Both the position numbers and the translations under genes were made by a program. 64,000 bases of DNA from Chamaesiphon sp. Lineage in GTDB: Bacteria > Cyanobacteriota > Cyanobacteriia > Cyanobacteriales > Chamaesiphonaceae. The notes below the pieces were generated by a model, which ran no database searches, was not told the DNA's origin, and was given only the letters and a program-made list of their open reading frames with translations. Positions within the stretch are counted from its first letter, which is position 1. Each line of letters begins with the position of its first letter. Location of the stretch: the NCBI GenBank assembly GCA_965246715.1, contig CBDFFH010000002.1, positions 224,001 through 288,000 of the forward strand, in the 5' to 3' direction. Shown here piece after piece: positions 1-64,000 of the stretch.

Positions 1-459
1 ACAGAACTTCAATGGAAAGATGACTTAAATCAGAAAAACAACCTTGGTCAAGAGAACACGCTGGTTGGGGTAATTAGTTCTCCAGCTAAATTTCAATTTT
101 CACTTCGCAACAGTGATTCAGTCGCCCGCCAGTTTAGATTTGAAATTGATACCTATACTTTACCAAAACTGATTACCTGTCCTCAACGTGAAGATTCCAA
201 ACAATCACCACAAAACACTGGTTCTCTGCGATTACAAACAATACGCGAACGTCACAATCGACAGAATTTTCCACTTCCGGAAGGTTGGAATGTCTCATTT
301 AACACTTCACAACCACTCTTACAACCAGGAGAAGAGATTGCAATCGATGTGTCTGCCGAAGCTCCCACTGGATTTCGTGGACGGCAGCCAATCAACTTAA
401 ACGTGTTTCATGAGGAAGGATTCTTCGGTGGAGTTACTCTTTATGCTGTAAGCCAATGA
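1..459 (+). CDS. Hypothetical protein, 3' part (runs in from the window edge)
   Basis: Frame 1 is open from base 1 (TELQWKDDLNQKNNLGQENTLVG...GGVTLYAVSQ*) to TGA at 457-459; RBS-like GAGG then ATG 469 follow. Confidence 0.75.
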   Translation, partial: TELQWKDDLNQKNNLGQENTLVGVISSPAKFQFSLRNSDSVARQFRFEIDTYTLPKLITCPQREDSKQSPQNTGSLRLQTIRERHNRQNFPLPEGWNVSFNTSQPLLQPGEEIAIDVSAEAPTGFRGRQPINLNVFHEEGFFGGVTLYAVSQ

Positions 460-468
460 GGTAATGAC

Positions 469-1632
469 ATGCAATGGACACAATGTGTATCACGTGACAA
501 GAAACAGTTTGATGGTGCTTTCTTGTCAGTACTAGCAGGGCTAGGAATATATGGAGGTATCGCTGCTTTTGCATCGCTCTTGCTCTCCCTTGCCGGAGGA
601 TTTGCAATTGCCTTTGCGGTTATTGGTGGAGTTTTAGGCTACTGTCGTTGGTGGCTTTACGATCGCCTCGTCTGCCTTGGTGGTGAAAAAACAGTTGTTG
701 GCTTTCTACTCAGTGTTTCTACTCCACAGGAAAAAACCGGATTAGATAGTTTTGACACAGACTATAGTTTGAACATCGTTTTGCAACCACATCAAGAACA
801 CTGGATTGGACATATTAAAGAAAAGGATGATGACAAAAATGCTAAATGGGTTCCAACTAAAGACGCTCCACAAGACATATTTTTGAAGAAACAGTCATCT
901 CTCAAAGATAAAGACCAATTTCAAGGTGAGTTTTCTGTCCGACCATCTACGGCAAAAGAGCGGAAACGATTAGAAGAAGAATTGAGTAATCTGCGAAATA
1001 GTGTTTCATCAGGTGTTGGAACTGTTGATGTGGATATTGCCAATCGTATAAAGGCAATCGAAGCACGAATTACTGAATTAGATCGAACAAAAACAGAAGT
1101 AATGCACTGTGAATTTGAAGGAGCTGGGGTTTATGAACTCTACCAATATCTAAAAGCAGCATCCGTCGTCGCGGCGATTGGGGCAGTTGGATGTTCCATC
1201 CCAATTATTGGTTGGATTGTTTGTGCGATCGCTGCGGTAGTTTTGGCAATTTTGGTAATAGTTGGTATTGTAACTGGACTCAATGCCACCGCTAAACCCA
1301 TTGTAGATAAACTTCCAACTGGAGAATTAATGCCGTTTGACGGGCAAACTGCCGACCTATTACTTGTTCGTGGTGAATGGGTTTATGACAGCGCACATGA
1401 GGGCTGGAATGAAATCCACCCAATTCGAGAATGTCGATGGATCGGTAAGTGGTCAACAACAGATAACGGTGGTGAACCAATACCTACAGACAAGTGGACG
1501 GATGGCATTAATAATGCAAATGATCCAACAACGCGGAGTAACCAAGAACAACCTCAAAATCAGTGGCTGATTCACCCTAAGATCGATGGTTGCATTTTGA
1601 GTGATGAACCGGAAGGACCGATCATCCGTTGA
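469..1632 (+). CDS. Hypothetical membrane protein (387 aa)
   Basis: Long ORF with two hydrophobic hairpins, a central coiled coil and a C-terminal GEWVYDSAHEGWNEIHP motif. Confidence 0.8.
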   Translation: MQWTQCVSRDKKQFDGAFLSVLAGLGIYGGIAAFASLLLSLAGGFAIAFAVIGGVLGYCRWWLYDRLVCLGGEKTVVGFLLSVSTPQEKTGLDSFDTDYSLNIVLQPHQEHWIGHIKEKDDDKNAKWVPTKDAPQDIFLKKQSSLKDKDQFQGEFSVRPSTAKERKRLEEELSNLRNSVSSGVGTVDVDIANRIKAIEARITELDRTKTEVMHCEFEGAGVYELYQYLKAASVVAAIGAVGCSIPIIGWIVCAIAAVVLAILVIVGIVTGLNATAKPIVDKLPTGELMPFDGQTADLLLVRGEWVYDSAHEGWNEIHPIRECRWIGKWSTTDNGGEPIPTDKWTDGINNANDPTTRSNQEQPQNQWLIHPKIDGCILSDEPEGPIIR

Positions 1633-1689
1633 CCAATTACTTTTCAACCTTTTTCTAAATAGTTTTAGACTTACAAATAGGAGATTTTA

Positions 1690-1911
1690 ATGTACACACT
1701 CATTCGTTCACTGCCATTAAATCGCTTGGTTTCAGAACAACTACCCACATTTGTAGTTTCATTTGCAATAGCAGAAACGTTCTACAAATTTCACAGTTTT
1801 ACTTTGGAATGTGGAGCCTTTTTGCTAACTTGGTTTGTCTTCGATGGTTTAATCCAGATTGGATTAAGACTACTTCGAGCTAATCGAACTCACCAGGGTG
1901 AACGCACTTAA
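1690..1911 (+). CDS. Small membrane protein; C-terminus altered by the ISAs1 insertion
   Basis: AGGAG RBS, hydrophobic ORF; removing the IS gives ...ANRTHR* instead of ...ANRTHQGERT*. Confidence 0.7.
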   Translation: MYTLIRSLPLNRLVSEQLPTFVVSFAIAETFYKFHSFTLECGAFLLTWFVFDGLIQIGLRLLRANRTHQGERT

Positions 1912-3381
1912 ATTTCCTACTATTTAAAATCCTCGCAAATCAGTTGCAGATTTGAATTACGAAAAGTATGAAAGCTTTAATGGTAAACAAGTATAGCCAG
2001 TTAATTATGTTATATTTATTGGAAATTCAGATCGCGTCAAATGAAGCTAAAGCCAAGGCATAGTATCGCAGAACACTTTGGTGACATAAAAGACATTAGA
2101 ATTGAACGGGGGAAAAAACACAAACTAATCGATATTATCACGATCTCGATTTGTGCAGTAGTATGTGGAGCAGATGGATGGGAAGACATAGAGCTGTATG
2201 GCATCACCAGAAAAAAATGGCTGGAGGAATTTCTAGAATTACCGAATGGGATACCATCTCACGATACATTTGCACGGGTATTTTCACAAATTAATCCTGA
2301 AGAATTCAATAAATCTTTCCTGCATTGGATTAAAGGAATAAGTAAAATAACAGCAGGAGAGATAATCGCATTTGATGGAAAACAATCTCGAAATTCAAGA
2401 GACGAAAAAAATGGTAAAGGAGTAATTAATACGGTCAGTGCTTGGGCAGCAAGTAATAGATTAGTATTAGGACAAACAAAAGTCGAGAGTAAATCAAATG
2501 AAATTACTGCATTGCCTGAGTTGATTAATGCCTTAGATCTAGCTGGATGTATAGTGACAATTGATGCAATGGGATGTCAGCGAGAAATAGTCAAGAAAAT
2601 TGTCAAAAAAGAAGCAGATTATGTAATTGCTGTCAAAAAGAATCAACCAAGTTTATATGAAAGGGTAGAACAGCTATTCAAACAGGCGATTAAAACTCGT
2701 GGTGAAAGTCTGAAAACGCATAGCTTCAGCAGTAGAGAGATGAATAGAGGTAGAGAGGAAACTCGTAATTACCTAATGATATCAGACATTGCAACATCAA
2801 TAGATCCATTGCTAAAATGGCAAAATCTGACTAGTATTTGCATGGTAGAATCAGTTCGAGTTGTCAATGAAAAAACCAGCGTAGAAGCTCGTTATTTCAT
2901 CAGTAGCTTAGAAGATAATGTTGAAAAACTAGCAGAAGCAATCAGAGGTCATTGGTCGATAGAAAATTCACTCCATTGGGTACTTGATGTTATTTTCAAA
3001 GAAGACATTAGTCGAATTAGAAAAGATAATGCTCCAGCTAATTTTGCTGTTTTAAGACATATAGCAGTTAATATAATGAGTCAGAACAAGAGTCGAAAAC
3101 TAAGTGTTAGGAAGAAGCGATTTCTTGCGAGCCTTGATGAAGAATATTCGCGCGAACTTCTAGAGGCTATTTTAGCCTAAATTTAACTAACCCCAGAGTA
3201 TGAATTTGGCTAAATATCTTTAGCCGCACTTTTGCCGGACTAAATTGAGTTAATTTAACCTCGTCTTTGGTTTCGATTTTATTGATATTGTCGTAATTGT
3301 AGTTAAGCAATCGAATATCATTAATCGCCTATTTTAGTGGCTCTCGATCGAAATAAATCCTGTTTTGATGCGTTCACCCTG
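1894..3381 (+). mobile_element. ISAs1-family insertion sequence
   Basis: 13-bp perfect terminal IR CAGGGTGAACGCA (1894) / TGCGTTCACCCTG (3369-3381); 10-bp TSD TCGAACTCAC at 1884-1893 and 3382-3391. Confidence 0.93.
2041..3180 (+). CDS. ISAs1-family (H-repeat) DDE transposase
   Basis: Motifs GIPSHDTFARVF, IAFDGK, KSNEITA, TIDAMGCQ, HWSIENSLHWVLDV. Confidence 0.95.
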   Translation: MKLKPRHSIAEHFGDIKDIRIERGKKHKLIDIITISICAVVCGADGWEDIELYGITRKKWLEEFLELPNGIPSHDTFARVFSQINPEEFNKSFLHWIKGISKITAGEIIAFDGKQSRNSRDEKNGKGVINTVSAWAASNRLVLGQTKVESKSNEITALPELINALDLAGCIVTIDAMGCQREIVKKIVKKEADYVIAVKKNQPSLYERVEQLFKQAIKTRGESLKTHSFSSREMNRGREETRNYLMISDIATSIDPLLKWQNLTSICMVESVRVVNEKTSVEARYFISSLEDNVEKLAEAIRGHWSIENSLHWVLDVIFKEDISRIRKDNAPANFAVLRHIAVNIMSQNKSRKLSVRKKRFLASLDEEYSRELLEAILA

Positions 3382-3484
3382 TCGAACTCACCGATAATTG
3401 GCATAACACAACCATTAAAAATAGATTGACTCATTAAAAATCGAGATGAGATCGAATTAATTTGGGACTTTCACGAAAAACAAG

Positions 3485-3520
3485 TTTTTGGACTGAGGCT
3501 TAACACCCCAGTCCAAAAAA
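3485..3520. terminator. Bidirectional intrinsic terminator, immediately downstream of the orphan glutamate synthase 3' copy
   Basis: TTTTTGGACTGAGG-loop-CCCCAGTCCAAAAAA hairpin with T/A tails. Confidence 0.7.
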
Positions 3521-3530
3521 TTCAACCAAT

Positions 3531-3753
3531 CTAACTCCCGCCAATTCGAGCAACATCGCGAGAATTCTCCTCAAAAGCAGCATCGAGCGCATCATCGCCA
3601 CTCAACCCCGAAGCCAGCGCATTCTGGATCGCTTGCAACACCCGTTTATAGTCACGCGGCATCACCTTCACAAACTTGGGTACCATCTCATCCCAGTTGG
3701 CTAGCACCTCTGTTGCTTTCTGACTCTTGGTATATTGAGCGTGTTGCTCGATC
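3531..3753 (-). pseudogene. Orphan diverged copy of the last ~74 codons of glutamate synthase
   Basis: Direct repeat of ~5245-5467 encoding ...[47 protein letters not shown]; differences are mostly at third codon positions. Confidence 0.9.
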
Positions 3754-3757
3754 TCAT

Positions 3758-4165
3758 TTAGCTAACAAAAACTTGAGGTGTAACAATTGGGATACCCCTG
3801 AAAGGATGAAGCACAAGCAAATCAGCATCATCACTGACAATACATCCAGCACCACCACTCACAGCCAATTCGAGAAACTTGTTGTCCTTCGAGTCACGGC
3901 AATCAGTAACAACTTCCGTAACTTCAACAATCATTGCATCATTTACAAATTTAGATAGAAATTGTAACCGCTCATCCTCTGAAATATAACGATTGAACTT
4001 GGGACGGCGCAACACATTATCAAGTTCAACTAGAATAGCATCAGACACTAAAACAGTGCCGAGAAAGAAGGCTAGATCGAATGCTTACCGAGGCACAGAA
4101 CATGGTGATAATACAGCACTGACAATCACATTGGTATCCAAGACAAATGTCTTACTACTCGTCAC
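3758..4165 (-). pseudogene. PIN-domain toxin with premature stop
   Basis: GTG 4165 MTSSKTFVLDTNVIVSAVLSPCSVPR*AFD...; in-frame TAA at 4085-4087; downstream CRDSKDNKFLELA...SDDADLL PIN motif. Confidence 0.85.
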
Positions 4166-4385
4166 CAAGCAAAGTCTCCAAAATTTGAGGTGTTAGCCCC
4201 CGCGCTTCCGCCTTTGCCCCAATATCATCCATGATTTGTTGCAATGAAACGTCAGATGGAGCGAATAGTTCGCGAACATGCAACGATAGAAGCAACTGGA
4301 TCTTCTGTTGTTGCTCTGCTGATGCTTGGCTATATGCAAGAGCCGTAGGGACATCGACAGGAATAGAAATCGTAGTATTTGTCAT
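4155..4385 (-). CDS. Putative antitoxin of the PIN toxin
   Basis: Small ORF overlapping the toxin start; ends ...KAEARGLTPQILETLLGDE. Confidence 0.7.
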   Translation of the reverse strand: MTNTTISIPVDVPTALAYSQASAEQQQKIQLLLSLHVRELFAPSDVSLQQIMDDIGAKAEARGLTPQILETLLGDE

Positions 4386-4532
4386 CACTGCTCTCCTTAA
4401 TTTCAAATGAATGGAAATTGCTAACAGAAGAGCAATATTACCCATCAACCTGCTCTTATCTCACTCTATGTCTTGATTATAGCTTTAGACTGTTAGGCTC
4501 GGATTAACGGCTCTATCTCGATCTAGATTCGT

Positions 4533-4862
4533 TTAAAAATTTGGTTTGACGTGCTTAGTCCAGACTTCCATCAAAGCTCTAGCATCACTCGATGATAATT
4601 CCCCTAATTTTCTAATCAATAACGATCGCTCTAGACAATCGAGACGGGACAATCGCACAGTCGAAGCAACCCGCAATCCACAGATCTCCCAGTCAATTAA
4701 CACCACATCTGTTTGAGTCCTTGGTTTAGATGAAGTTACCGCTGCTACCACAACATCATCTCCATCAATCCAGAGGATTAAAACAGGTCTTTTTTTAGAT
4801 GCTGAACCATCGGTGAAAGTTATTTCAGCTATCCATAATTCACCTGCTTTAACAGTCATCAT
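4533..4862 (-). CDS. PemK/MazF-family toxin
   Basis: GELWIAEITFTDGSASKKRPVLIL motif. Confidence 0.85.
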   Translation of the reverse strand: MMTVKAGELWIAEITFTDGSASKKRPVLILWIDGDDVVVAAVTSSKPRTQTDVVLIDWEICGLRVASTVRLSRLDCLERSLLIRKLGELSSSDARALMEVWTKHVKPNF

Positions 4863-5118
4863 AGAGCTTATCATCTTCTGAACTGTAGCTATTTAGAAAG
4901 GCATCATGAGTACGAATGGAACCTGTCGAATTCGGTTGAATGGCAATCCGATCGATTAAATCCAGCACATCTTGTTCTACAGTGCGCGAGGGTAGGGAGT
5001 TGAGAACATCGCGATCTGCCAAGTCAATAATTTCTGAGATATATCGACGGACTCGATCGGATATTTCTGGTTTCCACTCTTGCAATTTAATTCCTAATCT
5101 CTCAGCCAGGGCATCCAT
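4849..5118 (-). CDS. Putative antitoxin upstream of the PemK toxin
   Basis: Small acidic ORF overlapping the toxin start; start codon uncertain (5118 or 5130). Confidence 0.65.
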   Translation of the reverse strand: MDALAERLGIKLQEWKPEISDRVRRYISEIIDLADRDVLNSLPSRTVEQDVLDLIDRIAIQPNSTGSIRTHDAFLNSYSSEDDKLYDDC

Positions 5119-5244
5119 CGGTATCTCCATTGCAGATGATGAAACATCTCTATTTTGCCAAGTTTGTGACAACATCACAAGTAATAGGAGCAATACTCTT
5201 GGACTATTCTATTGGCATTGCTCCACTCGATCCCCCATATTTAT

Positions 5245-8200
5245 CTAACTCCCCCCAATTCGAGCCACATCGCGGGAATTCTCTTCAAAAGCAGCATCGA
5301 GCGCATCATCACCACTCAAACCCGAAGCCAGCGCATTCTGAATCGCTTGCAACACCCGTTTATAGTCACGCGGCATCACCTTCACAAACTTCGGCACCAT
5401 TTCATCCCAATTCGCTAGAACTGCGATCGCTTTCTGACTCTTGGTATATTGAGCGTGTTTGGAGATCGAATCCTTCAACTTACCAATCTCTTCAGCATCA
5501 CTCAGAGTTTCCAAACCCACCATCTGAGTATTGCAGCGTGTCGGGAAATCACCCTGCTCGTCGAGGATATAAGCAACACCGCCACTCATCCCCGCCGCGA
5601 AATTGCGTCCGGTTTTACCCAAGACGATGACTTGTCCGCCTGTCATGTATTCACAACCATGATCGCCGATTGATTCTACAATCGCACTCACCCCAGAGTT
5701 ACGGACACAGAAACGTTCGCCAGCCATGCCGTTGATGTAGATTTCGCCGCTGGTGGCTCCGTAGAGGGCGACGTTGCCGACGATGACGTTTTCGGCGGCG
5801 ATGAAGGTGGATTTGGGCGAGGGATAGAGGATGATTTTACCGCCGCTGAGTCCTTTGCCGATGTAGTCGTTGGCATCACCTTCGAGTTCGAGGGTGACTC
5901 CTTGGGGAATAAATGCACCGAAGCTTTGTCCAGCACTACCTTGGAATTTGAGGTGGACGGTATCGGCGGGGAGTCCGTGCCAGTGGTTTTTGGTGATTTC
6001 GTTACCGAGAATGGTGCCGACGGCGCGGTTGACGTTGCAGATGGGGAGGGTGGCTTTGGTTGGTGTGCCATCAAGAATCGAGTCTTGGCACAGGTCTAAT
6101 AAAGTAGTAATATCGAGCGATTTGTCAAGTCCATGATCTTGGGAAATCTGTTGATAGCGTCCGACTTCTGCTCCAGCTTCCGGCTGGTAGAGGAGGTTGG
6201 AGAGGTCGATATTTTTGGCTTTCCAATGGGCGATCGCTTGTTTGGATTCCAGGATATCGGTGCGCCCGACCATTTCGTTGAGGGTACGGAAGCCGAGGGT
6301 TGCCATGATTTCCCGTAAGTCTTGGGCGATAAACCGCATGAAATTGACGGTGTGGGCGGGATCTCCGGTATAGGTGGCGCGGAGTTCGGGGTTTTGGGTG
6401 GCGATTCCGGCGGGACAGGTATTCAGATGGCAGACGCGCATCATAATACAGCCGAGGGTGACTAGCGGGGCGGTGGAGAAGCCGAATTCTTCGGCACCTA
6501 GCAGGGCGGCGATGGCGATGTCCCGTCCGGTTTTGAGTTGTCCGTCGGTTTCGACGACGATCCGGCTGCGGAGGTTATTCAGGACGAGGGTTTGGTGGGT
6601 TTCGGCGAGTCCGAGTTCCCAGGGGAGTCCGGCGTGTTTGATTGAGGTTTGGGGCGATGCTCCGGTACCGCCGTCGAAGCCGGAGATTAGTACTACATCG
6701 GCGTGGGCTTTGGCGACTCCGGCGGCGATCGTGCCGACTCCGACTTCGGATACTAGTTTGACGTTGATTCGGGCTTCCCGATTGGCGTTTTTGAGATCGT
6801 GGATTAGTTCGGCGAGATCTTCGATCGAGTAGATATCGTGGTGCGGTGGTGGTGAAATTAGCCCTACACCTGGGGTAGAGTGACGGACTTTGGCAATCCA
6901 GGGATAAACTTTTTTACCTGGGAGTTGTCCGCCTTCACCTGGTTTGGCTCCCTGTGCCATTTTGATTTGGATTTCTTTGGCTTGGGAGAGGTAGAGGCTG
7001 GTGACACCGAATCGTCCCGATGCGACTTGTTTGATGCCGCTATTTTTGGAGTCGCCGAGTTCGTTCGTCCAGGTGTAGCGTTCGGGATCTTCGCCGCCTT
7101 CGCCTGTGTTGGATTTACCGCCGATTCGGTTCATGGCGATCGCCAGTCCTTCATGTGCTTCACTAGAGATCGAGCCGTAGCTCATCGCGCCTGTTTTAAA
7201 GCGTTTGAGGATATTCTCGATCGGTTCTACTTCTTCAATGGGGATGGCTGTTTGCGGTTTAAAATCTAACAATCCGCGCAGGGTGAAGTGTTTTTTATCC
7301 TGCTCGTTAATCAGCTTGGCGTATTTTTGATAGATGTCGTATTTACCCGTCCGCGCCGCCTGTTGAAGCAAGTGAATACTTTCGGGGCTGAATAGATGCT
7401 CTTCACCATCTTTGCGCCACTGATAATCACCACCGACATCTAGTGTCGCACCTTTGGCTGGTCGATCGGGGAAAGCGTGAGTATGACGGGTAATCGTTTC
7501 TTGGGTAATTATGCCGACATCAGCACCTTCAATTCGCGAGGCGGTGCGGGTAAAGTATTTATCGATCGTGGCTTGATTTAAACCAACAGCTTCAAAAATC
7601 TGGGCACCACGATAACTCTGAATTGTCGAAATCCCAATCTTCGAGGCAACTTTAGTTACGCCTTTAGTGGCGGCTTTGATATAGTTTTTGACAGCAGTAG
7701 GATAGTCAACATCAAGCAACATTTTCTGAGCGATTAAATCCTCGATCGTCTCGAATGCCAAGTAAGGATTAATCGCTCCACAACCATAACCAATCAACGT
7801 CGCAAAGTGATGAACTTCACGGGGTTCGCCAGATTCTAATACCAATCCGACGCGGGTGCGGGTACCAGTGCGAATTAGATGGTGATGTAAGCCAGCAACC
7901 GCTAATAGTGCAGGGATGGGCGCAGTTTCAGGATTAACACCGCGATCGCTCAAAATTAGGATACTAATACCGGACTCGATCGCTTTATCTGCCGCTGCAA
8001 AAATGACATCTAAGGCTGCTTCCAGACCTTTCACCCCATCGTTAGGGTTGAATAGCATGGGGATAGTAACAGAACTAAATCCACCTTCATTCAGGTGCTT
8101 TAACTTCGCAAGTTCAGCATCACTTAAAATTGGCGATTTAAGGGCGATTAAATGACAACTTTCGGGTTCTGGTTTGAGTAAATTCCGCTCAGATCCGATC

Positions 8201-9888
8201 GTTGTTTGGGCAGAAGTGATAATTTCTTCGCGAATTGAATCGATCGGGGGATTGGTAACTTGAGCAAATAACTGTTGGAAATAATCGTAGAGTAATTTTG
8301 GTCGATCGGACAACACCGCCAACGGTGTATCAGTCCCCATCGAACCCGTTGCTTCCACACCATCCCGCGCCATCGGCGTAATCAGCATCCGCAACTCTTC
8401 AAAGGTATAGCCGAAAGCCATCTGACGTTGGAGAATCCCCCCTAGCCCCCCTTGGGAAGGGGGGGACAAGAGAGACTCTGCTCCGGCTCCCCCCTTATTA
8501 AGGGGGGTTGGGGGGGATTCAGGATCTGCGATGTCCTCCAGCCTGACTAAATGCTCGTCCAACCACGCCTGATAAGGATGTGCGCTAGTAATCTCATGCT
8601 TGATTTCCGCATCGCTCACAATCCGCCCAGCGACAGTATCCACCATGAACATCTTCCCTGGCTCCAACCGTCCCTTCGCCACCACCTGCTCCGGCGGAAT
8701 CGTCAGCACACCCGCTTCCGATGCCATAATCACCAGATCGTCAGTCGTCACATAGTATCGCCCTGGACGCAAACCATTCCGATCGAGTACCGCCCCGATC
8801 GAGCTACCATCAGTAAAGGCGATCGAAGCTGGGCCATCCCACGGCTCCATCAAGCAAGAATGGTACTCATAAAACGCCTTCTTCGCCGCGCTCATCGACT
8901 CATGCGCCGTCCACGGTTCGGGCACCATCATCATCATCGCATGGGGCAAACTGCGACCGGAAAGCGTCAATAATTCCAGGGCATTATCAAAAATTGTTGA
9001 GTCACTACCATCGACATTAATTGCAGGTTTAATCTTCTGAATATCGTCGCCGAATAAATCCGACGCAAACAGCGACTGCCGCGCCGTCATCCAGTTAATA
9101 TTGCCGCGCATGGTATTGATTTCACCATTGTGGGCGATGTAGCGATAGGGATGCGCCCGCTCCCAACTAGGGAAAGTATTGGTACTAAACCGCGAATGCA
9201 CCAACGCCAACGCGCTCTCCATGTCTGGATCTTGGAGTTCGGGGAAATATTGCCCCACCTGCACGGGCATCAACATCCCCTTATACACAATCGTCCGTGC
9301 CGATATACTCGCTACATACCAATGCACATCGACATTCGCCGCCCTAATTGCCGTATGCGCCAGCTTGCGAATCACAAATAACTTCCGCTCGAATGCTAAT
9401 TCATCCGCTAATTCCGGCGATTTGGCAATAAATACCTGCTGCATAAACGGTTCACTCGATTTCGCCGTCTCACCCAAGGAACCATTATCCGTCGGCACAT
9501 CCCGCCAACCCAATACCTTCAAGCCTTCCGCCGCCACAACTTCCGCGAAAATCTGACGACTTTTCGATCGAATCGCTGGATCTGGCGAACCATACACCGC
9601 CCCAACTCCATACTGTCCCGCTGCGGGTAATTCAATCCCTTCAGCAGTCGCCACCTTCTGCATAAACTTGTGAGGCACCTGCATCAAAATCCCCGCCCCA
9701 TCACCTGTATTTGTCTCGCATCCGCACGCGCCACGATGGTCGAGATTAACCAATATCGTCAGTGCTTGCGCCACAATCTGATGCGACTTCGCCCCTTTCA
9801 TCTGCGCGATCAAACCGATACCGCAAGCATCGTGCTCAAACTGCGGATCGTATAAACCTTGTTTGCTGGGTGGTTGAATGGTATTCAT
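5245..9888 (-). CDS. gltB: Glutamate synthase large subunit
   Basis: HDACGIG Ntn amidotransferase start, [34 protein letters not shown] 3Fe-4S motif, GXGXG C-terminal domain. Confidence 0.97.
8433..8520. repeat. Palindromic G/C-run repeat element inserted in frame in glutamate synthase
   Basis: GAATCCCCCC...GGGGGGATTC termini enclosing CCCCCCTTGGGAAGGGGGG and CCCCCCTTATTAAGGGGGG hairpins; translated as [28 protein letters not shown]. Confidence 0.8.
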
Positions 9889-10134
9889 TTAGGATCGGCT
9901 TAGAAATTGTGATGTAAGGTATCCCAGGATTTGACACGAGATGGGTACTCTACCTAGCCTTATATTTTCTAACCTATTCCCGCGATCGGGTGTCCCCCGA
10001 TACAAAAGTTTGCCCTCTGATACAAATATTTAAGGATGCGGGATGTTGACCTGGGAGACTCGTTTGAGTTATGTTTGTAACAATAATTAAAACTCACTTG
10101 TAAAATTAAATATCTTTTAAATCTGGATGAAAAT

Positions 10135-10434
10135 ATGAATATATTTATCAGCATTATTGCAACTGGGTTTGTGATATCGGTAATTTTGTTCGGATTAATG
10201 AGTTGGGCAAATGTTAGAAAGTGGCGTTCGTGGCTGACACTTGAAATGTATTGGGATCGTTATCCTAATTGTCACACTGATAATGGAACGAAGTGTTTCA
10301 ATTGCGGATCTCGCAACATTCATATGTTGGGCTGGAACCCAAAAGCTAAATCCCAAAACCAAAACCAAAAAATTCATCGATGTATGCAGTGCAACACTTT
10401 CCTTTACCGTACCGGAACTCATGATTTTTGGTAG
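10135..10434 (+). CDS. Hypothetical protein with N-terminal TM helix and zinc-ribbon-like CxxC pairs
   Basis: Hydrophobic N-terminus; CFNC and CMQC. Confidence 0.65.
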   Translation: MNIFISIIATGFVISVILFGLMSWANVRKWRSWLTLEMYWDRYPNCHTDNGTKCFNCGSRNIHMLGWNPKAKSQNQNQKIHRCMQCNTFLYRTGTHDFW

Positions 10435-10598
10435 CTCGGTTAGTGAAAATGATCGAGATGTAAAATTATAAGTTAAATTGTTCATTCGGTCATTTTCCGA
10501 TCCAACTTCTGCCGCATATCCCGTTCGCATAGAGTCGGCTTTGCCAAAAAGAACTCTCACCATGTAATTTATTCTAAGCTGCCTAATATTTTATCGTC

Positions 10599-11135
10599 AT
10601 GAATGTAATGTCTGTTTCTCAATACACTAATGTTTTTTATATTCTGATTTTGATTAGTTTATTTGCTCATATTAAACCAGCTCTATCTCAACAGCGAACC
10701 TGTGTCATTAATGATGATGGAGCCACCATATGTGGCAAGCCAACAACTGTAAAAAAAGAAACCAAGAAACCTCAAAGTACAGGATACCGAAAAGAGATTA
10801 ATAATTTTGTCTTGTTATTAAAAAAATGTAAAAGATCGGACACAAATGTAAAATGCGATCTGGTAGTTACAAATAAAGGGGCAGAAAGAGAATTGTCTCT
10901 AAATCCGGCATTTATTAAGATTATTGATTCTGCGGGGAAATCTCATCAATGTCAAACAGTAGAATTTGGAAGCGGTGATGTAACTGCAAAAATAACTCCA
11001 GGTGTCGAGTATGCTGCAACTCTTAATTTTGGGAACATACCCGATCAAATATCACAGGCTCAAATTTTAGAGATAGATACAGGCGTTACTGGTGTTGGCG
11101 TTTTTCAGTTCCGCAAGGTTTATTTCACAAATTAA
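10599..11135 (+). CDS. Hypothetical secreted protein
   Basis: Signal-peptide-like N-terminus ending ALS-QQ; beta-rich remainder. Confidence 0.7.
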   Translation: MNVMSVSQYTNVFYILILISLFAHIKPALSQQRTCVINDDGATICGKPTTVKKETKKPQSTGYRKEINNFVLLLKKCKRSDTNVKCDLVVTNKGAERELSLNPAFIKIIDSAGKSHQCQTVEFGSGDVTAKITPGVEYAATLNFGNIPDQISQAQILEIDTGVTGVGVFQFRKVYFTN

Positions 11136-11341
11136 AAATGTCGATCGTGCCAAAGTGGGATTTCTCCCTGTAATAGGTTTGAGGCTCGATCGATCGGTAT
11201 TGAGGAGCATCTTTATATCCTGTTGACATTATCGATCGATTAGCTTGGGTTTAGTCGATCGTGTCGTGGTTAATTCGATCGTTACAATATTTTTGGTGAC
11301 ATTAATACGCGATCGATTTTGCTTATATCACTCTACAACTG

Positions 11342-11405
11342 TTAATTTGAAGCCATAGGGTTTCGTCCCAATTCTTCGCGTAACACTCGTCTCAAAGTTG
11401 ATTCT
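11342..11405 (-). pseudogene. C-terminal remnant resembling a BrnA/CopG-type antitoxin
   Basis: ...ESTLRRVLREELGRNPMASN* lies between repeat copies 1 and 2; family resemblance is from memory. Confidence 0.4.
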
Positions 11406-11552
11406 AGTAGAATTTCTCCCTGTAGGTTGGGTTGAAGCCCGCGAAACCCAACAATCCCAGTGTTTGAGGCTCGATCGATTGCTATTGAGGAGCATCTTTG
11501 TACCCTGTAGGAATGATCGATCGACATTAATAACGTTTAGTTTCGCTTGATT

Positions 11553-11972
11553 TTACTCGATCGTCCAATTTTCAACCAGCAGATTGGGTATTCGATCGAA
11601 ATCTCGTGCATTTCTCGATAGTAAGATACCTTGGTTTGCTAAAACGATCGAGGCAATACGTAAATCTTGAGTACCAACTCGAATTCGTTGTGACTTTAGC
11701 TCTCGATAGATAGATTGAGCTTCTACTGTAAACTGCAAGACTTCAAATTCAGACAATAACTTTACTGTTTCCGACAGCCATCGATAAGCATTAGCCAGTA
11801 CATCCCCATCTTTAGCCTCAGATATTTGGGCGAGTCTACCGCGCACTTGTTCCTCAACATTAATTGCGGTAGTCGTCAAAACGATCGACTGTTGTTGCAA
11901 TCTATCTATCAATACCGGATGATTCCTGCCATAGAGACTGAGATGGTCGGTATCGAAAACATAAAGTGTCAT
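11553..11972 (-). CDS. vapC: VapC/PIN-domain toxin
   Basis: YVFDTDHLS; IRVGTQDLRIASIVL; SRNARDF. Confidence 0.9.
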   Translation of the reverse strand: MTLYVFDTDHLSLYGRNHPVLIDRLQQQSIVLTTTAINVEEQVRGRLAQISEAKDGDVLANAYRWLSETVKLLSEFEVLQFTVEAQSIYRELKSQRIRVGTQDLRIASIVLANQGILLSRNARDFDRIPNLLVENWTIE

Positions 11973-12268
11973 ATTTCATCTTCGCACTCATTGGCAACTT
12001 GACGAATATGAACGAGTTTTTCGATTAGATCGTCGAAGGTTGGATCGTTCTCTAAAATACCCGCATACTGCATTGGCGTAGAATTAATCTTAGGTTCGAT
12101 CGAAATTGTCACAATCTTACCTGTTGACAATTGCGACTCTAACTCGGTTTTGGCATTAGCGATCGCTTCACCTTCTGTATTCCCATCAGCAGCGATAGAG
12201 GGGATTTCAAGTACGGAAGCAGTAAAACCCCGATCCGAACGACTTTTAACAAAAACTTGATACTGCAT
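11969..12268 (-). CDS. HicB-like-domain antitoxin paired with VapC
   Basis: FTASVLEIPSIAADGNTEGEAIANAK HicB-like N-terminus; 4-bp overlap with the toxin. Confidence 0.75.
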   Translation of the reverse strand: MQYQVFVKSRSDRGFTASVLEIPSIAADGNTEGEAIANAKTELESQLSTGKIVTISIEPKINSTPMQYAGILENDPTFDDLIEKLVHIRQVANECEDEI

Positions 12269-12539
12269 TTTTTAGCCTAAGTCTCAGTTATTACTAGTAT
12301 TGCATATTCATCCTGTAAATAGTCCGATTACCGACCGTACCTACGCGAACGAGTCAGGAGCGTTAGTAGCTAGATCTCTCTCCGTAGCTTGGATTGAGCC
12401 TTGAAGCCCGACAATTCCTGTGATTGAGGCTCAATCGCTGTTGAGGAGCATCTTTATCCTCTGTCGGAATGATCGATCGATTAGTTTGGGTTTGGTCGTT
12501 GGCGAAGCCTACCGGAGGTAATCGTTGTTGAGTCGATCG

Positions 12540-12954
12540 TTAGCAGCGAGTAATTTCGATCGTGTTTTGCGATCGCCCAAAACAGACATCAAATTCTCGA
12601 AAGAAGTTAGTTTGCCCAAGAATCAAAGGCACCTCAGAGGATTGTACCCAAGCAAATGCTAGACGAACTGATTCCAGATCCCCTATTTGAATATGCAGAA
12701 ATAAACCTCGTGCTTCAACCTTTGCAAGATTTCCAGCCAATGGTAAACGAACAGTTTGTCTCTCCCAAATTGCACCCAATTGTAACCCGATATCATAAGG
12801 CAATAGATTGACCGTAGAACCACTATCTAACAATGCATTCGCCGAGACAGCAAAGTTTGCATAATTCAGCTCGATCGGAATCATCGGTAATGCTTCATCG
12901 TCAGCAAAGGGAAACTCGTTCGCGTAGCGTACCGGAGGTAATCTTCCTAGACAT
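12540..12954 (-). pseudogene. Retropepsin-like aspartyl protease, frameshifted by a 22-nt insert
   Basis: ALLDSGSTVN and LILGQTNFF motifs; removing 12919-12940 restores ATG(12954) MSRKIEFPFADDEALPMIPIELN...; an internal ATG at 12884 could still give a short product. Confidence 0.8.
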
Positions 12955-13165
12955 GAGTAGATGCCTCTTGGTCATCCCGAATCATCTGCATCAGAACATT
13001 TGCAGCTTCTGTTGCATCGTAAGGCGACCAAACCGGATACTCTGATGCAGAAAAGATAACTTGTAACTCAGCATCTGGAACTTGCGCGGCTAGAAGTTTG
13101 AAAAGTGATAATTTGTCTGGCTGACTTAGATTGTTTACCAAAGGAATTACTTCAGCTAGAGACAT
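12947..13165 (-). CDS. Small hypothetical protein coupled to the aspartyl protease gene (antitoxin-like)
   Basis: 72 aa with YPVWSPYDA motif; overlaps the protease start. Confidence 0.7.
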   Translation of the reverse strand: MSLAEVIPLVNNLSQPDKLSLFKLLAAQVPDAELQVIFSASEYPVWSPYDATEAANVLMQMIRDDQEASTHV

Positions 13166-13388
13166 AGTTTAAACTCCCAGACCTACGACAATGCATCTAT
13201 CATAAGCGATCTGTGAGGTGTTGTCTAACAAACCCGTTGCACATCAACCGTGTCAAGTTTGGCTGCCTAAATCGGAGAAGTCATTAGTGAGATTTTCTCC
13301 CCGTATAAACCCAACACTTCCAGTGTTTGAGGGTCGATTAATTGCCATTGAGGAGCACTTTATATTCTGTCGAAATTATCGATCGATT

Positions 13389-13793
13389 TTATGCCAAAAA
13401 TAGTTTTGAGGGCAGGTTAAAACGATCGCTTAATTTTTCCGCTTGAGTAATATCGATCGATCTCTTGCCATCGATAACTTCAAGTACTCGATCGCTAGAG
13501 CCAAATATACCAACTAAATCTGCTGGCTGAACATCGTTCGCATCCATTAAATGTAGCAGTCGGCTGTGGGGAGTCGATAGATTTTGAGATGGATAATGTT
13601 CTGATTCAAATTTTTCAACTAAGATGACAAACAGATCGATTAACCGTTCTTCTTCACCGCTAACTGTCTCCTTACTCATTGATGTTTCGATGATTCCCAG
13701 TACCCGTTCGTATTCTGCTTGCGATCGAATTGGCTGCGGTAATACATCCGCTAAGAGATTGGCATAGGCTTGACGATTAAAAGTAAGGGTCAT
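13389..13793 (-). CDS. higA: HigA-family antitoxin (HTH)
   Basis: PQPIRSQAEYE; LVEKFESEHYP; C-terminal HTH VLEVIDGKRSI. Confidence 0.88.
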   Translation of the reverse strand: MTLTFNRQAYANLLADVLPQPIRSQAEYERVLGIIETSMSKETVSGEEERLIDLFVILVEKFESEHYPSQNLSTPHSRLLHLMDANDVQPADLVGIFGSSDRVLEVIDGKRSIDITQAEKLSDRFNLPSKLFLA

Positions 13794-14076
13794 TTTTCCA
13801 GTTATCCTTATCGTATTCGGCGTGAGTGAGAAAGTATTTAAAGTAGACTAGCTGCCTAGAATAGTTGATGGAAACAATCAGTCGATAGCGATTGCCTTTA
13901 ATGTTAAATACCGTAAAGTTTCCTACAGCTTCTGCGGAAGCATAGGTTTGTTGAACCTCTGTCAGGTTTTGCCAGGTTACAACTTTAACGATTTCATTCC
14001 AATCTTCAATTTGGGTAGCAATGTCGGAAAATTTAGCAGCAGCTTCCCACAACCTACTAATTGCAATGAGGTGCAT
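13777..14076 (-). CDS. higB: HigB-family toxin
   Basis: TVFNIKGNRYRLIV and LTHAEYDK; toxin-first gene order. Confidence 0.92.
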   Translation of the reverse strand: MHLIAISRLWEAAAKFSDIATQIEDWNEIVKVVTWQNLTEVQQTYASAEAVGNFTVFNIKGNRYRLIVSINYSRQLVYFKYFLTHAEYDKDNWKNDPYF

Positions 14077-14533
14077 ATTATCTGCGGAATTCTGGTCTAG
14101 TAAATAGTTTAACGCTAAATCGCACCTTTTTATGAGCGTTGGCGTTGGCGTAGCCTCTGCCTGAGCAGAAGCCGCGCCGAGATGTAATCGCTATTAATTC
14201 GGTTGAGCCTTGAAACCCAATAATCTCAGTGTTTGAGGCTCGATCGATCTCTATTGAGGAGTATCTTTATATCCTGTCGGAATTATCGAGCGATTATTTT
14301 GGGTTTGGTCGATCGTGGTTAATTCGATTGAGCCTTGAAACCCAATAATCTCAGTGTTTGAGGCTCGATCGTTGGCGAAGCCTACCGGAGGTAATCGGTA
14401 TTGAGGAGTATCTTTATATTCTGTCGAAATTATCGATCGATTATCTATTTCGAGGAACCCAACAATTTTAGTGTTTGAGGTTCGTTCGCATAGCGTACCG
14501 GAGGTAATCGATCGCTATTGAGGAGTATCTTTA

Positions 14534-15763
14534 CTCACATCTTGCACCAGAATATAAGTACTAGATTTAGATCGAGACTAATTCCAAGGCAAGACCCTGC
14601 GAGAGCAGAAAGTCTCGCTTCCGATCGATTTCTACTAAAAGTAAACTCACTGCGATCTGTGGCATTAACTGTTGAAGTGCCAGCTCAGATTCCTGTCTCC
14701 ACTCAGGCGGAAGGCTTACGTTTGAGGATAAATAGACCCAGTGGGTGAGTACAAAACTAATAAAGCTCAGAAGCAGCCAACGGTATACACCTAAAAGTGT
14801 TTGTTGACCGAAGCTAGCCAGCCCAAATCGATATTTAGCAGTCTTGAAAAATCCTTCAATTGCCCATCGACGACTGCCCCACCAAGCAATCGTACTGCCT
14901 TTAAGAGCGCGGGTCGAAATCACAAATCTTTTCTCCAACTTACCATCCCGTTTTAAGTAGAACCAGGAAGCCGTAACCACGCCCTCTAAACCTGATAGCT
15001 TAACTTGTTGACCCTTCTTGCCTAGCATCTTCATCTGTCTCCCATCTGCCAGTTTCCGGTTATTCGGTATACCAACAATTGCTTGATGACGAAGTTTTTT
15101 GACCCCGTTGAGGAATTCGACACTACTAAATCCAGTATCGGCTAATACTTGGACTCGAAAGCGGTAAGTGAGTTTCTTGGGCAAGGTGCGGAGCAATTTT
15201 AGCCCCAATTGAGCAGGAGTAGTTGTGCCTTTACCACGCCAGGAACGGAACGCCCAAGGTATTCTCCACTGTCCAACGACTAAGTACAGTACAACCAAAT
15301 GCAGTCCTCGCTTACCGTTGAGAATATGTATCAACGTTGCAAATGCTTTGAATTTCCCCCTTTTCTCCAATGTAGTCAGATCGATAATTACCTGCAAGTA
15401 AGGTCTTTGTCCTTTGGCTGTGTAATTACTCAACTGTTTCAAAATATGTTGGCGAGTCGTACGAATCACGGCTCTGGTTGGCCACCCATATTCATTGAAA
15501 AATCTGCTCAAAGCCGCAGGTGATTTAATCACCCCATGTTCTGGTAACATTTGACCATTCTTAGGTTCCATAAATAGAGCGAAACTAGCTTGGAGACTAA
15601 GTTTCTGATAGGGACTGGGCATCAGCTCTAACAACGTGTAGAGTATTAATTGGGCGTACGGGAGAATGGTATTCACTGTTCTCATCAATGTTTTTACACG
15701 CCCTTTTTCTCATATTTTGACTCCTGCGAAAATCAGTTGTTATGTACTGGTGCAAGATGTGAG
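14534..15763 (-). mobile_element. IS701-like insertion sequence inserted inside a cassette repeat
   Basis: 17-bp perfect IR CTCACATCTTGCACCAG / CTGGTGCAAGATGTGAG; 4-bp TSD TTTA (14530-14533, 15764-15767). Confidence 0.9.
14567..15688 (-). CDS. DDE transposase (IS701/IS4-like)
   Basis: IIDLTTLEKRG, LADTGF, RRWAIEGFFKTAK. Confidence 0.9.
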   Translation of the reverse strand: MMRTVNTILPYAQLILYTLLELMPSPYQKLSLQASFALFMEPKNGQMLPEHGVIKSPAALSRFFNEYGWPTRAVIRTTRQHILKQLSNYTAKGQRPYLQVIIDLTTLEKRGKFKAFATLIHILNGKRGLHLVVLYLVVGQWRIPWAFRSWRGKGTTTPAQLGLKLLRTLPKKLTYRFRVQVLADTGFSSVEFLNGVKKLRHQAIVGIPNNRKLADGRQMKMLGKKGQQVKLSGLEGVVTASWFYLKRDGKLEKRFVISTRALKGSTIAWWGSRRWAIEGFFKTAKYRFGLASFGQQTLLGVYRWLLLSFISFVLTHWVYLSSNVSLPPEWRQESELALQQLMPQIAVSLLLVEIDRKRDFLLSQGLALELVSI

Positions 15764-15935
15764 TTTATATCCTGTTGGAATTATCGATCGATTAGCTTTG
15801 GATTTTGTCGATCGCTTTGCCGACGTTTTTAGTCAGGGCTTGTAAGAGCGATCGATTTAAAAGCTTCTTAAATCGATCGCCATACCCCAACAACCAGTGA
15901 GTTATAATCGACATACGAGACTCAGAAACAACCGT

Positions 15936-16295
15936 ATGACTAGCAGCGAAATTAGCTATACCGAAGCACAGAGTAATTTAAGCGTTCTGCTCGATCGCGT
16001 AGCAGATAGCAAAGATATTATTATAGTCAAACGAGACGGCACCGATAAAAACGTCGCTCTCATTGCCGAAACAGATCTCAGCAGCCTCTTAGAAACGGTC
16101 TATCTACTGAGATCTTCCGCCAACGCAACTAGACTGCATCGGGCAATCGATCGAGCCAAACAAAGAGATCTCCAAGGCTACAGCCATACAGAACCAGAGA
16201 ACCCATCACAATCGATCGCTGCATTATGTGAGGAGTTAGGAATTGTGGCTCTTCACTACTTAGTATGCTCGATCGATAGCAAATGTGGCAAATAG
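15936..16295 (+). CDS. yefM: Phd/YefM antitoxin; C-terminus extended into ISL3
   Basis: SYTEAQSNLSVLLDRV; LETVYLLRSSANA; native end is ...EELGIVR* once the IS is removed. Confidence 0.85.
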   Translation: MTSSEISYTEAQSNLSVLLDRVADSKDIIIVKRDGTDKNVALIAETDLSSLLETVYLLRSSANATRLHRAIDRAKQRDLQGYSHTEPENPSQSIAALCEELGIVALHYLVCSIDSKCGK

Positions 16296-17682
16296 AAATT
16301 AATCAATATGTGAAATTGCCATAAAAGTGGAGTGATAATTGACATTGGGGGCATTTTGTTATTAAGTATAATCTAATTGAAAGCGATCTTGAGACAAACC
16401 AGAAGAAAATGCTCACCAAAAAGGAAATACAACTACTAACAGAAGTACTAAATCTAGCGGGAGTAAAAGTAAATGCCAAGCACCAACATGAAGGAATTGG
16501 AATAATTTTAGGAGTTGAGTCGAGCGAAAAAATAAGTGTTTGCCAACGCTGTGGTTTGAAAAGCGACAAGTTACACCAAAACCATCGGCAAATAATCAAA
16601 GATTTGGATTGGGGAGGGCAAGCGGTATTTTTAGAAATAAATAGAAGACAATTCAACTGCGAAAAATGCCAGAAACCATTTAGCGAAGAATTAGAATTTG
16701 TCAAGTCAAGAAGAAGATACACGAAAAGATTAGCAGATCGGATAATAGAAGAAGTATTAGCAGATGACATTAGGAGTGTAGCGAAGAAGGGGAAGGTAAC
16801 AGAGAAAGAAATAGAAAGAATGCTAAAGGATGCATCAGGAGATTTATCAAAAATAAAACCAATAGGATTAAAAAGATTAGGGATAGACGAAATAGCATTG
16901 ATTAAAGGGCAGGGAAAATATTGTGCAGTATTAATAGACATAGATCGTTCTAAATTATTGGCAATTATCGAGGGAAGAACCAAAGAAGAAATTAAGAAAG
17001 TCCTGAGAGAGTGGGGGTCAGAGGTATTAGAAGGAATCGAAGAAGTAAGCATAGACTTATGGCAGGGATATAAAAGTCTAGCAATAGAAATGATGCCAAA
17101 AGCTCAGATAGTAGCAGATCGATTCCATATAATGGTACAAATAAATCAAGAATTAGATGGAGAAAGAAAGAAGGAGAAGCGAAAAATCGAAGCAGAAATA
17201 AAGCAAGCAAAAACCCCAGAAGAAAAAGCGGAGAAAGCGGCTATATTAGCAGGAATAACTAATAGTAAGTATCCAATATTGAAAAACGAAGAAGACTTAA
17301 ATGAAGAACAGAAAGACAAGCTAGCTCAGGTAAAAAATGTATCAAGTCAGCTCGGAAAAATGCATCAATTGAAAGAGGATTTTCGAGAAATATTTGAGAA
17401 AAAGGAAAACTGGAATGAGGGATTACTAGGCTTAGGGGAATGGCTGTCAAAAGCTCAAAAATATTTTGTCAAAAGTCAAGGGACAATTTATCGATGGTTT
17501 GATGAAATACTGGCTTATTTTGACAATGGAACAACTAGTGGAGTAGTGGAGGGAATTAATAACAAGCTAAAACTAATCAAACGTTCAGCATATGGATTTA
17601 CTAATTTTGAGAATTTCCGAAATAGATGCTTGCTTAATTGGCACTTCAATCATTAATTTGGCATACTAACTAGTGAAGAGCC
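16247..17682 (+). mobile_element. ISL3-family insertion sequence
   Basis: 22-bp IR GGCTCTTCACTACTTAGTATGC / GCATACTAACTAGTGAAGAGCC (1 mismatch); 8-bp TSD GGAATTGT at 16239-16246 and 17683-17690. Confidence 0.95.
16409..17656 (+). CDS. ISL3-family transposase
   Basis: CxxC zinc finger, LGIDE, VSIDLW, DRFH, EGINNKLKLIKRSAYGF. Confidence 0.95.
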   Translation: MLTKKEIQLLTEVLNLAGVKVNAKHQHEGIGIILGVESSEKISVCQRCGLKSDKLHQNHRQIIKDLDWGGQAVFLEINRRQFNCEKCQKPFSEELEFVKSRRRYTKRLADRIIEEVLADDIRSVAKKGKVTEKEIERMLKDASGDLSKIKPIGLKRLGIDEIALIKGQGKYCAVLIDIDRSKLLAIIEGRTKEEIKKVLREWGSEVLEGIEEVSIDLWQGYKSLAIEMMPKAQIVADRFHIMVQINQELDGERKKEKRKIEAEIKQAKTPEEKAEKAAILAGITNSKYPILKNEEDLNEEQKDKLAQVKNVSSQLGKMHQLKEDFREIFEKKENWNEGLLGLGEWLSKAQKYFVKSQGTIYRWFDEILAYFDNGTTSGVVEGINNKLKLIKRSAYGFTNFENFRNRCLLNWHFNH

Positions 17683-17686
17683 GGAA

Positions 17687-18010
17687 TTGTCCGCTAAAAA
17701 GAAAGATAAAAATCGCTCTGAAAATTCTCAACCAGAAATAATTATCGTTCAAAGGCAGATTATTTTTGATGAAGATTTCCGAGAAGATTTGCAATGGTGG
17801 TATCGGCAAGGCGTTCAAAAAGCCAACAAAATACTCGATCTAGTAGAATCCATTTGTATAGATCCATTTTTAGGAATTGGTAAACCAGAACCACTAAAAT
17901 TCATGGAAGCAAATACATGGTCGAGAAGGATAGATTTAGAGCATCGACTAATTTATCGAGTTCAAAATGAATCTATTCAATTCTTACAAGCTCGTTACCA
18001 TTATGAGTGA
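17687..18010 (+). CDS. yoeB: Txe/YoeB toxin
   Basis: PFLGIGKPEPLK, WSRRIDLEHRLIY, ARYHY. Confidence 0.92.
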   Translation: MSAKKKDKNRSENSQPEIIIVQRQIIFDEDFREDLQWWYRQGVQKANKILDLVESICIDPFLGIGKPEPLKFMEANTWSRRIDLEHRLIYRVQNESIQFLQARYHYE

Positions 18011-18275
18011 GATTTTTTCCCGTAGGTTGGATTTAAGCCTGCGAAGCCCAACAATCCCAGTGTTTGAGGCTCGCTCGTTGGCGAAGCCTACCGGAGGTAA
18101 TCGCTATTGAGGAGCATCTTTAATATCCTGTTAAGATTATTGCTCGATCGATTAGCTGGGGTTTGGTCGATCGTTGTTGATTCAATCGATTGCCTCGATA
18201 CTTTACTCGTTGGCGGAGCCTCTCATGAGAGAATCGGGTAAAATTAGGAGGCTGTAGTAAATTGCGGTGTAAACT

Positions 18276-18518
18276 ATGACAGAACTGCTTCAACAGGTAA
18301 TCGCCCAAATCGAACAACTGCCAATCGATCGACAAGAGGCGATCGCGGCTCGGTTTCTGGCAGAATTGGCGGAAGAACAACAAGCTGAGAACGTATGGGT
18401 TGAAGATGTCCGATCGAAAATTGATGCTGCCATTTCAGCCTCAGAGCAAACGCCACCGATCGATGGCGAAACCTTCGTTAACCAAATTTTAGAGCGGTTT
18501 CAGCGCGATCGGGTGTAA
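18276..18518 (+). CDS. Putative antitoxin (ParD-like C-terminus)
   Basis: Small acidic ORF directly upstream of the RelE/ParE toxin. Confidence 0.7.
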   Translation: MTELLQQVIAQIEQLPIDRQEAIAARFLAELAEEQQAENVWVEDVRSKIDAAISASEQTPPIDGETFVNQILERFQRDRV

Positions 18519-18524
18519 ACATAC

Positions 18525-18824
18525 ATGAGTCTCTATGTTATTAACGTTCTTGCCAGTCGAGATCTGATTGAAATCGCTGACTACTTTGCTGAAACCAATG
18601 TAGAAGTAGGCGAACGATTTTTTAAAGAATTTAATAGCAAGTGTCAACAACTAGTTTCCTTTCCCAGCAGTGGTAAAAGCTATGGAGCAATTCGCCCAGA
18701 TCTCAGAGGACTATCTCTCGAAGGTTATATTATTTTCTACCGTATTCTCGATGATGGCATCGAAATCCTCAGAGTTGTTAGTGGTCGTCGTAATCTTCCA
18801 GCACTTTTTAGCGACCCAGACTGA
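18525..18824 (+). CDS. RelE/ParE-family toxin
   Basis: ASRDLIEIADYF; FPSSG; YIIFYR; IEILRVVSGRRNL. Confidence 0.9.
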   Translation: MSLYVINVLASRDLIEIADYFAETNVEVGERFFKEFNSKCQQLVSFPSSGKSYGAIRPDLRGLSLEGYIIFYRILDDGIEILRVVSGRRNLPALFSDPD

Positions 18825-19088
18825 TTAACTGAGTGGGTTTTCTTTCCGTAAGTTGGGTTGAAGCCCTCGGAACTCATCAATCTCAGTTTTGAGGCTCGTT
18901 CGCATAGCGTACCGAAGGTAATCGTTGGCGAAGCCTACCGGAGGTAATCGCTATTGATGAGTATCTTTACATTCTGTTGAAATTATGGCTCGATCGATTG
19001 GCTTTGGTTTAGTCGATCGTGGTTGATTCGATCGATCTTTGGTGTGATGGTTTTGGGATCGATCGATACGAATGACGGTCGAACGAGA

Positions 19089-19448
19089 TTATTGGAGTAA
19101 GATATCTGCCGGAATATCCAACTGACCGTGAAGTGCGCGAATCATTTCTAGCGTTAAAGTTTGACGTTTAGACATTACTTCTGACACTAAATATTCGCTA
19201 CCAATAATTGGAATTAGATCGGCCTTCAATCGATCTGACTGTTCTAGTCGAAACTCGATCGCGGCGATCGGATCTGGTAATCCGATTGGAAAATATTTAT
19301 CTTCATATAACTCAATCAGAGTTGCCAGTACTTCTAATTCATCAGCTTCAGGTGTATTCGGCTAAGATGACATCAAAGCTCCCGCTCGTTCCAATGCATC
19401 CTGATAATCAGTTTCAGTTTTAATCGGTCTAATTAAAGCAGTATTCAT
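19089..19448 (-). pseudogene. HigA-family antitoxin with internal stop
   Basis: MNTALIRPIKTETDYQDAL...SS*PNTPEADELEVLATLIELYEDKYFPIGLPDPIAAIEFRLEQ...; TAG at 19362-19364. Confidence 0.85.
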
Positions 19449-19572
19449 ATTAACTCTACATCAATGGTATCGTAATCTTGATGAGTTCCAACAAATCGGA
19501 TAAAAATAATCTGTGTGGATCGCGTTGAATTAGCCACAGAAATACATGAGTATCCAGCAAAAACCGACCCAT
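19445..19572 (-). pseudogene. Deletion junction: VapC 5' end fused out of frame to HigB 3' end
   Basis: MGRFLLDTHVFLWLIQRDP from 19572, then in another frame QIIFIRFVGTHQDYDTIDVELI* ending at 19445. Confidence 0.8.
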
Positions 19573-19784
19573 TACATATATTCCTGTAAATCATCTAAAG
19601 GCGCATTAAAATCATCAGACATCCACACCTCTTCCTTCCAGATGCCGAAAGCATTTTTTCGATCTAGTGGGGGTGTTTGCACCGACTGATTATGCTTTGC
19701 AACCAAACCCTCAATATATTGCAGGGCTTCCTGTTGCACCGACTCTGGTAGTCGCTGAATTTGTTCGAGGAGTGTTTGCTCCAT
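19572..19784 (-). CDS. DUF2281-type antitoxin
   Basis: LPESVQQEALQYIEGL; FGIWKEEVWMSDDFNAPLDDLQEYM. Confidence 0.8.
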   Translation of the reverse strand: MEQTLLEQIQRLPESVQQEALQYIEGLVAKHNQSVQTPPLDRKNAFGIWKEEVWMSDDFNAPLDDLQEYM

Positions 19785-20157
19785 ACGATTATCAAGGGCA
19801 ATAAATATGTACCCGTATTTTAGCTCAAACCTATGGAAGCGCACTCATAAGTATCAAAGTGAAATAATTTAGCTAGGGATATTTCTCCCTCTAGGCTGAA
19901 TTGAAGCCTGCTAAACTCAACAATCCCAGTGTTTGATGCTCGATCGTTGGCGAAGCCTACCGGAGGTAATCGCTATTGAGGAGCATCTTTATACCCTGTC
20001 GAAATTATCGATCGATTAGCTTGGGTTTGGTCGTTGGCGAAGCCTACCGGAGGTAATCGTCGTTAATTCGATCGCGAAGCGTGGGCTTTGCCCAATCGTT
20101 GCAACATTTGTGGTAACATTGAGAAGATATCGATCCTCTATCTAGCCAAAAATACTT

Positions 20158-20379
20158 ATGCTGCTAAATATCAAAAAACGCGGTAACTCACTGAGTATCA
20201 TTGTCCCCAAAGAAATGGCAACGAGTATGAGTGTTGAAGATGGCGATACCCTCTTCGCCACCAAAACACCATCGGGATATGAGATTTCCGCATACGAGCC
20301 TAGTTTCGCAGCTAAAATGGAAGCGGCTCGACAAGGAATGAAAAAATATCGCAATGCCTTAATCGAGTTAGCAAAATGA
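20158..20379 (+). CDS. AbrB/MazE-type antitoxin
   Basis: KKRGNSLSIIVPKE; KYRNALIELAK. Confidence 0.88.
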   Translation: MLLNIKKRGNSLSIIVPKEMATSMSVEDGDTLFATKTPSGYEISAYEPSFAAKMEAARQGMKKYRNALIELAK

Positions 20380-20783
20380 GCGAACCTTGTTGGCTAGATA
20401 CTCGTGATGTTTGTGCCATTCACAATGAAATCATTGTTCAATCTGGTGGTGATGCTGGCATCCTCAATGAAGGTGCTTTGGAATCAACCTTAAATAAACC
20501 CAAAAATCTGTATTGCTATGCTGATGAAATAACTTTATTCCCATTAGCAGCCGCTTATGGCTATGGGCTTGTCAAGAATCATTGTTTTATCGATGGTAAC
20601 AAAAGGATCGCGCTGATTGCTGTGTACACATTTCTATCGATTAATGGAATCGAACTGACAGCATCAGAAATTGATGCTGCAAATTTTTTCTTGGAGCTAG
20701 CAGCAAGTCAGGAAAATCAAGAAGAAGGAATGAGTAGATTGGTAAACTGGCTGCAAATCAATAGTGAGATTTCTCCACTGTAG
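20376..20783 (+). CDS. doc: Doc/Fic-family toxin
   Basis: HCFIDGNKR Fic motif; ATGA overlap with the antitoxin; stop codon lies inside the downstream repeat. Confidence 0.92.
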   Translation: MSEPCWLDTRDVCAIHNEIIVQSGGDAGILNEGALESTLNKPKNLYCYADEITLFPLAAAYGYGLVKNHCFIDGNKRIALIAVYTFLSINGIELTASEIDAANFFLELAASQENQEEGMSRLVNWLQINSEISPL

Positions 20784-21271
20784 GCTGGGTTAAGCCTCGA
20801 AAACCAACAATTCCAGTGTTTGAGGTTCGCTCGTTGGCGCAGCCTACCGTTAGGTAATCGCCGTTGAGTAGCATCTTTTATACCCTGTCGAAATTATCGA
20901 TCGATTACCTATTTCGAGAAACCCAACGATTCCAGTGTTTGAGGTTCGTTCGCATAGCGTACCGGAGGTAATCGATTGCCATTGAGAAGCATCCTTATAT
21001 CCTGTCAAAATTATCGATCGATTAGCTTGGGTTTGGTCGTTGGCGAAGCCTACCGGAGGTAATCGTCGTTAATTCGTTGGCGTAGCCTCCGCTTTGCGGA
21101 ATCGATCTTTGGTGCGATGGTTTTGGGATCGATCGCCTATGGCACCCTACGCGATCGATGTTGATGACGATCGAGCTAAATTCACAATCGCTCATGATAT
21201 AATTATACTAGCCAATTGTAGACAATCGATGTTGGATATTTTGGCTCAACTACTTAACTTCAGGACAGAAT

Positions 21272-21514
21272 ATGAGCGATCGAGTAGTTACCGGAACGAT
21301 CGACAAAGATGGTGTTGTTACTTTTGACGAGGAAGTAACGATCTCCGAGCCTCAAGCCGTTACCATAATTTTCAATGCTGGTATTGAAGCTAGTAAACCT
21401 GAACTCAAAACGCAACAAGAGCTAACAGATAAAATCATTCAAGGCTTACACGAAGCAATTACAGGGAAAACAGTACCTCTGTCAGCATTATGGGACGAAG
21501 TAGATGCAGACTGA
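21272..21514 (+). CDS. Orphan antitoxin-like protein; partner toxin truncated
   Basis: Ends ...LHEAITGKTVPLSALWDEVDAD; an overlapping ATG at 21504 (MQTDETQPP) runs straight into a repeat. Confidence 0.6.
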   Translation: MSDRVVTGTIDKDGVVTFDEEVTISEPQAVTIIFNAGIEASKPELKTQQELTDKIIQGLHEAITGKTVPLSALWDEVDAD

Positions 21515-21586
21515 TGAGACGCAACCTCCTGTTAGGTAATCGCCATTGAGGAGCTTCTTTATACCCTGTCGAAATTATCCTCGATT

Positions 21587-21877
21587 TCATGCCAAAAGTA
21601 GTTTTGAGGGCAGATTGAAGCGATTACTTAATTTCTCAGCCTGATTGAGATCGATCGAGCGTTTACCATCGATAACTTCCAATACTCGATCGCTAGAGCC
21701 AAATACATCAATTAAATCTGCTAGTTGAACGTCATTCGCATCCATTAAATGCAGCAGTCGGCTGTGGGGAGTCGATCGATTTTGAGATGGGTAATGTTCT
21801 GATTCAAACTTTTCAGCTAAGATGACAAACAGATCGATTAGCTGTTCTTCTTCACTGCTAACTGTCTCTTTATTCAT
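21587..21877 (-). pseudogene. Second, 5'-truncated copy of higA
   Basis: Close paralog of 13389-13680 (MNKETVSSEEEQLIDLFVILAEKFESEHYPSQ...). Confidence 0.85.
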
Positions 21878-22295
21878 TTGCCTGGGCGCATCAATACACA
21901 TTCTATGAGTCCAAGAGTTCAAAAAATTCAAGCACGAATCGAAGAATATTTAGTGGATGAAGTCAAGAAAATTCCCGCAAAACTAATTCTACTCGGAACT
22001 TCTGATGTAATTGAGTCATTATTCGGTAAATATAAAATTTTTGCCCAAAGACGACCAATAAAAGAGCTTGGGGCTAGGATCTTACTCATTCCTTTAGCCA
22101 CGATAGAAATTACACTCGATTTAGTCAAAGAAGCAATGGAATCCATCAGCTTTATCGATGTTGTTAACTGGGCTAAATCCATTTTTGGTTCTTCGATGCT
22201 CTCACGCCGAAGAAGCCTGAATTCAGCCGCAAATTCTGACGCAAAACCTGCATGAAGTCTTGTCCTGTCTGGGAGGACAAAATTAACATGCTAGG
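21878..22295 (+). mobile_element. Truncated transposase 3' end / IS right-end remnant
   Basis: ORF ...LLGTSDVIESLFGKYK... abuts the truncated higA; IS family not assigned. Confidence 0.6.
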
Positions 22296-22307
22296 CACTG
22301 CCCACCC

Positions 22308-22547
22308 AGCCCTTTCAATGTGACAAAAACAACATGCATGTAACGGCGGAAATCCGTCTTCGGATCGATCGAGACTAGTGGTTGAGTGCCCCTCCTCGAT
22401 CGAATTATGAGCAGTTTTTCGACCGCCGAAGACGGTGCGCAAGCTTCGAGGAGGGGCACGCCATAATTGAAAAAGATTCAAAACCGCATTCTATTATCGA
22501 TCGAAAAACAGTAGTAAAACAGTAACTTCTGTCACATTGAAAGGGAT
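22308..22547. mobile_element. MITE inserted into a REP hairpin
   Basis: 16-bp perfect IR CCCTTTCAATGTGACA (22310-22325) / TGTCACATTGAAAGGG (22530-22545); 14-bp direct repeat GGCACTGCCCACCC at 22294-22307 and 22548-22561. Confidence 0.8.
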
Positions 22548-22586
22548 GGCACTGCCCACCCTACATAATAGATATTTAAGTGTATT

Positions 22587-24578
22587 CTAGCGTTCGGTTA
22601 GCTTAGTTAACACTTGATTCGATCGCTCGACAAAAGCATTCATATTCTCGGCATTAATGCCCTTTTGAGCCATCAATGCTAGGTCGTAAACATGCTGACA
22701 AACGAGATTGACTAGCTGTTGATTTGGCGAATCTCCATCGGTGCCGACGAGCGAACCTTTGTTGATATTTGCCAAGTTTTGAATCAGCGGATGTGCGGTG
22801 TTGACAACGAGAATATGATCTTCTGGAAACTCTGCGGTTTGTTGCTGCATCATTGCCGTCATATCGCGCATCCGGCGCATAAATTCAGGTAATAATACCA
22901 TCGCTGGCGGTGTCGATTGGGCATTATCGCCTTTGAGTGATTCGGTACGGATCGTAACTTTGGGTTTACCGATCGCCGCAGTAAAGATATCCTTAATCTG
23001 TTCGCTCCGAGTTTTATTAGTATTCGGATCGATGATTTCGGGAGTCTCATCCGATTGAATCAGGCTGCTATCGAGTTCGGCATCTACCCGTGCAAATTTT
23101 ACATTGCTGTGTTCGCGTTCGAGGAAGCTCACAAAGTGGGTATCGATGAACGAATCGAGAAATAGCACTTCTAAACCCTGACTCTTATGCAGTTGGATAT
23201 AGGGTGATTGACTGGCTTCATCGGTAGCGTAGAAGACGCGATTTTCGTAAGTGGGTTCGCCCTCTTCTGTCGGAGCTGCTGACTTACTATGACGCTCTTG
23301 ATTCCGTTCTAAATACTCGGCTAAGGTGGTGTAGGGTAGGCTCGGGAGATTGTCTTCAGATTTCCACGCATCATCTTCACCATCAGTCGTTGCCGCTGTT
23401 ACTACTGGAGGCGCGACGAAGGTAGTCCGATAGATAACGATATCTTCGATTTGCTTTTTGAATTTATCGTCGTTGAGACAGCCAAATTTGATAAAGGTAC
23501 TAAGATCTTCCCAACCTTTAGCATACGCCGCCCGATCGTCATGAAAGAGTTCTTTAAGTCGGTCGCCAACTTTTTTGGCAATATAATCGGCAATCCGGCG
23601 GACGGTGCGATCGTTAGTTAAGGCACTCCGCGATACGTTGAGTGGAATATCGGTGCTATCGATGACTCCCCGCAATGGTAACAGAAATTTGGGAATCACT
23701 TCATCACAGCGATCGCTAACAAATACCTGATTGCAAAAGAGTTTCGCCTGTCCTTTGGTCAGATCTAAATCTGGTTGTAATTTCGGGAAGTAAAGAATCC
23801 CATTGAGGGCAAATGGGTAATCTGTATTCAGGTGTACCCACAATAATGGCTCTTCTTGGTAAGGATAGAGATAGCGATAAAATTCGAGATAATCTTCTTT
23901 AGTTAAATTCTGTGGTGACTCTTTCCACAATGCTTTTTGTTTGTTTAGGACTTCACCATCGAGGGAGATGGGTACGGGCATGAAGTCGCAATAGGTTTTG
24001 ACTAGATTCTTAATCCGTGCTGGTTCGAGATATTCAGCTTCCTCATCTTGAAGGGTAAGCGTAATCGTCGTTCCGCGTTCGGTGCGAGTGGATTCGCTGA
24101 TTTGGAAGCTCGGCGAACCATCACAAGACCAGTGGACGGCGGTGGCACCATCGCGGTAGGAGAGGGTATCGATTTCGACGAGACTCGCCACCATGAAGGA
24201 CGAGTAGAAGCCTAACCCAAAGTGTCCGATGATTTGTTGGTCGCTATTTTTCTGATACTTCTCGATGAATTCTTCGGCGCTAGAGAAGGCGACTTGATTG
24301 ATATATTTTTTGACTTCATCCAGACTCATGCCGATGCCATTATCGGAGATCGAGAGCGTCTTTTTATCCTTATCGATCGACAGATTAATCGCGGGTTCGC
24401 CGATTTCGCCGCTAAAGTCACCTGCGAAGGAGACCATTTTGACTTTGGCAATGGCATCGACGGCGTTGGAGATTAGCTCGCGGAGGAAGATTTCATGGTC
24501 GGTATACAGAGATTTCTTAATGATCGGAAAGATATTCTCGGTATGGATGGTGATGTTACCTTGTTCTATCACTGTCAT
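22587..24578 (-). CDS. htpG: Chaperone HtpG (Hsp90)
   Basis: IFLRELISNA, DNGIGM, IGHFGLGFYS, DIPLNVSRS. Confidence 0.97.
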   Translation of the reverse strand: MTVIEQGNITIHTENIFPIIKKSLYTDHEIFLRELISNAVDAIAKVKMVSFAGDFSGEIGEPAINLSIDKDKKTLSISDNGIGMSLDEVKKYINQVAFSSAEEFIEKYQKNSDQQIIGHFGLGFYSSFMVASLVEIDTLSYRDGATAVHWSCDGSPSFQISESTRTERGTTITLTLQDEEAEYLEPARIKNLVKTYCDFMPVPISLDGEVLNKQKALWKESPQNLTKEDYLEFYRYLYPYQEEPLLWVHLNTDYPFALNGILYFPKLQPDLDLTKGQAKLFCNQVFVSDRCDEVIPKFLLPLRGVIDSTDIPLNVSRSALTNDRTVRRIADYIAKKVGDRLKELFHDDRAAYAKGWEDLSTFIKFGCLNDDKFKKQIEDIVIYRTTFVAPPVVTAATTDGEDDAWKSEDNLPSLPYTTLAEYLERNQERHSKSAAPTEEGEPTYENRVFYATDEASQSPYIQLHKSQGLEVLFLDSFIDTHFVSFLEREHSNVKFARVDAELDSSLIQSDETPEIIDPNTNKTRSEQIKDIFTAAIGKPKVTIRTESLKGDNAQSTPPAMVLLPEFMRRMRDMTAMMQQQTAEFPEDHILVVNTAHPLIQNLANINKGSLVGTDGDSPNQQLVNLVCQHVYDLALMAQKGINAENMNAFVERSNQVLTKLTER

Positions 24579-24672
24579 GTGGCTATCTGGTTGCGATTGT
24601 GTTTATTTACCAGCATTGTAGGTCGTCTGGTGGTGTGGCGCGTTTCGGGATTTCCGTACCTGGGCTAAATAT

Positions 24673-24905
24673 AACGTCAGTTCGGGATAAGGATATCTGC
24701 TCCACTCCCGCACCGCCAACGATTGAAATCGTGGCTCGTGTTGCAAAGTCCGGTTGTTGCCGCGAGCGGCAAAGCCTGCCTACGCGGACTAACTAACTAG
24801 TCCGCGTAGGCGGACTTCGTCTTATTAGCCCCGATTTCAATCGGCGGCGGCGCAAGAACAAATCTAGAAGCCATTAAGCCTAAATCCTTATCCCAAACTC
24901 AAGTT
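24673..24905. mobile_element. MITE-like element with internal palindrome
   Basis: Termini AACGTCAGTTCGGGATAAGGA / TCCTTATCCCAAACTCAAGTT; internal GCCTACGCGGACTA...TAGTCCGCGTAGGC. Confidence 0.7.
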
Positions 24906-24974
24906 AAAATAGTAGTGCGTAATGACAATTAGTATTATCGATCGCGCTGTTATCTAAATAGCAGAGGATTTTAC

Positions 24975-25655
24975 CTACAAGTAAATAAACTTCGCTGCGG
25001 TACCAACTGGATTGCCAGCTTTGATTAATCTTACCGACGGTTGAGCTTGATGGATCCCTTCAGTGATGAGAAAAGAACCATCGGCATAGACTTTTTCGAC
25101 AAATGCAACGTGTCCGGCGACAGGATCGCTCGTCCAAGTATAGATAGTATTACCTTCCTGCCAACTAAAAGTTCGATCGGCATCCCAAACGACCAGACTA
25201 TTTGCTCTAGGCTTGTTTTTCAATCGATCGCGATAATTACTATTGGCAATTTTGCCGCTCCAAGTATCCGCATTACCGACGAGCACGGTCGCAATCCCTC
25301 GGTTATTCTCGATTAAACCACGTTCGATCGCTCTACCATAGACAAATTCAACACATTCAAACGGGTGAGCGCCGCCGAGAATTTGTTCGTTCCAAGCAAT
25401 TAATTGATTGCCGCTAGCTTGATAATAAGCTCGATCGAGCTTGATGCCTAATTTCGCGATCGACGGTAAGGAATCGGCATGAGGGACGGTATCGGCTGAT
25501 GCTCTAATTTTACGATGCGGAGATTTTGCGATGTTGGTTGACGAACCAGCGATCGAGGAAATTGAGTTAACAGCACTCGCGATTGGCGTACTGGAAACAT
25601 TCAGCAATCCTAAACTTATGGCAAGCAGGAATAGCTGATGAGATTTATTTAACAT
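24975..25655 (-). CDS. Secreted CHAP-domain protein
   Basis: Signal peptide; ECVEFV, GNADTW, AGHVAFVEKV. Confidence 0.85.
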   Translation of the reverse strand: MLNKSHQLFLLAISLGLLNVSSTPIASAVNSISSIAGSSTNIAKSPHRKIRASADTVPHADSLPSIAKLGIKLDRAYYQASGNQLIAWNEQILGGAHPFECVEFVYGRAIERGLIENNRGIATVLVGNADTWSGKIANSNYRDRLKNKPRANSLVVWDADRTFSWQEGNTIYTWTSDPVAGHVAFVEKVYADGSFLITEGIHQAQPSVRLIKAGNPVGTAAKFIYL

Positions 25656-25704
25656 GATGAATTTACCCAATAATCGAGATTGATAGTGCCGCGATCGGAT
25701 CGAT

Positions 25705-28059
25705 TTAGAGAATATCTTTTCTTTTTTGTAACAAGGCCGTGATACTTAGATAGACAATAATATGCACTACCAATATCGACCAACTCGTAATTAAGTTGTT
25801 CCAGGTTTGTTCGTAAGCTGCACCAGTAGGGAATGGTAGATCGGCGATCGCGGCAGTTTTGAGCTGTGCTGGTAATAAGTTATTGACATTGACGATCGTG
25901 CCATAAGCACCGACCGACCACCGACATAACATCAAATATGAAATAATAATTCCTGCGCCTTTGAGCTTAAATAAGATACCTGAAAAAATGATTTGAGGCA
26001 GTAGAATCAGCGGTAACGTACCATTTGCTTGACTGCTATTTTTGACGATCGCCGAAACTAATAATCCCAAACTAGAACTAGCTGTCAGTGTCAGACAAGT
26101 AGTGATAAATAGTCCTAATTGCCAGGGAATTAAGGTTGTAATGGGTGCTTTGAATTCAAGGCCGACCGTGATGACGATTAGTAGCGTTTGCAAGACCGCT
26201 AGTACAGCAAGAACGGTAAATTTAGAGCCTAAATAAGCTGGAATATTGAGATTTATCAATCGTTCGCGGAGATAGATCGCACTCTCCTTGACGATTTCTT
26301 GTAACGAACTAGACAAACCCACCCATAACGAGGCACAAGTAAAGACGAATAATACTTGCAATGCTAAGGCTGGTAAAGCGTTATCTGGAGAACTTCCCAA
26401 GATAAAAGGATCTTTATCTTGCAAGGCAAAATCTAAGAAACTAATCCCGACGGGTGCCGTGAGTAAAGCCAATCCTAAATTTAATCGATCGCGACTCTGC
26501 AGCGCGAGTTGACGTTGGGTAAAAATCAACCATTGGGCGATCGGATTTACTTGTTTGGCGGTTGGTGGCAGTTGCGAATTCGGGGCAGCTTGGGGGTTGA
26601 GGCTATTGGTGACGTAGGTTTGGAAATAGTGAGACTGACGATAGGTATTTACATAGCGATCGATTTCATTGACATCTTCGAGCTTGATATAAATATCGGC
26701 AAAATCATTCACCCCAAAAAATTTCAAGGCTTCTGCTGGCGAACCAAAATAACAAAATTTACCATCGCGACCCAAAAAGACAATTCGATCGCACGCCGTA
26801 ATATTTGCAGTAGCATGTGTGACTAACACGATCGTCCGTCCCCCATCATGGGCGAGATCGCGCAACAATTCCATCATCTGTTTGTCTAGTCCCGGATCGA
26901 GTCCAGATGTCGGTTCGTCTAAAAAGAACAGCTTGGGATTCGCCAGTAATTCCACCCCGATACTTACCCGCTTGCGCTGTCCGCCACTGAGATTGACGAT
27001 CGCGGCTTTGCGTCGATGTGTCATTTTGATATCATCCAACGCCCGATCGACCACCGATTTTAGCTCGATATCTGGTGGCAATCGGAGCCTAGCCGCATAG
27101 CGCAGCACTTCTTCAACACTCAGATCCATGTGGATGATATCGTCTTGTGGCACATAGCCGATTTGCGTCCGATAGATATTAAAATTCTGGCGCAAGTCCG
27201 TACCGTTGAGATAGACCGCGCCTTGAGTCGGAGCCTCAACACCCAATAATGTCCGCATCAGCGTCGATTTACCCGCGCCGCTCCCCCCCACTAATGCGAC
27301 AAATTGACCGGGTTCTAGTGCGAATGAAAGGTCATCCAACCGCCGTTTGCCATTAGTTTCGAGAATCAGATTGTGAACGTCTAAGCGGATCCGATCGCCA
27401 CGATCGAGCATCTGTAGCTTGTCACCCCTGATAACCAACGTAAACGGCCCGATTTTAATCGTCGCGCCATCACCAACAAGTGCAGATTGGCTGACGCGCT
27501 GACCGTTGACGAAGACACCATTGGTACTGCGATCGCGCAACAGATATCTACCACTACCATCACGATCGATCGTGGCATGGACGCGGGAAATCGTTGGTGC
27601 TTCGAGTGGCAGCGTGGAACTAGGATCGCGACCGAGCGTGACGGTGCCACAATCGAGTGGTGTCGATTTATTCTCTATATTGGAATTAATAACAACATTG
27701 ATATTCGGATCGATATATTCGATCTGAATCAGTGTTTTGGGGTCGAGACCGATATTAATTCGTACTCCATTGGTCAAGCGACAACCTTGTGCTGGCGTAA
27801 TTAGTGCTTGGTTGAGATATAAGCGATTGCTACTCGGAGTTTGGCGATCTCCATCATAAATATAGCAATCTTCACCATTTTGACAAATGGTAGCTTGTCT
27901 GCGCGAGACAACATTCCAACTATCGGGTAGCGACAGATCCGCAACACTCGGATCTCGGCCTAAAACATGTTTCGATTTGGTCAGTTCAAATTTAACTAGT
28001 TGCCCCTGGTTGTCGATGAGCAGATATGGATATTTATAAACCAGGGTTTTCACGTTCAT
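25705..28059 (-). CDS. FHA-FHA-ABC transporter (ATPase plus permease)
   Basis: Two FHA domains (GR...SR.H...STNG), GGSGAGKST, LSGGQ, LDEPTSGLD, C-terminal TM helices. Confidence 0.93.
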   Translation of the reverse strand: MNVKTLVYKYPYLLIDNQGQLVKFELTKSKHVLGRDPSVADLSLPDSWNVVSRRQATICQNGEDCYIYDGDRQTPSSNRLYLNQALITPAQGCRLTNGVRINIGLDPKTLIQIEYIDPNINVVINSNIENKSTPLDCGTVTLGRDPSSTLPLEAPTISRVHATIDRDGSGRYLLRDRSTNGVFVNGQRVSQSALVGDGATIKIGPFTLVIRGDKLQMLDRGDRIRLDVHNLILETNGKRRLDDLSFALEPGQFVALVGGSGAGKSTLMRTLLGVEAPTQGAVYLNGTDLRQNFNIYRTQIGYVPQDDIIHMDLSVEEVLRYAARLRLPPDIELKSVVDRALDDIKMTHRRKAAIVNLSGGQRKRVSIGVELLANPKLFFLDEPTSGLDPGLDKQMMELLRDLAHDGGRTIVLVTHATANITACDRIVFLGRDGKFCYFGSPAEALKFFGVNDFADIYIKLEDVNEIDRYVNTYRQSHYFQTYVTNSLNPQAAPNSQLPPTAKQVNPIAQWLIFTQRQLALQSRDRLNLGLALLTAPVGISFLDFALQDKDPFILGSSPDNALPALALQVLFVFTCASLWVGLSSSLQEIVKESAIYLRERLINLNIPAYLGSKFTVLAVLAVLQTLLIVITVGLEFKAPITTLIPWQLGLFITTCLTLTASSSLGLLVSAIVKNSSQANGTLPLILLPQIIFSGILFKLKGAGIIISYLMLCRWSVGAYGTIVNVNNLLPAQLKTAAIADLPFPTGAAYEQTWNNLITSWSILVVHIIVYLSITALLQKRKDIL

Positions 28060-28251
28060 CTTGAGAACTTATTGTGGATGTTTAGGGATACTTTAGGATA
28101 AGCCAAAATAGATTATCGTTCGGTAACTATAACTTTTTATGTCATTCAGTATAACTTCACCTATAATACTCGGCGATCGCAATTCTGAGATGATTTGCGA
28201 CAACCATTAAGATCGATCTCCTTGACATCATTAGGCTCTCATCGATCGATC

Positions 28252-29178
28252 TCAATCTTGATGGCTATTGCCGACAGCTAGCTGTTCGACTTCCATTTTC
28301 TTGAGTAAATGTGGAATTTGACTGATTTTTTTGGCGACGGGAATTTTTGCGCGTTTATAAGTTTTCATCCGTTGTTGGATCGTATCAGCATTGTGAATCG
28401 GTTTTGAGAGTGTATGACTCAAGACGATCGCGGCATCTGTCAGCGGGTGCGGTGTATTAGCATGAATTCCCGCTAGATAGGCAACGACAGGTTTACCTTG
28501 TTTGGCGAGGAAATAAGCCGCCGTCGCACCTTCGGAATCCCAGCAAATATCGCCGACAAGCACGATCGCTTCCGTCAGCGGATCTGTTTGTAGCCACTCT
28601 AGCCACAGGCGACAGGAGGAGCCAACCAGCGGATCGCTACCGATATGAATGACGATCGATTGACCTAAATTAGCGTGATTTAATTCGCTGGCAATTTCGG
28701 CCATCAGACTTTGATTGCGACCGATCACAGCTACTTTACCAGGACTAAATAGTTGGGGCTGATAAATACCCAATAACAATCGATCGGGAATAATCACCCC
28801 CGCACTCCCAGAACCCAAAATTAAGGTATTGCTGATACTTGCCTGCCGCAAGAGCCGAATCGTATCCAGTGGTGGCACACCGCGTGTCACAATCACAATC
28901 TGCGGAATACCTGCGGCGATCGCTTCTAACGCTGCGTCTAGTACATCATAGGCGGGTACAAAAATTAAACTAGTTTCAATCTGACCCAAGGCACCTTGTG
29001 CCTGTTCTACCAAGTCAAAAATCGGCAGGTTAGCAAATTCTTGACCCCCACGCCCCGCACTGACAATGCCGACGATATTCGTACCATAAACTTGCATTCT
29101 GCTAATCGCTGCGGCTGCTAGGGAATTGTCTAGTCCCTGAATGAGGACGCGGCTGTCGAGCTGGAGATCGATCGTCAT
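28252..29178 (-). CDS. sucD: Succinyl-CoA synthetase alpha subunit-like (divergent)
   Basis: CoA-binding N-terminus RVLIQG...YGTNIVG, SLIFVPA; adjacent to sucC. Confidence 0.85.
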   Translation of the reverse strand: MTIDLQLDSRVLIQGLDNSLAAAAISRMQVYGTNIVGIVSAGRGGQEFANLPIFDLVEQAQGALGQIETSLIFVPAYDVLDAALEAIAAGIPQIVIVTRGVPPLDTIRLLRQASISNTLILGSGSAGVIIPDRLLLGIYQPQLFSPGKVAVIGRNQSLMAEIASELNHANLGQSIVIHIGSDPLVGSSCRLWLEWLQTDPLTEAIVLVGDICWDSEGATAAYFLAKQGKPVVAYLAGIHANTPHPLTDAAIVLSHTLSKPIHNADTIQQRMKTYKRAKIPVAKKISQIPHLLKKMEVEQLAVGNSHQD

Positions 29179-29225
29179 ACGGTGGTGAGGGGATAGGGGA
29201 TAGATGATAAATAACTAATAACCAA

Positions 29226-30302
29226 TTACTGTTTTGCCAGACTCAATGTCTGGGCGATCGCGCGATCGAGATTGGTGACGAGTTCGATCGATAATGGGAG
29301 CAAACCAGCCACTTTATCTAAATCTTGCTCCAAAACTCGCCAGACAATCTTCGGCTGGCGATCGCTGGCTAAATACTGCATTACCTGTTGACAACAGGCG
29401 ATCTCACTCCCGACTAGATTTACGAGCAAAACATCGATACCAGCCCGATCGACTCGATCGAGTGCGATTTGGATTTCTTCACTATTAGCCGGATCGACGA
29501 CGATACATTGAGCGACTTGTCCGCCACCTTGCGCGATCCCATCTAACATCGCCAGCGCCAACCCATTGCCGCTACAAATAATGCTGATATTTCCCACAGC
29601 AGTAAATAGCGGCGATAGCGAACCCAATCGATTGCGGGCAACGTCCACTACTTGCCACGGTTTGAGATTGGGATGTCGGCTCACGGCATAAGGATTGACG
29701 CTAATCTTGCCATCTAATGCCATCACTGCCCCCTGACTATCGACTCCCAAAGGATTGATCTCGACTAAATCTAGATCCTGAGACTGCATCAACACATACA
29801 TTTTTTCGATAATATCGCTGACAGCTAGCATCAAGTCACCCTGAAGTCCCATTTTTAATGCCAGCCGCCGCGCGTAAAAAGGCGAGAATTCATCATAGAC
29901 CACCACCTGCTGAATTTGATTCAGTACGGCATGAATATTCATTCCCCCATCGCTCGATCCCAACAATAACGGACGACAAGCTACTCTGTCGATCGCGATC
30001 GCCAAGTAAAACTCCTGACTGGTATTATATTTAGCCTCAGCTAATAATACTTCCGGATATTCACCCATAATCGGCAAGTTAAAGATCGTCCGCGCCGCCG
30101 CGATCGCATCGATGGTATTCTCGACAAATCTAATCCCGCCAGCCTTCCCGCGATTGCCAACACTAACTTGTGACTTTAAGACTACCGGATAGGGAATCCG
30201 CAAGGCTTTCAAATCTGTGGGTCGATCGATCCGCTGTGATGGCAATACCGGAATTCCCACCTGTCTGAATAATTCTTTAGCTTGATACTCTAGTAAATCC
30301 AT
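29226..30302 (-). CDS. sucC: Succinyl-CoA synthetase beta subunit-like
   Basis: MDLLEYQAKELF, RGKAGGI, VEINPL, ALDGK. Confidence 0.9.
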   Translation of the reverse strand: MDLLEYQAKELFRQVGIPVLPSQRIDRPTDLKALRIPYPVVLKSQVSVGNRGKAGGIRFVENTIDAIAAARTIFNLPIMGEYPEVLLAEAKYNTSQEFYLAIAIDRVACRPLLLGSSDGGMNIHAVLNQIQQVVVYDEFSPFYARRLALKMGLQGDLMLAVSDIIEKMYVLMQSQDLDLVEINPLGVDSQGAVMALDGKISVNPYAVSRHPNLKPWQVVDVARNRLGSLSPLFTAVGNISIICSGNGLALAMLDGIAQGGGQVAQCIVVDPANSEEIQIALDRVDRAGIDVLLVNLVGSEIACCQQVMQYLASDRQPKIVWRVLEQDLDKVAGLLPLSIELVTNLDRAIAQTLSLAKQ

Positions 30303-30312
30303 GTAGCGAGAG

Positions 30313-30439
30313 AGGGAGGAAAGGGGAAAGGGGAAAGGGGAAAGGGGAAAGGAGAAAGGAAGGAAGTGCAATGGATGCGAGGAATGTAGGGAATGTTGAA
30401 GAATAATTGTTCACTATTCACTGTTCACTGTTCACTGCT
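30313..30439. repeat. Heptamer short tandem repeats (STRR-like)
   Basis: (AGGGGAA)n at ~30320-30360 and (TGTTCAC)n at ~30408-30437. Confidence 0.75.
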
Positions 30440-30441
30440 TA

Positions 30442-31269
30442 CTAATCCTTCGCTGGAGCTTCGACCTTCAATTCCCCAGTGGGACTAGTTGTAACCTTAC
30501 CACCAAGGGCTATGATTTCCGCGATCGCACGATCGACAACTGGTTTATCGATGGCATTACCTAGTACCATATTCCAAGCATCAAATTGAGCTTGCTTGCT
30601 ATTAGGGTTATGCGCTAGATATTTGACGGTACGTTCGGAGACGCGAACGGCATTTTTACTCTCAGGATCGGAGTATTGCTTAGCCCATTCAACCGCAGTT
30701 TGCATCGATCGAAGCGCATCGGGTACCTTCCCTAAAAATAGTAACTCATCTGTGGATTTGAGTCGCCAAATATAGTAGCCGCGATTGGGGATTTTTGGGG
30801 TCAGCGACTGAAGACCTTTTGCCATCAAACCAACCGATCTTTCTGGTTGTCCGGCATAGAGGGAGCCAGTATTGGACAAATAATAATAGGCATACAGAAA
30901 CCGAGGATCGCGATCGAGGATCAGCTCGAAATAATCGATCGCGGCCCCATACCCAGCTTGTTGACGAACTTCCGCATCTCCAAAATATTGGAGGAAATTC
31001 ATAAAATACCAGTCAGCAATAATATTTTTGAATCCAAATGATGGGAGCGCTTGCAGGAGCGAAAGTTGCATTTTTGTTTTCGTTTCTTCTTGTCCGAGTG
31101 CTACCTTACTCAAACCTTGGCGCGATTGCTTGAGTGCGGCTAGCTGAGTGTTCTGAAGACAAATCACCACTGCGAACGACCCGAGAATCGCCGCGAGCTG
31201 TCCGCATAGCGTTAGCGATTGTTTTGCTTTAGATTCAGCCCAAACCGGAGTTGTAATCGATACTGACAT
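30442..31269 (-). CDS. Hypothetical helical (TPR-like) membrane-anchored protein
   Basis: N-terminal TM; FGFKNIIADW..FLQYFGD, DPRF. Confidence 0.75.
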   Translation of the reverse strand: MSVSITTPVWAESKAKQSLTLCGQLAAILGSFAVVICLQNTQLAALKQSRQGLSKVALGQEETKTKMQLSLLQALPSFGFKNIIADWYFMNFLQYFGDAEVRQQAGYGAAIDYFELILDRDPRFLYAYYYLSNTGSLYAGQPERSVGLMAKGLQSLTPKIPNRGYYIWRLKSTDELLFLGKVPDALRSMQTAVEWAKQYSDPESKNAVRVSERTVKYLAHNPNSKQAQFDAWNMVLGNAIDKPVVDRAIAEIIALGGKVTTSPTGELKVEAPAKD

Positions 31270-31391
31270 AAATAAACTAAATTCGATCCAAAATGATAGT
31301 TAACAGCCGAAAATTGGTAACTTAAAGAAATAGCTCTTACCTTACTAAGACAAGAGATAACCACACACGATCGCGAGGAGTAGAACAGACT

Positions 31392-31808
31392 ATGGAAAAT
31401 AACAAATTAACAAAAGTTCTTGTTGTTGTTGCGGGAATTGCCTTCCTTGGTTCGAGCGTGGCTGGATTGAGCGGACTGATTGCCAGTTCCATCAACGAAC
31501 CCGCCGCTAGCGAAAAATCCTCCCAACCTCAGAATGCCCAACTTGAAGCCGAAGAGAAAGGTTTCCTCGGAGTTTTACAACGAGAACCAAATAATCAAAC
31601 CGCACTGAAGGGATTGGTACAGATTCGGCTGCAACGCGGTGATGTCCCTGGCACTAAAACGATCCTCGAACGACTCGTCAAAACCAATCCCGGCAACAAA
31701 CAGTACCAAGAATTTCTCGACGCTGTGAATAAACAGATCGCAGATCCTAAAAAAGTGGGTACTCTAAACACAACTGAGCCAAAGCAACCGACTAAACCGT
31801 CTAAGTAG
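31392..31808 (+). CDS. TPR-containing protein
   Basis: VLQREPNNQTALKGLV...LVKTNP. Confidence 0.75.
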   Translation: MENNKLTKVLVVVAGIAFLGSSVAGLSGLIASSINEPAASEKSSQPQNAQLEAEEKGFLGVLQREPNNQTALKGLVQIRLQRGDVPGTKTILERLVKTNPGNKQYQEFLDAVNKQIADPKKVGTLNTTEPKQPTKPSK

Positions 31809-31849
31809 GTGCTGGTGAGGGGTTTAGTCGTTACCCATCAACTCGATCT

Positions 31850-32620
31850 ATGAAAGTCATTCTCCTCGCAGGTGGTTTAGGCACGCGCCTCACCGAAGAA
31901 ACTGAAATTCGCCCCAAACCCATGGTCGAAATCGGCGGTCGGCCGATCCTGTGGCATATCATGAAACATTATGCCCATTATGGCTTTCAAGAATTTCTAG
32001 TGGCATTGGGTTACAAGGGCGAATATATCAAGCGCTATTTTCTGGACTACTACACCCTCAATGGGAGTATGACGATCGATCTAGCATCAGGAGCCGTTCA
32101 GCCACAAATCAAAGAATGTGAAGATTGGAAACTACATCTGCTAGATACCGGACTGCAAACTCATACTGGGGGAAGACTCAAGCGGTTAGAATCTTACCTC
32201 AGCGGTGAAACTTTCATGATTACCTATGGGGATGGAGTGAGTAATATCGATCTTCAAAAGTTGCTGGAATTTCACAAGTCCCACGGCAAATGGGTAACGG
32301 TTAGTGCGGTACGTCCGCCAGCGAGATTTGGGGGATTAGTTTTAGAAGGCGATTTAGTTACCAACTTCACGGAGAAACCCCAAGCTGGAGAGGGTTGGAT
32401 TAATGGTGGATTTCTAGTGATGGAACCCCAGGTTTTTAAATACTTGACCAACGATAGTATGGGTTTGGAAATTGAGTTATTGGAACAGTTAGCAGTAGAC
32501 GGACAGTTAGCTGCTTATCGTCACTATGATTTCTGGCAATGTATGGATACCCTTCGCGATAAATACAACTTAGAAAATTTCTGGCAAAGTGGCAAACCTC
32601 CTTGGAAAGTTTGGGAATAA
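31850..32620 (+). CDS. rfbF: Glucose-1-phosphate cytidylyltransferase
   Basis: LAGGLGTRLTEET..PKPMVEIG; INGGF; WQCMDTLRD. Confidence 0.93.
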   Translation: MKVILLAGGLGTRLTEETEIRPKPMVEIGGRPILWHIMKHYAHYGFQEFLVALGYKGEYIKRYFLDYYTLNGSMTIDLASGAVQPQIKECEDWKLHLLDTGLQTHTGGRLKRLESYLSGETFMITYGDGVSNIDLQKLLEFHKSHGKWVTVSAVRPPARFGGLVLEGDLVTNFTEKPQAGEGWINGGFLVMEPQVFKYLTNDSMGLEIELLEQLAVDGQLAAYRHYDFWQCMDTLRDKYNLENFWQSGKPPWKVWE

Positions 32621-32656
32621 TAAGCAAGTGGGCTATTGCATGAGGGTGTCTGGGCA

Positions 32657-33718
32657 ATGAATTCAAGTAGTAGTTTTTGGAACGATCGACCGACATTAGT
32701 AACTGGCGGTACTGGCTTGCTTGGTGGCTGGCTGGTAAAACGTTTATTGACGCTCGGTGCGAATGTGGTTTGTGTCATTCGGGACACCGTGCCACAGTCG
32801 GAATTGATGCGTTCTGGGGCGATCGATCGAGTCAAAGTAGTACGTGGCGATGTCTGCGATCGCGTCTTCCTCGAACGGGTCTTGGGCGAGTATGAAATCG
32901 ACACGGTGATGCATCTAGCCGCCCAGACAATCGTCGGTATTGCCAATCGGAACCCAATTTCGACTTTCGAGACTAATATCGCCGGAACCTGGCAGATGCT
33001 CGAAGCCTGTCGCCATAGTCCGACAGTGAAGCAAATTGTGATGGCTTCCTCGGATAAAGCCTATGGTGATTGTGAGACGCTCCCCTATGTCGAAACCACA
33101 CCTTTGCAAGGGTTACACCCCTACGATGTGAGTAAATCCTGTGCCGATCTGATCGCCCAAACCTATGGGCACACTTACAAATTACCCGTAGCAATTACCC
33201 GCTGTGGCAATTTCTATGGCGGTGGCGACTTAAATTGGAATCGCATTATTCCTGGGACGATTCGATCGATCCTGCGCAATGAAGCACCGATAATTCGTTC
33301 TGATGGTAGTTTTATCCGCGACTATATCTATGGCGAAGATGGTGCGGCAGCTTATATTTTATTAGCCGAGCACCTAGCCAGTAATTCCAGCTTGTACGGC
33401 CAAGCATTTAATTTCTCGAATGAGACACAAGTTACCGTTTTAGATTTAGTCGGACGAACGATTGAGTTAATGGACTCCGACTTACAGCCGATCGTCCAGA
33501 ATCAGGCAAGTAACGAAATTCAGCACCAATTTCTCGATGCAACTAAAGCCAAAGAAATCTTAGGCTGGATGCCTGAATTTACACTCGATCGTGGACTAGA
33601 AAAGACGATCGCTTGGTATCGGAACTTCCTCGACAGATCTACGGCTCGTTTGGAATATTCCGAAATGGAGCAATTACCATTGTCGAATATCCCAATGCAA
33701 CAAGTCATTCACAACTAA
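32657..33718 (+). CDS. CDP-glucose 4,6-dehydratase-like NAD-dependent epimerase/dehydratase
   Basis: [30 protein letters not shown]. Confidence 0.88.
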
Positions 33719-33758
33719 CAATATTCAATACCAAGCAAGATCTAATAATCTTGTATTC

Positions 33759-35003
33759 ATGAACATGAACCATCGCAACTGTCGTTTTTGTCAGCATCCG
33801 CTCCAGCATACATTTGTCGATCTTGGTGGATCGCCAATTTCTAATGATTTTTTAACAGCAGAACAACTCGATAAACCCGAGCAGTTTTATCCGCTTCATA
33901 CTTACGTCTGCGATCGCTGTTTTCTAGTTCAATTAGAATCTGTCGAGTCACCAGAACATATTTTTGGCGATGGTGATTATGCTTACTTTTCATCTTATTC
34001 TGATAGCTGGCTCAAGCATTGTCAGCAGTATACAGACTTAATGACCGAGCGATTCGGACTCGATGGCGATAGTCAAGTCATCGAAATTGCGAGTAACGAT
34101 GGATATTTATTACAGTATTTCCAACAGAAGAATATTTCAGTACTAGGCATCGAGCCAGCAAGTAATGTTGCTGCTGTCGCTGAATCCAAAGGCATTCCCA
34201 CACTAACTAAATTCTTTGGCGTGCAGACAGCACGGGAATTAGTCGATCGCGGTAAACAAGCGGATTTATTATTAGGTAATAATGTGCTCGCTCATGTCCC
34301 AGATCTCAATGATTTTGTGGCCGGGATGAAGCTATTATTAAAACCACATGGCATTATCACGATCGAGTTTCCGCACCTCCTCCAATTAATCGATCGTAAT
34401 CAGTTCGATACGATCTATCACGAACATTTCTCTTACTTCTCTTTTTTGGCAGTCGAGCAAGTATTTACTGCACATGGATTGACATTATTCGATGTCGAAG
34501 AACTTCCGACTCATGGCGGTTCGTTAAGAATTTACGGACGACATGTAGAATATCGGGATTTACCAATTGACGAGCGAGTAATTCAGTTAAAATCTAAAGA
34601 ATCTGCAGCTAGATTAGATAAAGTCGAGACCTATCTAAGTTTTGACAAACAGGTGCAAACTGTCAAACGTCAATTACTCCAATTTGCAATCGAGGCAAAA
34701 AATCAAGGTAAATCGATCGTCGCCTATGGTGCCCCAGCTAAAGGCAACACCTTATTAAATTATTGCGGGATTCGGACAGATTTTATCGACTATACAGTCG
34801 ATCGGAGTCCACACAAGCAAGGACTATTTTTACCAGGCACGCATATCCCAGTTTATCATCTCGATCGGATTGCCGAAACTAAGCCAGATTATCTCTTAAT
34901 CTTACCTTGGAACCTGCGATCGGAGATCGTCGAACAAATGGCTCATATTCGTGAATGGGGTGGTAAATTCGTCGTACCGATTCCTCAATTAGAAATTATC
35001 TAA
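33759..35003 (+). CDS. NDP-sugar C-methyltransferase
   Basis: CRFC...CDRC zinc site, EIASNDG, FDTIYHEH, HGGSLR, YGAPAKG. Confidence 0.9.
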   Translation: MNMNHRNCRFCQHPLQHTFVDLGGSPISNDFLTAEQLDKPEQFYPLHTYVCDRCFLVQLESVESPEHIFGDGDYAYFSSYSDSWLKHCQQYTDLMTERFGLDGDSQVIEIASNDGYLLQYFQQKNISVLGIEPASNVAAVAESKGIPTLTKFFGVQTARELVDRGKQADLLLGNNVLAHVPDLNDFVAGMKLLLKPHGIITIEFPHLLQLIDRNQFDTIYHEHFSYFSFLAVEQVFTAHGLTLFDVEELPTHGGSLRIYGRHVEYRDLPIDERVIQLKSKESAARLDKVETYLSFDKQVQTVKRQLLQFAIEAKNQGKSIVAYGAPAKGNTLLNYCGIRTDFIDYTVDRSPHKQGLFLPGTHIPVYHLDRIAETKPDYLLILPWNLRSEIVEQMAHIREWGGKFVVPIPQLEII

Positions 35004-35049
35004 AATTTAGGGTAGGGGCAATTCATACATTGTCCCTACCCTAAATTTC
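35004..35049. repeat. GTAG-type REP hairpin / bidirectional terminator
   Basis: AAATTTAGGGTAGGGGCAAT...ATTGTCCCTACCCTAAATTT; related copy at ~60561-60605. Confidence 0.7.
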
Positions 35050-35067
35050 ATACGTACATTCAGCTAT

Positions 35068-36060
35068 TTAAACTACTGGAAAATGTCGGTCGATAAATAG
35101 TTCGACATCTTCAGACAAAATTAAATCTAAATTATTTTCAATTTTGTCTATTTCCCAATTCCACCATTTAATTGTTATTAATTTAGATATTGCTTCATCA
35201 CTAAATCTTTTTTTAAGTATCTTTGCTGGATTACCACCAACGATCGCGTAGGGTTCGACATTTTTGGTAACGACAGCATTAGCAGCAATAATCGCACCGT
35301 CGCCAATTGTGATTCCAGATAAAATTGTTGAATTGAGGCCGATCCAAACATCATTACCGATAATTACATCACCCTTAGTCATTTTTTCTGGATATCGAGC
35401 GCATCGTCCTTTAAATTCCTTAAATATTGCGCCAAATGGGAAGGAAGAAACCCAATCGATCGGATGATTACCACCTAGCAAAATAGTTACATTTTCGGCG
35501 ATCGAACAAAAGTCACCTATTCTCAAAGTCGAACCTTGATGCCAGTCTTTGACGATCGGGGCACCATAAGTATACTTACCGATTGAGTATTTAGTGTACC
35601 TAGAAAATTTTCTGGTATAAGGTAAACTAAACTTATATATTTGCTCTTTTTCTAGGATCGTCTCGGCGGCTTCTTGATGACAGTCGATCGCTTCGAGAGC
35701 ATTTATTAAAGCCTCATAATTTTCAGTAGTTCGATCTCCTAAATCGATTGATTGTCTGAACGCGTCGATCGCCTCTTCAAAATTTCTCGTTGCGAAATAT
35801 ATCTGTCCAGCAGTTTTATAAAACTCTGCTCGATCTGGATCGATGAAAATAGCTTGAGCGATCGAGTCGATCGCTAATTCATTGTTACCAGTCTGATGAT
35901 AGAGATATGCTAATAAATTGAAAGCTTGGCAATTATTGGGGTCTAGATCGATAACTTGCTGATATAGTGCTTCAGCTTCACAGATCTGTCCGAGATGATG
36001 AGCGGCTAATCCTTGCTCGATGAGATTGTCTATCGGTTGAATAGTCGAACTTGTTTTCAT
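35068..36060 (-). CDS. TPR plus CatB/Vat-like hexapeptide O-acetyltransferase
   Basis: N-terminal TPRs; [27 protein letters not shown]. Confidence 0.88.
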
Positions 36061-36408
36061 GTTAGCGATAGTGATTACTAGCTCTATTTATAAGTTTCCC
36101 ACTTTCGGTGTATTAAAAACACTACAGCAGATCGATCTACAAATTGACCGGATTTTCTGGCCAGTAGTCTCCCCTATTTGTGCCGACATCGATCGGGTGC
36201 TGCTGAGAATTTTCGCAAGATTGGATACTGAGAATACATCTTGCGTACTTAATAATTTAGCTAAATCCAAATGAATGCAAAAAATCTTTACTAATATAAT
36301 GTTTCTTTTCATACCGAGCGGGGAACTATAACATGGAGATACGATCGAGTATCTGCATAAACTCTTTAGTCTTAGTCTTATCTACTTTTCCCTAGATCGA
36401 GGATTCCT

Positions 36409-37695
36409 ATGCCAGAAAACAGTCAACTCCTCGGTCAAGAGAAGATCGATCGAAACAATCGAGCAAACTTATTATCTATTGAGACAAGCACTGGGGTAGA
36501 TCTCTTTCCAGTACCCAATCTAAATGGGAGAACTTTCGACGTGGATAGCTCGATCGATCGTGAAACTAAACCGCGTATTTATTACACAAAACCTTCGATT
36601 ACTGAATTAGAAGTCACCTATGCTACCGACGCGGCGCGTAACGGTTGGGGAGATCGATGTTATGAGTACGTCAATCGCTTTGAAGAGGTATTCAAGGCTC
36701 ATCTGGGTGTGAAATATGCGCTGGCTACTTCAAGCTGCACGGGTGCCTTACACATGGGTATGGCGGCTCTGGGCATCGGATCTGGTGATGAAGTCATCCT
36801 AGCAGATACCAACTGGATTGCAACTGCTGCGCCGATCGTTCATTTGGGCGCAACGCCCGTATTTATCGATATTTTAGCTGATACTTGGTGTATCGATCCG
36901 GCATTAGTTGAAGCCGCAATCACGACCCGTACCAAAGCAATTATTGCTGTCCATTTGTATGGTAATTTGTGTGATATGGAGCGCCTACTTGCCATTGGCC
37001 AGAAGTATGGAATTCCAGTCATTGAAGATTCAGCAGAAGCAATTGGATCTATTTATCACGGTAGAAAAGCTGGGAGTATGGGCAAGTTTGGTAGTTTCTC
37101 TTTTCATGGTACTAAGACGATTACTACTGGCGAAGGGGGCATGTTCGTTACGAATGATGCAGATCTTTATGAAACTGTACTTACACTGTCTAACCATGGA
37201 CGTGCTAGAGGACAAACTAAACAGTTTTGGGCAGATACGATCGGATTTAAATATAAAATCTCTAATATTCAAGCCGCAATTGGCTGCGCCCAGATGGAAC
37301 GAATTGATGAGTTGATCGATCGAAAGCGTGAGATTCTCAAGTGCTATCGCGAACAGTTAAAATGCTTGCCTGGTATCTCAATTAACCCCGAATCATCCGG
37401 AACAGTCAATGGTGCGTGGATGCCTACCGCTGTTTTTAGTAAAGAAACAGGAATTAATCGCGATGATATTCAAGCTGCTTTGCGTTCTGAAAATATCGAT
37501 GCACGAGTGTTCTTTCATCCTTTGTCGAGCTTGCCAATGTTTGAGGATCGACAACTTAATATCAATGCTTGGGATATTCCCAATCGGGCAATCAATTTAC
37601 CAAGCTTCCACGATATGACCGATCGAGAGTTATCAATTATTGTAAATTTCATCACCAATAAATTCATAAAGTCGTGTAAATATTTAGATAATTAA
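36409..37695 (+). CDS. DegT/DnrJ/EryC1/StrS sugar aminotransferase
   Basis: SSCTGALH, VHLYG, EDSAEA, FSFHGTKTITTGEGG. Confidence 0.92.
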   Translation: MPENSQLLGQEKIDRNNRANLLSIETSTGVDLFPVPNLNGRTFDVDSSIDRETKPRIYYTKPSITELEVTYATDAARNGWGDRCYEYVNRFEEVFKAHLGVKYALATSSCTGALHMGMAALGIGSGDEVILADTNWIATAAPIVHLGATPVFIDILADTWCIDPALVEAAITTRTKAIIAVHLYGNLCDMERLLAIGQKYGIPVIEDSAEAIGSIYHGRKAGSMGKFGSFSFHGTKTITTGEGGMFVTNDADLYETVLTLSNHGRARGQTKQFWADTIGFKYKISNIQAAIGCAQMERIDELIDRKREILKCYREQLKCLPGISINPESSGTVNGAWMPTAVFSKETGINRDDIQAALRSENIDARVFFHPLSSLPMFEDRQLNINAWDIPNRAINLPSFHDMTDRELSIIVNFITNKFIKSCKYLDN

Positions 37696-37715
37696 AAAAT
37701 ATTCTTGATGTATGT

Positions 37716-38390
37716 ATGTTAGAAGCAACTAAATTAATTGAAGATATAGTGACTGAGAAAATACAAGTAAAAATACCCATTTTTAAACCTAACACAGAAG
37801 AAATTGGATTTTTATCTCCAATCACATTATCGATACTAAGCGATACAGATATTATTGACAAAATGACTAATTGGAGGAATAAAAACTCAGCTAGTTTTTT
37901 AACTAAATTTACTGCTACACCAGAACGTACAGAACGATGGTTGAAAACTTCGATCTTATCAAGCAAAAATAGATTAATCTTGTTAATTTATTTAAAGATT
38001 AAAACTGATACTTACTCGTGTGACAAACTTATTGGACATTTAGGATTTTTTGATTTAACTGATATCTCAGCAGAAGGTGATGCAATTATTAGAGGCGAAC
38101 ATGGGGGTGGTAGGGATTTTATTAAATATGCAGCCCTTGCTCAAATGAACTGGTTTTATACTCAATTTAGACCCCGAAGTTTAACATGTAGAATACTAAG
38201 TAACAATGAATCAGCTATAAACATGACACTTTCAATAGGCTATAAGATTGAGAAAGAAGTTAATGTCTATATTCATAATAACAACGGCGAACAAAATTTT
38301 AGAGAGTGGGGCGAAAAATCTCAGCTAGTACCAGATACTAAGCTAATATACCTTAAATCAGAAAATCCATATAATAATATTTCACTATGA
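37716..38390 (+). CDS. GNAT/RimJ-like N-acyltransferase
   Basis: NWRN, LIGHLG, ILSNNESAI...GY; position after the aminotransferase. Confidence 0.65.
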   Translation: MLEATKLIEDIVTEKIQVKIPIFKPNTEEIGFLSPITLSILSDTDIIDKMTNWRNKNSASFLTKFTATPERTERWLKTSILSSKNRLILLIYLKIKTDTYSCDKLIGHLGFFDLTDISAEGDAIIRGEHGGGRDFIKYAALAQMNWFYTQFRPRSLTCRILSNNESAINMTLSIGYKIEKEVNVYIHNNNGEQNFREWGEKSQLVPDTKLIYLKSENPYNNISL

Positions 38391-38469
38391 TATTTTATAT
38401 CAATAACTGGGAATTATAAGTTTAGGAATAGAAAACGTATCATTTAATTTAATTAAACAGAGTAGCACT

Positions 38470-38703
38470 ATGAATAAGCAAGCTTTTTTATTAAGTATCC
38501 ATGAATTATTAGAGCTAGATCCCGGCACAGTAGATTTAGATAGTCAACTAGCAGGGATTGAAAGCTGGGATTCTCTAACTGTAGTAGGCTTCATCGCCTT
38601 GGTCGATGAAAAATTTGAGACTGTAGTTTCTGCTTCTAAAATAGACAAGTGTAATACAATAGGTGATTTAATTATGCTAATTGAAAATAAAATTGAAAAC
38701 TAA
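38470..38703 (+). CDS. Acyl carrier protein
   Basis: 77 aa acidic protein with WDSL phosphopantetheine site. Confidence 0.88.
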   Translation: MNKQAFLLSIHELLELDPGTVDLDSQLAGIESWDSLTVVGFIALVDEKFETVVSASKIDKCNTIGDLIMLIENKIEN

Positions 38704-38850
38704 CTATAAATATAATCACGATTTTACAGATATTAACTCGATCCAACCACCCCATGATTATTCTAAATAATTTGAATAGGGATGAGTTAATTTTCTAAAT
38801 TAATTAGGAGTTATGCAAGAGAAATCAATTATTTAACAGAGGGAGGTCGA

Positions 38851-39921
38851 TTGGTGACAACAACTAAAATCAAGGATGTTCGTCTGGCAGGTATTGCCAG
38901 CGCAGTACCAGAAAAATTCATAACTAATGATTCTCTAAATCATATCTATGGTGTAGAGGAAATGGAAAAAATATCTGCTAGCACAGGTATCTATAAAAGA
39001 CACATAGCTCCCGCAGGAATGTGTGCGTCAGACCTATGTGTTGCAGCCAGCGAACGCCTCATTGAGGACTTACAATGGCAAAAGGACTCGATCGATGTAA
39101 TCATTTTTATTAGTCAATCTCCTGACTATATTGCACCAGCTACTGCTTGTACAATTCAACATAGACTGGGCTTGCCCAAAAATTGTGCAGCTTTTGATGT
39201 AAATCTGGGCTGTTCTGCCTATCCCTATGGACTATGGTTAGCAGCTAGCCTGATTGCTGGCAGTGGAGTTAATCGCGTTCTATTGATGGTTGGTGATATT
39301 ATGAGTGGAGCCGAAGCCCCTTACGCACCACGAGAGCGAGGAACCGCAGTTTTGTTTGGCGATGCAGGATCTGTTACCGCATTAGAAAGAGCTGAAAATG
39401 TACCGCCCATGACCTTTCAAATGGGTACAGATGGTGGTGGTAAAGACCATTTGATAGTTCGCAAAGGTGGATGGCGGAATCCTTATCCTCTTGGTAGTGA
39501 ATATGAAGGCGTTTATCTCCACATGGATGGGGCTGAAGTCTTCACCTTTACGCTGACTCAAATCCCCAAACTGGTAAAATCTATTTTAGTTGCAGCTAAT
39601 TGGTCAATTGAGGAAACTGACGCATTTGTTATGCACCAGGCTAATACTTTTATCCTGAAGCACTTAATGACCAAACTTAAAATTCCTTCTGAAAAAATGG
39701 TCATTGCGATGGAGGAATTTGGTAATACTAGCTGTGCGTCGATCCCTTTATCTTTGACCCATGCGCTCAAAAATAAGCTTCGTACCAGTAAGATGAATTT
39801 AGTCTTGACAGGTTTTGGTGTAGGCTTATCTTGGGCATCTGTCGCGCTTAACTGTGGTGAGATGGTGATGTCAGAATTAGTCTTAGTTGATGAGAGCAAT
39901 ATATACCAAGACATGGCTTGA
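38851..39921 (+). CDS. FabH-like 3-oxoacyl-ACP synthase III
   Basis: GCSAY, LFGDAG, HQAN, GNTSCAS, GFGVGLSW. Confidence 0.92.
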   Translation: MVTTTKIKDVRLAGIASAVPEKFITNDSLNHIYGVEEMEKISASTGIYKRHIAPAGMCASDLCVAASERLIEDLQWQKDSIDVIIFISQSPDYIAPATACTIQHRLGLPKNCAAFDVNLGCSAYPYGLWLAASLIAGSGVNRVLLMVGDIMSGAEAPYAPRERGTAVLFGDAGSVTALERAENVPPMTFQMGTDGGGKDHLIVRKGGWRNPYPLGSEYEGVYLHMDGAEVFTFTLTQIPKLVKSILVAANWSIEETDAFVMHQANTFILKHLMTKLKIPSEKMVIAMEEFGNTSCASIPLSLTHALKNKLRTSKMNLVLTGFGVGLSWASVALNCGEMVMSELVLVDESNIYQDMA

Positions 39922-40688
39922 ATTGTATGCCAATAAACCCTATGGATCTTACAGGCAGATCGATATTAGTTACGGGAGCTTCATCAGGAATTGGCCGGGA
40001 GACTTCGATTTTACTGAGTCAGTTAGGAGCTAAGGTTATTCTAGTGGGACGTAATATTGAAAGGTTAGAAAAAACACTTAGTTGTCTAGAGATTGGTAGT
40101 CATCAAATCGAAAGATTTGATTTGAGGCAGGTAGATGAAATTCCTATATGGCTGAAAGAAATAACTACTAAACTCGAACCGATAGATGGGCTAGTTCATA
40201 GTGCTGGTATAGCCCCTACAATGCCTATTCGTTTTACTACTGCAAAACATCTAAATAATACCCTAACAACAAATCTCAGCTCTAGCATATTTTTAGCCAA
40301 AGCTTTAAGGCAAAAAGGTTGTCACAAATTGCCAAGTAGTTTGGTTTTTCTTTCATCAGCTGCTGGCTTAGTTGGTATTGAATCTTTAGCAGAGTATTCT
40401 GCTACTAAGGGAGCACTGATCTCAATGGCCAGATCTTTGGCGGTAGAGCTAGTAAAAGATGGAATCAGGGTGAATTGTGTTGCACCTGGATTTGTAAAGT
40501 CTGAAATGTCAGAGCAATATCAAGAAATTTCCTCACCTGAGAGGTTTGCCAAAATGGAAGCTTCTCATTTATTAGGCATGGGTACAACGAGAGATATAGC
40601 TCATGCTATTGCCTTTTTATTAGCAGATACAGGCAAATGGATTACCGGAACAACTCTATCTGTAGATGGAGGCTGTACAGCAATTTAA
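39918..40688 (+). CDS. SDR oxidoreductase (FabG-like)
   Basis: TGASSGIG, YSATK, IRVNCVAPG. Confidence 0.92.
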   Translation: MNCMPINPMDLTGRSILVTGASSGIGRETSILLSQLGAKVILVGRNIERLEKTLSCLEIGSHQIERFDLRQVDEIPIWLKEITTKLEPIDGLVHSAGIAPTMPIRFTTAKHLNNTLTTNLSSSIFLAKALRQKGCHKLPSSLVFLSSAAGLVGIESLAEYSATKGALISMARSLAVELVKDGIRVNCVAPGFVKSEMSEQYQEISSPERFAKMEASHLLGMGTTRDIAHAIAFLLADTGKWITGTTLSVDGGCTAI

Positions 40689-40718
40689 TGATATCTAATT
40701 ATCTCAACGTTATAGTTT

Positions 40719-41819
40719 ATGCACCCATTAATTAGTACTAAATACTATTTAAATTCAGATATATTTCAACAAGAAAAAAGTTTTTTGTTTCAAAATACAT
40801 GGACTTTTGCTGGACTAACTAGTGAAGTAAGTAAGCACAATGACTATTTACAAATCAATCTAGGAAATCAATCTGTAGTTATTCATAATTTTAGTGGTGA
40901 GTTGAAAGCATTCGATAATATTTGTACTCATAGATTTTGTCAAATTCATACAGACATTAAAGGTAATCGACCTTTACAATGCCCATATCATGGCTGGGCT
41001 TTCGATCGGTCAGGAGTTCCTGTCGGTATTCCCGATTCTGGGAGCTTTGATTGCCTAGATTCACAAGTAAGATATAATTTGAAGTTAAAAAACTGGCTTT
41101 TAGCAACTTGTGGATCGTTTATTTTTATTAAACAATCTGATGATGGAATTAGTCTGGAAAATTACCTAGGCGAAGCCCTTTCACAAATACTAATATTCTC
41201 TAATGCGATAGGAAACCAAATTTTTGACGATCGAATAACTGTTAATGCTAATTGGAAGATAGTCGTTGAGAATACATTGGAAGGCTATCATGTAAATTCT
41301 GTACATTCAGATACTTTTGGTAAATTTAGTATTGAAAATCCAAAATTTACACACCAAAAATATCATTCATCTTATCGAAGTACCTCTACTGATATTGATA
41401 AAAAGTGGCGACGTATTAAAAGGTTATTTGTAGATCGAGAGATCGGTGAAGACTTTTATAACCATCAACTGATATTTCCAAATCTTAACTTTGCATTTAG
41501 TCAAGGCATTTCATTTTTTATTCAAATAATTAGACCAGTTAGTATAGAACAAACTCAGGTTATAAATTATGTATTTATTGCTAATTTGAATCGAGTCTTG
41601 TCTCAAGTAGAAGAAGAAATCGTATCAGTTTTTAGCAACTCAATTGGTAAATTTTACGAGCAAGTTTTCCTAGAAGATAAGCAAATTTGCGAACAGATTC
41701 AACGAGGTATTAGTTCAATTAATGCATACGATTTTAAGAACTATAAAGGTATTTTAAGTAGCCATGAACAAAGAATATATACATTTCATCAGGCATATAT
41801 CGACCTGATGAAATCTTAA
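40719..41819 (+). CDS. Rieske non-heme iron oxygenase alpha subunit
   Basis: CTH...CPYHGW Rieske motif; NWK...EGYHV..VH...ED mononuclear Fe site. Confidence 0.92.
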   Translation: MHPLISTKYYLNSDIFQQEKSFLFQNTWTFAGLTSEVSKHNDYLQINLGNQSVVIHNFSGELKAFDNICTHRFCQIHTDIKGNRPLQCPYHGWAFDRSGVPVGIPDSGSFDCLDSQVRYNLKLKNWLLATCGSFIFIKQSDDGISLENYLGEALSQILIFSNAIGNQIFDDRITVNANWKIVVENTLEGYHVNSVHSDTFGKFSIENPKFTHQKYHSSYRSTSTDIDKKWRRIKRLFVDREIGEDFYNHQLIFPNLNFAFSQGISFFIQIIRPVSIEQTQVINYVFIANLNRVLSQVEEEIVSVFSNSIGKFYEQVFLEDKQICEQIQRGISSINAYDFKNYKGILSSHEQRIYTFHQAYIDLMKS

Positions 41820-41870
41820 TTTAAAACAGCTCGTAAAATACCATTATTTACATCGTAAAAATAAAATATT

Positions 41871-44588
41871 ATGACTAGTCTATCTTTTTCAGTAATTATC
41901 CCTACTAGACAAAGACATGATACTCTTAAATGGGCAATTCAGAGTGTTATCAATCAAAATTATCATAATTTTGAAATTGTTATTGCAGATAACCTTAGTA
42001 CTATAGAAACAGCTGAGATTGTTAATTCATTTGTAGACAATCGTATTAAATATTATCGTGCCCCTGTTAGCTTATCTATGGCAGATAATTGGGAATTGGG
42101 CATATCAAAAGCTACTGGAGACTATATTTTTATATTAGGTGATGATGATGCTCTGATGCCAGACGCGTTGGAAATAGCAGTACATCTAATTAATAAATAT
42201 AATTACAAAATAATATCTTGGCTGCGTTTTTTTTACGCCTGGGATAGTAGCATAGTACCTTGGCTTAGAAATAGTCTAGGTATTAACTTACAGCAATTTG
42301 CTGAAATTAGAAACTCACATAAATTTCTTAGAGAATTTTATCAATGCAAAATTGCATATGAGCAATTACCAATGGCGTATAATTCTTTCATTCATAAAGA
42401 TATTATTGCAAAAGTAAAATGTATTTATGGACGATATTTTGACACTCATTGTCCAGATGCTTTTTCTGGTATAGTCAATGCCTATTTTTCTGATACCTAT
42501 TTATACTCTTACCGTGCACTTTCTATCACAGGTACTTCAGGGCATAGTAATGGAGCCGCTCATTTATTTCCAGGCTTAAATAGCGACAAAAAGAGTCAAT
42601 CACAAATCTCTAATGAAGATCGTGATATTCTAGATAATTTTCATGTAGATTTATTGACGGAGGAGTTGATTCAAGTGCCCAGTGCCCCAGAAACAGGAGT
42701 AGCGGATGTCCAGCTAAAAGCTAAGGAAATTTTCTTTCCAAACAATAAAGCTATAGAGTTTAGTATACATAATTATTTAAATTTACTAATCGGTACTATT
42801 AACAGAGATACTATTAGCTATGATAATACTAAAAACTATATTTTAGGATTGAGTTATAAATATAAAATCAAACTAAATAGTCTGCTACAAATACCAACTA
42901 AGATTGAAAATTCAGAACATAAAAATTTTCAAGGTGTAGTAGTAGACAATAATGGTAAAGCTAATCATCTAAGAATTAATTGCGCTCAAGCTGGCATCTT
43001 CAATGTAGCTGATGCCGCTAAATTAGCATTAGCCGTTTTGCCACATTATTCCCAGCTTCAAATTTGTGAGGCTCCAGATCTGCGACTGTCTAACTTAGAC
43101 ACTCAGCCTAAAATTGCGATCGATGGTGTCTTCTTTCAGCTCTATAAAACGGGGATTGCTCGCGTCTGGAAGTCACTCTTAGAAGAGTGGGCGAGTACTG
43201 AATTTGGTAAGCATCTAATCGTACTCGATCGAGTCGGTACTGCACCTAAAATAGAGGGGGTTAGCTATTATCAGATTCCGGCTTATGATTATAATAATAC
43301 TGATGCCGATCGCGAGATGCTGCAGCAGGTGTGCGATGAGTTAGGAGTAGAATTATTTATCTCCACTTATTACACTACGCCACTAACAACACCTTCTGTC
43401 TTTATGGGATATGATATGATTCCTGAAGTTATAGGTGCCGATCTAAACCAACCGATGTGGCATGAAAAACAGCGGGGAATCGCTCATGCTTCGTCATTCT
43501 TAACTATTTCCGAACATACTGCCAGAGATTTAGTTAAATATTATCCAGTAATAGATCCATCAACTGTTACTCCCGCTCTTTGTGGTGTTCGTTCTCTATT
43601 TAAATCCGCTCGATCGACTGAAATTGAGTCGTTCCGAACTCAGTATAAGATTACGAAACCTTACTTCTTGTTAGTAGGTGCTGGTGGTGGTTATAAAAAT
43701 ACAATTCTGTTCTGGCAAGGATTTGCTAAGTTAGCAAATAATAGCGATTTTGATATTGTTTGTACTGGCGTAGCCGGAATAAGTGCTGAGGAATATTCTA
43801 CTTATGCTCCAGGTAGTCAAGTCCACTGTTTACAACTAGACGATCTGACTTTAAATCTTGCCTATGCAGCAGCAACTGCACTGATTTATCCTTCTAAATA
43901 TGAAGGCTTTGGATTGCCTGTTGTTGAAGCGATGGCTTCTGGTTGTCCGGTGATTACCTGTCATAATGCCTCGATCCCAGAAGTTGCTGGTACCGCAGCA
44001 ATTTATATCGATGATGCTAGTATTGAGGAAATGACTCAAGCATTAGTCTCGGTGCAACAAGCTGAAGTTCGAGATCCATTAATTGCTGCTGGATTAATTC
44101 AATCTCAGAAATTCTCATGGGCGAAGATGGCAAGAATTGTCGAGTCAGTTCTGACGGAGCAAACCTTAGCTCATCTAGAATTAAACGAGCAAAACTTAAT
44201 CATTTCGCCTGATTGGTCGGCAGATGAAGAATTATTAGGCGAGGAATTAGGCAAGATCTTCTACCAACTAGCACAACATCCTGATGCAGGTCAAATATCT
44301 TTAATAGTTGAGACGGGTAGTTTGACAGATATCGAAATTGCCAACAATCTCATCTCTGCTGTAATAATGAATTTAATGTTGACTGAGGAGTTAGATGTTA
44401 CTGAGTTTATTGCAATATCTCTTACTGGCAAATTAGCACCCATCCAATGGTCGATGTTGTTACCTAAATTACATGGGAAGATTAAGTTAGAATTAGAGCA
44501 TCTTCATGTAATCGAGCTATCTGATTTGCCTAATGTAAAACTAAATGGCAACAATATAGGTAGTTGCGCACAAATGTCTATAGCTTAG
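41871..44588 (+). CDS. GT2-GT4 bifunctional glycosyltransferase
   Basis: SVIIPT...LGDDD (GT2); YPSKYEGFGLPVVEAMASGCP (GT4). Confidence 0.92.
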   Translation: MTSLSFSVIIPTRQRHDTLKWAIQSVINQNYHNFEIVIADNLSTIETAEIVNSFVDNRIKYYRAPVSLSMADNWELGISKATGDYIFILGDDDALMPDALEIAVHLINKYNYKIISWLRFFYAWDSSIVPWLRNSLGINLQQFAEIRNSHKFLREFYQCKIAYEQLPMAYNSFIHKDIIAKVKCIYGRYFDTHCPDAFSGIVNAYFSDTYLYSYRALSITGTSGHSNGAAHLFPGLNSDKKSQSQISNEDRDILDNFHVDLLTEELIQVPSAPETGVADVQLKAKEIFFPNNKAIEFSIHNYLNLLIGTINRDTISYDNTKNYILGLSYKYKIKLNSLLQIPTKIENSEHKNFQGVVVDNNGKANHLRINCAQAGIFNVADAAKLALAVLPHYSQLQICEAPDLRLSNLDTQPKIAIDGVFFQLYKTGIARVWKSLLEEWASTEFGKHLIVLDRVGTAPKIEGVSYYQIPAYDYNNTDADREMLQQVCDELGVELFISTYYTTPLTTPSVFMGYDMIPEVIGADLNQPMWHEKQRGIAHASSFLTISEHTARDLVKYYPVIDPSTVTPALCGVRSLFKSARSTEIESFRTQYKITKPYFLLVGAGGGYKNTILFWQGFAKLANNSDFDIVCTGVAGISAEEYSTYAPGSQVHCLQLDDLTLNLAYAAATALIYPSKYEGFGLPVVEAMASGCPVITCHNASIPEVAGTAAIYIDDASIEEMTQALVSVQQAEVRDPLIAAGLIQSQKFSWAKMARIVESVLTEQTLAHLELNEQNLIISPDWSADEELLGEELGKIFYQLAQHPDAGQISLIVETGSLTDIEIANNLISAVIMNLMLTEELDVTEFIAISLTGKLAPIQWSMLLPKLHGKIKLELEHLHVIELSDLPNVKLNGNNIGSCAQMSIA

Positions 44589-44598
44589 TAATCGGTTT

Positions 44599-44636
44599 AA
44601 ACCCTGATGGTTGGTAGTGCCAAGCATCAGGGTTTT
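44599..44636 (+). terminator. Intrinsic terminator after the glycosylation cluster
   Basis: AAACCCTGATG...CATCAGGGTTTT. Confidence 0.65.
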
Positions 44637-44738
44637 CGGCGATCGCAAGTCGGAGCTAATTTATCCTAGAATTAAGCTCGATCGATGGGTACGAGCGAAA
44701 TGTTAAACTACTTTAAGTTTTTGGGTAGTAAATTTTCT

Positions 44739-45887
44739 ATGGTGATTCGCCTCTTGCAACTAAGCAAACAAGCTGGATGGTTTTCGCTGTTGGTGTGGCT
44801 GTTGCTAAGCACTCCCGCCCAAGCTTATCAACTGCGTGTTGCTGTAGCGAAAAAAATTCCCCAAATCCAGCTCGCTAGTTCGACGCTAGCGACGATTAGC
44901 GATGGTGCCGGACGCAAGATTGGCGAACTGTTGCCGCTAAAAGGTGCGATCGCCAAAGCCGAGAATAATGAGATAAAATTTGGCGATGTGCGTATTGCCG
45001 AACTCTGGATAACGCCGCAATCGGGTGGCTATGTGTGGATTGGCGATCGATGGTATCGTGGTGCGGTGCAGGTGATTCCTGATGGTAAACAGTTGGTAGC
45101 GATCGATCGAGTCGATCTCGAACAGTACTTGTATAGTGTCTTGGGTGCCGAAATGAGTAAGGACTTTCCGGCGGAGGCGCTCAAGGCACAAGCCGTTGCC
45201 GCCCGTACCTATGCACTCTATCGCAGCCGAGCTGCTAGCAAAAAGATCTTCGATGTCGATTCGACTCAAGATAGCCAGGTATATCGCGGTTTGTCTAGCG
45301 AAGCAAGTACTACACAGGCGGCTGTAGATGCCACCAGCGGCCAAATAATGACCTACCAGGGCAAACCGATCTTGGCGGTCTTTCATTCGGCTTCTGGCGG
45401 CCATACAGAGAACGTTGAAGATATTTGGAGCGATCGCGTACCGTATTTACGAGGGGTGCCAGATTACGATCTCGGTACGCCAGGATATGAGTGGAGTAAA
45501 ATCTTTAGTACCAGTCAATTGAGTCAAATGTTGAAGGTCGATCGAATCCAAACGATTGCTGCCGATCGATTGACTCAATTTGGGAGTGTTGTCAGCCTGA
45601 AAGTTGTTGGCGACAAGGAAAAAACTTTAACTGGCAGTCAGATCCGCACTACGCTCAAGCTGCGAAGTTTGCGCTTTACGATTAGTCCCACCCCTGATGG
45701 GTATGTCTTCAACGGTCGTGGCTACGGACACGCGCTAGGAATGAGTCAGTGGGGCGCTTATAGTATGGCGCAGCAGGGGATGACCTACGCGACGATTTTA
45801 GCTCACTACTATAGTGGTGTCGAGTTCGGGAAGTTGGCAGAGCGGGGCGTGGGAACTAGTACCACCGTAACTCGTCTTTTAGATTAA
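44739..45887 (+). CDS. SpoIID/LytB-domain protein
   Basis: EALKAQAVAARTYA, SQVYRG, GYGHALGMSQWGA. Confidence 0.92.
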   Translation: MVIRLLQLSKQAGWFSLLVWLLLSTPAQAYQLRVAVAKKIPQIQLASSTLATISDGAGRKIGELLPLKGAIAKAENNEIKFGDVRIAELWITPQSGGYVWIGDRWYRGAVQVIPDGKQLVAIDRVDLEQYLYSVLGAEMSKDFPAEALKAQAVAARTYALYRSRAASKKIFDVDSTQDSQVYRGLSSEASTTQAAVDATSGQIMTYQGKPILAVFHSASGGHTENVEDIWSDRVPYLRGVPDYDLGTPGYEWSKIFSTSQLSQMLKVDRIQTIAADRLTQFGSVVSLKVVGDKEKTLTGSQIRTTLKLRSLRFTISPTPDGYVFNGRGYGHALGMSQWGAYSMAQQGMTYATILAHYYSGVEFGKLAERGVGTSTTVTRLLD

Positions 45888-45939
45888 CAAACAGCGCCAA
45901 ATTTCTCGGCACAAACGATCTCGATGAGCTAGTAGATCG

Positions 45940-46092
45940 CCCAAGTTGCTACGTATAAGCAAAGCGGTTAGAAACCGCTCCTCGGAATGCAAAGTCCGCC
46001 TTCGCGGACTAACTATCTAGTCCGCGAAGGCGGACTTTGCATCATTAGCCACGATTTCAATCGTAGGCATTCTACAGGTAGCAACTTAGGTT
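45940..46092. mobile_element. MITE-like element
   Basis: IR CCCAAGTTGCTAC / GTAGCAACTTAGG; internal palindrome GCAAAGTCCGCCTTCGCGGACTA...TAGTCCGCGAAGGCGGACTTTGC related to 24769-24818. Confidence 0.65.
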
Positions 46093-46266
46093 AGGTAGTT
46101 ACGCACTGACTCGCGATCGTCAGTAGTTTCGTGTTATGAATATAAGGAATTCGGATCGATAAATAAATTTTTTGAACTCGCGGCGAACGGCTTGCTCTCT
46201 AAACTTCCCGATCGAGTATCTTAGCTTTTTATATACTCTATTCTTTATCCCCTATTCCGAGGCTTT

Positions 46267-47859
46267 ATGCGTGCACTGCTCGTCTATCCACAATTTCCCA
46301 AGACGTTCTGGTCTTATGAAAAGATTCTCGAATTAGTCGATCGCAAAGTCGTCCTACCACCATTAGGATTGATTACGGTTGCGGCAATCTTGCCCCAGGA
46401 ATGGGAATTTAAGGTGGTCGATCGCAATGTCCGCTCGGTAACTGAGGAAGAATGGGCATGGGCTGATATTACGATTATGTCGGCGATGATCGTCCAAAAA
46501 CAGGATCTCGCCGATCAGATTCAGCTCGCCAAACAACACGGTAAACTAGTTGCCGTCGGCGGCCCATATCCGACCTCGGTACCGCACGAATCACTAGCTG
46601 CTGGAGCGGATTTCCTGATTCTCGATGAAGGCGAAATCACCCTGCCGATGTTTGTTGAGGCGATCGCCAGAGGCGACACTAGTGGTACCTTCCGCGCCAA
46701 TGAAGGCGAAAAACCCGACGTTACTACCACCCCCATCCCCCGCTACGACTTACTCGAACTCGATGCTTACGATTCGATGTCCGTGCAATTTTCACGCGGC
46801 TGTCCGTTTCAGTGCGAGTTTTGCGATATTATCGTCCTTTACGGACGCAAACCGCGCACCAAAAATCCATCTCAAATTCTCGCCGAACTCGATCGGCTAT
46901 ACGAGTTAGGCTGGCGCAGAACTGTATTCATGGTGGACGATAACTTCATTGGAAATAAGCGGAATGTGAAGTTGTTGCTCCAAGAACTCAAGATTTGGCA
47001 AAAAGAACACGGCTATCCCTTCCGCTTGGATACCGAAGCCTCAGTAGATTTAGCTCAGGATGACGAGTTGCTAGAACTGATGGTCGATTGTAACTTTGCG
47101 GCGGTCTTCATCGGGATCGAAACTCCAGATGAAGCCAGTCTGGCAATGACTAAGAAATTTCAAAATACGCGCGGTTCGCTTGCAGATTCGCTCGATAAGA
47201 TTACCAAAGCTGGGCTGCGGCCGATGGCTGGGTTTATTATCGGTTTTGATGGCGAACAAAAAGGTGCTGGCGATCGCATCGTCCAATTTGTCGAAGCTGC
47301 GGCCATTCCCACGACGACATTTGCGATGTTGCAAGCATTGCCCAATACCGCGCTGTGGCATCGGTTGGAGAAAGAAGGCAGAATGCGCAGCGGCGATGGC
47401 AACATCAACCAAACCACGCTGATGAATTTCGAGCCGACGCGCCCGATTGCTGAAATTGCGCGGGAATATATCGATGCATTTTGGCGAATTTACGATCGCA
47501 AGAGTTTCCTCGATCGCACCTATCGCTGTTTTATGAACCTCGGTGCACCACGCGCTACTGCCGAGTTTAAATTCCCCGATCTCGTCACATTACGAGCATT
47601 TGCAATTATTATCTGGCGACAAGGCTTCTTCTACGAAACCCGCTGGATGTTCTGGCATCACCTATTTAGCATCTTGCGCCACAATCCAGCTGTCTTCGAC
47701 CATTACATGGCCGTCTGCGCGCAAAACGAACATTTTAATGAGTATCGCGAGATCGTCCGCGACGAAATCGAAGCTCAACTAGCCGAAGTTTTAGCTCACA
47801 GTCAACAGGAAGCCGCAGCGATGCCACTTCCGGCTGAGTCTGTAGCTGTCCCGAACTAA
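46267..47859 (+). CDS. B12-binding-domain radical SAM protein
   Basis: PPLGL, VGGPY, RGCPFQCEFC, DDNF. Confidence 0.92.
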   Translation: MRALLVYPQFPKTFWSYEKILELVDRKVVLPPLGLITVAAILPQEWEFKVVDRNVRSVTEEEWAWADITIMSAMIVQKQDLADQIQLAKQHGKLVAVGGPYPTSVPHESLAAGADFLILDEGEITLPMFVEAIARGDTSGTFRANEGEKPDVTTTPIPRYDLLELDAYDSMSVQFSRGCPFQCEFCDIIVLYGRKPRTKNPSQILAELDRLYELGWRRTVFMVDDNFIGNKRNVKLLLQELKIWQKEHGYPFRLDTEASVDLAQDDELLELMVDCNFAAVFIGIETPDEASLAMTKKFQNTRGSLADSLDKITKAGLRPMAGFIIGFDGEQKGAGDRIVQFVEAAAIPTTTFAMLQALPNTALWHRLEKEGRMRSGDGNINQTTLMNFEPTRPIAEIAREYIDAFWRIYDRKSFLDRTYRCFMNLGAPRATAEFKFPDLVTLRAFAIIIWRQGFFYETRWMFWHHLFSILRHNPAVFDHYMAVCAQNEHFNEYREIVRDEIEAQLAEVLAHSQQEAAAMPLPAESVAVPN

Positions 47860-48281
47860 AACTCGATCGCATCCAAAAAGAGTGCTGCTAAACTAATTTA
47901 GCAGCACTCTTTTTGATAAGGGCAGGATAAATATTTGTAATTTAGTATTAAGCTGAAACCTAGATGGTGGGCAGTGCCCACCCTACGCACTCTACATGGC
48001 CGTCTGCGCGCAAAACGAACATTTCAATGAGTATCGCGAGATCGTCCGCGATGAAATCGAAGCTCAACTAGCCGAAGTTTTAGCCCACAGTCAACAGCAA
48101 GCCGTCGCAATACCAACTCCTGCTGAGTCTGTAGCCGTCCCGAACTAAAGCTCGATCTCATCCAAAAAGAGTGTTGCTAAATTAGTTTAGCAGCACTCTT
48201 TTTGATAAGGGCAGGATAAATATTTGTAATTTAGTATTAAGCTGAAACCTAGATGGTGGGCAGTGCCCACCCTACGCACTC
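47704..48281 (+). repeat. 289-bp tandem duplication of gene 3' end, terminator and REP hairpin
   Basis: Units 47704-47992 and 47993-48281; each ends with GGTGGGCAGTGCCCACCCTACGCACTC. Confidence 0.92.
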
Positions 48282-48508
48282 CTGGCTTCCTACTGCCCCC
48301 AACAGATCGACACCAACCCACAGATCGATTCCCATTGCAGAGCTAATGCGAAGCGCGTCAAGCTACCCACAAACCAACCCTTGTGCAGGGGAGTTTGAGG
48401 GGCGGCACCCCGCTCCTCAACGGGGGGTCTGGGGGTCGGAACCCCCAGATTCGGGTTTTTGCTTCTCACAATAACAAACGATCGACTCTTATTCCCGAAC
48501 TGAGTTAA

Positions 48509-49120
48509 CTACTGAACCAACGCCAACGGTGGATTAGCAGCACTCACACGCCGATCGATCACAGTATCGATTAAGCCATAATCCTTAGCTTCCTCAGCAG
48601 ACATGTAAAAATCGCGATCGGTATCCTCTTGGATCTTCGCTAAGGGTTGCCCCGTATGCTGTGCGAGCAGATCGTTGAGTTTCCCCTTAATGTAAAGAAT
48701 TTCCTTAGCTTGGATCGCGATGTCTGTCGCTTGTCCTTGCGCGCCACCCAGAGGTTGGTGGATCATGATCCGCGAACTGGGTAGACTCATCCGCTTCCCT
48801 TTAGCACCCGCACTGAGTAAAAACGCACCCATACTTGCAGCAAAGCCCATACACACAGTGCAGACATCAGGACGAATCTGATTCATCGTGTCAAAAATCC
48901 CCATCCCCGCTGAAACCGAGCCACCAGGAGAATTGATATACACATAGATATCTTTTTCTGGATCTTCAGCTTCCAAGAAAAGTAATTGAGCCACAATCAA
49001 ATTAGCTAAATCTGAATCTACCTGAGAACCCAAGAAAATAATGCGATCGCGCAATAGCCGCGAATAAATGTCAAAGGCGCGTTCGCCTCTACCAGATTGT
49101 TCGATTACGGTAGGTATCAT
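48509..49120 (-). CDS. clpP: ATP-dependent Clp protease proteolytic subunit
   Basis: [28 protein letters not shown]. Confidence 0.96.
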
Positions 49121-49374
49121 AGCTATGCCAATATATATCGATTCTTCTTATTATCACTCAATCTAGGGGGCATCGGTCTAGGGGTTTCCGTACTCGAAGT
49201 GCTAGGCAGGATGGCTATCGCTAAAATGGTTGAGTTACAACACAGCTTCAGACAAGTACCAGGCGATCGCTTGACATTTGCCCAAAAACACCTCTCAAAC
49301 AAATTTAACGGAATATCCGTTTGAAGTGTAAGATGGAAAAGCCATTTTCGTAATCGATCGTCACTCTGTAGGCT

Positions 49375-50211
49375 ATGAATTTTGACCCTTCATCTACTTT
49401 GCCCAACCTGAATACTCAAGAGGAACCAGATTTCTCAGTTAGTCCAGCGGCACAACCCAAATTACAAATTCGACTCAAGAACGAAGATGGAGTGGTGAAA
49501 TTGATTTTGCCTACAGAAGCAGAAACACCAAAGTCTGCTAGTTGGAACGATCTGTGGGAACAACTTCAGCAAAGACTTCAAGGTGGTAAGCGATTTTGGC
49601 AACCCTTGGCAGCGGTGCATTTGATCGCCCAAGATCGGTTATTGGATGCCCGTCAATTGCAATCGATTGCCGAGGCGCTCGGCGATGTGTCGTTACAACT
49701 GCAACTAGTCGAGACCAGCCGCCGCCAAACGGCTGTAGCTGCGGCCACCGCAGGTTATTCGATTACTCAGCCATCGACGATCGCGCCCTTAACACCACCC
49801 CAAGTCGAGTCGCAGACGACCATCCTCGCCGAACCGATGTACCTCCAAATTACGGTGCGCTCGGGGATGGACATCCGGCATGAAGGTTCCATCATCATTA
49901 TGGGCGATGTCAATCCTGGTGGCGAGATTTATGCAGCAGGGGATATCATTGTCTGGGGCAGATTGCGCGGCATCGCTCATGCTGGCTATCCCAACAACCC
50001 TCAATGTCTGATTATGGCATTACAAATGGAACCAACCCAACTGCGAATCGCCGATCGAGTGGCCCGGTCGCCGGAAACCCCACCGCCCCAATTCGAGCCA
50101 GAGATTGCCTATATTACGCCCCAAGGAATTCGGATCGCCCGGGCGATCGATCTCAAAACTACACCGTATTTGCGCGAATTAGCACTTCCAGGTTCTCAGC
50201 GATCTGACTGA
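49375..50211 (+). CDS. minC: Septum site-determining protein MinC
   Basis: TVRSG, GDVNPGG, WGRLRGIAHAG; upstream of minD. Confidence 0.93.
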   Translation: MNFDPSSTLPNLNTQEEPDFSVSPAAQPKLQIRLKNEDGVVKLILPTEAETPKSASWNDLWEQLQQRLQGGKRFWQPLAAVHLIAQDRLLDARQLQSIAEALGDVSLQLQLVETSRRQTAVAAATAGYSITQPSTIAPLTPPQVESQTTILAEPMYLQITVRSGMDIRHEGSIIIMGDVNPGGEIYAAGDIIVWGRLRGIAHAGYPNNPQCLIMALQMEPTQLRIADRVARSPETPPPQFEPEIAYITPQGIRIARAIDLKTTPYLRELALPGSQRSD

Positions 50212-50388
50212 ATTTTTGGTTGGCGATAATATGTAATTATGACCGAATCAGGTGATTTTAATAATTTTATCAGTGCTGTAGTAAATATGTATTTAACGAT
50301 TAGCATTATCCGCATAGATCGATCGAGGGGAATTTATCCGAGTGGAAAAACCCCTTAATTCAATTCATAATTTATCATTCATAATTTA

Positions 50389-51189
50389 ATGAGTCGCATT
50401 ATCGTAATTACTTCCGGTAAGGGTGGAGTGGGTAAAACCACTGTAACTGCCAACCTGGGGATGACCCTTGCCAAGATGGGCTATAAAGTTGCCCTGGTAG
50501 ACGGAGATTTTGGACTCCGAAATCTCGATCTGTTGTTGGGCTTAGAAAATCGCGTTGTCTATACTGCGGTCGAAGTCCTCGCGGGTGAATGCCGTCTCGA
50601 CCAAGCATTAGTGCGCGACAAACGCCAACCCGGACTCGTATTACTCCCCGCTACCCAAAATCGCAAGGCGGAGATGATCACCCCCAACCACATGAAATGG
50701 ATGATCGGCGAACTCGCGCCGCAGTTTGATTTCGTGTTGATCGATAGTCCTGCGGGGATTGAAATGGGCTTCAAAAATGCGATCGCTGCTGCCCAAGAAG
50801 CCCTAATCGTCACGACTCCAGAGATTTCTGCCGTCCGCGATGCCGACCGGGTCATTGGCTTACTCGAAGCGAGTAATATTACTCCAGCCAGACTGATTGT
50901 CAATCGATTACGTCCTTCGATGGTCGAAGCCAGCGAGATGATGTCTGTCGAAGATGTCAGTGAAATACTCGCGGTACAGTTGATCGGTGTCGTTCCTGAA
51001 GACGAGCGCGTAATCACTTCTACCAATCGTGGCGAACCGCTGGTACTCGAGGCTAACTCTACTTCTCGTGCCGCCCAAGCCTTCGACAACATCGCCCATC
51101 GCCTCTGCGGCGAGAAAACTCCCTATTTAGAACTTTCTACGGATCGTGATAATTTATTGACACGAATACGTAAGATCTTTGCTAAGTAG
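50389..51189 (+). CDS. minD: Septum site-determining ATPase MinD
   Basis: SGKGGVGKTT, DFGLRNLD, DSPAGIE. Confidence 0.96.
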   Translation: MSRIIVITSGKGGVGKTTVTANLGMTLAKMGYKVALVDGDFGLRNLDLLLGLENRVVYTAVEVLAGECRLDQALVRDKRQPGLVLLPATQNRKAEMITPNHMKWMIGELAPQFDFVLIDSPAGIEMGFKNAIAAAQEALIVTTPEISAVRDADRVIGLLEASNITPARLIVNRLRPSMVEASEMMSVEDVSEILAVQLIGVVPEDERVITSTNRGEPLVLEANSTSRAAQAFDNIAHRLCGEKTPYLELSTDRDNLLTRIRKIFAK

Positions 51190-51428
51190 TAATATATATA
51201 ACTAAAAGGCAGTTACAGCCTACTGTTAGTTAGTTGTAACTGCCCAATAAATTCATTAAGCTGTTCGGTAGCAGGAGATCGTAGTATCATTTACGATCTA
51301 GCTGAGTTAATGACAACTAAAAATTTGACTGCTAGATTGTCAAGTATGTCAGCGATCGTTGTCACTAGTCCCCTCCCCGCACCAACTTAATTATTCAGGT
51401 GCTAATCCTTTCTATCGATCGCATTACT

Positions 51429-51746
51429 ATGATTATGATTAACGAATTTCTGGAAATGTTATTCCCCCGCGCCACTGAGCCGAGTAGGGAACATGTGAAG
51501 CGACGATTGCAATTAGTCATCGCTCACGATCGTACCGATCTTAGCCCCCAGATGGTGGATATGATGCGCCAAGAAATTCTCGAAGTTGTATCGCGGTATG
51601 TTGAAATCGATTCTCAAGGCTTGGACTTCTCTTTAGAAAGCAATCAAAGAGTCACTGCACTCATCGCCAATCTCCCCATCCGGCGCGTCAAAGATGATGG
51701 CGAAGTATCGCCGCTGGGATGGGCTGGCGACGATCCCGCGAGTTAG
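51429..51746 (+). CDS. minE: Cell division topological specificity factor MinE
   Basis: [32 protein letters not shown]. Confidence 0.93.
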
Positions 51747-51766
51747 AAATAGTGACTAGTGGCTAG

Positions 51767-52948
<1,182 letters not shown>

Positions 52949-53507
52949 TCTGTTCGATGCGAACTTTTGCCGTTACCATCTACTCGCTGCCCAGCGAATG
53001 TGCTGAAATTTATATTGGATCTTTGGCAAATTTAACGCGATTCGGAGCTGATATTATTAATTCAAAGAGCGAATGTTCCGCACGATCGCGACCGCGTCCG
53101 TGCGGGACACCGATACGATTGCGACTCGATCGGTAGTGAATGTGATGAAATTTACGTCTTGTTTTATTGCCACAATTATCTACTTCTAATAGAAATACAA
53201 GCCATTTGGCTGATTACTATATAAATTATACTCTATGTAGTATTACCTGCTGTACGAGCAATCGACTTCGCTCAAAGTTGCGATCGACTAAAGTCTAGAG
53301 CTAAAGCCGATTTCAGATTAAATATCTGAAGTTTGTAGTGGGGTTGTCGATCGATTTGAATATTATTGTCGATCGGCTGCAAATTATCAACCTCGAACCA
53401 AGCACTTGGTAAGTAAATGGTAATTTTACGCTCGTCCCTAAATTCAGTAATGTCCAAAAAAATCCTCCTGATGAAAGGAGGATCGATCTTAGATATATTA
53501 AGTCAAA

Positions 53508-55805
53508 TTACTTTTGGTCGCGCCACTCATAGGCTGCTGCGGTGCGGTCGCGATCGATTTTGAGCATCAATACACCCAATGGCGGAATGCACAGATCTAA
53601 TGAGAATTTCCGATTTTGAATCGACCATTCATCCGCCCATTTACCGCCGAGATTGCCCATATTACTACCGCCATATTTGCGCGCATCGCTATTAAATAGC
53701 TCGCTATAGAAACCATGCTCGGGAACTCCGATCCGATAGTGAGAGTGCGGTTGCGGCGTGAAGTTACAGACCACGATGATGCATTCATCGCTATCTTTAG
53801 CGCGGCGAATAAACGACACTACGCTATGGCGACTATCGGTACAATCGATCCAATCAAACCCAGCCTCCTCAAAGTCTTGAGTATAGAGCGCGGGTTCATG
53901 ATTGTAGACATAATTGAGATCGGTCAGGTATTGACTCATCTGTTGGTGCGGTGCATATTGGAGCAGACTCCACTCCAGATCCGACCACACATTCCACTCG
54001 CTCCATTGCGCGAATTCCATCCCCATAAATAGGGTTTTCTTGCCGGGATGGGCGAACATATAACCATAGAGCGATCGCATATTCGCGAGTTTCTGCCATT
54101 CGTCACCTGGCATCTTGCCGATGATATTGCTCTTACCATGCACTACCTCATCGTGTGAGAGCGCCAGCATGAAGTTCTCACTGTGGTTGTACCACATACT
54201 GAAGGTGACATTATTTTGGTGGAACTGACGGAACCACGGATCCATCGCAAAATAGTCCAGCATATCGTGCATCCAACCCATGTTCCATTTTAGGTTGAAG
54301 CCCAATCCACCCACATATGTAGGTGATGATACCATCGGCCACGAGGTAGATTCTTCGGCGATCGATAACGCACCAGGGAAGTAGCTAAAAATTAGATGGT
54401 TGGTTTGGCGCAAGAAGTCGGCTGCTTCGATATTTTCGCGTCCGCCATATTCATTGGCAACCCAGGTGCCCGGATCGCGATTGTAATCGAGGTAGAGCAT
54501 CGAACTGACCGCATCTACCCGAATCCCATCGATGTGGTATTTGTCGAACCAGAATAAGGCATTAGCATAGAGGAAATTTCTGACCTCATTACGCCCGTAA
54601 TTAAAGATCAGCGTGCCCCATTCCAGATGTTCGCCTTTGCGGGGATCTGCATGTTCGTAGAGGTGCGTACCATCGAAGAAGGGCAAACCATGTCCATCTT
54701 TGGGGAAATGTCCGGGAACCCAATCGACTAATACCCCAACGTCAGCTTGGTGACATCGATCGATAAAATACATAAAATCTTCAGGGGAGCCATGTCGCGA
54801 GGTTGGCGCGTAGTAACCCGTGACCTGATAACCCCACGAACCATCAAATGGATGCTCGGAGATCGGTAATAATTCGATGTGGGTAAATCCCAGATTTTTA
54901 ACATAAGGAATTAATTTATCGGCCAATTCCCGATAAGTCAGGAATCTCGCCCCAGGATTGTAATCTGAGACAGTGACGACAGCAGCAGTGGAACCATCGG
55001 CCAATTGCGCTGGTTCGCTAGCTGCGGCGTGCAACCAAGAACCGAGATGACACTCATACACCGAAATCGGCTGGCGCAATGCATCGGTATGTCGCCGCTT
55101 ATCGATCCATGCTTCATCTTGCCATTGGTGAATAGTTAAATCCGCAACGATCGAGGCAGTTTTGGGACGTGGCTCTTGAGAAAATCCGTAGGGGTCGGTT
55201 TTTTCGTAAGGATGCCCAGCTTGATTTTTGATCTCGTATTTATATGAGGTGCCGACCTTCAGCTCGGGCACGAACAATTCCCAAATCCCATTCCCCCGCT
55301 TCGCCATCTGGTGCTTGCGCCCATCCCAATGGTTGAAGTCACCAATCAAGGAAACGTTGCGGGCATTTGGTGCCCAAACCGCAAAATAGACCCCCGCAAT
55401 CCCTTCAATTTCGATCGGGTGCGCGCCCAATTTCTCATAAATACGATGGTGATTTCCTTCTGCAAATAAGTGAATATCAAAATCACTTAATAATGGCGAA
55501 GTAAATGCATAAGGATCGTAAATGACCCGTTCGTGTCCACCTTCGACGATCTTGAGTTGATAATTATTTAATTCTGGCCGATCGATCGTACAAGTAAAAA
55601 AGTGAGGATGATGTACGGACTGCATCGGATATTCCTGACGCACCTCGGGAATCGTGACTGAGACAGACTCGGCATTGGGAAGATAACTCCGCACTACCCA
55701 CACAGTTTTTCCATTTTCCTCAATTTGATGAGGACCTAAAATTTCAAAGGGATTGTGATGTTTGTTGCCGACAATCCGGTCGATCTGGTCTAAGGCAAGA
55801 GTCAT
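53508..55805 (-). CDS. glgB: 1,4-alpha-glucan branching enzyme
   Basis: [39 protein letters not shown]. Confidence 0.96.
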
Positions 55806-56136
55806 GAATATTAACCTAAGTTGACAAAAAGCCGACTATATTTTTTTATAAAAAGCGAACAATTCTTTCCATATGAGATCGATAAAATCTCTCGTTGTTG
55901 TAACTTCATGTTCGACAATCCGCACTGGAACAGATCCGACTGCTCCATCAAGCAACAGATCCCAAGATCGCTACTTTACGGATTTGCATGATGAAATTTT
56001 GGGTGCTGACAAACTAAACAGCCTGCAAACTGCCATCATTGTATCTCGATCGCGTACGCACTGACTCTCTAGGTCGAGTTCGGTTGGGAGGATCGAGAGT
56101 TGGCTACTTTAAGTTCGCTGTCGACTAGCCACGATC

Positions 56137-56721
56137 TCAAGGATTAATCGATCGCATCGTCCATTCTGCTGCTGATAATTCATAGATATAGCGATTTTGC
56201 GGCTCTCCCCGTAGTTCCAAATGGTCTACAGCCGTAGGCGCTAAAAGTAATAAGCAAAAATTAGCTAGCGGCTGCTGCGAATCGGGCGGGGGTGGATTAA
56301 AAGCAGCTGGTTCTTGGCTTCTATCCGCCCCAGGGGTCGCCCAAGCAAACTGAATGCGTCCATTGTCAGACAGTTGCTGCCATGCCTGTTGACGAGCCTT
56401 AGAGTAGTTAATGATGGGACATTCCACAGTCACGAGGATGAGGGTACCGCTAACTCTAAACTGTTCCCGCGTCGTGGGAAAATACCAACAAACTTCGGCC
56501 CAATCGGACGCGCCAGACAATAAATTTATGGCTTTTTGCGATCGACTATCCACGACAAATTGAAGGTGGCTGTCTGGTTCGAGCCAACCGCGAAATACGA
56601 CACTCCGATTGGTGGGGCGATTGTTAGGATCTACTGTCGCCAATTGCACGTACCGAACGTAAGGTATACTGCGATTGCGATGTAGGGCGCGGGCGATCGG
56701 CGATCGCCAAGGTGGGAGCAT
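56137..56721 (-). CDS. Pyridoxamine 5'-phosphate oxidase-like FMN-binding protein
   Basis: QLATV...PTNRSVVFRG, DSRSQK, REQFRV. Confidence 0.85.
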   Translation of the reverse strand: MLPPWRSPIARALHRNRSIPYVRYVQLATVDPNNRPTNRSVVFRGWLEPDSHLQFVVDSRSQKAINLLSGASDWAEVCWYFPTTREQFRVSGTLILVTVECPIINYSKARQQAWQQLSDNGRIQFAWATPGADRSQEPAAFNPPPPDSQQPLANFCLLLLAPTAVDHLELRGEPQNRYIYELSAAEWTMRSINP

Positions 56722-56979
56722 AAAATTTAAAATTGGTGGGGGAGTAATTTAGTTATGAGATCGGAATTAGAAAAATTAACATTCCGCAGTCCCTAGCTAC
56801 TAGCGACGACTAGCCGAAAACTAGTCGATCGACTACACATTTATTTTAATCGAAGTTACAGCATTAGAGGGCGATCGAATCGCTGAAAGTAACGTATATC
56901 TTCAATTTTGGCAACATTGATTATCTCGGTTCGATGCCGTATATTACTTATTCTGTTCAGAAATTAGCATAGCTCACTC

Positions 56980-59322
56980 ATGGTTAGAGGACTCGACCAA
57001 GTTCGACACGAATCTAGATCGGGCGCGGAGATTTCGCCCAACTCTTATCAACAATCTGATTTTCCTGCAACTGCTCCCGCTGCAAATCCGGTCTTTTTCA
57101 GAACGTATAGTCGCTTCACCGTAACCGGACGCGAAACATGGTCGCAGGTCTGCACTCGCACCCTCAAGGGTTTAGTTAAGTTAGGTAAATTAACCGACGA
57201 CCAAGCCGATATCATCGATCGGATGCAGCGTCAGGTCAAGGCGATGCCTTCGGGACGGTGGTTGTGGGTGGGTGGTAGCGAATGGCTCGAACAACCGCAA
57301 AATTTTTCTGGGGCATACAACTGCACCAGTACGAATGTTTGCGATTGGGCAGCTTTTGCCCTGATGATGGACTTGGCGATGATGGGTTGCGGTACCGGGG
57401 CAATTTTAGAAACCGATCTGATCGGTCAGTTACCCGCCGTCAAGAATAAATTGACAGTCACGATCGTTCGTGAAATCGGTCAAATCTCCCTGAATAATCG
57501 GCAGGAATTAACCACATTTGAAGTTACAGGAAATAACGCGACAATTACCGTCGGGGACAGCCGCCAAGGTTGGATTAAATCCTACAAAACTTTATTAGAA
57601 TTATGTAGTGACGATCGCTTTAATGGCGAAGTCCATGTCTCGATCGATCTCAGTAATGTCCGTCCGGCTGGCGAACTCCTCAAAGGATTTGGCGGGATGG
57701 CAAATCCAGTCAAATTACCAGAGTTATATGGGCGCTGTGCGGTAATTTTAAATAAGGCACTTGGCAGACAATTAAACTCTGTTGAATGTTGTCTCCTCAT
57801 CGACGAAGCCGCAGTCACGATCGTTGCAGGTAACATCCGTCGCTCAGCGGGAATGCGGCAATTTAATGCTAGTGATAAATTAGGCGCAACTGCTAAAGAT
57901 AATCTGTGGCAACAAGACGAACATGGTAACTGGCGAATCGACCCAGAACGCGATTCTTTACGGATGGCAAATCATACCCGTGTTTTCCATCATAAACCTA
58001 GTTTAGAAGAGTGTGTCGCTGCGGTTCAGAAGCAATATCATTCTGGTGAAGGTGCGATTCAATGGGCTGGGGAAGCTGTCGCGAGATCTAATGCCGATCT
58101 CGTTAGTACTCCAGAATTAAAAACTAGTTTTTTACAGGCTTACGATCGCGGAGATGCTAAGTTATGGCTGCAAGAAAATCGTCCTAATTTAGATAATAAA
58201 GAAATCTCACACCGCCTGTCCCGCTTCGGTTTGAATCCATGTGGTGAAATTTTAGGAACTAATTTTCACTGCAATCTTTCAGAAGTGCATTTGAATCAAA
58301 TCGATCCAAATAACTACAAAGAACAGGAAGAAGCATTTACCGCTGCTGGTTTATCCGTAGCCACATTACTCAACCATAAATTCCAAGAACCCCGCTATCA
58401 ATATAGTCGTGAATTAGATCCGATCGTGGGTGTATCATTTACTGGATTATTTGACTTCTTCGTGCATGCTTTTGGCGCGGAATGGTTGGCATGGTGGGAA
58501 CAAGGTCGTCCGGCTACAGCAGCGGGAATCGCCTACAAGCAGAAAGAGCATGAATACCTGAATACTTGGCGCAAAGTTGTCGAGCAGACAGTGTGGGACT
58601 ACTGCGATATGCATGGCATCAAGCGCCCCAATCGGTGTACTACCGTTCAACCGAGCGGTACCAAATCCCTGCTCACAGGTGCTTCCCCAGGTTGGCATCC
58701 ACCAAAAGCGCAGCGGTTTATTCGCCGGATTACCTTCCGGAAAAACGATCCGGTCGCGCTGGCTTGTATCGATTATGGCTATAGCGTGATTCCGTCCCAA
58801 TCCGATAAAGATGAGAACGGCAATCTGCTCGACGACGCATTCGATCCGCGTTGTACCGAGTGGTTGATTGAAATTCCGGTAGCTGTCTCCTGGGCGGATA
58901 TTCCTGGCGCGGATTCGATCGAAATCGGTCAGTTTAGCGCCTTGACACAAATGGATTTCTATATGGGCGTCCAGCAGCAATATGTGCGTCATAATACTTC
59001 AGCAACGATCGAGTTGCGCGAACATGAAGTAGAAGCCCTCGGTCAGCGGATTTACGAAGCGATTCGGGACGATGAAGGTTATATCTCGGCTGCGTTATTA
59101 GCCCGCTTTGACGACCACCAAACTTTCCCTCGGTTGCCCTTTGAACCGATCGATAAGGCAACTTACGATGAGATGATGGTGGGAGTCAATTCCAGACGGC
59201 AGACAGTAGAATTTCATACTGCGTTAAGTCGCTATGAAATGGGAAATGCTACCGAAGAATCTGGTCCTGCTGGTTGTGACTCGGATAAATGTCTATTACC
59301 AGATGTAAAACCTAATAGTTAA
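56980..59322 (+). CDS. nrdJ: Adenosylcobalamin-dependent (class II) ribonucleotide reductase
   Basis: PSGRWLW, YNCTS, GNIRRSA, NPCGEI, TTVQPSGT, C-terminal GCDSDKC. Confidence 0.93.
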   Translation: MVRGLDQVRHESRSGAEISPNSYQQSDFPATAPAANPVFFRTYSRFTVTGRETWSQVCTRTLKGLVKLGKLTDDQADIIDRMQRQVKAMPSGRWLWVGGSEWLEQPQNFSGAYNCTSTNVCDWAAFALMMDLAMMGCGTGAILETDLIGQLPAVKNKLTVTIVREIGQISLNNRQELTTFEVTGNNATITVGDSRQGWIKSYKTLLELCSDDRFNGEVHVSIDLSNVRPAGELLKGFGGMANPVKLPELYGRCAVILNKALGRQLNSVECCLLIDEAAVTIVAGNIRRSAGMRQFNASDKLGATAKDNLWQQDEHGNWRIDPERDSLRMANHTRVFHHKPSLEECVAAVQKQYHSGEGAIQWAGEAVARSNADLVSTPELKTSFLQAYDRGDAKLWLQENRPNLDNKEISHRLSRFGLNPCGEILGTNFHCNLSEVHLNQIDPNNYKEQEEAFTAAGLSVATLLNHKFQEPRYQYSRELDPIVGVSFTGLFDFFVHAFGAEWLAWWEQGRPATAAGIAYKQKEHEYLNTWRKVVEQTVWDYCDMHGIKRPNRCTTVQPSGTKSLLTGASPGWHPPKAQRFIRRITFRKNDPVALACIDYGYSVIPSQSDKDENGNLLDDAFDPRCTEWLIEIPVAVSWADIPGADSIEIGQFSALTQMDFYMGVQQQYVRHNTSATIELREHEVEALGQRIYEAIRDDEGYISAALLARFDDHQTFPRLPFEPIDKATYDEMMVGVNSRRQTVEFHTALSRYEMGNATEESGPAGCDSDKCLLPDVKPNS

Positions 59323-59400
59323 TGTTGGTAGAGACGTTCTGGTAGAACGTCTCTACCCTCTACATGTATTTCGATAAAATCGAAACATCGAAATACCTAT

Positions 59401-59436
59401 AATCCTCCTCCTGGCAATCTCCAGGAGGAGGATTTT
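59401..59436 (+). terminator. Intrinsic terminator after nrdJ
   Basis: AATCCTCCTCCTGG...CCAGGAGGAGGATTTT; a GTAG-REP hairpin lies just upstream at ~59328-59356. Confidence 0.65.
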
Positions 59437-59538
59437 CGCTCTCACAGGCAGAAGTATACTAGGAGAGGTGAACTGAATCCAGTAAAATCGCGATCGCGGT
59501 TGCTTGATGATTAGCTTTTAGATTTTGGAGTAATAATT

Positions 59539-59934
59539 ATGTTTGCAGGGAATCGACCGACACAGCTTGGAGTTACCGAGGGTAAATTAACCGCTTGTCC
59601 TGGCACACCCAATTGTGTAAGCTCTCAGGCACTAGCTACTGACTCCGAACATGCGATTTCACCATTGCCGTTATCTGGCGATACTACGGCAGCTATGGCC
59701 GATTTGAAACGCGCGATCGCATCGATGCCGCGTACTAAGATTATTCAAGAAACCAATGACTATCTCTATGTGGAGTTTGCCAGCAAATTAATGGGATTTG
59801 TCGATGATGTCGAGTTTTATATCGATACCGCTAATCAAGCTATTCAGGTCAGATCGGCTTCCCGATTGGGCAAATCCGATTTAGGTGTAAACCGCAAACG
59901 CATTGAAGAGATTCGATCGAAACTAGCCATGTAA
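59539..59934 (+). CDS. DUF1499 protein
   Basis: CPGTPNCVSSQ, GFVDDVEF, RSASRLGKSDLGVNRKR. Confidence 0.9.
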   Translation: MFAGNRPTQLGVTEGKLTACPGTPNCVSSQALATDSEHAISPLPLSGDTTAAMADLKRAIASMPRTKIIQETNDYLYVEFASKLMGFVDDVEFYIDTANQAIQVRSASRLGKSDLGVNRKRIEEIRSKLAM

Positions 59935-60038
59935 AATAGGTGTCTTTGCGCTTGGCACAAATATTCCCTAATTGTAGCTGACTGCTCGCCAGTGGGTAAT
60001 TTTTGATTTACCATGCAGATGTAGTCTGGGGAATAAAG

Positions 60039-60527
60039 ATGAATACGGCAAAACCGAAACAGATTGGTAGCTATATTAGCTTAGCGATCGCATTAGTACT
60101 AGCCTTTCTAATTTGGAATAACCATTTATTGGCAGGGACTCGACCGATGAATATCGGGGTTCATGACGGTAAATTAGCAGCTTGTCCGGCTACGCCAAAT
60201 TGTGTCAATAGTCAGGCGGCAAGTAGCGATGCGGAACATGCGATCGAGCCGATTCAATTTGGTGGTGCAGTTTCAGCGACAATGGACAATTTAAGATTGG
60301 TAGTCAAACAAACACCCCGCACTAAGATCGTTAAGGAAACAAATAACTACCTTTACGCCGAATTTACTAGTAAATTAATGGGATTTGTCGATGATGTTGA
60401 GTTTTACATCGACGAAGCTAGTAAAATCGTTCAAACACGCTCGGCATCTCGATTAGGCGAGTCCGATCTTGGTGTCAATCGCCAACGAATCGAAGCGATT
60501 CGATCGCAATTAAGTGGATTAAATTAA
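60039..60527 (+). CDS. DUF1499 protein, paralog with N-terminal TM helix
   Basis: CPATPNCVNSQ, GFVDDVEF, RSASRLGESDLGVNRQR. Confidence 0.9.
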   Translation: MNTAKPKQIGSYISLAIALVLAFLIWNNHLLAGTRPMNIGVHDGKLAACPATPNCVNSQAASSDAEHAIEPIQFGGAVSATMDNLRLVVKQTPRTKIVKETNNYLYAEFTSKLMGFVDDVEFYIDEASKIVQTRSASRLGESDLGVNRQRIEAIRSQLSGLN

Positions 60528-60800
60528 CGACGGTACTGAATTGCGATCTGAATCTAACTCGAAATTTAGGCAGGGCAATTCATGAATTGCCCCTGCCTAA
60601 ATTTCCAAGATTTCTGCGACAGTAAATCATCAATAAATTTAGCACAGCTAAATTAACTATTCAATAGTCATCGATCTCGGTGTTGTCAGACATCGTTCGT
60701 ATTAGTTGATTTATTCTAACAACTAATCGATCGAATAATTATTGCAGACCCAAATCGTTGCAAGAAATCTTCTAAATTATAACTAATAATTAGCTAATTT

Positions 60801-60990
60801 AACCTGAGTTCGGGTTAAGAGTAGCCTAGAGACTGATGTCTCTGCTTGTGATGCAAAGCCTGCCTTTGTGCCACTAGCCTCGATTTGCGGAAAGTGCGGT
60901 CTTGGGGTTTCCCCAAGTAGAGCACCTTTTCAAGACACAATCGAAGGCGATGCCCGAGCGGAGCCAATATCCTTAACCCGAACTGACGTT
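60801..60990. mobile_element. MITE with palindromic target duplication
   Basis: IR AACCTGAGTTCGGGTTAAG / CTTAACCCGAACTGACGTT; 13-bp direct repeat AATTAGCTAATTT at 60788-60800 and 60991-61003. Confidence 0.82.
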
Positions 60991-61569
60991 AATTAGCTAA
61001 TTTAAGTGACAATTTATATTAAAGATTGCCAGCATCTTCTCCAGTATGAATTTTAAACACTCGAATAGCTTGTCGTCTCGATCGATTTACTTTTTACGTC
61101 GGGAAAGAAAGGCGCACGCACATCGCTGTCTTGTCGCACGGTTGCTACTCCAAATCCGTGTTACTGTATTCTCAAGTACTACTTCGGCGGTACGCTAAAT
61201 ATTTACACCTGTGTCATCTCCACGAATGAAGGGAATAATAGGATTGTCCGGCACGATTGGCTGACCATTTTCAACGGCGATCGTGTTTCGGTTGTAGGTG
61301 CCAAAAGTTTCTCATACATCTTTAGGAACTTTCCTGGTTGTATAGTTGTATGTGGGAATATATAGGTAGATAAGCGATCGGACTACCCTGAGTCAGGCTC
61401 GATTGCAGATTAGCAATCTACAATTTGGGGGTTCCTGCTAAGTTAAAGGTGTTTGGCAAAGTATATATAAATTCTTTATTCTCAAGGTAAATAACTTCGC
61501 AGCTCATTTTTTAATTCATATTTTTACTCTCTCGATCGGACAAATCGTTGTGACCCCAAGGATTCAAGC

Positions 61570-62301
61570 GTGAAAAAAATCTTATTAGTAGACGATGATA
61601 AAACCCTCCAAACCGTACTGACGCGATATTTAGAAAAGCGTGGTTACTCTGTACGGGTGGTAACTTCTGGAGTCCAGGGGTTAAAACTATTCGCGCAAGA
61701 TCCACCAGATCTAGTCGTGTCAGACATTATGATGCCTGGAATGGATGGTTTGGAATTTTGCCGTCGTCTCCGTGCGACTAGACCCGGACAATTAGTACCA
61801 TTTATCTTTTTAACTGCCAAAAAGGATCTTGAAGATCGGATTCAAGGTCACTATATCGGTGCGGATGACTATATCACAAAACCGTTTGAGCCATTAGAAC
61901 TGCTGGCTAAAATCGAAGCTCAACTCGAACGCTCGCGCCGGATTTATGCAGAGATGGTGCGGATGCTGCAAAAAAGTCCTGAAGATAGCGAATCAGGTGG
62001 CGACTATAGCGATAACTCCTCAGATACTCAAGCTAAAGATAAAGATGTCGAGCCACAAGAAGATCTGCCCTTGACTCCAGCCGAAGCGCGGGTATTCTGG
62101 GAAGTGATTCAAGGCTTAACCAATAAGCAAATCAGCCAACGACTATTTATCAGTCCCCGTACCGTTCAAACTCACCTGAGTAATATTCTCACCAAGTTGA
62201 ATTTGGAAAATCGATCGCAGCTAGTCCGGTTTGCGTTCGAGCATGGTTATCGTCCGCCGCAGACTCAAGACGAGCAAAAAGCGGCTGAGGCTAGGGGATA
62301 A
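61570..62301 (+). CDS. NarL/LuxR-family response regulator
   Basis: LLVDDD, DIMMP, KPF receiver domain; LTPAE...GLTNKQIS...TVQTHLSNIL HTH. Confidence 0.93.
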   Translation: MKKILLVDDDKTLQTVLTRYLEKRGYSVRVVTSGVQGLKLFAQDPPDLVVSDIMMPGMDGLEFCRRLRATRPGQLVPFIFLTAKKDLEDRIQGHYIGADDYITKPFEPLELLAKIEAQLERSRRIYAEMVRMLQKSPEDSESGGDYSDNSSDTQAKDKDVEPQEDLPLTPAEARVFWEVIQGLTNKQISQRLFISPRTVQTHLSNILTKLNLENRSQLVRFAFEHGYRPPQTQDEQKAAEARG

Positions 62302-62391
62302 AGAAGGAGTGTGGGAAAATAGGGAAGATCGCAACATCAGACACGAATGTCTTCTCCTACTCCCATTCTGCCAAGGATCTCGCCAAAATCC

Positions 62392-63097
62392 ATGACCATT
62401 GCCGAACGCATTATCGTCCCGCTCGACGTACCAAATTTGACCGCTGCGATCGAATTAATCGATCGATTGCCCGATGTAACCTTTTGGAAAGTCGGGCTAG
62501 AGTTATTTGTCAGTACTGGTGCCGAGATGATTCAGCTCCTCAAAAACCGCAATAAGCGCGTATTTCTGGATTTAAAGTTTCATGATATCCCGAATACCGT
62601 CGCTGGAGCTTGTCGATCGGCAGCAACTTATGGCGTAGACTTGCTTACCGTCCACGCGACGGCAGGTAAACCCGCGCTTACGGCTGCGATGGCGGCTGTC
62701 GCTGAAGGTGCTGCAGCAGCTGGGGGTAAATCCCCCACAAGTAGTCGCGATTACGCTGTTAACCAGTCTAAATTCACGCGAACTCGCCTTTGACTTACAT
62801 ATTCCGCTAGAATTGCCCGAATATGCCCTCAAGATGGCGTTACTCGCCCAGGATAGTGGATTGAATGGTGTGGTGTGTTCGCCGCATGAGGTAGCCGATT
62901 TACGCCGTAGTTGTGGCGATGGTTTTATCTTTGTCTGTCCGGGGGTGCGTCCGACTTGGGCGGCAAAAGGGGATCAACAACGCACGCTGACACCCCAGCA
63001 GGCACTCGCCGCAGGTGCAGATTATCTAGTAATCGGGCGACCGATTACGGCAGATCCCGATCCGCAAGCGGCTTGGCAACGAATTATTAGTGAATGA
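62392..63097 (+). pseudogene. pyrF: Orotidine-5'-phosphate decarboxylase with +1 frameshift (possible sequencing error)
   Basis: [10 protein letters not shown] in the first frame, VCPGVRP...GRPI in the second; deleting one G of GGGGG (62722-62726) joins them. Confidence 0.88.
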
Positions 63098-63176
63098 TTC
63101 ACTCACCCCGCCGAGGCGAGGAATTGGCAACAGGGTGATTTTTGATTCTTGAATAAACTTGTATCGATAAAAATTG

Positions 63177-63497
63177 ATGACAGAAGCATTGACAATTGCC
63201 TCACCTCAGATCGTCGCGGGATTTCATGCACTGTCGGAACCGATCCGGATTCGGACGATCGAGTATCTTCAACAACGGGAGCTATGTGTCTGCGAACTCT
63301 GTGAGTTGTTGGGTGTCAGTCAATCCAAGCTATCGTTTCATCTCAAGGTACTTAAGTCGGCTGAATTAGTTCAGACTCGTCAAGAAGGGCGATGGATCTA
63401 CTATCGGCTCAATCTGGTGCAGTTTGTGGTGTTAGAGCAATATTTATCTGAATATCGACGGTTTTCGCCGATCTTGCCTGCGCGATCGTGTGACTAA
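63177..63497 (+). CDS. arsR: ArsR/SmtB-family repressor
   Basis: ELCVCEL As(III)-binding box; SQSKLSFHLKVL. Confidence 0.9.
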   Translation: MTEALTIASPQIVAGFHALSEPIRIRTIEYLQQRELCVCELCELLGVSQSKLSFHLKVLKSAELVQTRQEGRWIYYRLNLVQFVVLEQYLSEYRRFSPILPARSCD

Positions 63498-63515
63498 CAA
63501 ATTCGATCGTAATTC

Positions 63516-63553
63516 AAATCAAAAAAGATTGACATATCAATTTTTTTTGATTT
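63516..63553 (+). promoter_or_regulatory. Tandem ArsR operator boxes
   Basis: ATCAA-N6-TTGAC (63518-63533) and ATCAA-N6-TTGAT (63536-63551), matching the cyanobacterial ars operator pattern. Confidence 0.75.
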
Positions 63554-63594
63554 AATGGATATATCTGCTACCTGCGATGCTCTTTCGAGAGGCT

Positions 63595-64000
63595 ATGCCA
63601 ACGAGTGTGAATAAATCAAGGCGAATTTTACCGATCGCGCGCGAGGTAGTTGCTGAAGCTGGAGGGACATTTATCCTGGTATTCATCGGTACCGGAGCGG
63701 TAATGGTCAACCAAATCAGTCAGGGTGCGATTACTCATCTGGGGATTAGCATGGTCTTTGGGGCGATCGTCGCAGCTTTGATTTATGCGCTCGGACATAT
63801 CAGCGGTGCCCATTTCAACCCAGCGGTAACTCTGGCGTTCTGGCGCAGTGGGTTCTTTCCTGGCGATCGAGTGGTGGCATATATTCTGGCACAATGTGTT
63901 GGCGCGATCGCCGCTTCATTATTACTGAAATCGACATTTGGCACCATTGCCAATCTTGGAGCCACACTACCCCTGAATGGTAACTGGCATCAATCGCTAA
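63595..64000 (+). CDS. MIP/aquaporin-family channel (5' part), probably arsenite-related
   Basis: EAGGTFILV, HISGAHFNPAVT; frame open to the window end; follows arsR. Confidence 0.88.
   Translation, partial: MPTSVNKSRRILPIAREVVAEAGGTFILVFIGTGAVMVNQISQGAITHLGISMVFGAIVAALIYALGHISGAHFNPAVTLAFWRSGFFPGDRVVAYILAQCVGAIAASLLLKSTFGTIANLGATLPLNGNWHQSL

Follow-up and report, generated by a model that had tools for sequence, protein, structure and literature searches.

How toxin-antitoxin (TA) gene pairs come to be lined up between copies of one and the same repeat is the question raised by a stretch of 64,000 nucleotides from Chamaesiphon sp. (GCA_965246715.1, contig CBDFFH010000002.1, positions 224,001 to 288,000), here called the window. 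An earlier note, made from the letters alone, had described TA modules delimited by same-orientation repeats, and this array is real. A search profile derived from the copies in the window gave 14 matches in 11 blocks at 11153-21587, all on the + strand; an IS701-like element (14534-15763) splits one copy, which accounts for two of the blocks. In the rest of the 6.1 Mb genome the profile matched only three partial solo sites, whereas the REP hairpin alone occurred 26 times, three of these within the array, so the hairpin is dispersed and the core is not. Most cassettes are TA gene pairs (56 of 69 cassette segments by manual count), and their order differs per species within one cyanobacterial family. 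The repeat was present in 18 of the 27 genus genomes and gave no match among 284 sampled genomes from other families. The profile search that the note had proposed thereby found the repeat nearly confined to the array locus and to one family, not scattered genome-wide without a link to TA genes.

The left anchor of the array is the 5′ end of gltB (5245..9888, − strand; NF008730), which encodes the large subunit of glutamate synthase. The 3′ end of gltB is duplicated at 3529..3745 (−), where it forms unit 1 of a second array extending left beyond the window, and two TA-type modules sit between this duplicate and gltB. The first cargo slot (10135..11135, +) contains ORFs of 99 aa and 178 aa with no family above cut-off, and in relatives this slot holds different genes each time, mostly non-TA. 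Repeat block 1 (11154..11286, +) consists of head, core and tail with the hairpin deleted. The 118-bp gap that separates copies 1 and 2 corresponds to the 3′ end of a brnA antitoxin gene (11308..11405, −; 96% identity across 98 bp), joined at an internal AG to the head of block 2 (11406..11556, +), which has head, GTAG hairpin and core. A HicB-like ORF with a PIN toxin (11553..12268, −) is followed by block 3 (12368..12544, +), and a small ORF with an aspartyl protease (12540..13165, −; matching the PADLOC candidate PDC-M52 as PDC-M52A/B) by block 4 (13286..13429, +), in which the left arm of the hairpin is gone. After higB and its higA-like partner (13389..14076, −) comes block 5 (14191..15804, +), made of tandem sub-units of which the last is split by the IS701-like element (transposase 14567-15688). 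The yefM-yoeB cassette (15936..18010, +) runs into block 6 (18006..18193, +), and a ParD-like ORF with parE (18276..18824, +) precedes block 7 (18832..19037, +). A decayed compound cassette (19089..19784, −), block 8 (19875..20077, +), an AbrB-type antitoxin with doc (20158..20783, +) and block 9 with two sub-units (20763..21047, +) lead to an orphan RelN-like antitoxin (21272..21514, +), to block 10 with the right core part only (21539..21587, +) and to a second, 5′-truncated higA copy (21587..21877, −) that is 88% identical to the first. Beyond it lie a probable IS remnant, which has no family match, and htpG. Packing is tight, as the note had observed, with the yoeB stop lying inside the following repeat head and the final doc codons being supplied by the head behind them.

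Most families named in the earlier note were found again by Pfam and NCBIfam, which confirmed PIN, aspartyl protease, HigB, YefM, YoeB, ParE, DUF2281/VapB-type, AbrB/MazE and Doc, with RelN-like scoring below cut-off. The HicB-like, ParD-like and HigA ORFs had no Pfam match at E 0.01, and their names are tentative, going by position. One module of the list did not stand: no VapC follows DUF2281, which is instead fused to a higB end with a prematurely stopped higA behind it. The window array looks partly decayed, five of its nine modules being damaged. An ISL3 element (16247-17682, with an 8-bp target duplication) divides yefM and yoeB at their overlap, a 26-bp insert near 12917-12942 puts the start of the protease gene out of frame, and the RelN-like antitoxin lacks the toxin partner, a RelE, that its counterpart at another locus (L051) possesses. 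The HicB-like/PIN, higB/higA-like and ParD-like/parE cassettes look intact. Inserts of 26 bp within the repeats are a separate element found genome-wide. No tRNA and no match to Phage_integrase or Y1_Tnp was found in the window, in line with the note's statement that it holds no integrase. Contigs from a public run, which may be the source sample, showed no differences from the cassettes in seven of eight listed pieces, none of which spans the array.

Between relatives the content and order of the cassettes vary, with breakpoints in the repeat, which bears out the cassette platform of the earlier note; a common gene order with breakpoints away from the repeats was not observed. One cassette with 11 occurrences had 10 different next neighbours, and shared cassettes kept their orientation, with none of 61 pairs reversed. 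Differing orders could be produced by mis-assembly or mixed bins at the repeats, given that most relatives are fragmented metagenome bins whose arrays stop at contig ends and that L055 and L058, loci of different bins, have identical flanks. However, a genome in three contigs (G020) also has a different order, the copies are only about 85% alike, and such errors would account neither for unique cargo genes nor for precise joins or partial copies of gltB, so that we regard this explanation as hardly credible. At four-fold sites, the median identity to the window genome was 81.8% for cassette genes (n = 67) and 72.7% for gltB (n = 11), against 43.6% for other genes (n = 94), which indicates that the cassettes have been exchanged horizontally between species. 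Carriage of the repeat by plasmids or phages appears rejected, as no match was obtained in the plasmid set or, for the one exact pattern searched, in viral contigs. The window genome has intact comEC and dprA.

Fixed orientation together with variable order is an integron-like trait, and an integrase of the integron type, or some other tyrosine recombinase, might use the repeat in trans as a single-stranded, attC-like site. True integron integrases occurred in 7 of the 27 genus genomes, the window genome holds two intI fragments and 23 Phage_integrase matches, in a complete doublet the inner arms correspond formally to the two outer attC motifs, and long hairpins are predicted for some single copies (z about −3). 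Nevertheless, no intI or attI lies beside the array, and the surroundings of six intI loci and of both intI fragments in the window genome contained no repeat. Integrases and arrays did not co-occur (5/18 against 2/9 genomes), both outer attC motifs were present in just 2 of 98 blocks, as expected from the note's view that the repeats are not attC sites, and 0 of 18 predicted pairs showed compensatory change. The core also lacks one fixed crossover per site, its variants being linked to neither neighbour. The array is not an integron, and an integrase acting in trans is very improbable. Nor did the right neighbour of the array stay constant, as the two conserved flanking genes of a minimal mobile element would. 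A CRISPR array was rejected on account of spacers of 118-3257 bp with genes inside and the lack of an Rfam match. A structured RNA was likewise rejected, there being no match in Rfam and no compensatory pairs, and a coding remnant was rejected because the variation has no three-base periodicity (0.13, 0.17, 0.16). No RNA dataset carrying the repeat was listed, which has no bearing on its expression.

Alignment identifies the repeat as a REP doublet (REPIN) in shortened form, in agreement with the REP origin proposed earlier. Its head, hairpin and first core part align with a doublet upstream of a REP-associated tyrosine transposase (RAYT) gene (NF047646, 200 bits), as well as with dispersed doublets. 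Complete doublets, in which two inverted REPs surround a spacer, were found in 3 of 104 array blocks and among dispersed relatives; the second palindrome is absent from the other 101, all window copies included, and an arm of it lies behind the gltB promoter in 6 of 18 cases. The GTAG-tagged palindrome is recognisable as a hairpin in 55 of 108 blocks. The cognate RAYT was detected in 8 of the 27 genus genomes (at least 77% identity, one partial), where it is flanked by relatives of the repeat. The RAYT beside the same hairpin that the note had sought thus exists in other members of the genus but is absent from the window genome, whose RAYT-like genes carry other REP classes. Of 80 metagenome loci with RAYT relatives, three had a weak, hairpin-only match and none matched the array core; a search with the head pattern in five genomes found it in two.

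The places where new DNA joins the repeat are the most precise feature of the array. A common start position was shared by 50 of 102 blocks and by 35 of 57 unrelated upstream classes, and the join reads AG on the top strand and CT, the cut site of RAYTs, on the bottom. Among 38 unique flanks the left end had AG/CT in 35, and none of the ten bases preceding the join carried more than 0.36 bit of information, against at least 1.3 bit at AGT. In 7 of 8 informative unfused homologues AG was present at the join, compared with an AG frequency of 0.062; one cassette was joined at three different native AG sites, and some precise joins fall inside the coding sequences of brnA and doc. The remaining 52 of 102 blocks begin elsewhere, which makes later imprecise deletions a common event. 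No clear CT rule emerged for the right ends of doublets (7/26). RAYTs are described as cutting at CT, which can be over 400 nt away from the REP, and have been proposed to capture or sequester flanking genes (PMC3333891; PMC8266576). Based on these junctions, a RAYT of the genus likely made the joins of unrelated genes at AG. Precise heads were rarer in genomes with the cognate RAYT (8/31 blocks) than in those without (43/73).

The strand bearing the head CT is the one for which the second palindrome is needed, absent in 101 of 104 blocks, and RAYTs do not act on the strand complementary to a single REP (PMC8266576). A shared AG is also what short microhomology would leave.

A transposase might do still more, capturing and reshuffling single-stranded circles cut at the head CT, in trans and in the manner of an integrase. 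The precision of the joins would fit, tandem sub-units within blocks resemble BIME amplification, and an E. coli RAYT performs strand exchange between REP-linked CT sites in vitro (PMC3333891). Such a single dedicated system is improbable for several reasons. If strands were exchanged at the head end, the head should go with the downstream cassette, whereas head and hairpin were linked to the upstream one (a value reached in 4 of 200 permutations), the tail being linked to the downstream cassette (0 of 200) and the core to neither (15 and 25 of 100). Recognisable hairpins are missing from nearly half of the blocks. The cognate RAYT did not co-occur with arrays, being present in 5 of 18 array genomes against 3 of 9 without an array (p = 1), and with the query used the other 13 array genomes had no match. 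Further TA arrays in the window genome stand on unrelated repeats that lack this REP.

Crossovers of the shuffling appear instead to lie within the 85-bp core and to be spread across it. All 84 complete cores were distinct haplotypes, 118 of 120 core site pairs had all four gametes, and the mean r2 of adjacent core sites was 0.05, a low linkage which recurrent mutation could partly explain. Core likeness was 0.847 between genomes and 0.858 within them, and core divergence is about that of neutral sites in the cassettes; the core behaves like freely recombining neutral DNA. A fixed crossover in the core was dropped as a candidate after a base-by-base linkage test showed no step. In sequencing reads, no circle, joint or recombination event within one strain was seen. 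At 90% likeness, joints with other cassette neighbours appeared in two runs and may belong to other organisms, and among the joints listed at 98% likeness there were two, both short-sided and neither a clean cassette excision.

Homologous and microhomology recombination may even do everything, the REPIN upstream of gltB being one of many anchors and the RAYT having acted only in the first insertion. Unrelated anchors, including the 3′ end of gltB itself, underlie other TA arrays of the window genome. In relatives, pieces of gltB travel with cassettes, and gltB is the constant left neighbour of many arrays with a right neighbour that varies between genomes. The neutral-like core and the failure of the RAYT to track arrays agree with this explanation, and transformation of pneumococcus can make tandem duplications via repeats (PMC3784515). 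Repeat ends are also mildly enriched in CGATCG, about two-fold (14/34 against 0.21), with 5 of 43 gltB breakpoints at this motif against 0.06; CGATCG (HIP-type) sites as the joining rule were rejected, the excess at repeat ends being only two-fold. Recombination of this kind gives no account, however, of the unrelated flanks, the brnA and doc joins included, that end at one base with no shared sequence beyond it, and as the whole explanation we consider it unlikely.

The reading that we prefer, with modest confidence, is that RAYT-made joins at a fixed AG and homologous recombination in the 85-bp core together build and reorder the arrays. The enzyme in trans and the recombination between repeats that the earlier note posed as alternatives would then both be at work, at different steps. 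Direct repeats as local anchors of toxin genes seem to be general in the window genome, since 19 of 49 toxin genes, compared with 14 of 298 control ORFs, lie between them, and its other arrays stand on unrelated repeats and gltB ends. The repeat would derive from the dispersed REPIN family that flanks the RAYT in genus members, most array copies having lost the second palindrome. A doublet would land beside a gene, or its end be cut and rejoined, at a bottom-strand CT, and the gene would thereby be tagged with head and hairpin; the junctions themselves are observed and the enzyme is putative. DNA of the form repeat-cassette-repeat may then recombine with a resident copy and add or swap a cassette, as the linkage pattern suggests, with gltB end, cassette and repeat as an alternative donor and natural transformation as the likely carrier. 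Recombination between direct repeats would also delete cassettes, so addictive TA pairs should tend to remain, although the damage to five of nine modules weakens this step. In a bolder form, which we put forward tentatively and hold to be possible rather than probable, REP doublet and RAYT would constitute a gene-capture device that tags or trims foreign DNA at CT and feeds a cross-species pool of TA and defence genes assembled at gltB.

No report of such repeat-separated gene-pair arrays was found in the literature searched. REPIN/BIME elements and their RAYTs share with the array the GTAG-tagged hairpin, the end at CT and the tandem sub-units, and in part also the inverted doublet, kept in few array blocks, and a RAYT flanked by the same REP class, seen in other genus members, but the array consists mostly of half-doublets in one orientation, about 0.6-1.2 kb apart, with whole gene pairs between units that move across species. 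The sedentary chromosomal integrons of Vibrio likewise have tandem, repeat-bounded and tightly packed cassettes, TA pairs among them, in an order that varies between strains, and promoter-bearing TA cassettes there punish excision (PMC13108822). The array differs from them in having no adjoining intI/attI, no attC structure and no fixed crossover, and in that most of its cassettes are TA pairs. Minimal mobile elements of Neisseria are exchanged by transformation between conserved flanks. Horizontal cassette exchange at a fixed locus is common to both (PMC2649163), but in the array exchange is additive, so that long arrays build up, with a mobile palindrome as internal anchor in place of two conserved genes. 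The rAID arrays of Bacteroidales contain repeat-separated toxin-related genes, including orphan protective genes, and sit beside an XerD-like recombinase, whereas no recombinase gene lies beside the arrays in the loci examined here.

The role of RAYTs and REPINs in their hosts is an open question, and for the proposed gene capture no natural test array was found in the literature searched. The predicted dinucleotide is where dozens of independent joins occur in these arrays, and with a RAYT (L067) and complete doublets as substrates (L023, L024, L031) in hand the idea becomes biochemically testable. The array is a possible integron look-alike that needs no integrase; if the gene-capture device is true, it would be an integron counterpart without an integrase and the first host-level role of a RAYT in gene acquisition. 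For these cyanobacteria, TA modules can pile up and cross species whose core genes are near synonymous saturation, by way of short anchors that were duplicated and of a single gene with unusual conservation, and the arrays form a pool of candidate defence genes.

In the genome that holds the window (cyanobacterial, 6.1 Mb in 55 contigs), the interval between gltB and htpG (11154..21877) carries a real, family-restricted, integron-like array of toxin-antitoxin (TA) cassettes on a derivative of a REPIN, a doublet of two inverted REP palindromes. A profile of the repeat block (head, GTAG hairpin, 85-bp core and tail) gave 14 matches in 11 blocks there, all on the + strand, which bears out the claim of the earlier note that same-orientation copies delimit TA modules. 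Outside the array, the profile gave only three partial matches in the whole genome. Type II TA pairs make up most of the modules between the repeats. Four modules appear intact (HicB-like/PIN, HigBA, ParD-like/ParE and AbrB/Doc) and five are damaged: yefM-yoeB is split by an inserted ISL3, the protease is frameshifted by an insert, one module is an orphan antitoxin, the last higA survives only as a truncated copy, and what had been described as DUF2281/VapC fused to a HigBA remnant is a DUF2281-higB-higA unit that lacks VapC and has lost most of the toxin. Between copies 1 and 2, the gap consists of a brnA remnant.

The insert disrupting the protease gene belongs to a 26-28 bp family (window 12497, 12917, 14370, 18076 and others) found at CGATCG-type sites genome-wide, one variant having 54 copies at 2 mismatches; the family is reminiscent of the SDR5 inserts mentioned in PMC4390886. 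The sequence TCGATCGA is in excess in this genome, in agreement with the account of Chamaesiphon in that paper. In the public sequencing run X1, the contig of the AbrB/Doc cassette (window 20153-20825) had a depth threefold that of its neighbours and showed 6 differences, and a near-identical copy may reside in a co-occurring organism. The window also contains a 289-bp tandem duplication (47704-48281), a 198-bp duplication between two small ORFs (59728-60512) and another palindromic repeat in two copies (24769-24848 and 45989-46068).

The repeat core was present in 18 of 27 genus genomes; an even draw across the order returned it in 9 of 301 genomes, all of the same family and including 3 of 9 from the sister genus. 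Orientation was shared within the locus for 162 of 163 matches of at least 25 bits (39 loci, including single-hit loci, which agree trivially), and 56 of 69 inter-repeat segments, by manual classification, held a TA-type gene. Twelve cassette classes recurred between genomes. Cassette content and order vary among relatives, as the earlier note had suspected: one class with 11 occurrences had 10 different successors and another with 10 had 8, with none of 61 pairwise matches reversed, and a differing order was also seen in a three-contig genome. The 5′ end of gltB is where many arrays start; partial copies of gltB, which never differ in relative orientation, occur inside several. A GTA-N8-TAC motif upstream of gltB, which we take to resemble an NtcA site, was noticed in 7 of 18 loci (for example L038 and L051); it bounds the conserved gltB promoter, directly before the variable cargo slot. 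Other travelling cassettes comprise a predicted ADP-ribosyltransferase (Tox-ART-HYD1) with a DUF6881 partner (L024:7691-8367; L029:2247-2522), HNH pairs, Uma2 and Rpn-like genes.

An integron reading was rejected. Integron integrases over the curated cut-off (loci L069-L074) occur in 7 of the 27 genus genomes, where they score as intact although several are broken; they do not track the arrays among these genomes, and no array repeat was found near their loci. Only intI fragments are present in this genome (G000:C51:439-801 and C27:168721-169047). Both attC motifs were found in 2 of 98 blocks and folding of the repeat revealed no covariation, in line with the view of the earlier note that the repeats do not look like attC sites. 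The array is like Vibrio integrons in layout but not in machinery. In Vibrio, excessive excision is lethal to the cell through the TA cassettes (PMC13108822), and the likeness probably extends to selection.

In one relative, a REP doublet lies upstream of a RAYT gene (NF047646, 200 bits); the doublet can be aligned with the array repeat over head, hairpin and spacer. Single doublets of this family are dispersed through several genomes, complete doublets occur in 3 of 104 array blocks, and in 6 of 18 cases the gltB promoter is followed by an arm of the second palindrome. On these sequence grounds, the array repeat is identified as a REPIN sub-family, its second palindrome mostly lost. Among 27 genus genomes, 8 gave the cognate RAYT (at least 77% identity, one partial): 5 of the 18 that have arrays and 3 of the 9 that lack them. 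A RAYT flanked by the same hairpin exists in relatives, but not in this genome, whose RAYT-like genes have other REP classes at their flanks. RAYTs are treated as mostly vertically inherited, domesticated enzymes in PMC5581495.

Cassette right ends share a single junction position with the repeat head in 50 of 102 blocks, as do 35 of 57 unrelated upstream classes; information at this join rises abruptly, from no more than 0.36 bit to 1.3 bit or more. Left ends are imprecise and often lie at CGATCG in the tail. Candidate unfused homologues existed for 14 joins. Five of these were dropped, either for divergence of the homologue ahead of the join or for a homologue that was a truncated head in its own right, and a sixth was a duplicate; AG was present at the join, on the top strand, in 7 of the eight kept against a background of 0.062. 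Two of the seven are weaker, the yoeB join, with AG in only 2 of 10 homologues, and a join that falls inside a duplicated head. Read on the opposite strand, AG is CT, where the RAYTs studied so far cut; these enzymes can act at distances above 400 nt from the REP, and sequestration of flanking genes by them has been proposed (PMC3333891 and PMC8266576). In the best reading, held with moderate confidence, RAYT would have made the joins and homologous recombination the shuffling. Against RAYT-made joins, however, the CT-bearing strand requires the second palindrome, precise heads are rarer with RAYT present (8/31) than without (43/73), and the right ends of doublets follow no clear CT rule (7/26). 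AG could also be left by microhomology. Recombination acting alone is considered less likely than the preferred reading.

Head and hairpin variants track the upstream cassette (0.766 versus 0.713; 4/200 permutations) and tails the downstream one (0.64 versus 0.576; 0/200), permutation counts that overstate the certainty because kin are not independent. Core variants are linked to neither neighbour. All 84 complete cores were distinct haplotypes, four gametes were present in 118 of 120 site pairs (recurrent mutation may contribute to the low linkage between core sites), and cores were about 85% alike both within and between genomes, near the neutral-site identity of cassettes. Taken together, these patterns indicate crossovers spread throughout the core, as expected of homologous recombination and not of a site-specific enzyme. 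An all-RAYT system would fit the precise joins but not this spread, and appears improbable; RAYT joining with homologous shuffling is retained as the preferred reading.

Identity between this genome and relatives was 78-81% for htpG in most cases and mostly 90-93% for gltB. Median identity at four-fold sites was 43.6% for other genes (at least 200 aa, n = 94), 72.7% for gltB (n = 11) and 81.8% for cassette genes (n = 67), the last somewhat inflated by a few antisense shadow frames, after rows below 60% protein identity or 15 sites were dropped. One sister-genus genome reached 95-96% in cassettes versus 21-45% in its other genes. Both comEC and dprA are intact in this genome. HIP1 sites in homology arms gave higher transformation efficiency in another cyanobacterium, and transformation can generate duplications by way of repeats (bioRxiv 2024.09.10.611283 and PMC3784515, respectively). 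The gltB gene (window 5245-9888; locus L081) is much more alike across species than other genes and is often in pieces. For G011, a relative in three contigs, no full-length gltB match was obtained; 3′ pieces with cargo remain, the small-subunit gene is retained, and the cargo looks nearly identical to that of this genome.

In the literature searched, which included few subscription papers, neither this array nor any other REP-bounded arrangement of TA cassettes was found described. In this genome, 19 of 49 toxin genes (PIN, PemK, ParE and HicA; one PIN-domain match in a long ORF excluded) lie between local direct repeats; for control small ORFs, a set that includes some spurious genes, the figure was 14 of 298 (p about 5e-10). 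Arrays with unrelated repeats occur on other contigs, one at G000:C51:22695-26475 with about six copies of a 50-120 bp repeat and no REP of the array class, and smaller ones at C11:6650-8240, C15:132310-137382 and C13:5976-7062. A pair presumed from its sequence to be XisH/XisI-like (G000:C52:102124-103196) lies between 91-bp direct repeats, like TA modules. On the 3′ side of gltB lies a second array (window 3529-5243; G000:C2:209687-229459) in which the gltB 3′ end occurs five times, in some copies with internal deletions. TA pairs and an Rpn-like gene are among the cargo that separates these copies, and the layout is the same in relatives. The uvrA 3′ end looks like another duplicated-end hotspot (L034, L062, L066), and array pieces adjoin it, once with a gltB fragment. 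From the toxin-gene control, the unrelated-repeat arrays and the gltB 3′-end copies it follows that duplicated-anchor accretion is general in this lineage, the REPIN being one anchor among several, distinguished by its precise join and its large shared cassette pool.

Follow-up and report, generated by a model that had tools for sequence, protein, structure and literature searches.

The stretch of Chamaesiphon DNA analysed here (64,000 nucleotides; hereafter the window) contains a toxin-antitoxin cassette array in which very short inserts split one and the same small target, and the question that it raises is how such inserts arrive there. To our knowledge, how repeats of 21–27 bases move has been an open question since 2008. 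We found that the element is a double-hairpin insert of 22–24 nt placed exactly inside CGATCG sites, with about 200 copies in the genome. All 15 forward copies listed in a first-pass annotation of the window are present with CG on their left and ATC on their right, as are the degenerate inverted copy and the empty sister site at about 11184 that it had pointed out, and the two-stem architecture matches its description. It had overlooked a nested pair, and its remark that none was noticed outside the array needs correction within the window itself, where one such copy lies on the minus strand (Table 1).

Table 1. Elements, hosting ORF and cassette array in the window (positions count from the first base of the window)
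Feature	Position	Strand	Remarks
Degenerate 21-nt element	12329..12349	-	First stem one base short; same variant in relatives' arrays
22-nt element, array repeat, site TTTGGTCG^ATCG	12499..12520	+	
22-nt element within aspartyl-protease-like ORF	12919..12940	+	Frameshifts ORF
Aspartyl-protease-like ORF hosting the 12919 element	about 12540-12954	-	
Nested pair, 24-nt element (14145-14168) in GNA loop of second 24-nt element	14139..14186	+	
22-nt element, array repeat	14372..14393	+	
22-nt element, CGC/GCG stem type	14485..14506	+	
22-nt element, array repeat	18078..18099	+	
23-nt element upstream of antitoxin-like gene	18210..18232	+	
Two 22-nt elements (18899-18920, 18925-18946), adjacent overlapping CGATCG sites	18899..18946	+	
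22-nt element, array repeat	19947..19968	+	
22-nt element (20034-20055) and 24-nt AT-leader element (20071-20094)	20034..20094	+	
23-nt element	20834..20856	+	
22-nt element, CGC/GCG stem type	20949..20970	+	
22-nt element (21040-21061) and 24-nt element (21077-21100)	21040..21100	+	
23-nt element beyond array	63579..63601	-	
Toxin-antitoxin cassette array between gltB and htpG, host hotspot	11159..21586	+	

Genome-wide, a structure filter returned 219 matches and the canonical copies number 208, in both cases against about 14 expected by chance from a 6th-order Markov control (7 matches in 3 Mb). Confinement to the array is rejected, as 193 of the 208 canonical copies lie elsewhere. By length, 121 copies are 24 nt, 67 are 22 nt, and 10 each are 23 and 25 nt. 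Elements are present in all 27 genomes of the genus, at 16–231 copies each, while presence at low copy number was recorded in 44 of 299 other genomes. Families f3 and f4 have listed element versions of their own, and five genomes of family f6, probably Nostocaceae, contain, alongside 24-nt forms, 21-nt elements built in the same way and inserted at GCG^ATCGC. The element-rich genomes include G001, G269, G121, G203, and G082; family f7 has genomes rich in HIP1 but free of the element. Eleven viral contigs also match the element pattern.

The elements are real and mobile. The first-pass annotation had proposed comparing filled and empty orthologous sites, and the comparison bears it out: the site was empty in G000 for 13 of 18 testable G001 elements and, in the reverse direction, empty in G001 for 11 of 16 G000 elements, with flanks mostly 82–96% alike between these two species. 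Empty alleles exist for three sites in the window: contigs of three public runs span the site at 12919 minus the 22 letters, the site at 14139 is empty (GCG^ATCG) in G001, and that at 18210 is empty in L044 and L046 and holds a diverged insert in L034, L035, and L042. Target duplication, which had already been noted as lacking, is absent at the aligned empty sites. The target must carry CG on its left side as well as ATC(G) on its right: among cores with ATCG on the right, 175 of 182 also have CG on the left, against a background of 38%. The full octamer GCGATCGC served as the site of only 11 of 192 copies; TCGATCGA is commoner than GCGATCGC in this genome, and a T preceding CG is favoured (58% vs 40%). 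Related cores also occur at CG^AAC and inside the GNA loops of other copies. Since the insertion point is off-centre in the palindrome and no duplication is seen, chemistry on one strand fits; had both strands been cut symmetrically, AT would presumably be duplicated or lost.

The structure of the element follows a recognisable rule. The leader TT belongs to the element because 201 of 208 copies begin with it; the remaining 7 begin with ATC, which formally resembles a short duplication. Loop 1 reads GNA, with all four bases occurring at the middle position, in 240 of 277 cores found by a search free of loop or flank constraints. For loop 2 the classes differ: GNA occurs in 40 of 43 copies of the 22-nt class, with a CC-GG stem in 39 of them, but in only 40 of 116 copies of the 24-nt class, and just 1 of these 40 has an allowed mini-hairpin stem. 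The mini-hairpin begins at base 4 in each lineage version listed, the main version in G082 having a two-pair stem only. Hairpin types mix, seven hairpin-2 sequences being paired with both hairpin-1 types, and the element ends have no inverted-repeat relation. Section 2.3 of PMC13037366 states that among 64 GCNNNGC loops the mini-hairpin forms only with GNA, that the working stems are only GC-GC or CC-GG (a result obtained with the GAAA loop), and that in RNA the structure is far weaker (39 vs 76.5 C), a comparison made on the tetraloop octamer and not on the triloop. The core of hairpin 1 is the same motif, GCGNAGC, and in the 22-nt class hairpin 2 takes its CC-GNA-GG form, while the known cases given in the available part of that source comprise priming sites of phages and plasmids as well as the N4 promoter, and no mobile inserts. 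From the fit of the short stems to the GCGNAGC/CCGNAGG rule we newly infer that a single-stranded DNA intermediate may be involved. The computed DNA and RNA folding energies are uninformative here because their parameter sets contain almost no loop-sequence term. Compensatory stem changes, emphasised in the first-pass annotation, are real; however, taken alone they are no proof of selection for mobility, because copies carried passively inside a MITE also change in place by paired substitutions.

Within genes, the 24-nt form adds eight codons in frame and the 22-nt form breaks the gene. By our own gene calls, the 22-nt copies avoid genes and those within ORFs lie mostly in short or accessory ones, which leaves the idea that such copies are spliced out unsupported; ORFs hold 80 of 121 24-nt copies against 29 of 87 other copies (p=3e-6), and the frame stays open in 76 of the 80. 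Sense and antisense orientations in genes were not biased (33/47 for the 24-nt and 13/9 for the 22-nt form). Orientation outside the array is random, and no replichore strand bias was found on the complete G001 chromosome (best split 91 of 164, p=0.75); neither G001 nor G026 yielded dnaA, so the origin has no assigned position. Occupancy of non-coding sites is flat over local CGATCG density (0.8–1.5%, p=0.36), so a preference for foreign DNA is unsupported; coding occupancy is 2–3 fold higher in CGATCG-poor DNA, as expected under relaxed selection. Three RNA runs share only 0.07 of the words and are uninformative about expression.

The toxin-antitoxin array is a genus-wide hotspot for the element. 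Its cassettes encode PIN/VapC, Phd-YoeB, Doc, RelN-type, and other systems, together with two IS, and its spacers consist of same-strand, CGATCG-rich repeats of about 95–200 bp. The link with the array that the first-pass annotation had drawn thus stands as a 24–31 fold enrichment but not as specificity. Classification of the array as an integron was rejected for want of an adjoining integron integrase: no match to TIGR02249 exceeded the cut-off in G000, and only N-terminal fragments were found, on other contigs. The array would fill with elements because its spacers are non-coding, rich in targets, copied among themselves, and likely shielded from deletion by the toxin-antitoxin genes.

Among known repeats, SDR5 offers the closest comparison, and the resemblance noted in the first-pass annotation holds with respect to insertion point and to the build of the 21-nt elements in probable Nostocaceae. 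Elhai et al. 2008 reportedly found SDR5 (small dispersed repeat 5) at no site other than the complete octamer GCGATCGC and with a conserved two-hairpin structure showing compensatory changes. The Chamaesiphon elements likewise have two hairpins with compensatory changes, and they fall in the same size class; unlike SDR5 they use the CGATCG core, are chiefly 22 and 24 nt long rather than 21, and begin with the leader TT. The f6 elements (GCG^...ATCGC) are built alike, with a two-base leader, a GGC-GNA-GCC hairpin, and a second hairpin ending at ATCG. SDR5 is described as inserting after base three of HIP1 and before base four (PMC4390886), which is also where the Chamaesiphon elements insert (CG^ATCG, from empty orthologous sites). 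SDR elements are described as limited to Nostocaceae (PMC5861425), whereas we found amplification throughout the genus Chamaesiphon. SDR5 of Nostocaceae is also mentioned in PMC13756078, and a 2026 paper still calls its function unknown; for later work on its mechanism or range, a search of openly accessible papers returned only passing mentions of SDR5. We therefore take the Chamaesiphon elements to be a variant of SDR5 that targets the CGATCG core, present in a lineage from which SDR5 was reported missing (PMC5861425).

Other systems fit less well. REP/REPIN-RAYT (TnpA-REP) and IS200/IS605 (PMC8266576, PMC6006769) likewise involve small hairpin DNA without target duplication; single-strand chemistry would be plausible for our elements too, and the commonest loop in ours reads GTAG. 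However, REPs have a conserved GTAG at the hairpin foot and C|T cleavage, whereas in our elements GTAG lies in the loop, with a free second base, and the junctions are G|T, A|A, and, in the target, G|A (studied RAYTs cut at C|T or C|A); in these two features our elements depart from REP/RAYT. In contrast to both systems, our elements have both target flanks fixed, about half of the copies inside genes, and neither a linked transposase gene nor replichore bias. A non-autonomous IS200/IS605 element, which would share the lack of duplication but would have a target motif on just one side and a lagging-strand bias, was rejected for the two fixed flanks, the absent strand bias (with the origin unplaced), and the absence of a linked cognate TnpA; a MITE was rejected as well, since the element has no terminal inverted repeats and duplication is absent at empty sites. 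Scanned against Pfam, 265 proteins from 16 loci (14 of them element-rich, two adjoining integrase fragments) revealed plasmid and IS cargo and no common mobiliser. Among the 80 genomes covered by profiles, RAYT exceeded the cut-off in 18 of the 20 genomes rich in elements and in 7 of the 18 poor in them; for reverse transcriptase (RVT_1, scored as presence) the figures are 20 of 20 and 10 of 18. The RAYT genes of G000 have GTAG REPs of their own, and a canonical element lies near two of six RAYT loci. Tiny GC-rich double hairpins with filled/empty polymorphism also exist in fungal mitochondria (double-hairpin elements or GC clusters). We know of no enzyme for these, and they differ from our elements in sequence, target, and kingdom.

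Our preferred explanation, to which we give a probability of about 0.45, is that these SDR5-family micro-inserts move as folded single-stranded DNA by means of an enzyme acting in trans. The strand bearing the GNA loops would become single-stranded and fold into the GCGNAGC mini-hairpin (bases 4–10) and the second hairpin, thereby bringing the flanks together. An enzyme that cleaves and transfers single strands, most likely by HUH chemistry, could then measure three bases from the mini-hairpin, release or copy the insert, which may take the form of a closed dumbbell, and join it into a single strand at a different CG^ATCG. Replication would fix the insert, and selection would then tolerate 24-nt copies in genes but leave those of 22 nt mainly in spacers. 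The contigs showed no excision product or circle.

A rather unlikely alternative is that no element-specific transposase exists and that host polymerase does the work: after a nick at CGAT^CG, which we take to be the PvuI-type cut position and which matches the insertion point on the other strand, the 3' end would pair with ATCG beside a folded donor, 22–24 bases plus CG would be copied, and the strand would return to its own template. Such copying would explain why both flanks are needed, why no duplication arises, and why DNA mini-hairpins are present, and template switching would give the mixing of hairpin types and the paired substitutions in MITE-borne copies. However, it would rest on only 4+2 bases of homology; longer donor-target homology was not apparent, identical elements having no longer shared flanks (p=0.15; same hairpin 2, p=0.025). 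The cores at CG^AAC and in GNA loops have no ATCG primer match, and the fixed three-base distance to the mini-hairpin resembles a protein ruler. The RAYT and reverse-transcriptase profiles single out neither enzyme, so a route through RNA also has to be considered, in which a transcript copy folds as a double hairpin and a reverse transcriptase of group II intron type copies it into a nicked CGATCG. We regard this route as improbable. The stems can fold as RNA, target-primed copying requires no strand bias, and reverse transcriptase is present in every element-rich genome (Spearman 0.45 over 80 genomes, uncorrected for kinship or genome size), but it also occurs in more than half of the element-poor genomes, genes show no sense bias, the short stems obey a stability rule specific to DNA, and the two-pair stem of G082 would presumably be very weak in RNA.

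Two readings that dispense with transposition are very improbable. Old inserts could have spread passively by duplication or conversion of host repeats, by MITEs, and by imported DNA; this would account for array repeats that share filled sites, for the MITE that bears the element in 24 of 61 copies, and perhaps for low-copy presence in other genomes, if imported. It is largely refuted because insertions are unique (176 of the 193 copies that lie beyond the array are flanked by unique sequence) and lineage-specific, most orthologous sites differing between the two species compared. A host function in transcript stabilisation, termination, or control of toxin-antitoxin cassettes would agree with the density of elements in the array spacers of 15 relatives (37 vs 1.2 expected), mostly on the repeat strand (29 vs 8), but element positions are not conserved between species, 22-nt copies break genes, and orientation outside the array is random.

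Pursued further, movement as folded single-stranded DNA leads to a bolder statement that we hold as doubtful: SDR5-type inserts may be the smallest known single-stranded DNA transposons, dumbbells of 21–24 bases whose two mini-hairpins resist nucleases and which a cyanobacterial enzyme, as yet unrecognised, cuts out and joins without scars into CGATCG, placing eight-residue insertions in dozens of proteins per genome; their main sink would be a toxin-antitoxin array of Chamaesiphon in which cassettes are shuffled with no integrase involved. Chamaesiphon provides hundreds of copies within one lineage, filled sites with exact empty counterparts, and a relaxed six-base target, and the sequence rule, by which a DNA mini-hairpin stands a set number of bases from the cut, makes the choice between DNA and RNA testable. 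An enzyme that inserts short DNA scarlessly at a six-base site would, if found, be a useful tool. For the organism itself, about 76 genes in one genome gain eight in-frame residues, a little-noticed source of protein variation.

Every copy of the double-hairpin element listed in the first-pass annotation is present and flanked by CG and ATC, and the source genome (6.1 Mb) contains 219 matches compared with about 14 expected (scaled from a sixth-order Markov control) under a filter that required only two adjacent stems bounded by CG and ATC. Among 208 copies, the start is TTGGC in 149, TTCGC in 52, and ATCGC in 7, and the length is 24 nt in 121, 22 nt in 67, 23 nt in 10, and 25 nt in 10. The elements had been thought to be confined to the toxin-antitoxin array, because only the window was in view; only 15 of the 208 copies are located there, and one window copy also lies outside the array. 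Two decayed element-like remnants were seen at the array ends. Sister elements elsewhere in the genome share the left half, with different right ends and targets (a 14-nt second hairpin, or TACG next), and we take them to be possible relatives of SDR4 or SDR6.

Coordinates of features in the window and on numbered contigs (C) of the source genome
Feature	Location	Remark
Toxin-antitoxin array	window 11159-21586	gltB-htpG interval
Insertion sequence DDE_Tnp_1	window 14535-15760	several near-identical copies elsewhere in genome
Insertion sequence ISL3	window 16240-17685	interrupts Phd-YoeB pair; several near-identical genome copies
Nested element pair	window 14139-14186	overlooked in the first-pass annotation
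Copy outside the array	window 63579-63601	
Decayed remnants	window 10524-10547, 21513-21540	
Sister elements	C21:77071, C22:166615, C46:43255, C51:3632, C51:3893, C52:116490	
Integron-integrase-like N-terminal fragments	C51:439-801, C27:168721-169047	below family cut-off

The comparison of filled and empty orthologous sites that had been proposed earlier revealed empty alleles, both in the Chamaesiphon relative G001 (6.8 Mb) and at window sites. In 400 kb of G001, picked for element density, 71 elements were found, and flanks could be aligned in the source genome for 18. Of these, 13 were scored as empty and 4 as filled, with 1 in neither class; one row scored as filled is empty by inspection, one scored as empty is badly aligned, and two are near-duplicates. 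Conversely, flanks of 16 of 218 source-genome elements were found in these 400 kb, with 11 empty, 3 filled, and 2 other. Empty sites with good alignment have the sequence CG^ATCG or differ from it by one or two bases, without the target duplication whose absence had already been remarked. Within the window, contigs from three public runs span site 12919 minus 22 letters (a single clean gap in one run, split gaps summing to 22 in two), the site of the nested pair is empty in G001, and two relatives lack an insert at site 18210, where three others carry a diverged one.

With flanks unconstrained, CG stood on the left in 221 of 235 cores and ATC on the right in 174; where ATCG followed, CG preceded in 175/182, compared with a background of 38%. 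The full HIP1 octamer is rarely the site (11/192). T is favored before CG (58% vs 40%, p=1e-8), and ATCG tends not to be followed by G; target recognition is therefore asymmetric. Secondary targets also occur: in 7 cases the insert sits in another copy's GNA loop, and a MITE some 200 bp long that contains internal hairpins has CG^AAC as the site, filled in 24 of its 61 copies and empty in 37.

Each element consists of a two-base leader, a first hairpin (GGC or CGC, loop, complement), and a second hairpin ending at the final base. Loop 1 is GNA in 240/277 unconstrained cores. In the 22-nt class (43 non-duplicated copies), loop 2 is GNA in 40, of which 39 have a CC-GG stem. In the 24-nt class (116 copies), with five-pair stems that show the compensated variation described earlier, GNA forms loop 2 in 40 copies, and in 58 this loop is pyrimidine-flanked. 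According to the accessible text of PMC13037366, GCGNAGC forms an extraordinarily stable, nuclease-resistant DNA mini-hairpin, for which GNA alone of 64 tested loops works and stems are GC-GC or CC-GG only; melting is given as 39 °C for the RNA octamer versus 76.5 °C. Short element stems conform to this rule, which long stems have no need to follow, and GCGNAGC begins at base 4 in every version listed (with two pairs only in the main version of genome G082). From the rule in short stems and this fixed start, we infer that the element may act as folded single-stranded DNA, measured from the GCGNAGC hairpin. Off-centre, duplication-free insertion in a palindrome is consistent with one-strand chemistry.

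Our tentative model, to which we assign a probability of roughly 0.45, is that a trans-acting enzyme performs cleavage and strand transfer: it would cut the folded single-stranded element and transfer the strand to a new site. The main rivals, both rated less likely, are nick-primed template switching and, slightly behind it, an RNA route. Several results weigh against the model. No mobilising enzyme emerged from RAYT and reverse-transcriptase profiles of element-rich and element-poor genomes: RAYTs above cut-off occur in 18/20 element-rich versus 7/18 element-poor genomes, and reverse transcriptase in 20/20 versus 10/18, both comparisons being confounded by kinship and genome size. The element junctions are unlike the cuts of studied RAYTs, which fall between C and T or C and A (accessible portion of PMC8266576). 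On the G001 chromosome, where dnaA was not found, the element's 164 copies exhibit no replichore bias (p=0.75). Folding programs do not separate DNA from RNA folding of the element. The DnaA C-terminal domain (PF08299) was not found in near-complete G001 and G026, another Chamaesiphon genome, and is present in 10/14 control genomes.

Filled and empty MITE copies are intermixed on the MITE tree, with 13 changes, at least six of them forced by well-supported branches. Nearly all filled copies carry one extra base change (next A to C), and their stems differ by paired substitutions, a pattern suggesting that copies convert one another and that stems are corrected in place. The compensatory changes, though real, are thus weaker evidence of selection than was first assumed. 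Selection acting after insertion explains the distribution relative to genes (our own calls; 4973 genes, 77% coding): 80/121 24-nt copies lie in ORFs versus 29/87 of other lengths (p=3e-6), the frame is left open in 76 of the 80, above the 86% expected (p=0.009), and occupancy of CGATCG sites is independent of local CGATCG density in non-coding DNA and higher in coding DNA that is CGATCG-poor. No sense or antisense bias was seen within genes. Element-rich regions contain plasmid and IS cargo.

In the array, cassettes alternate with same-strand repeats. The roughly 95-bp repeat often has a GTAG-type REP hairpin at its head, occurs in tandem runs of as many as six, and is almost restricted to this locus. 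Such arrays beside gltB are genus-wide: in relatives (L027-L046) the repeat is the same one and the cassettes belong to the same families, in an order that varies by species. Non-coding CGATCG sites are filled in 14/50 cases in the array versus 78/6686 elsewhere. Relatives' arrays (18 pieces from 15 relatives, with 2 of 20 fetched loci excluded for absence of the repeat) hold 37 elements in 49.5 kb versus 1.2 expected; 29 of them share the strand of the repeat and 8 have the other orientation. These counts are non-independent, since filled sites are common to several repeats; judged by eye, about 10 separate insertions are required for the 18 copies in the window, still far more than the 0.6 expected. 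The simplest cause would be that the spacers are neutral, rich in targets, and copied from one another, and that addiction genes keep them in place. No integron integrase was found above the family cut-off in the source genome, or adjoining the array; two integron-integrase-like fragments were noted.

All 27 Chamaesiphon genomes carry 16-231 copies (reversed-pattern control, 0), and the exact commonest element belongs to Chamaesiphon in 42/45 public records. The two small replicons of G026, C1 and C2, span 367 kb and carry 23 of its 77 elements, a density roughly five times that of the chromosome, and eleven IMG/VR contigs (L092-L102) have one element apiece. In a phylum sample of 299 other genomes, more than half from other classes, 44 hold 1-14 copies of the Chamaesiphon version. 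With a looser pattern, 20 of 80 genomes have at least 30 matches and 18 have three or fewer. Lists for G203 (family f4), and G221 and G082 (family f3), contain lineage-specific versions of the same element; G300 and G324 are represented by counts only. In five genomes of family f6, probably Nostocaceae, the matches number 21-205; most are 21-nt elements of like build, located at GCG^ATCGC. The source genome has more TCGATCGA than GCGATCGC (4633 vs 2803), an excess reported as a Chamaesiphon trait in the accessible part of PMC4390886.

The likeness to SDR5 noted at first pass is sustained for insertion point and build, and the element works alike; however, its length, its target (the published one being an octamer), and its host family lie outside the limits in the accessible published descriptions. 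We therefore file it as an SDR5 variant, not as an ordinary member. The accessible text of PMC5861425 reports no SDR-like repeats outside Nostocaceae, and in the open-access literature we found no later papers on SDR5 outside that family or on a mini-hairpin reading. A known but neglected repeat class is clearly extended, with a concrete, testable handle on its mechanism of movement.
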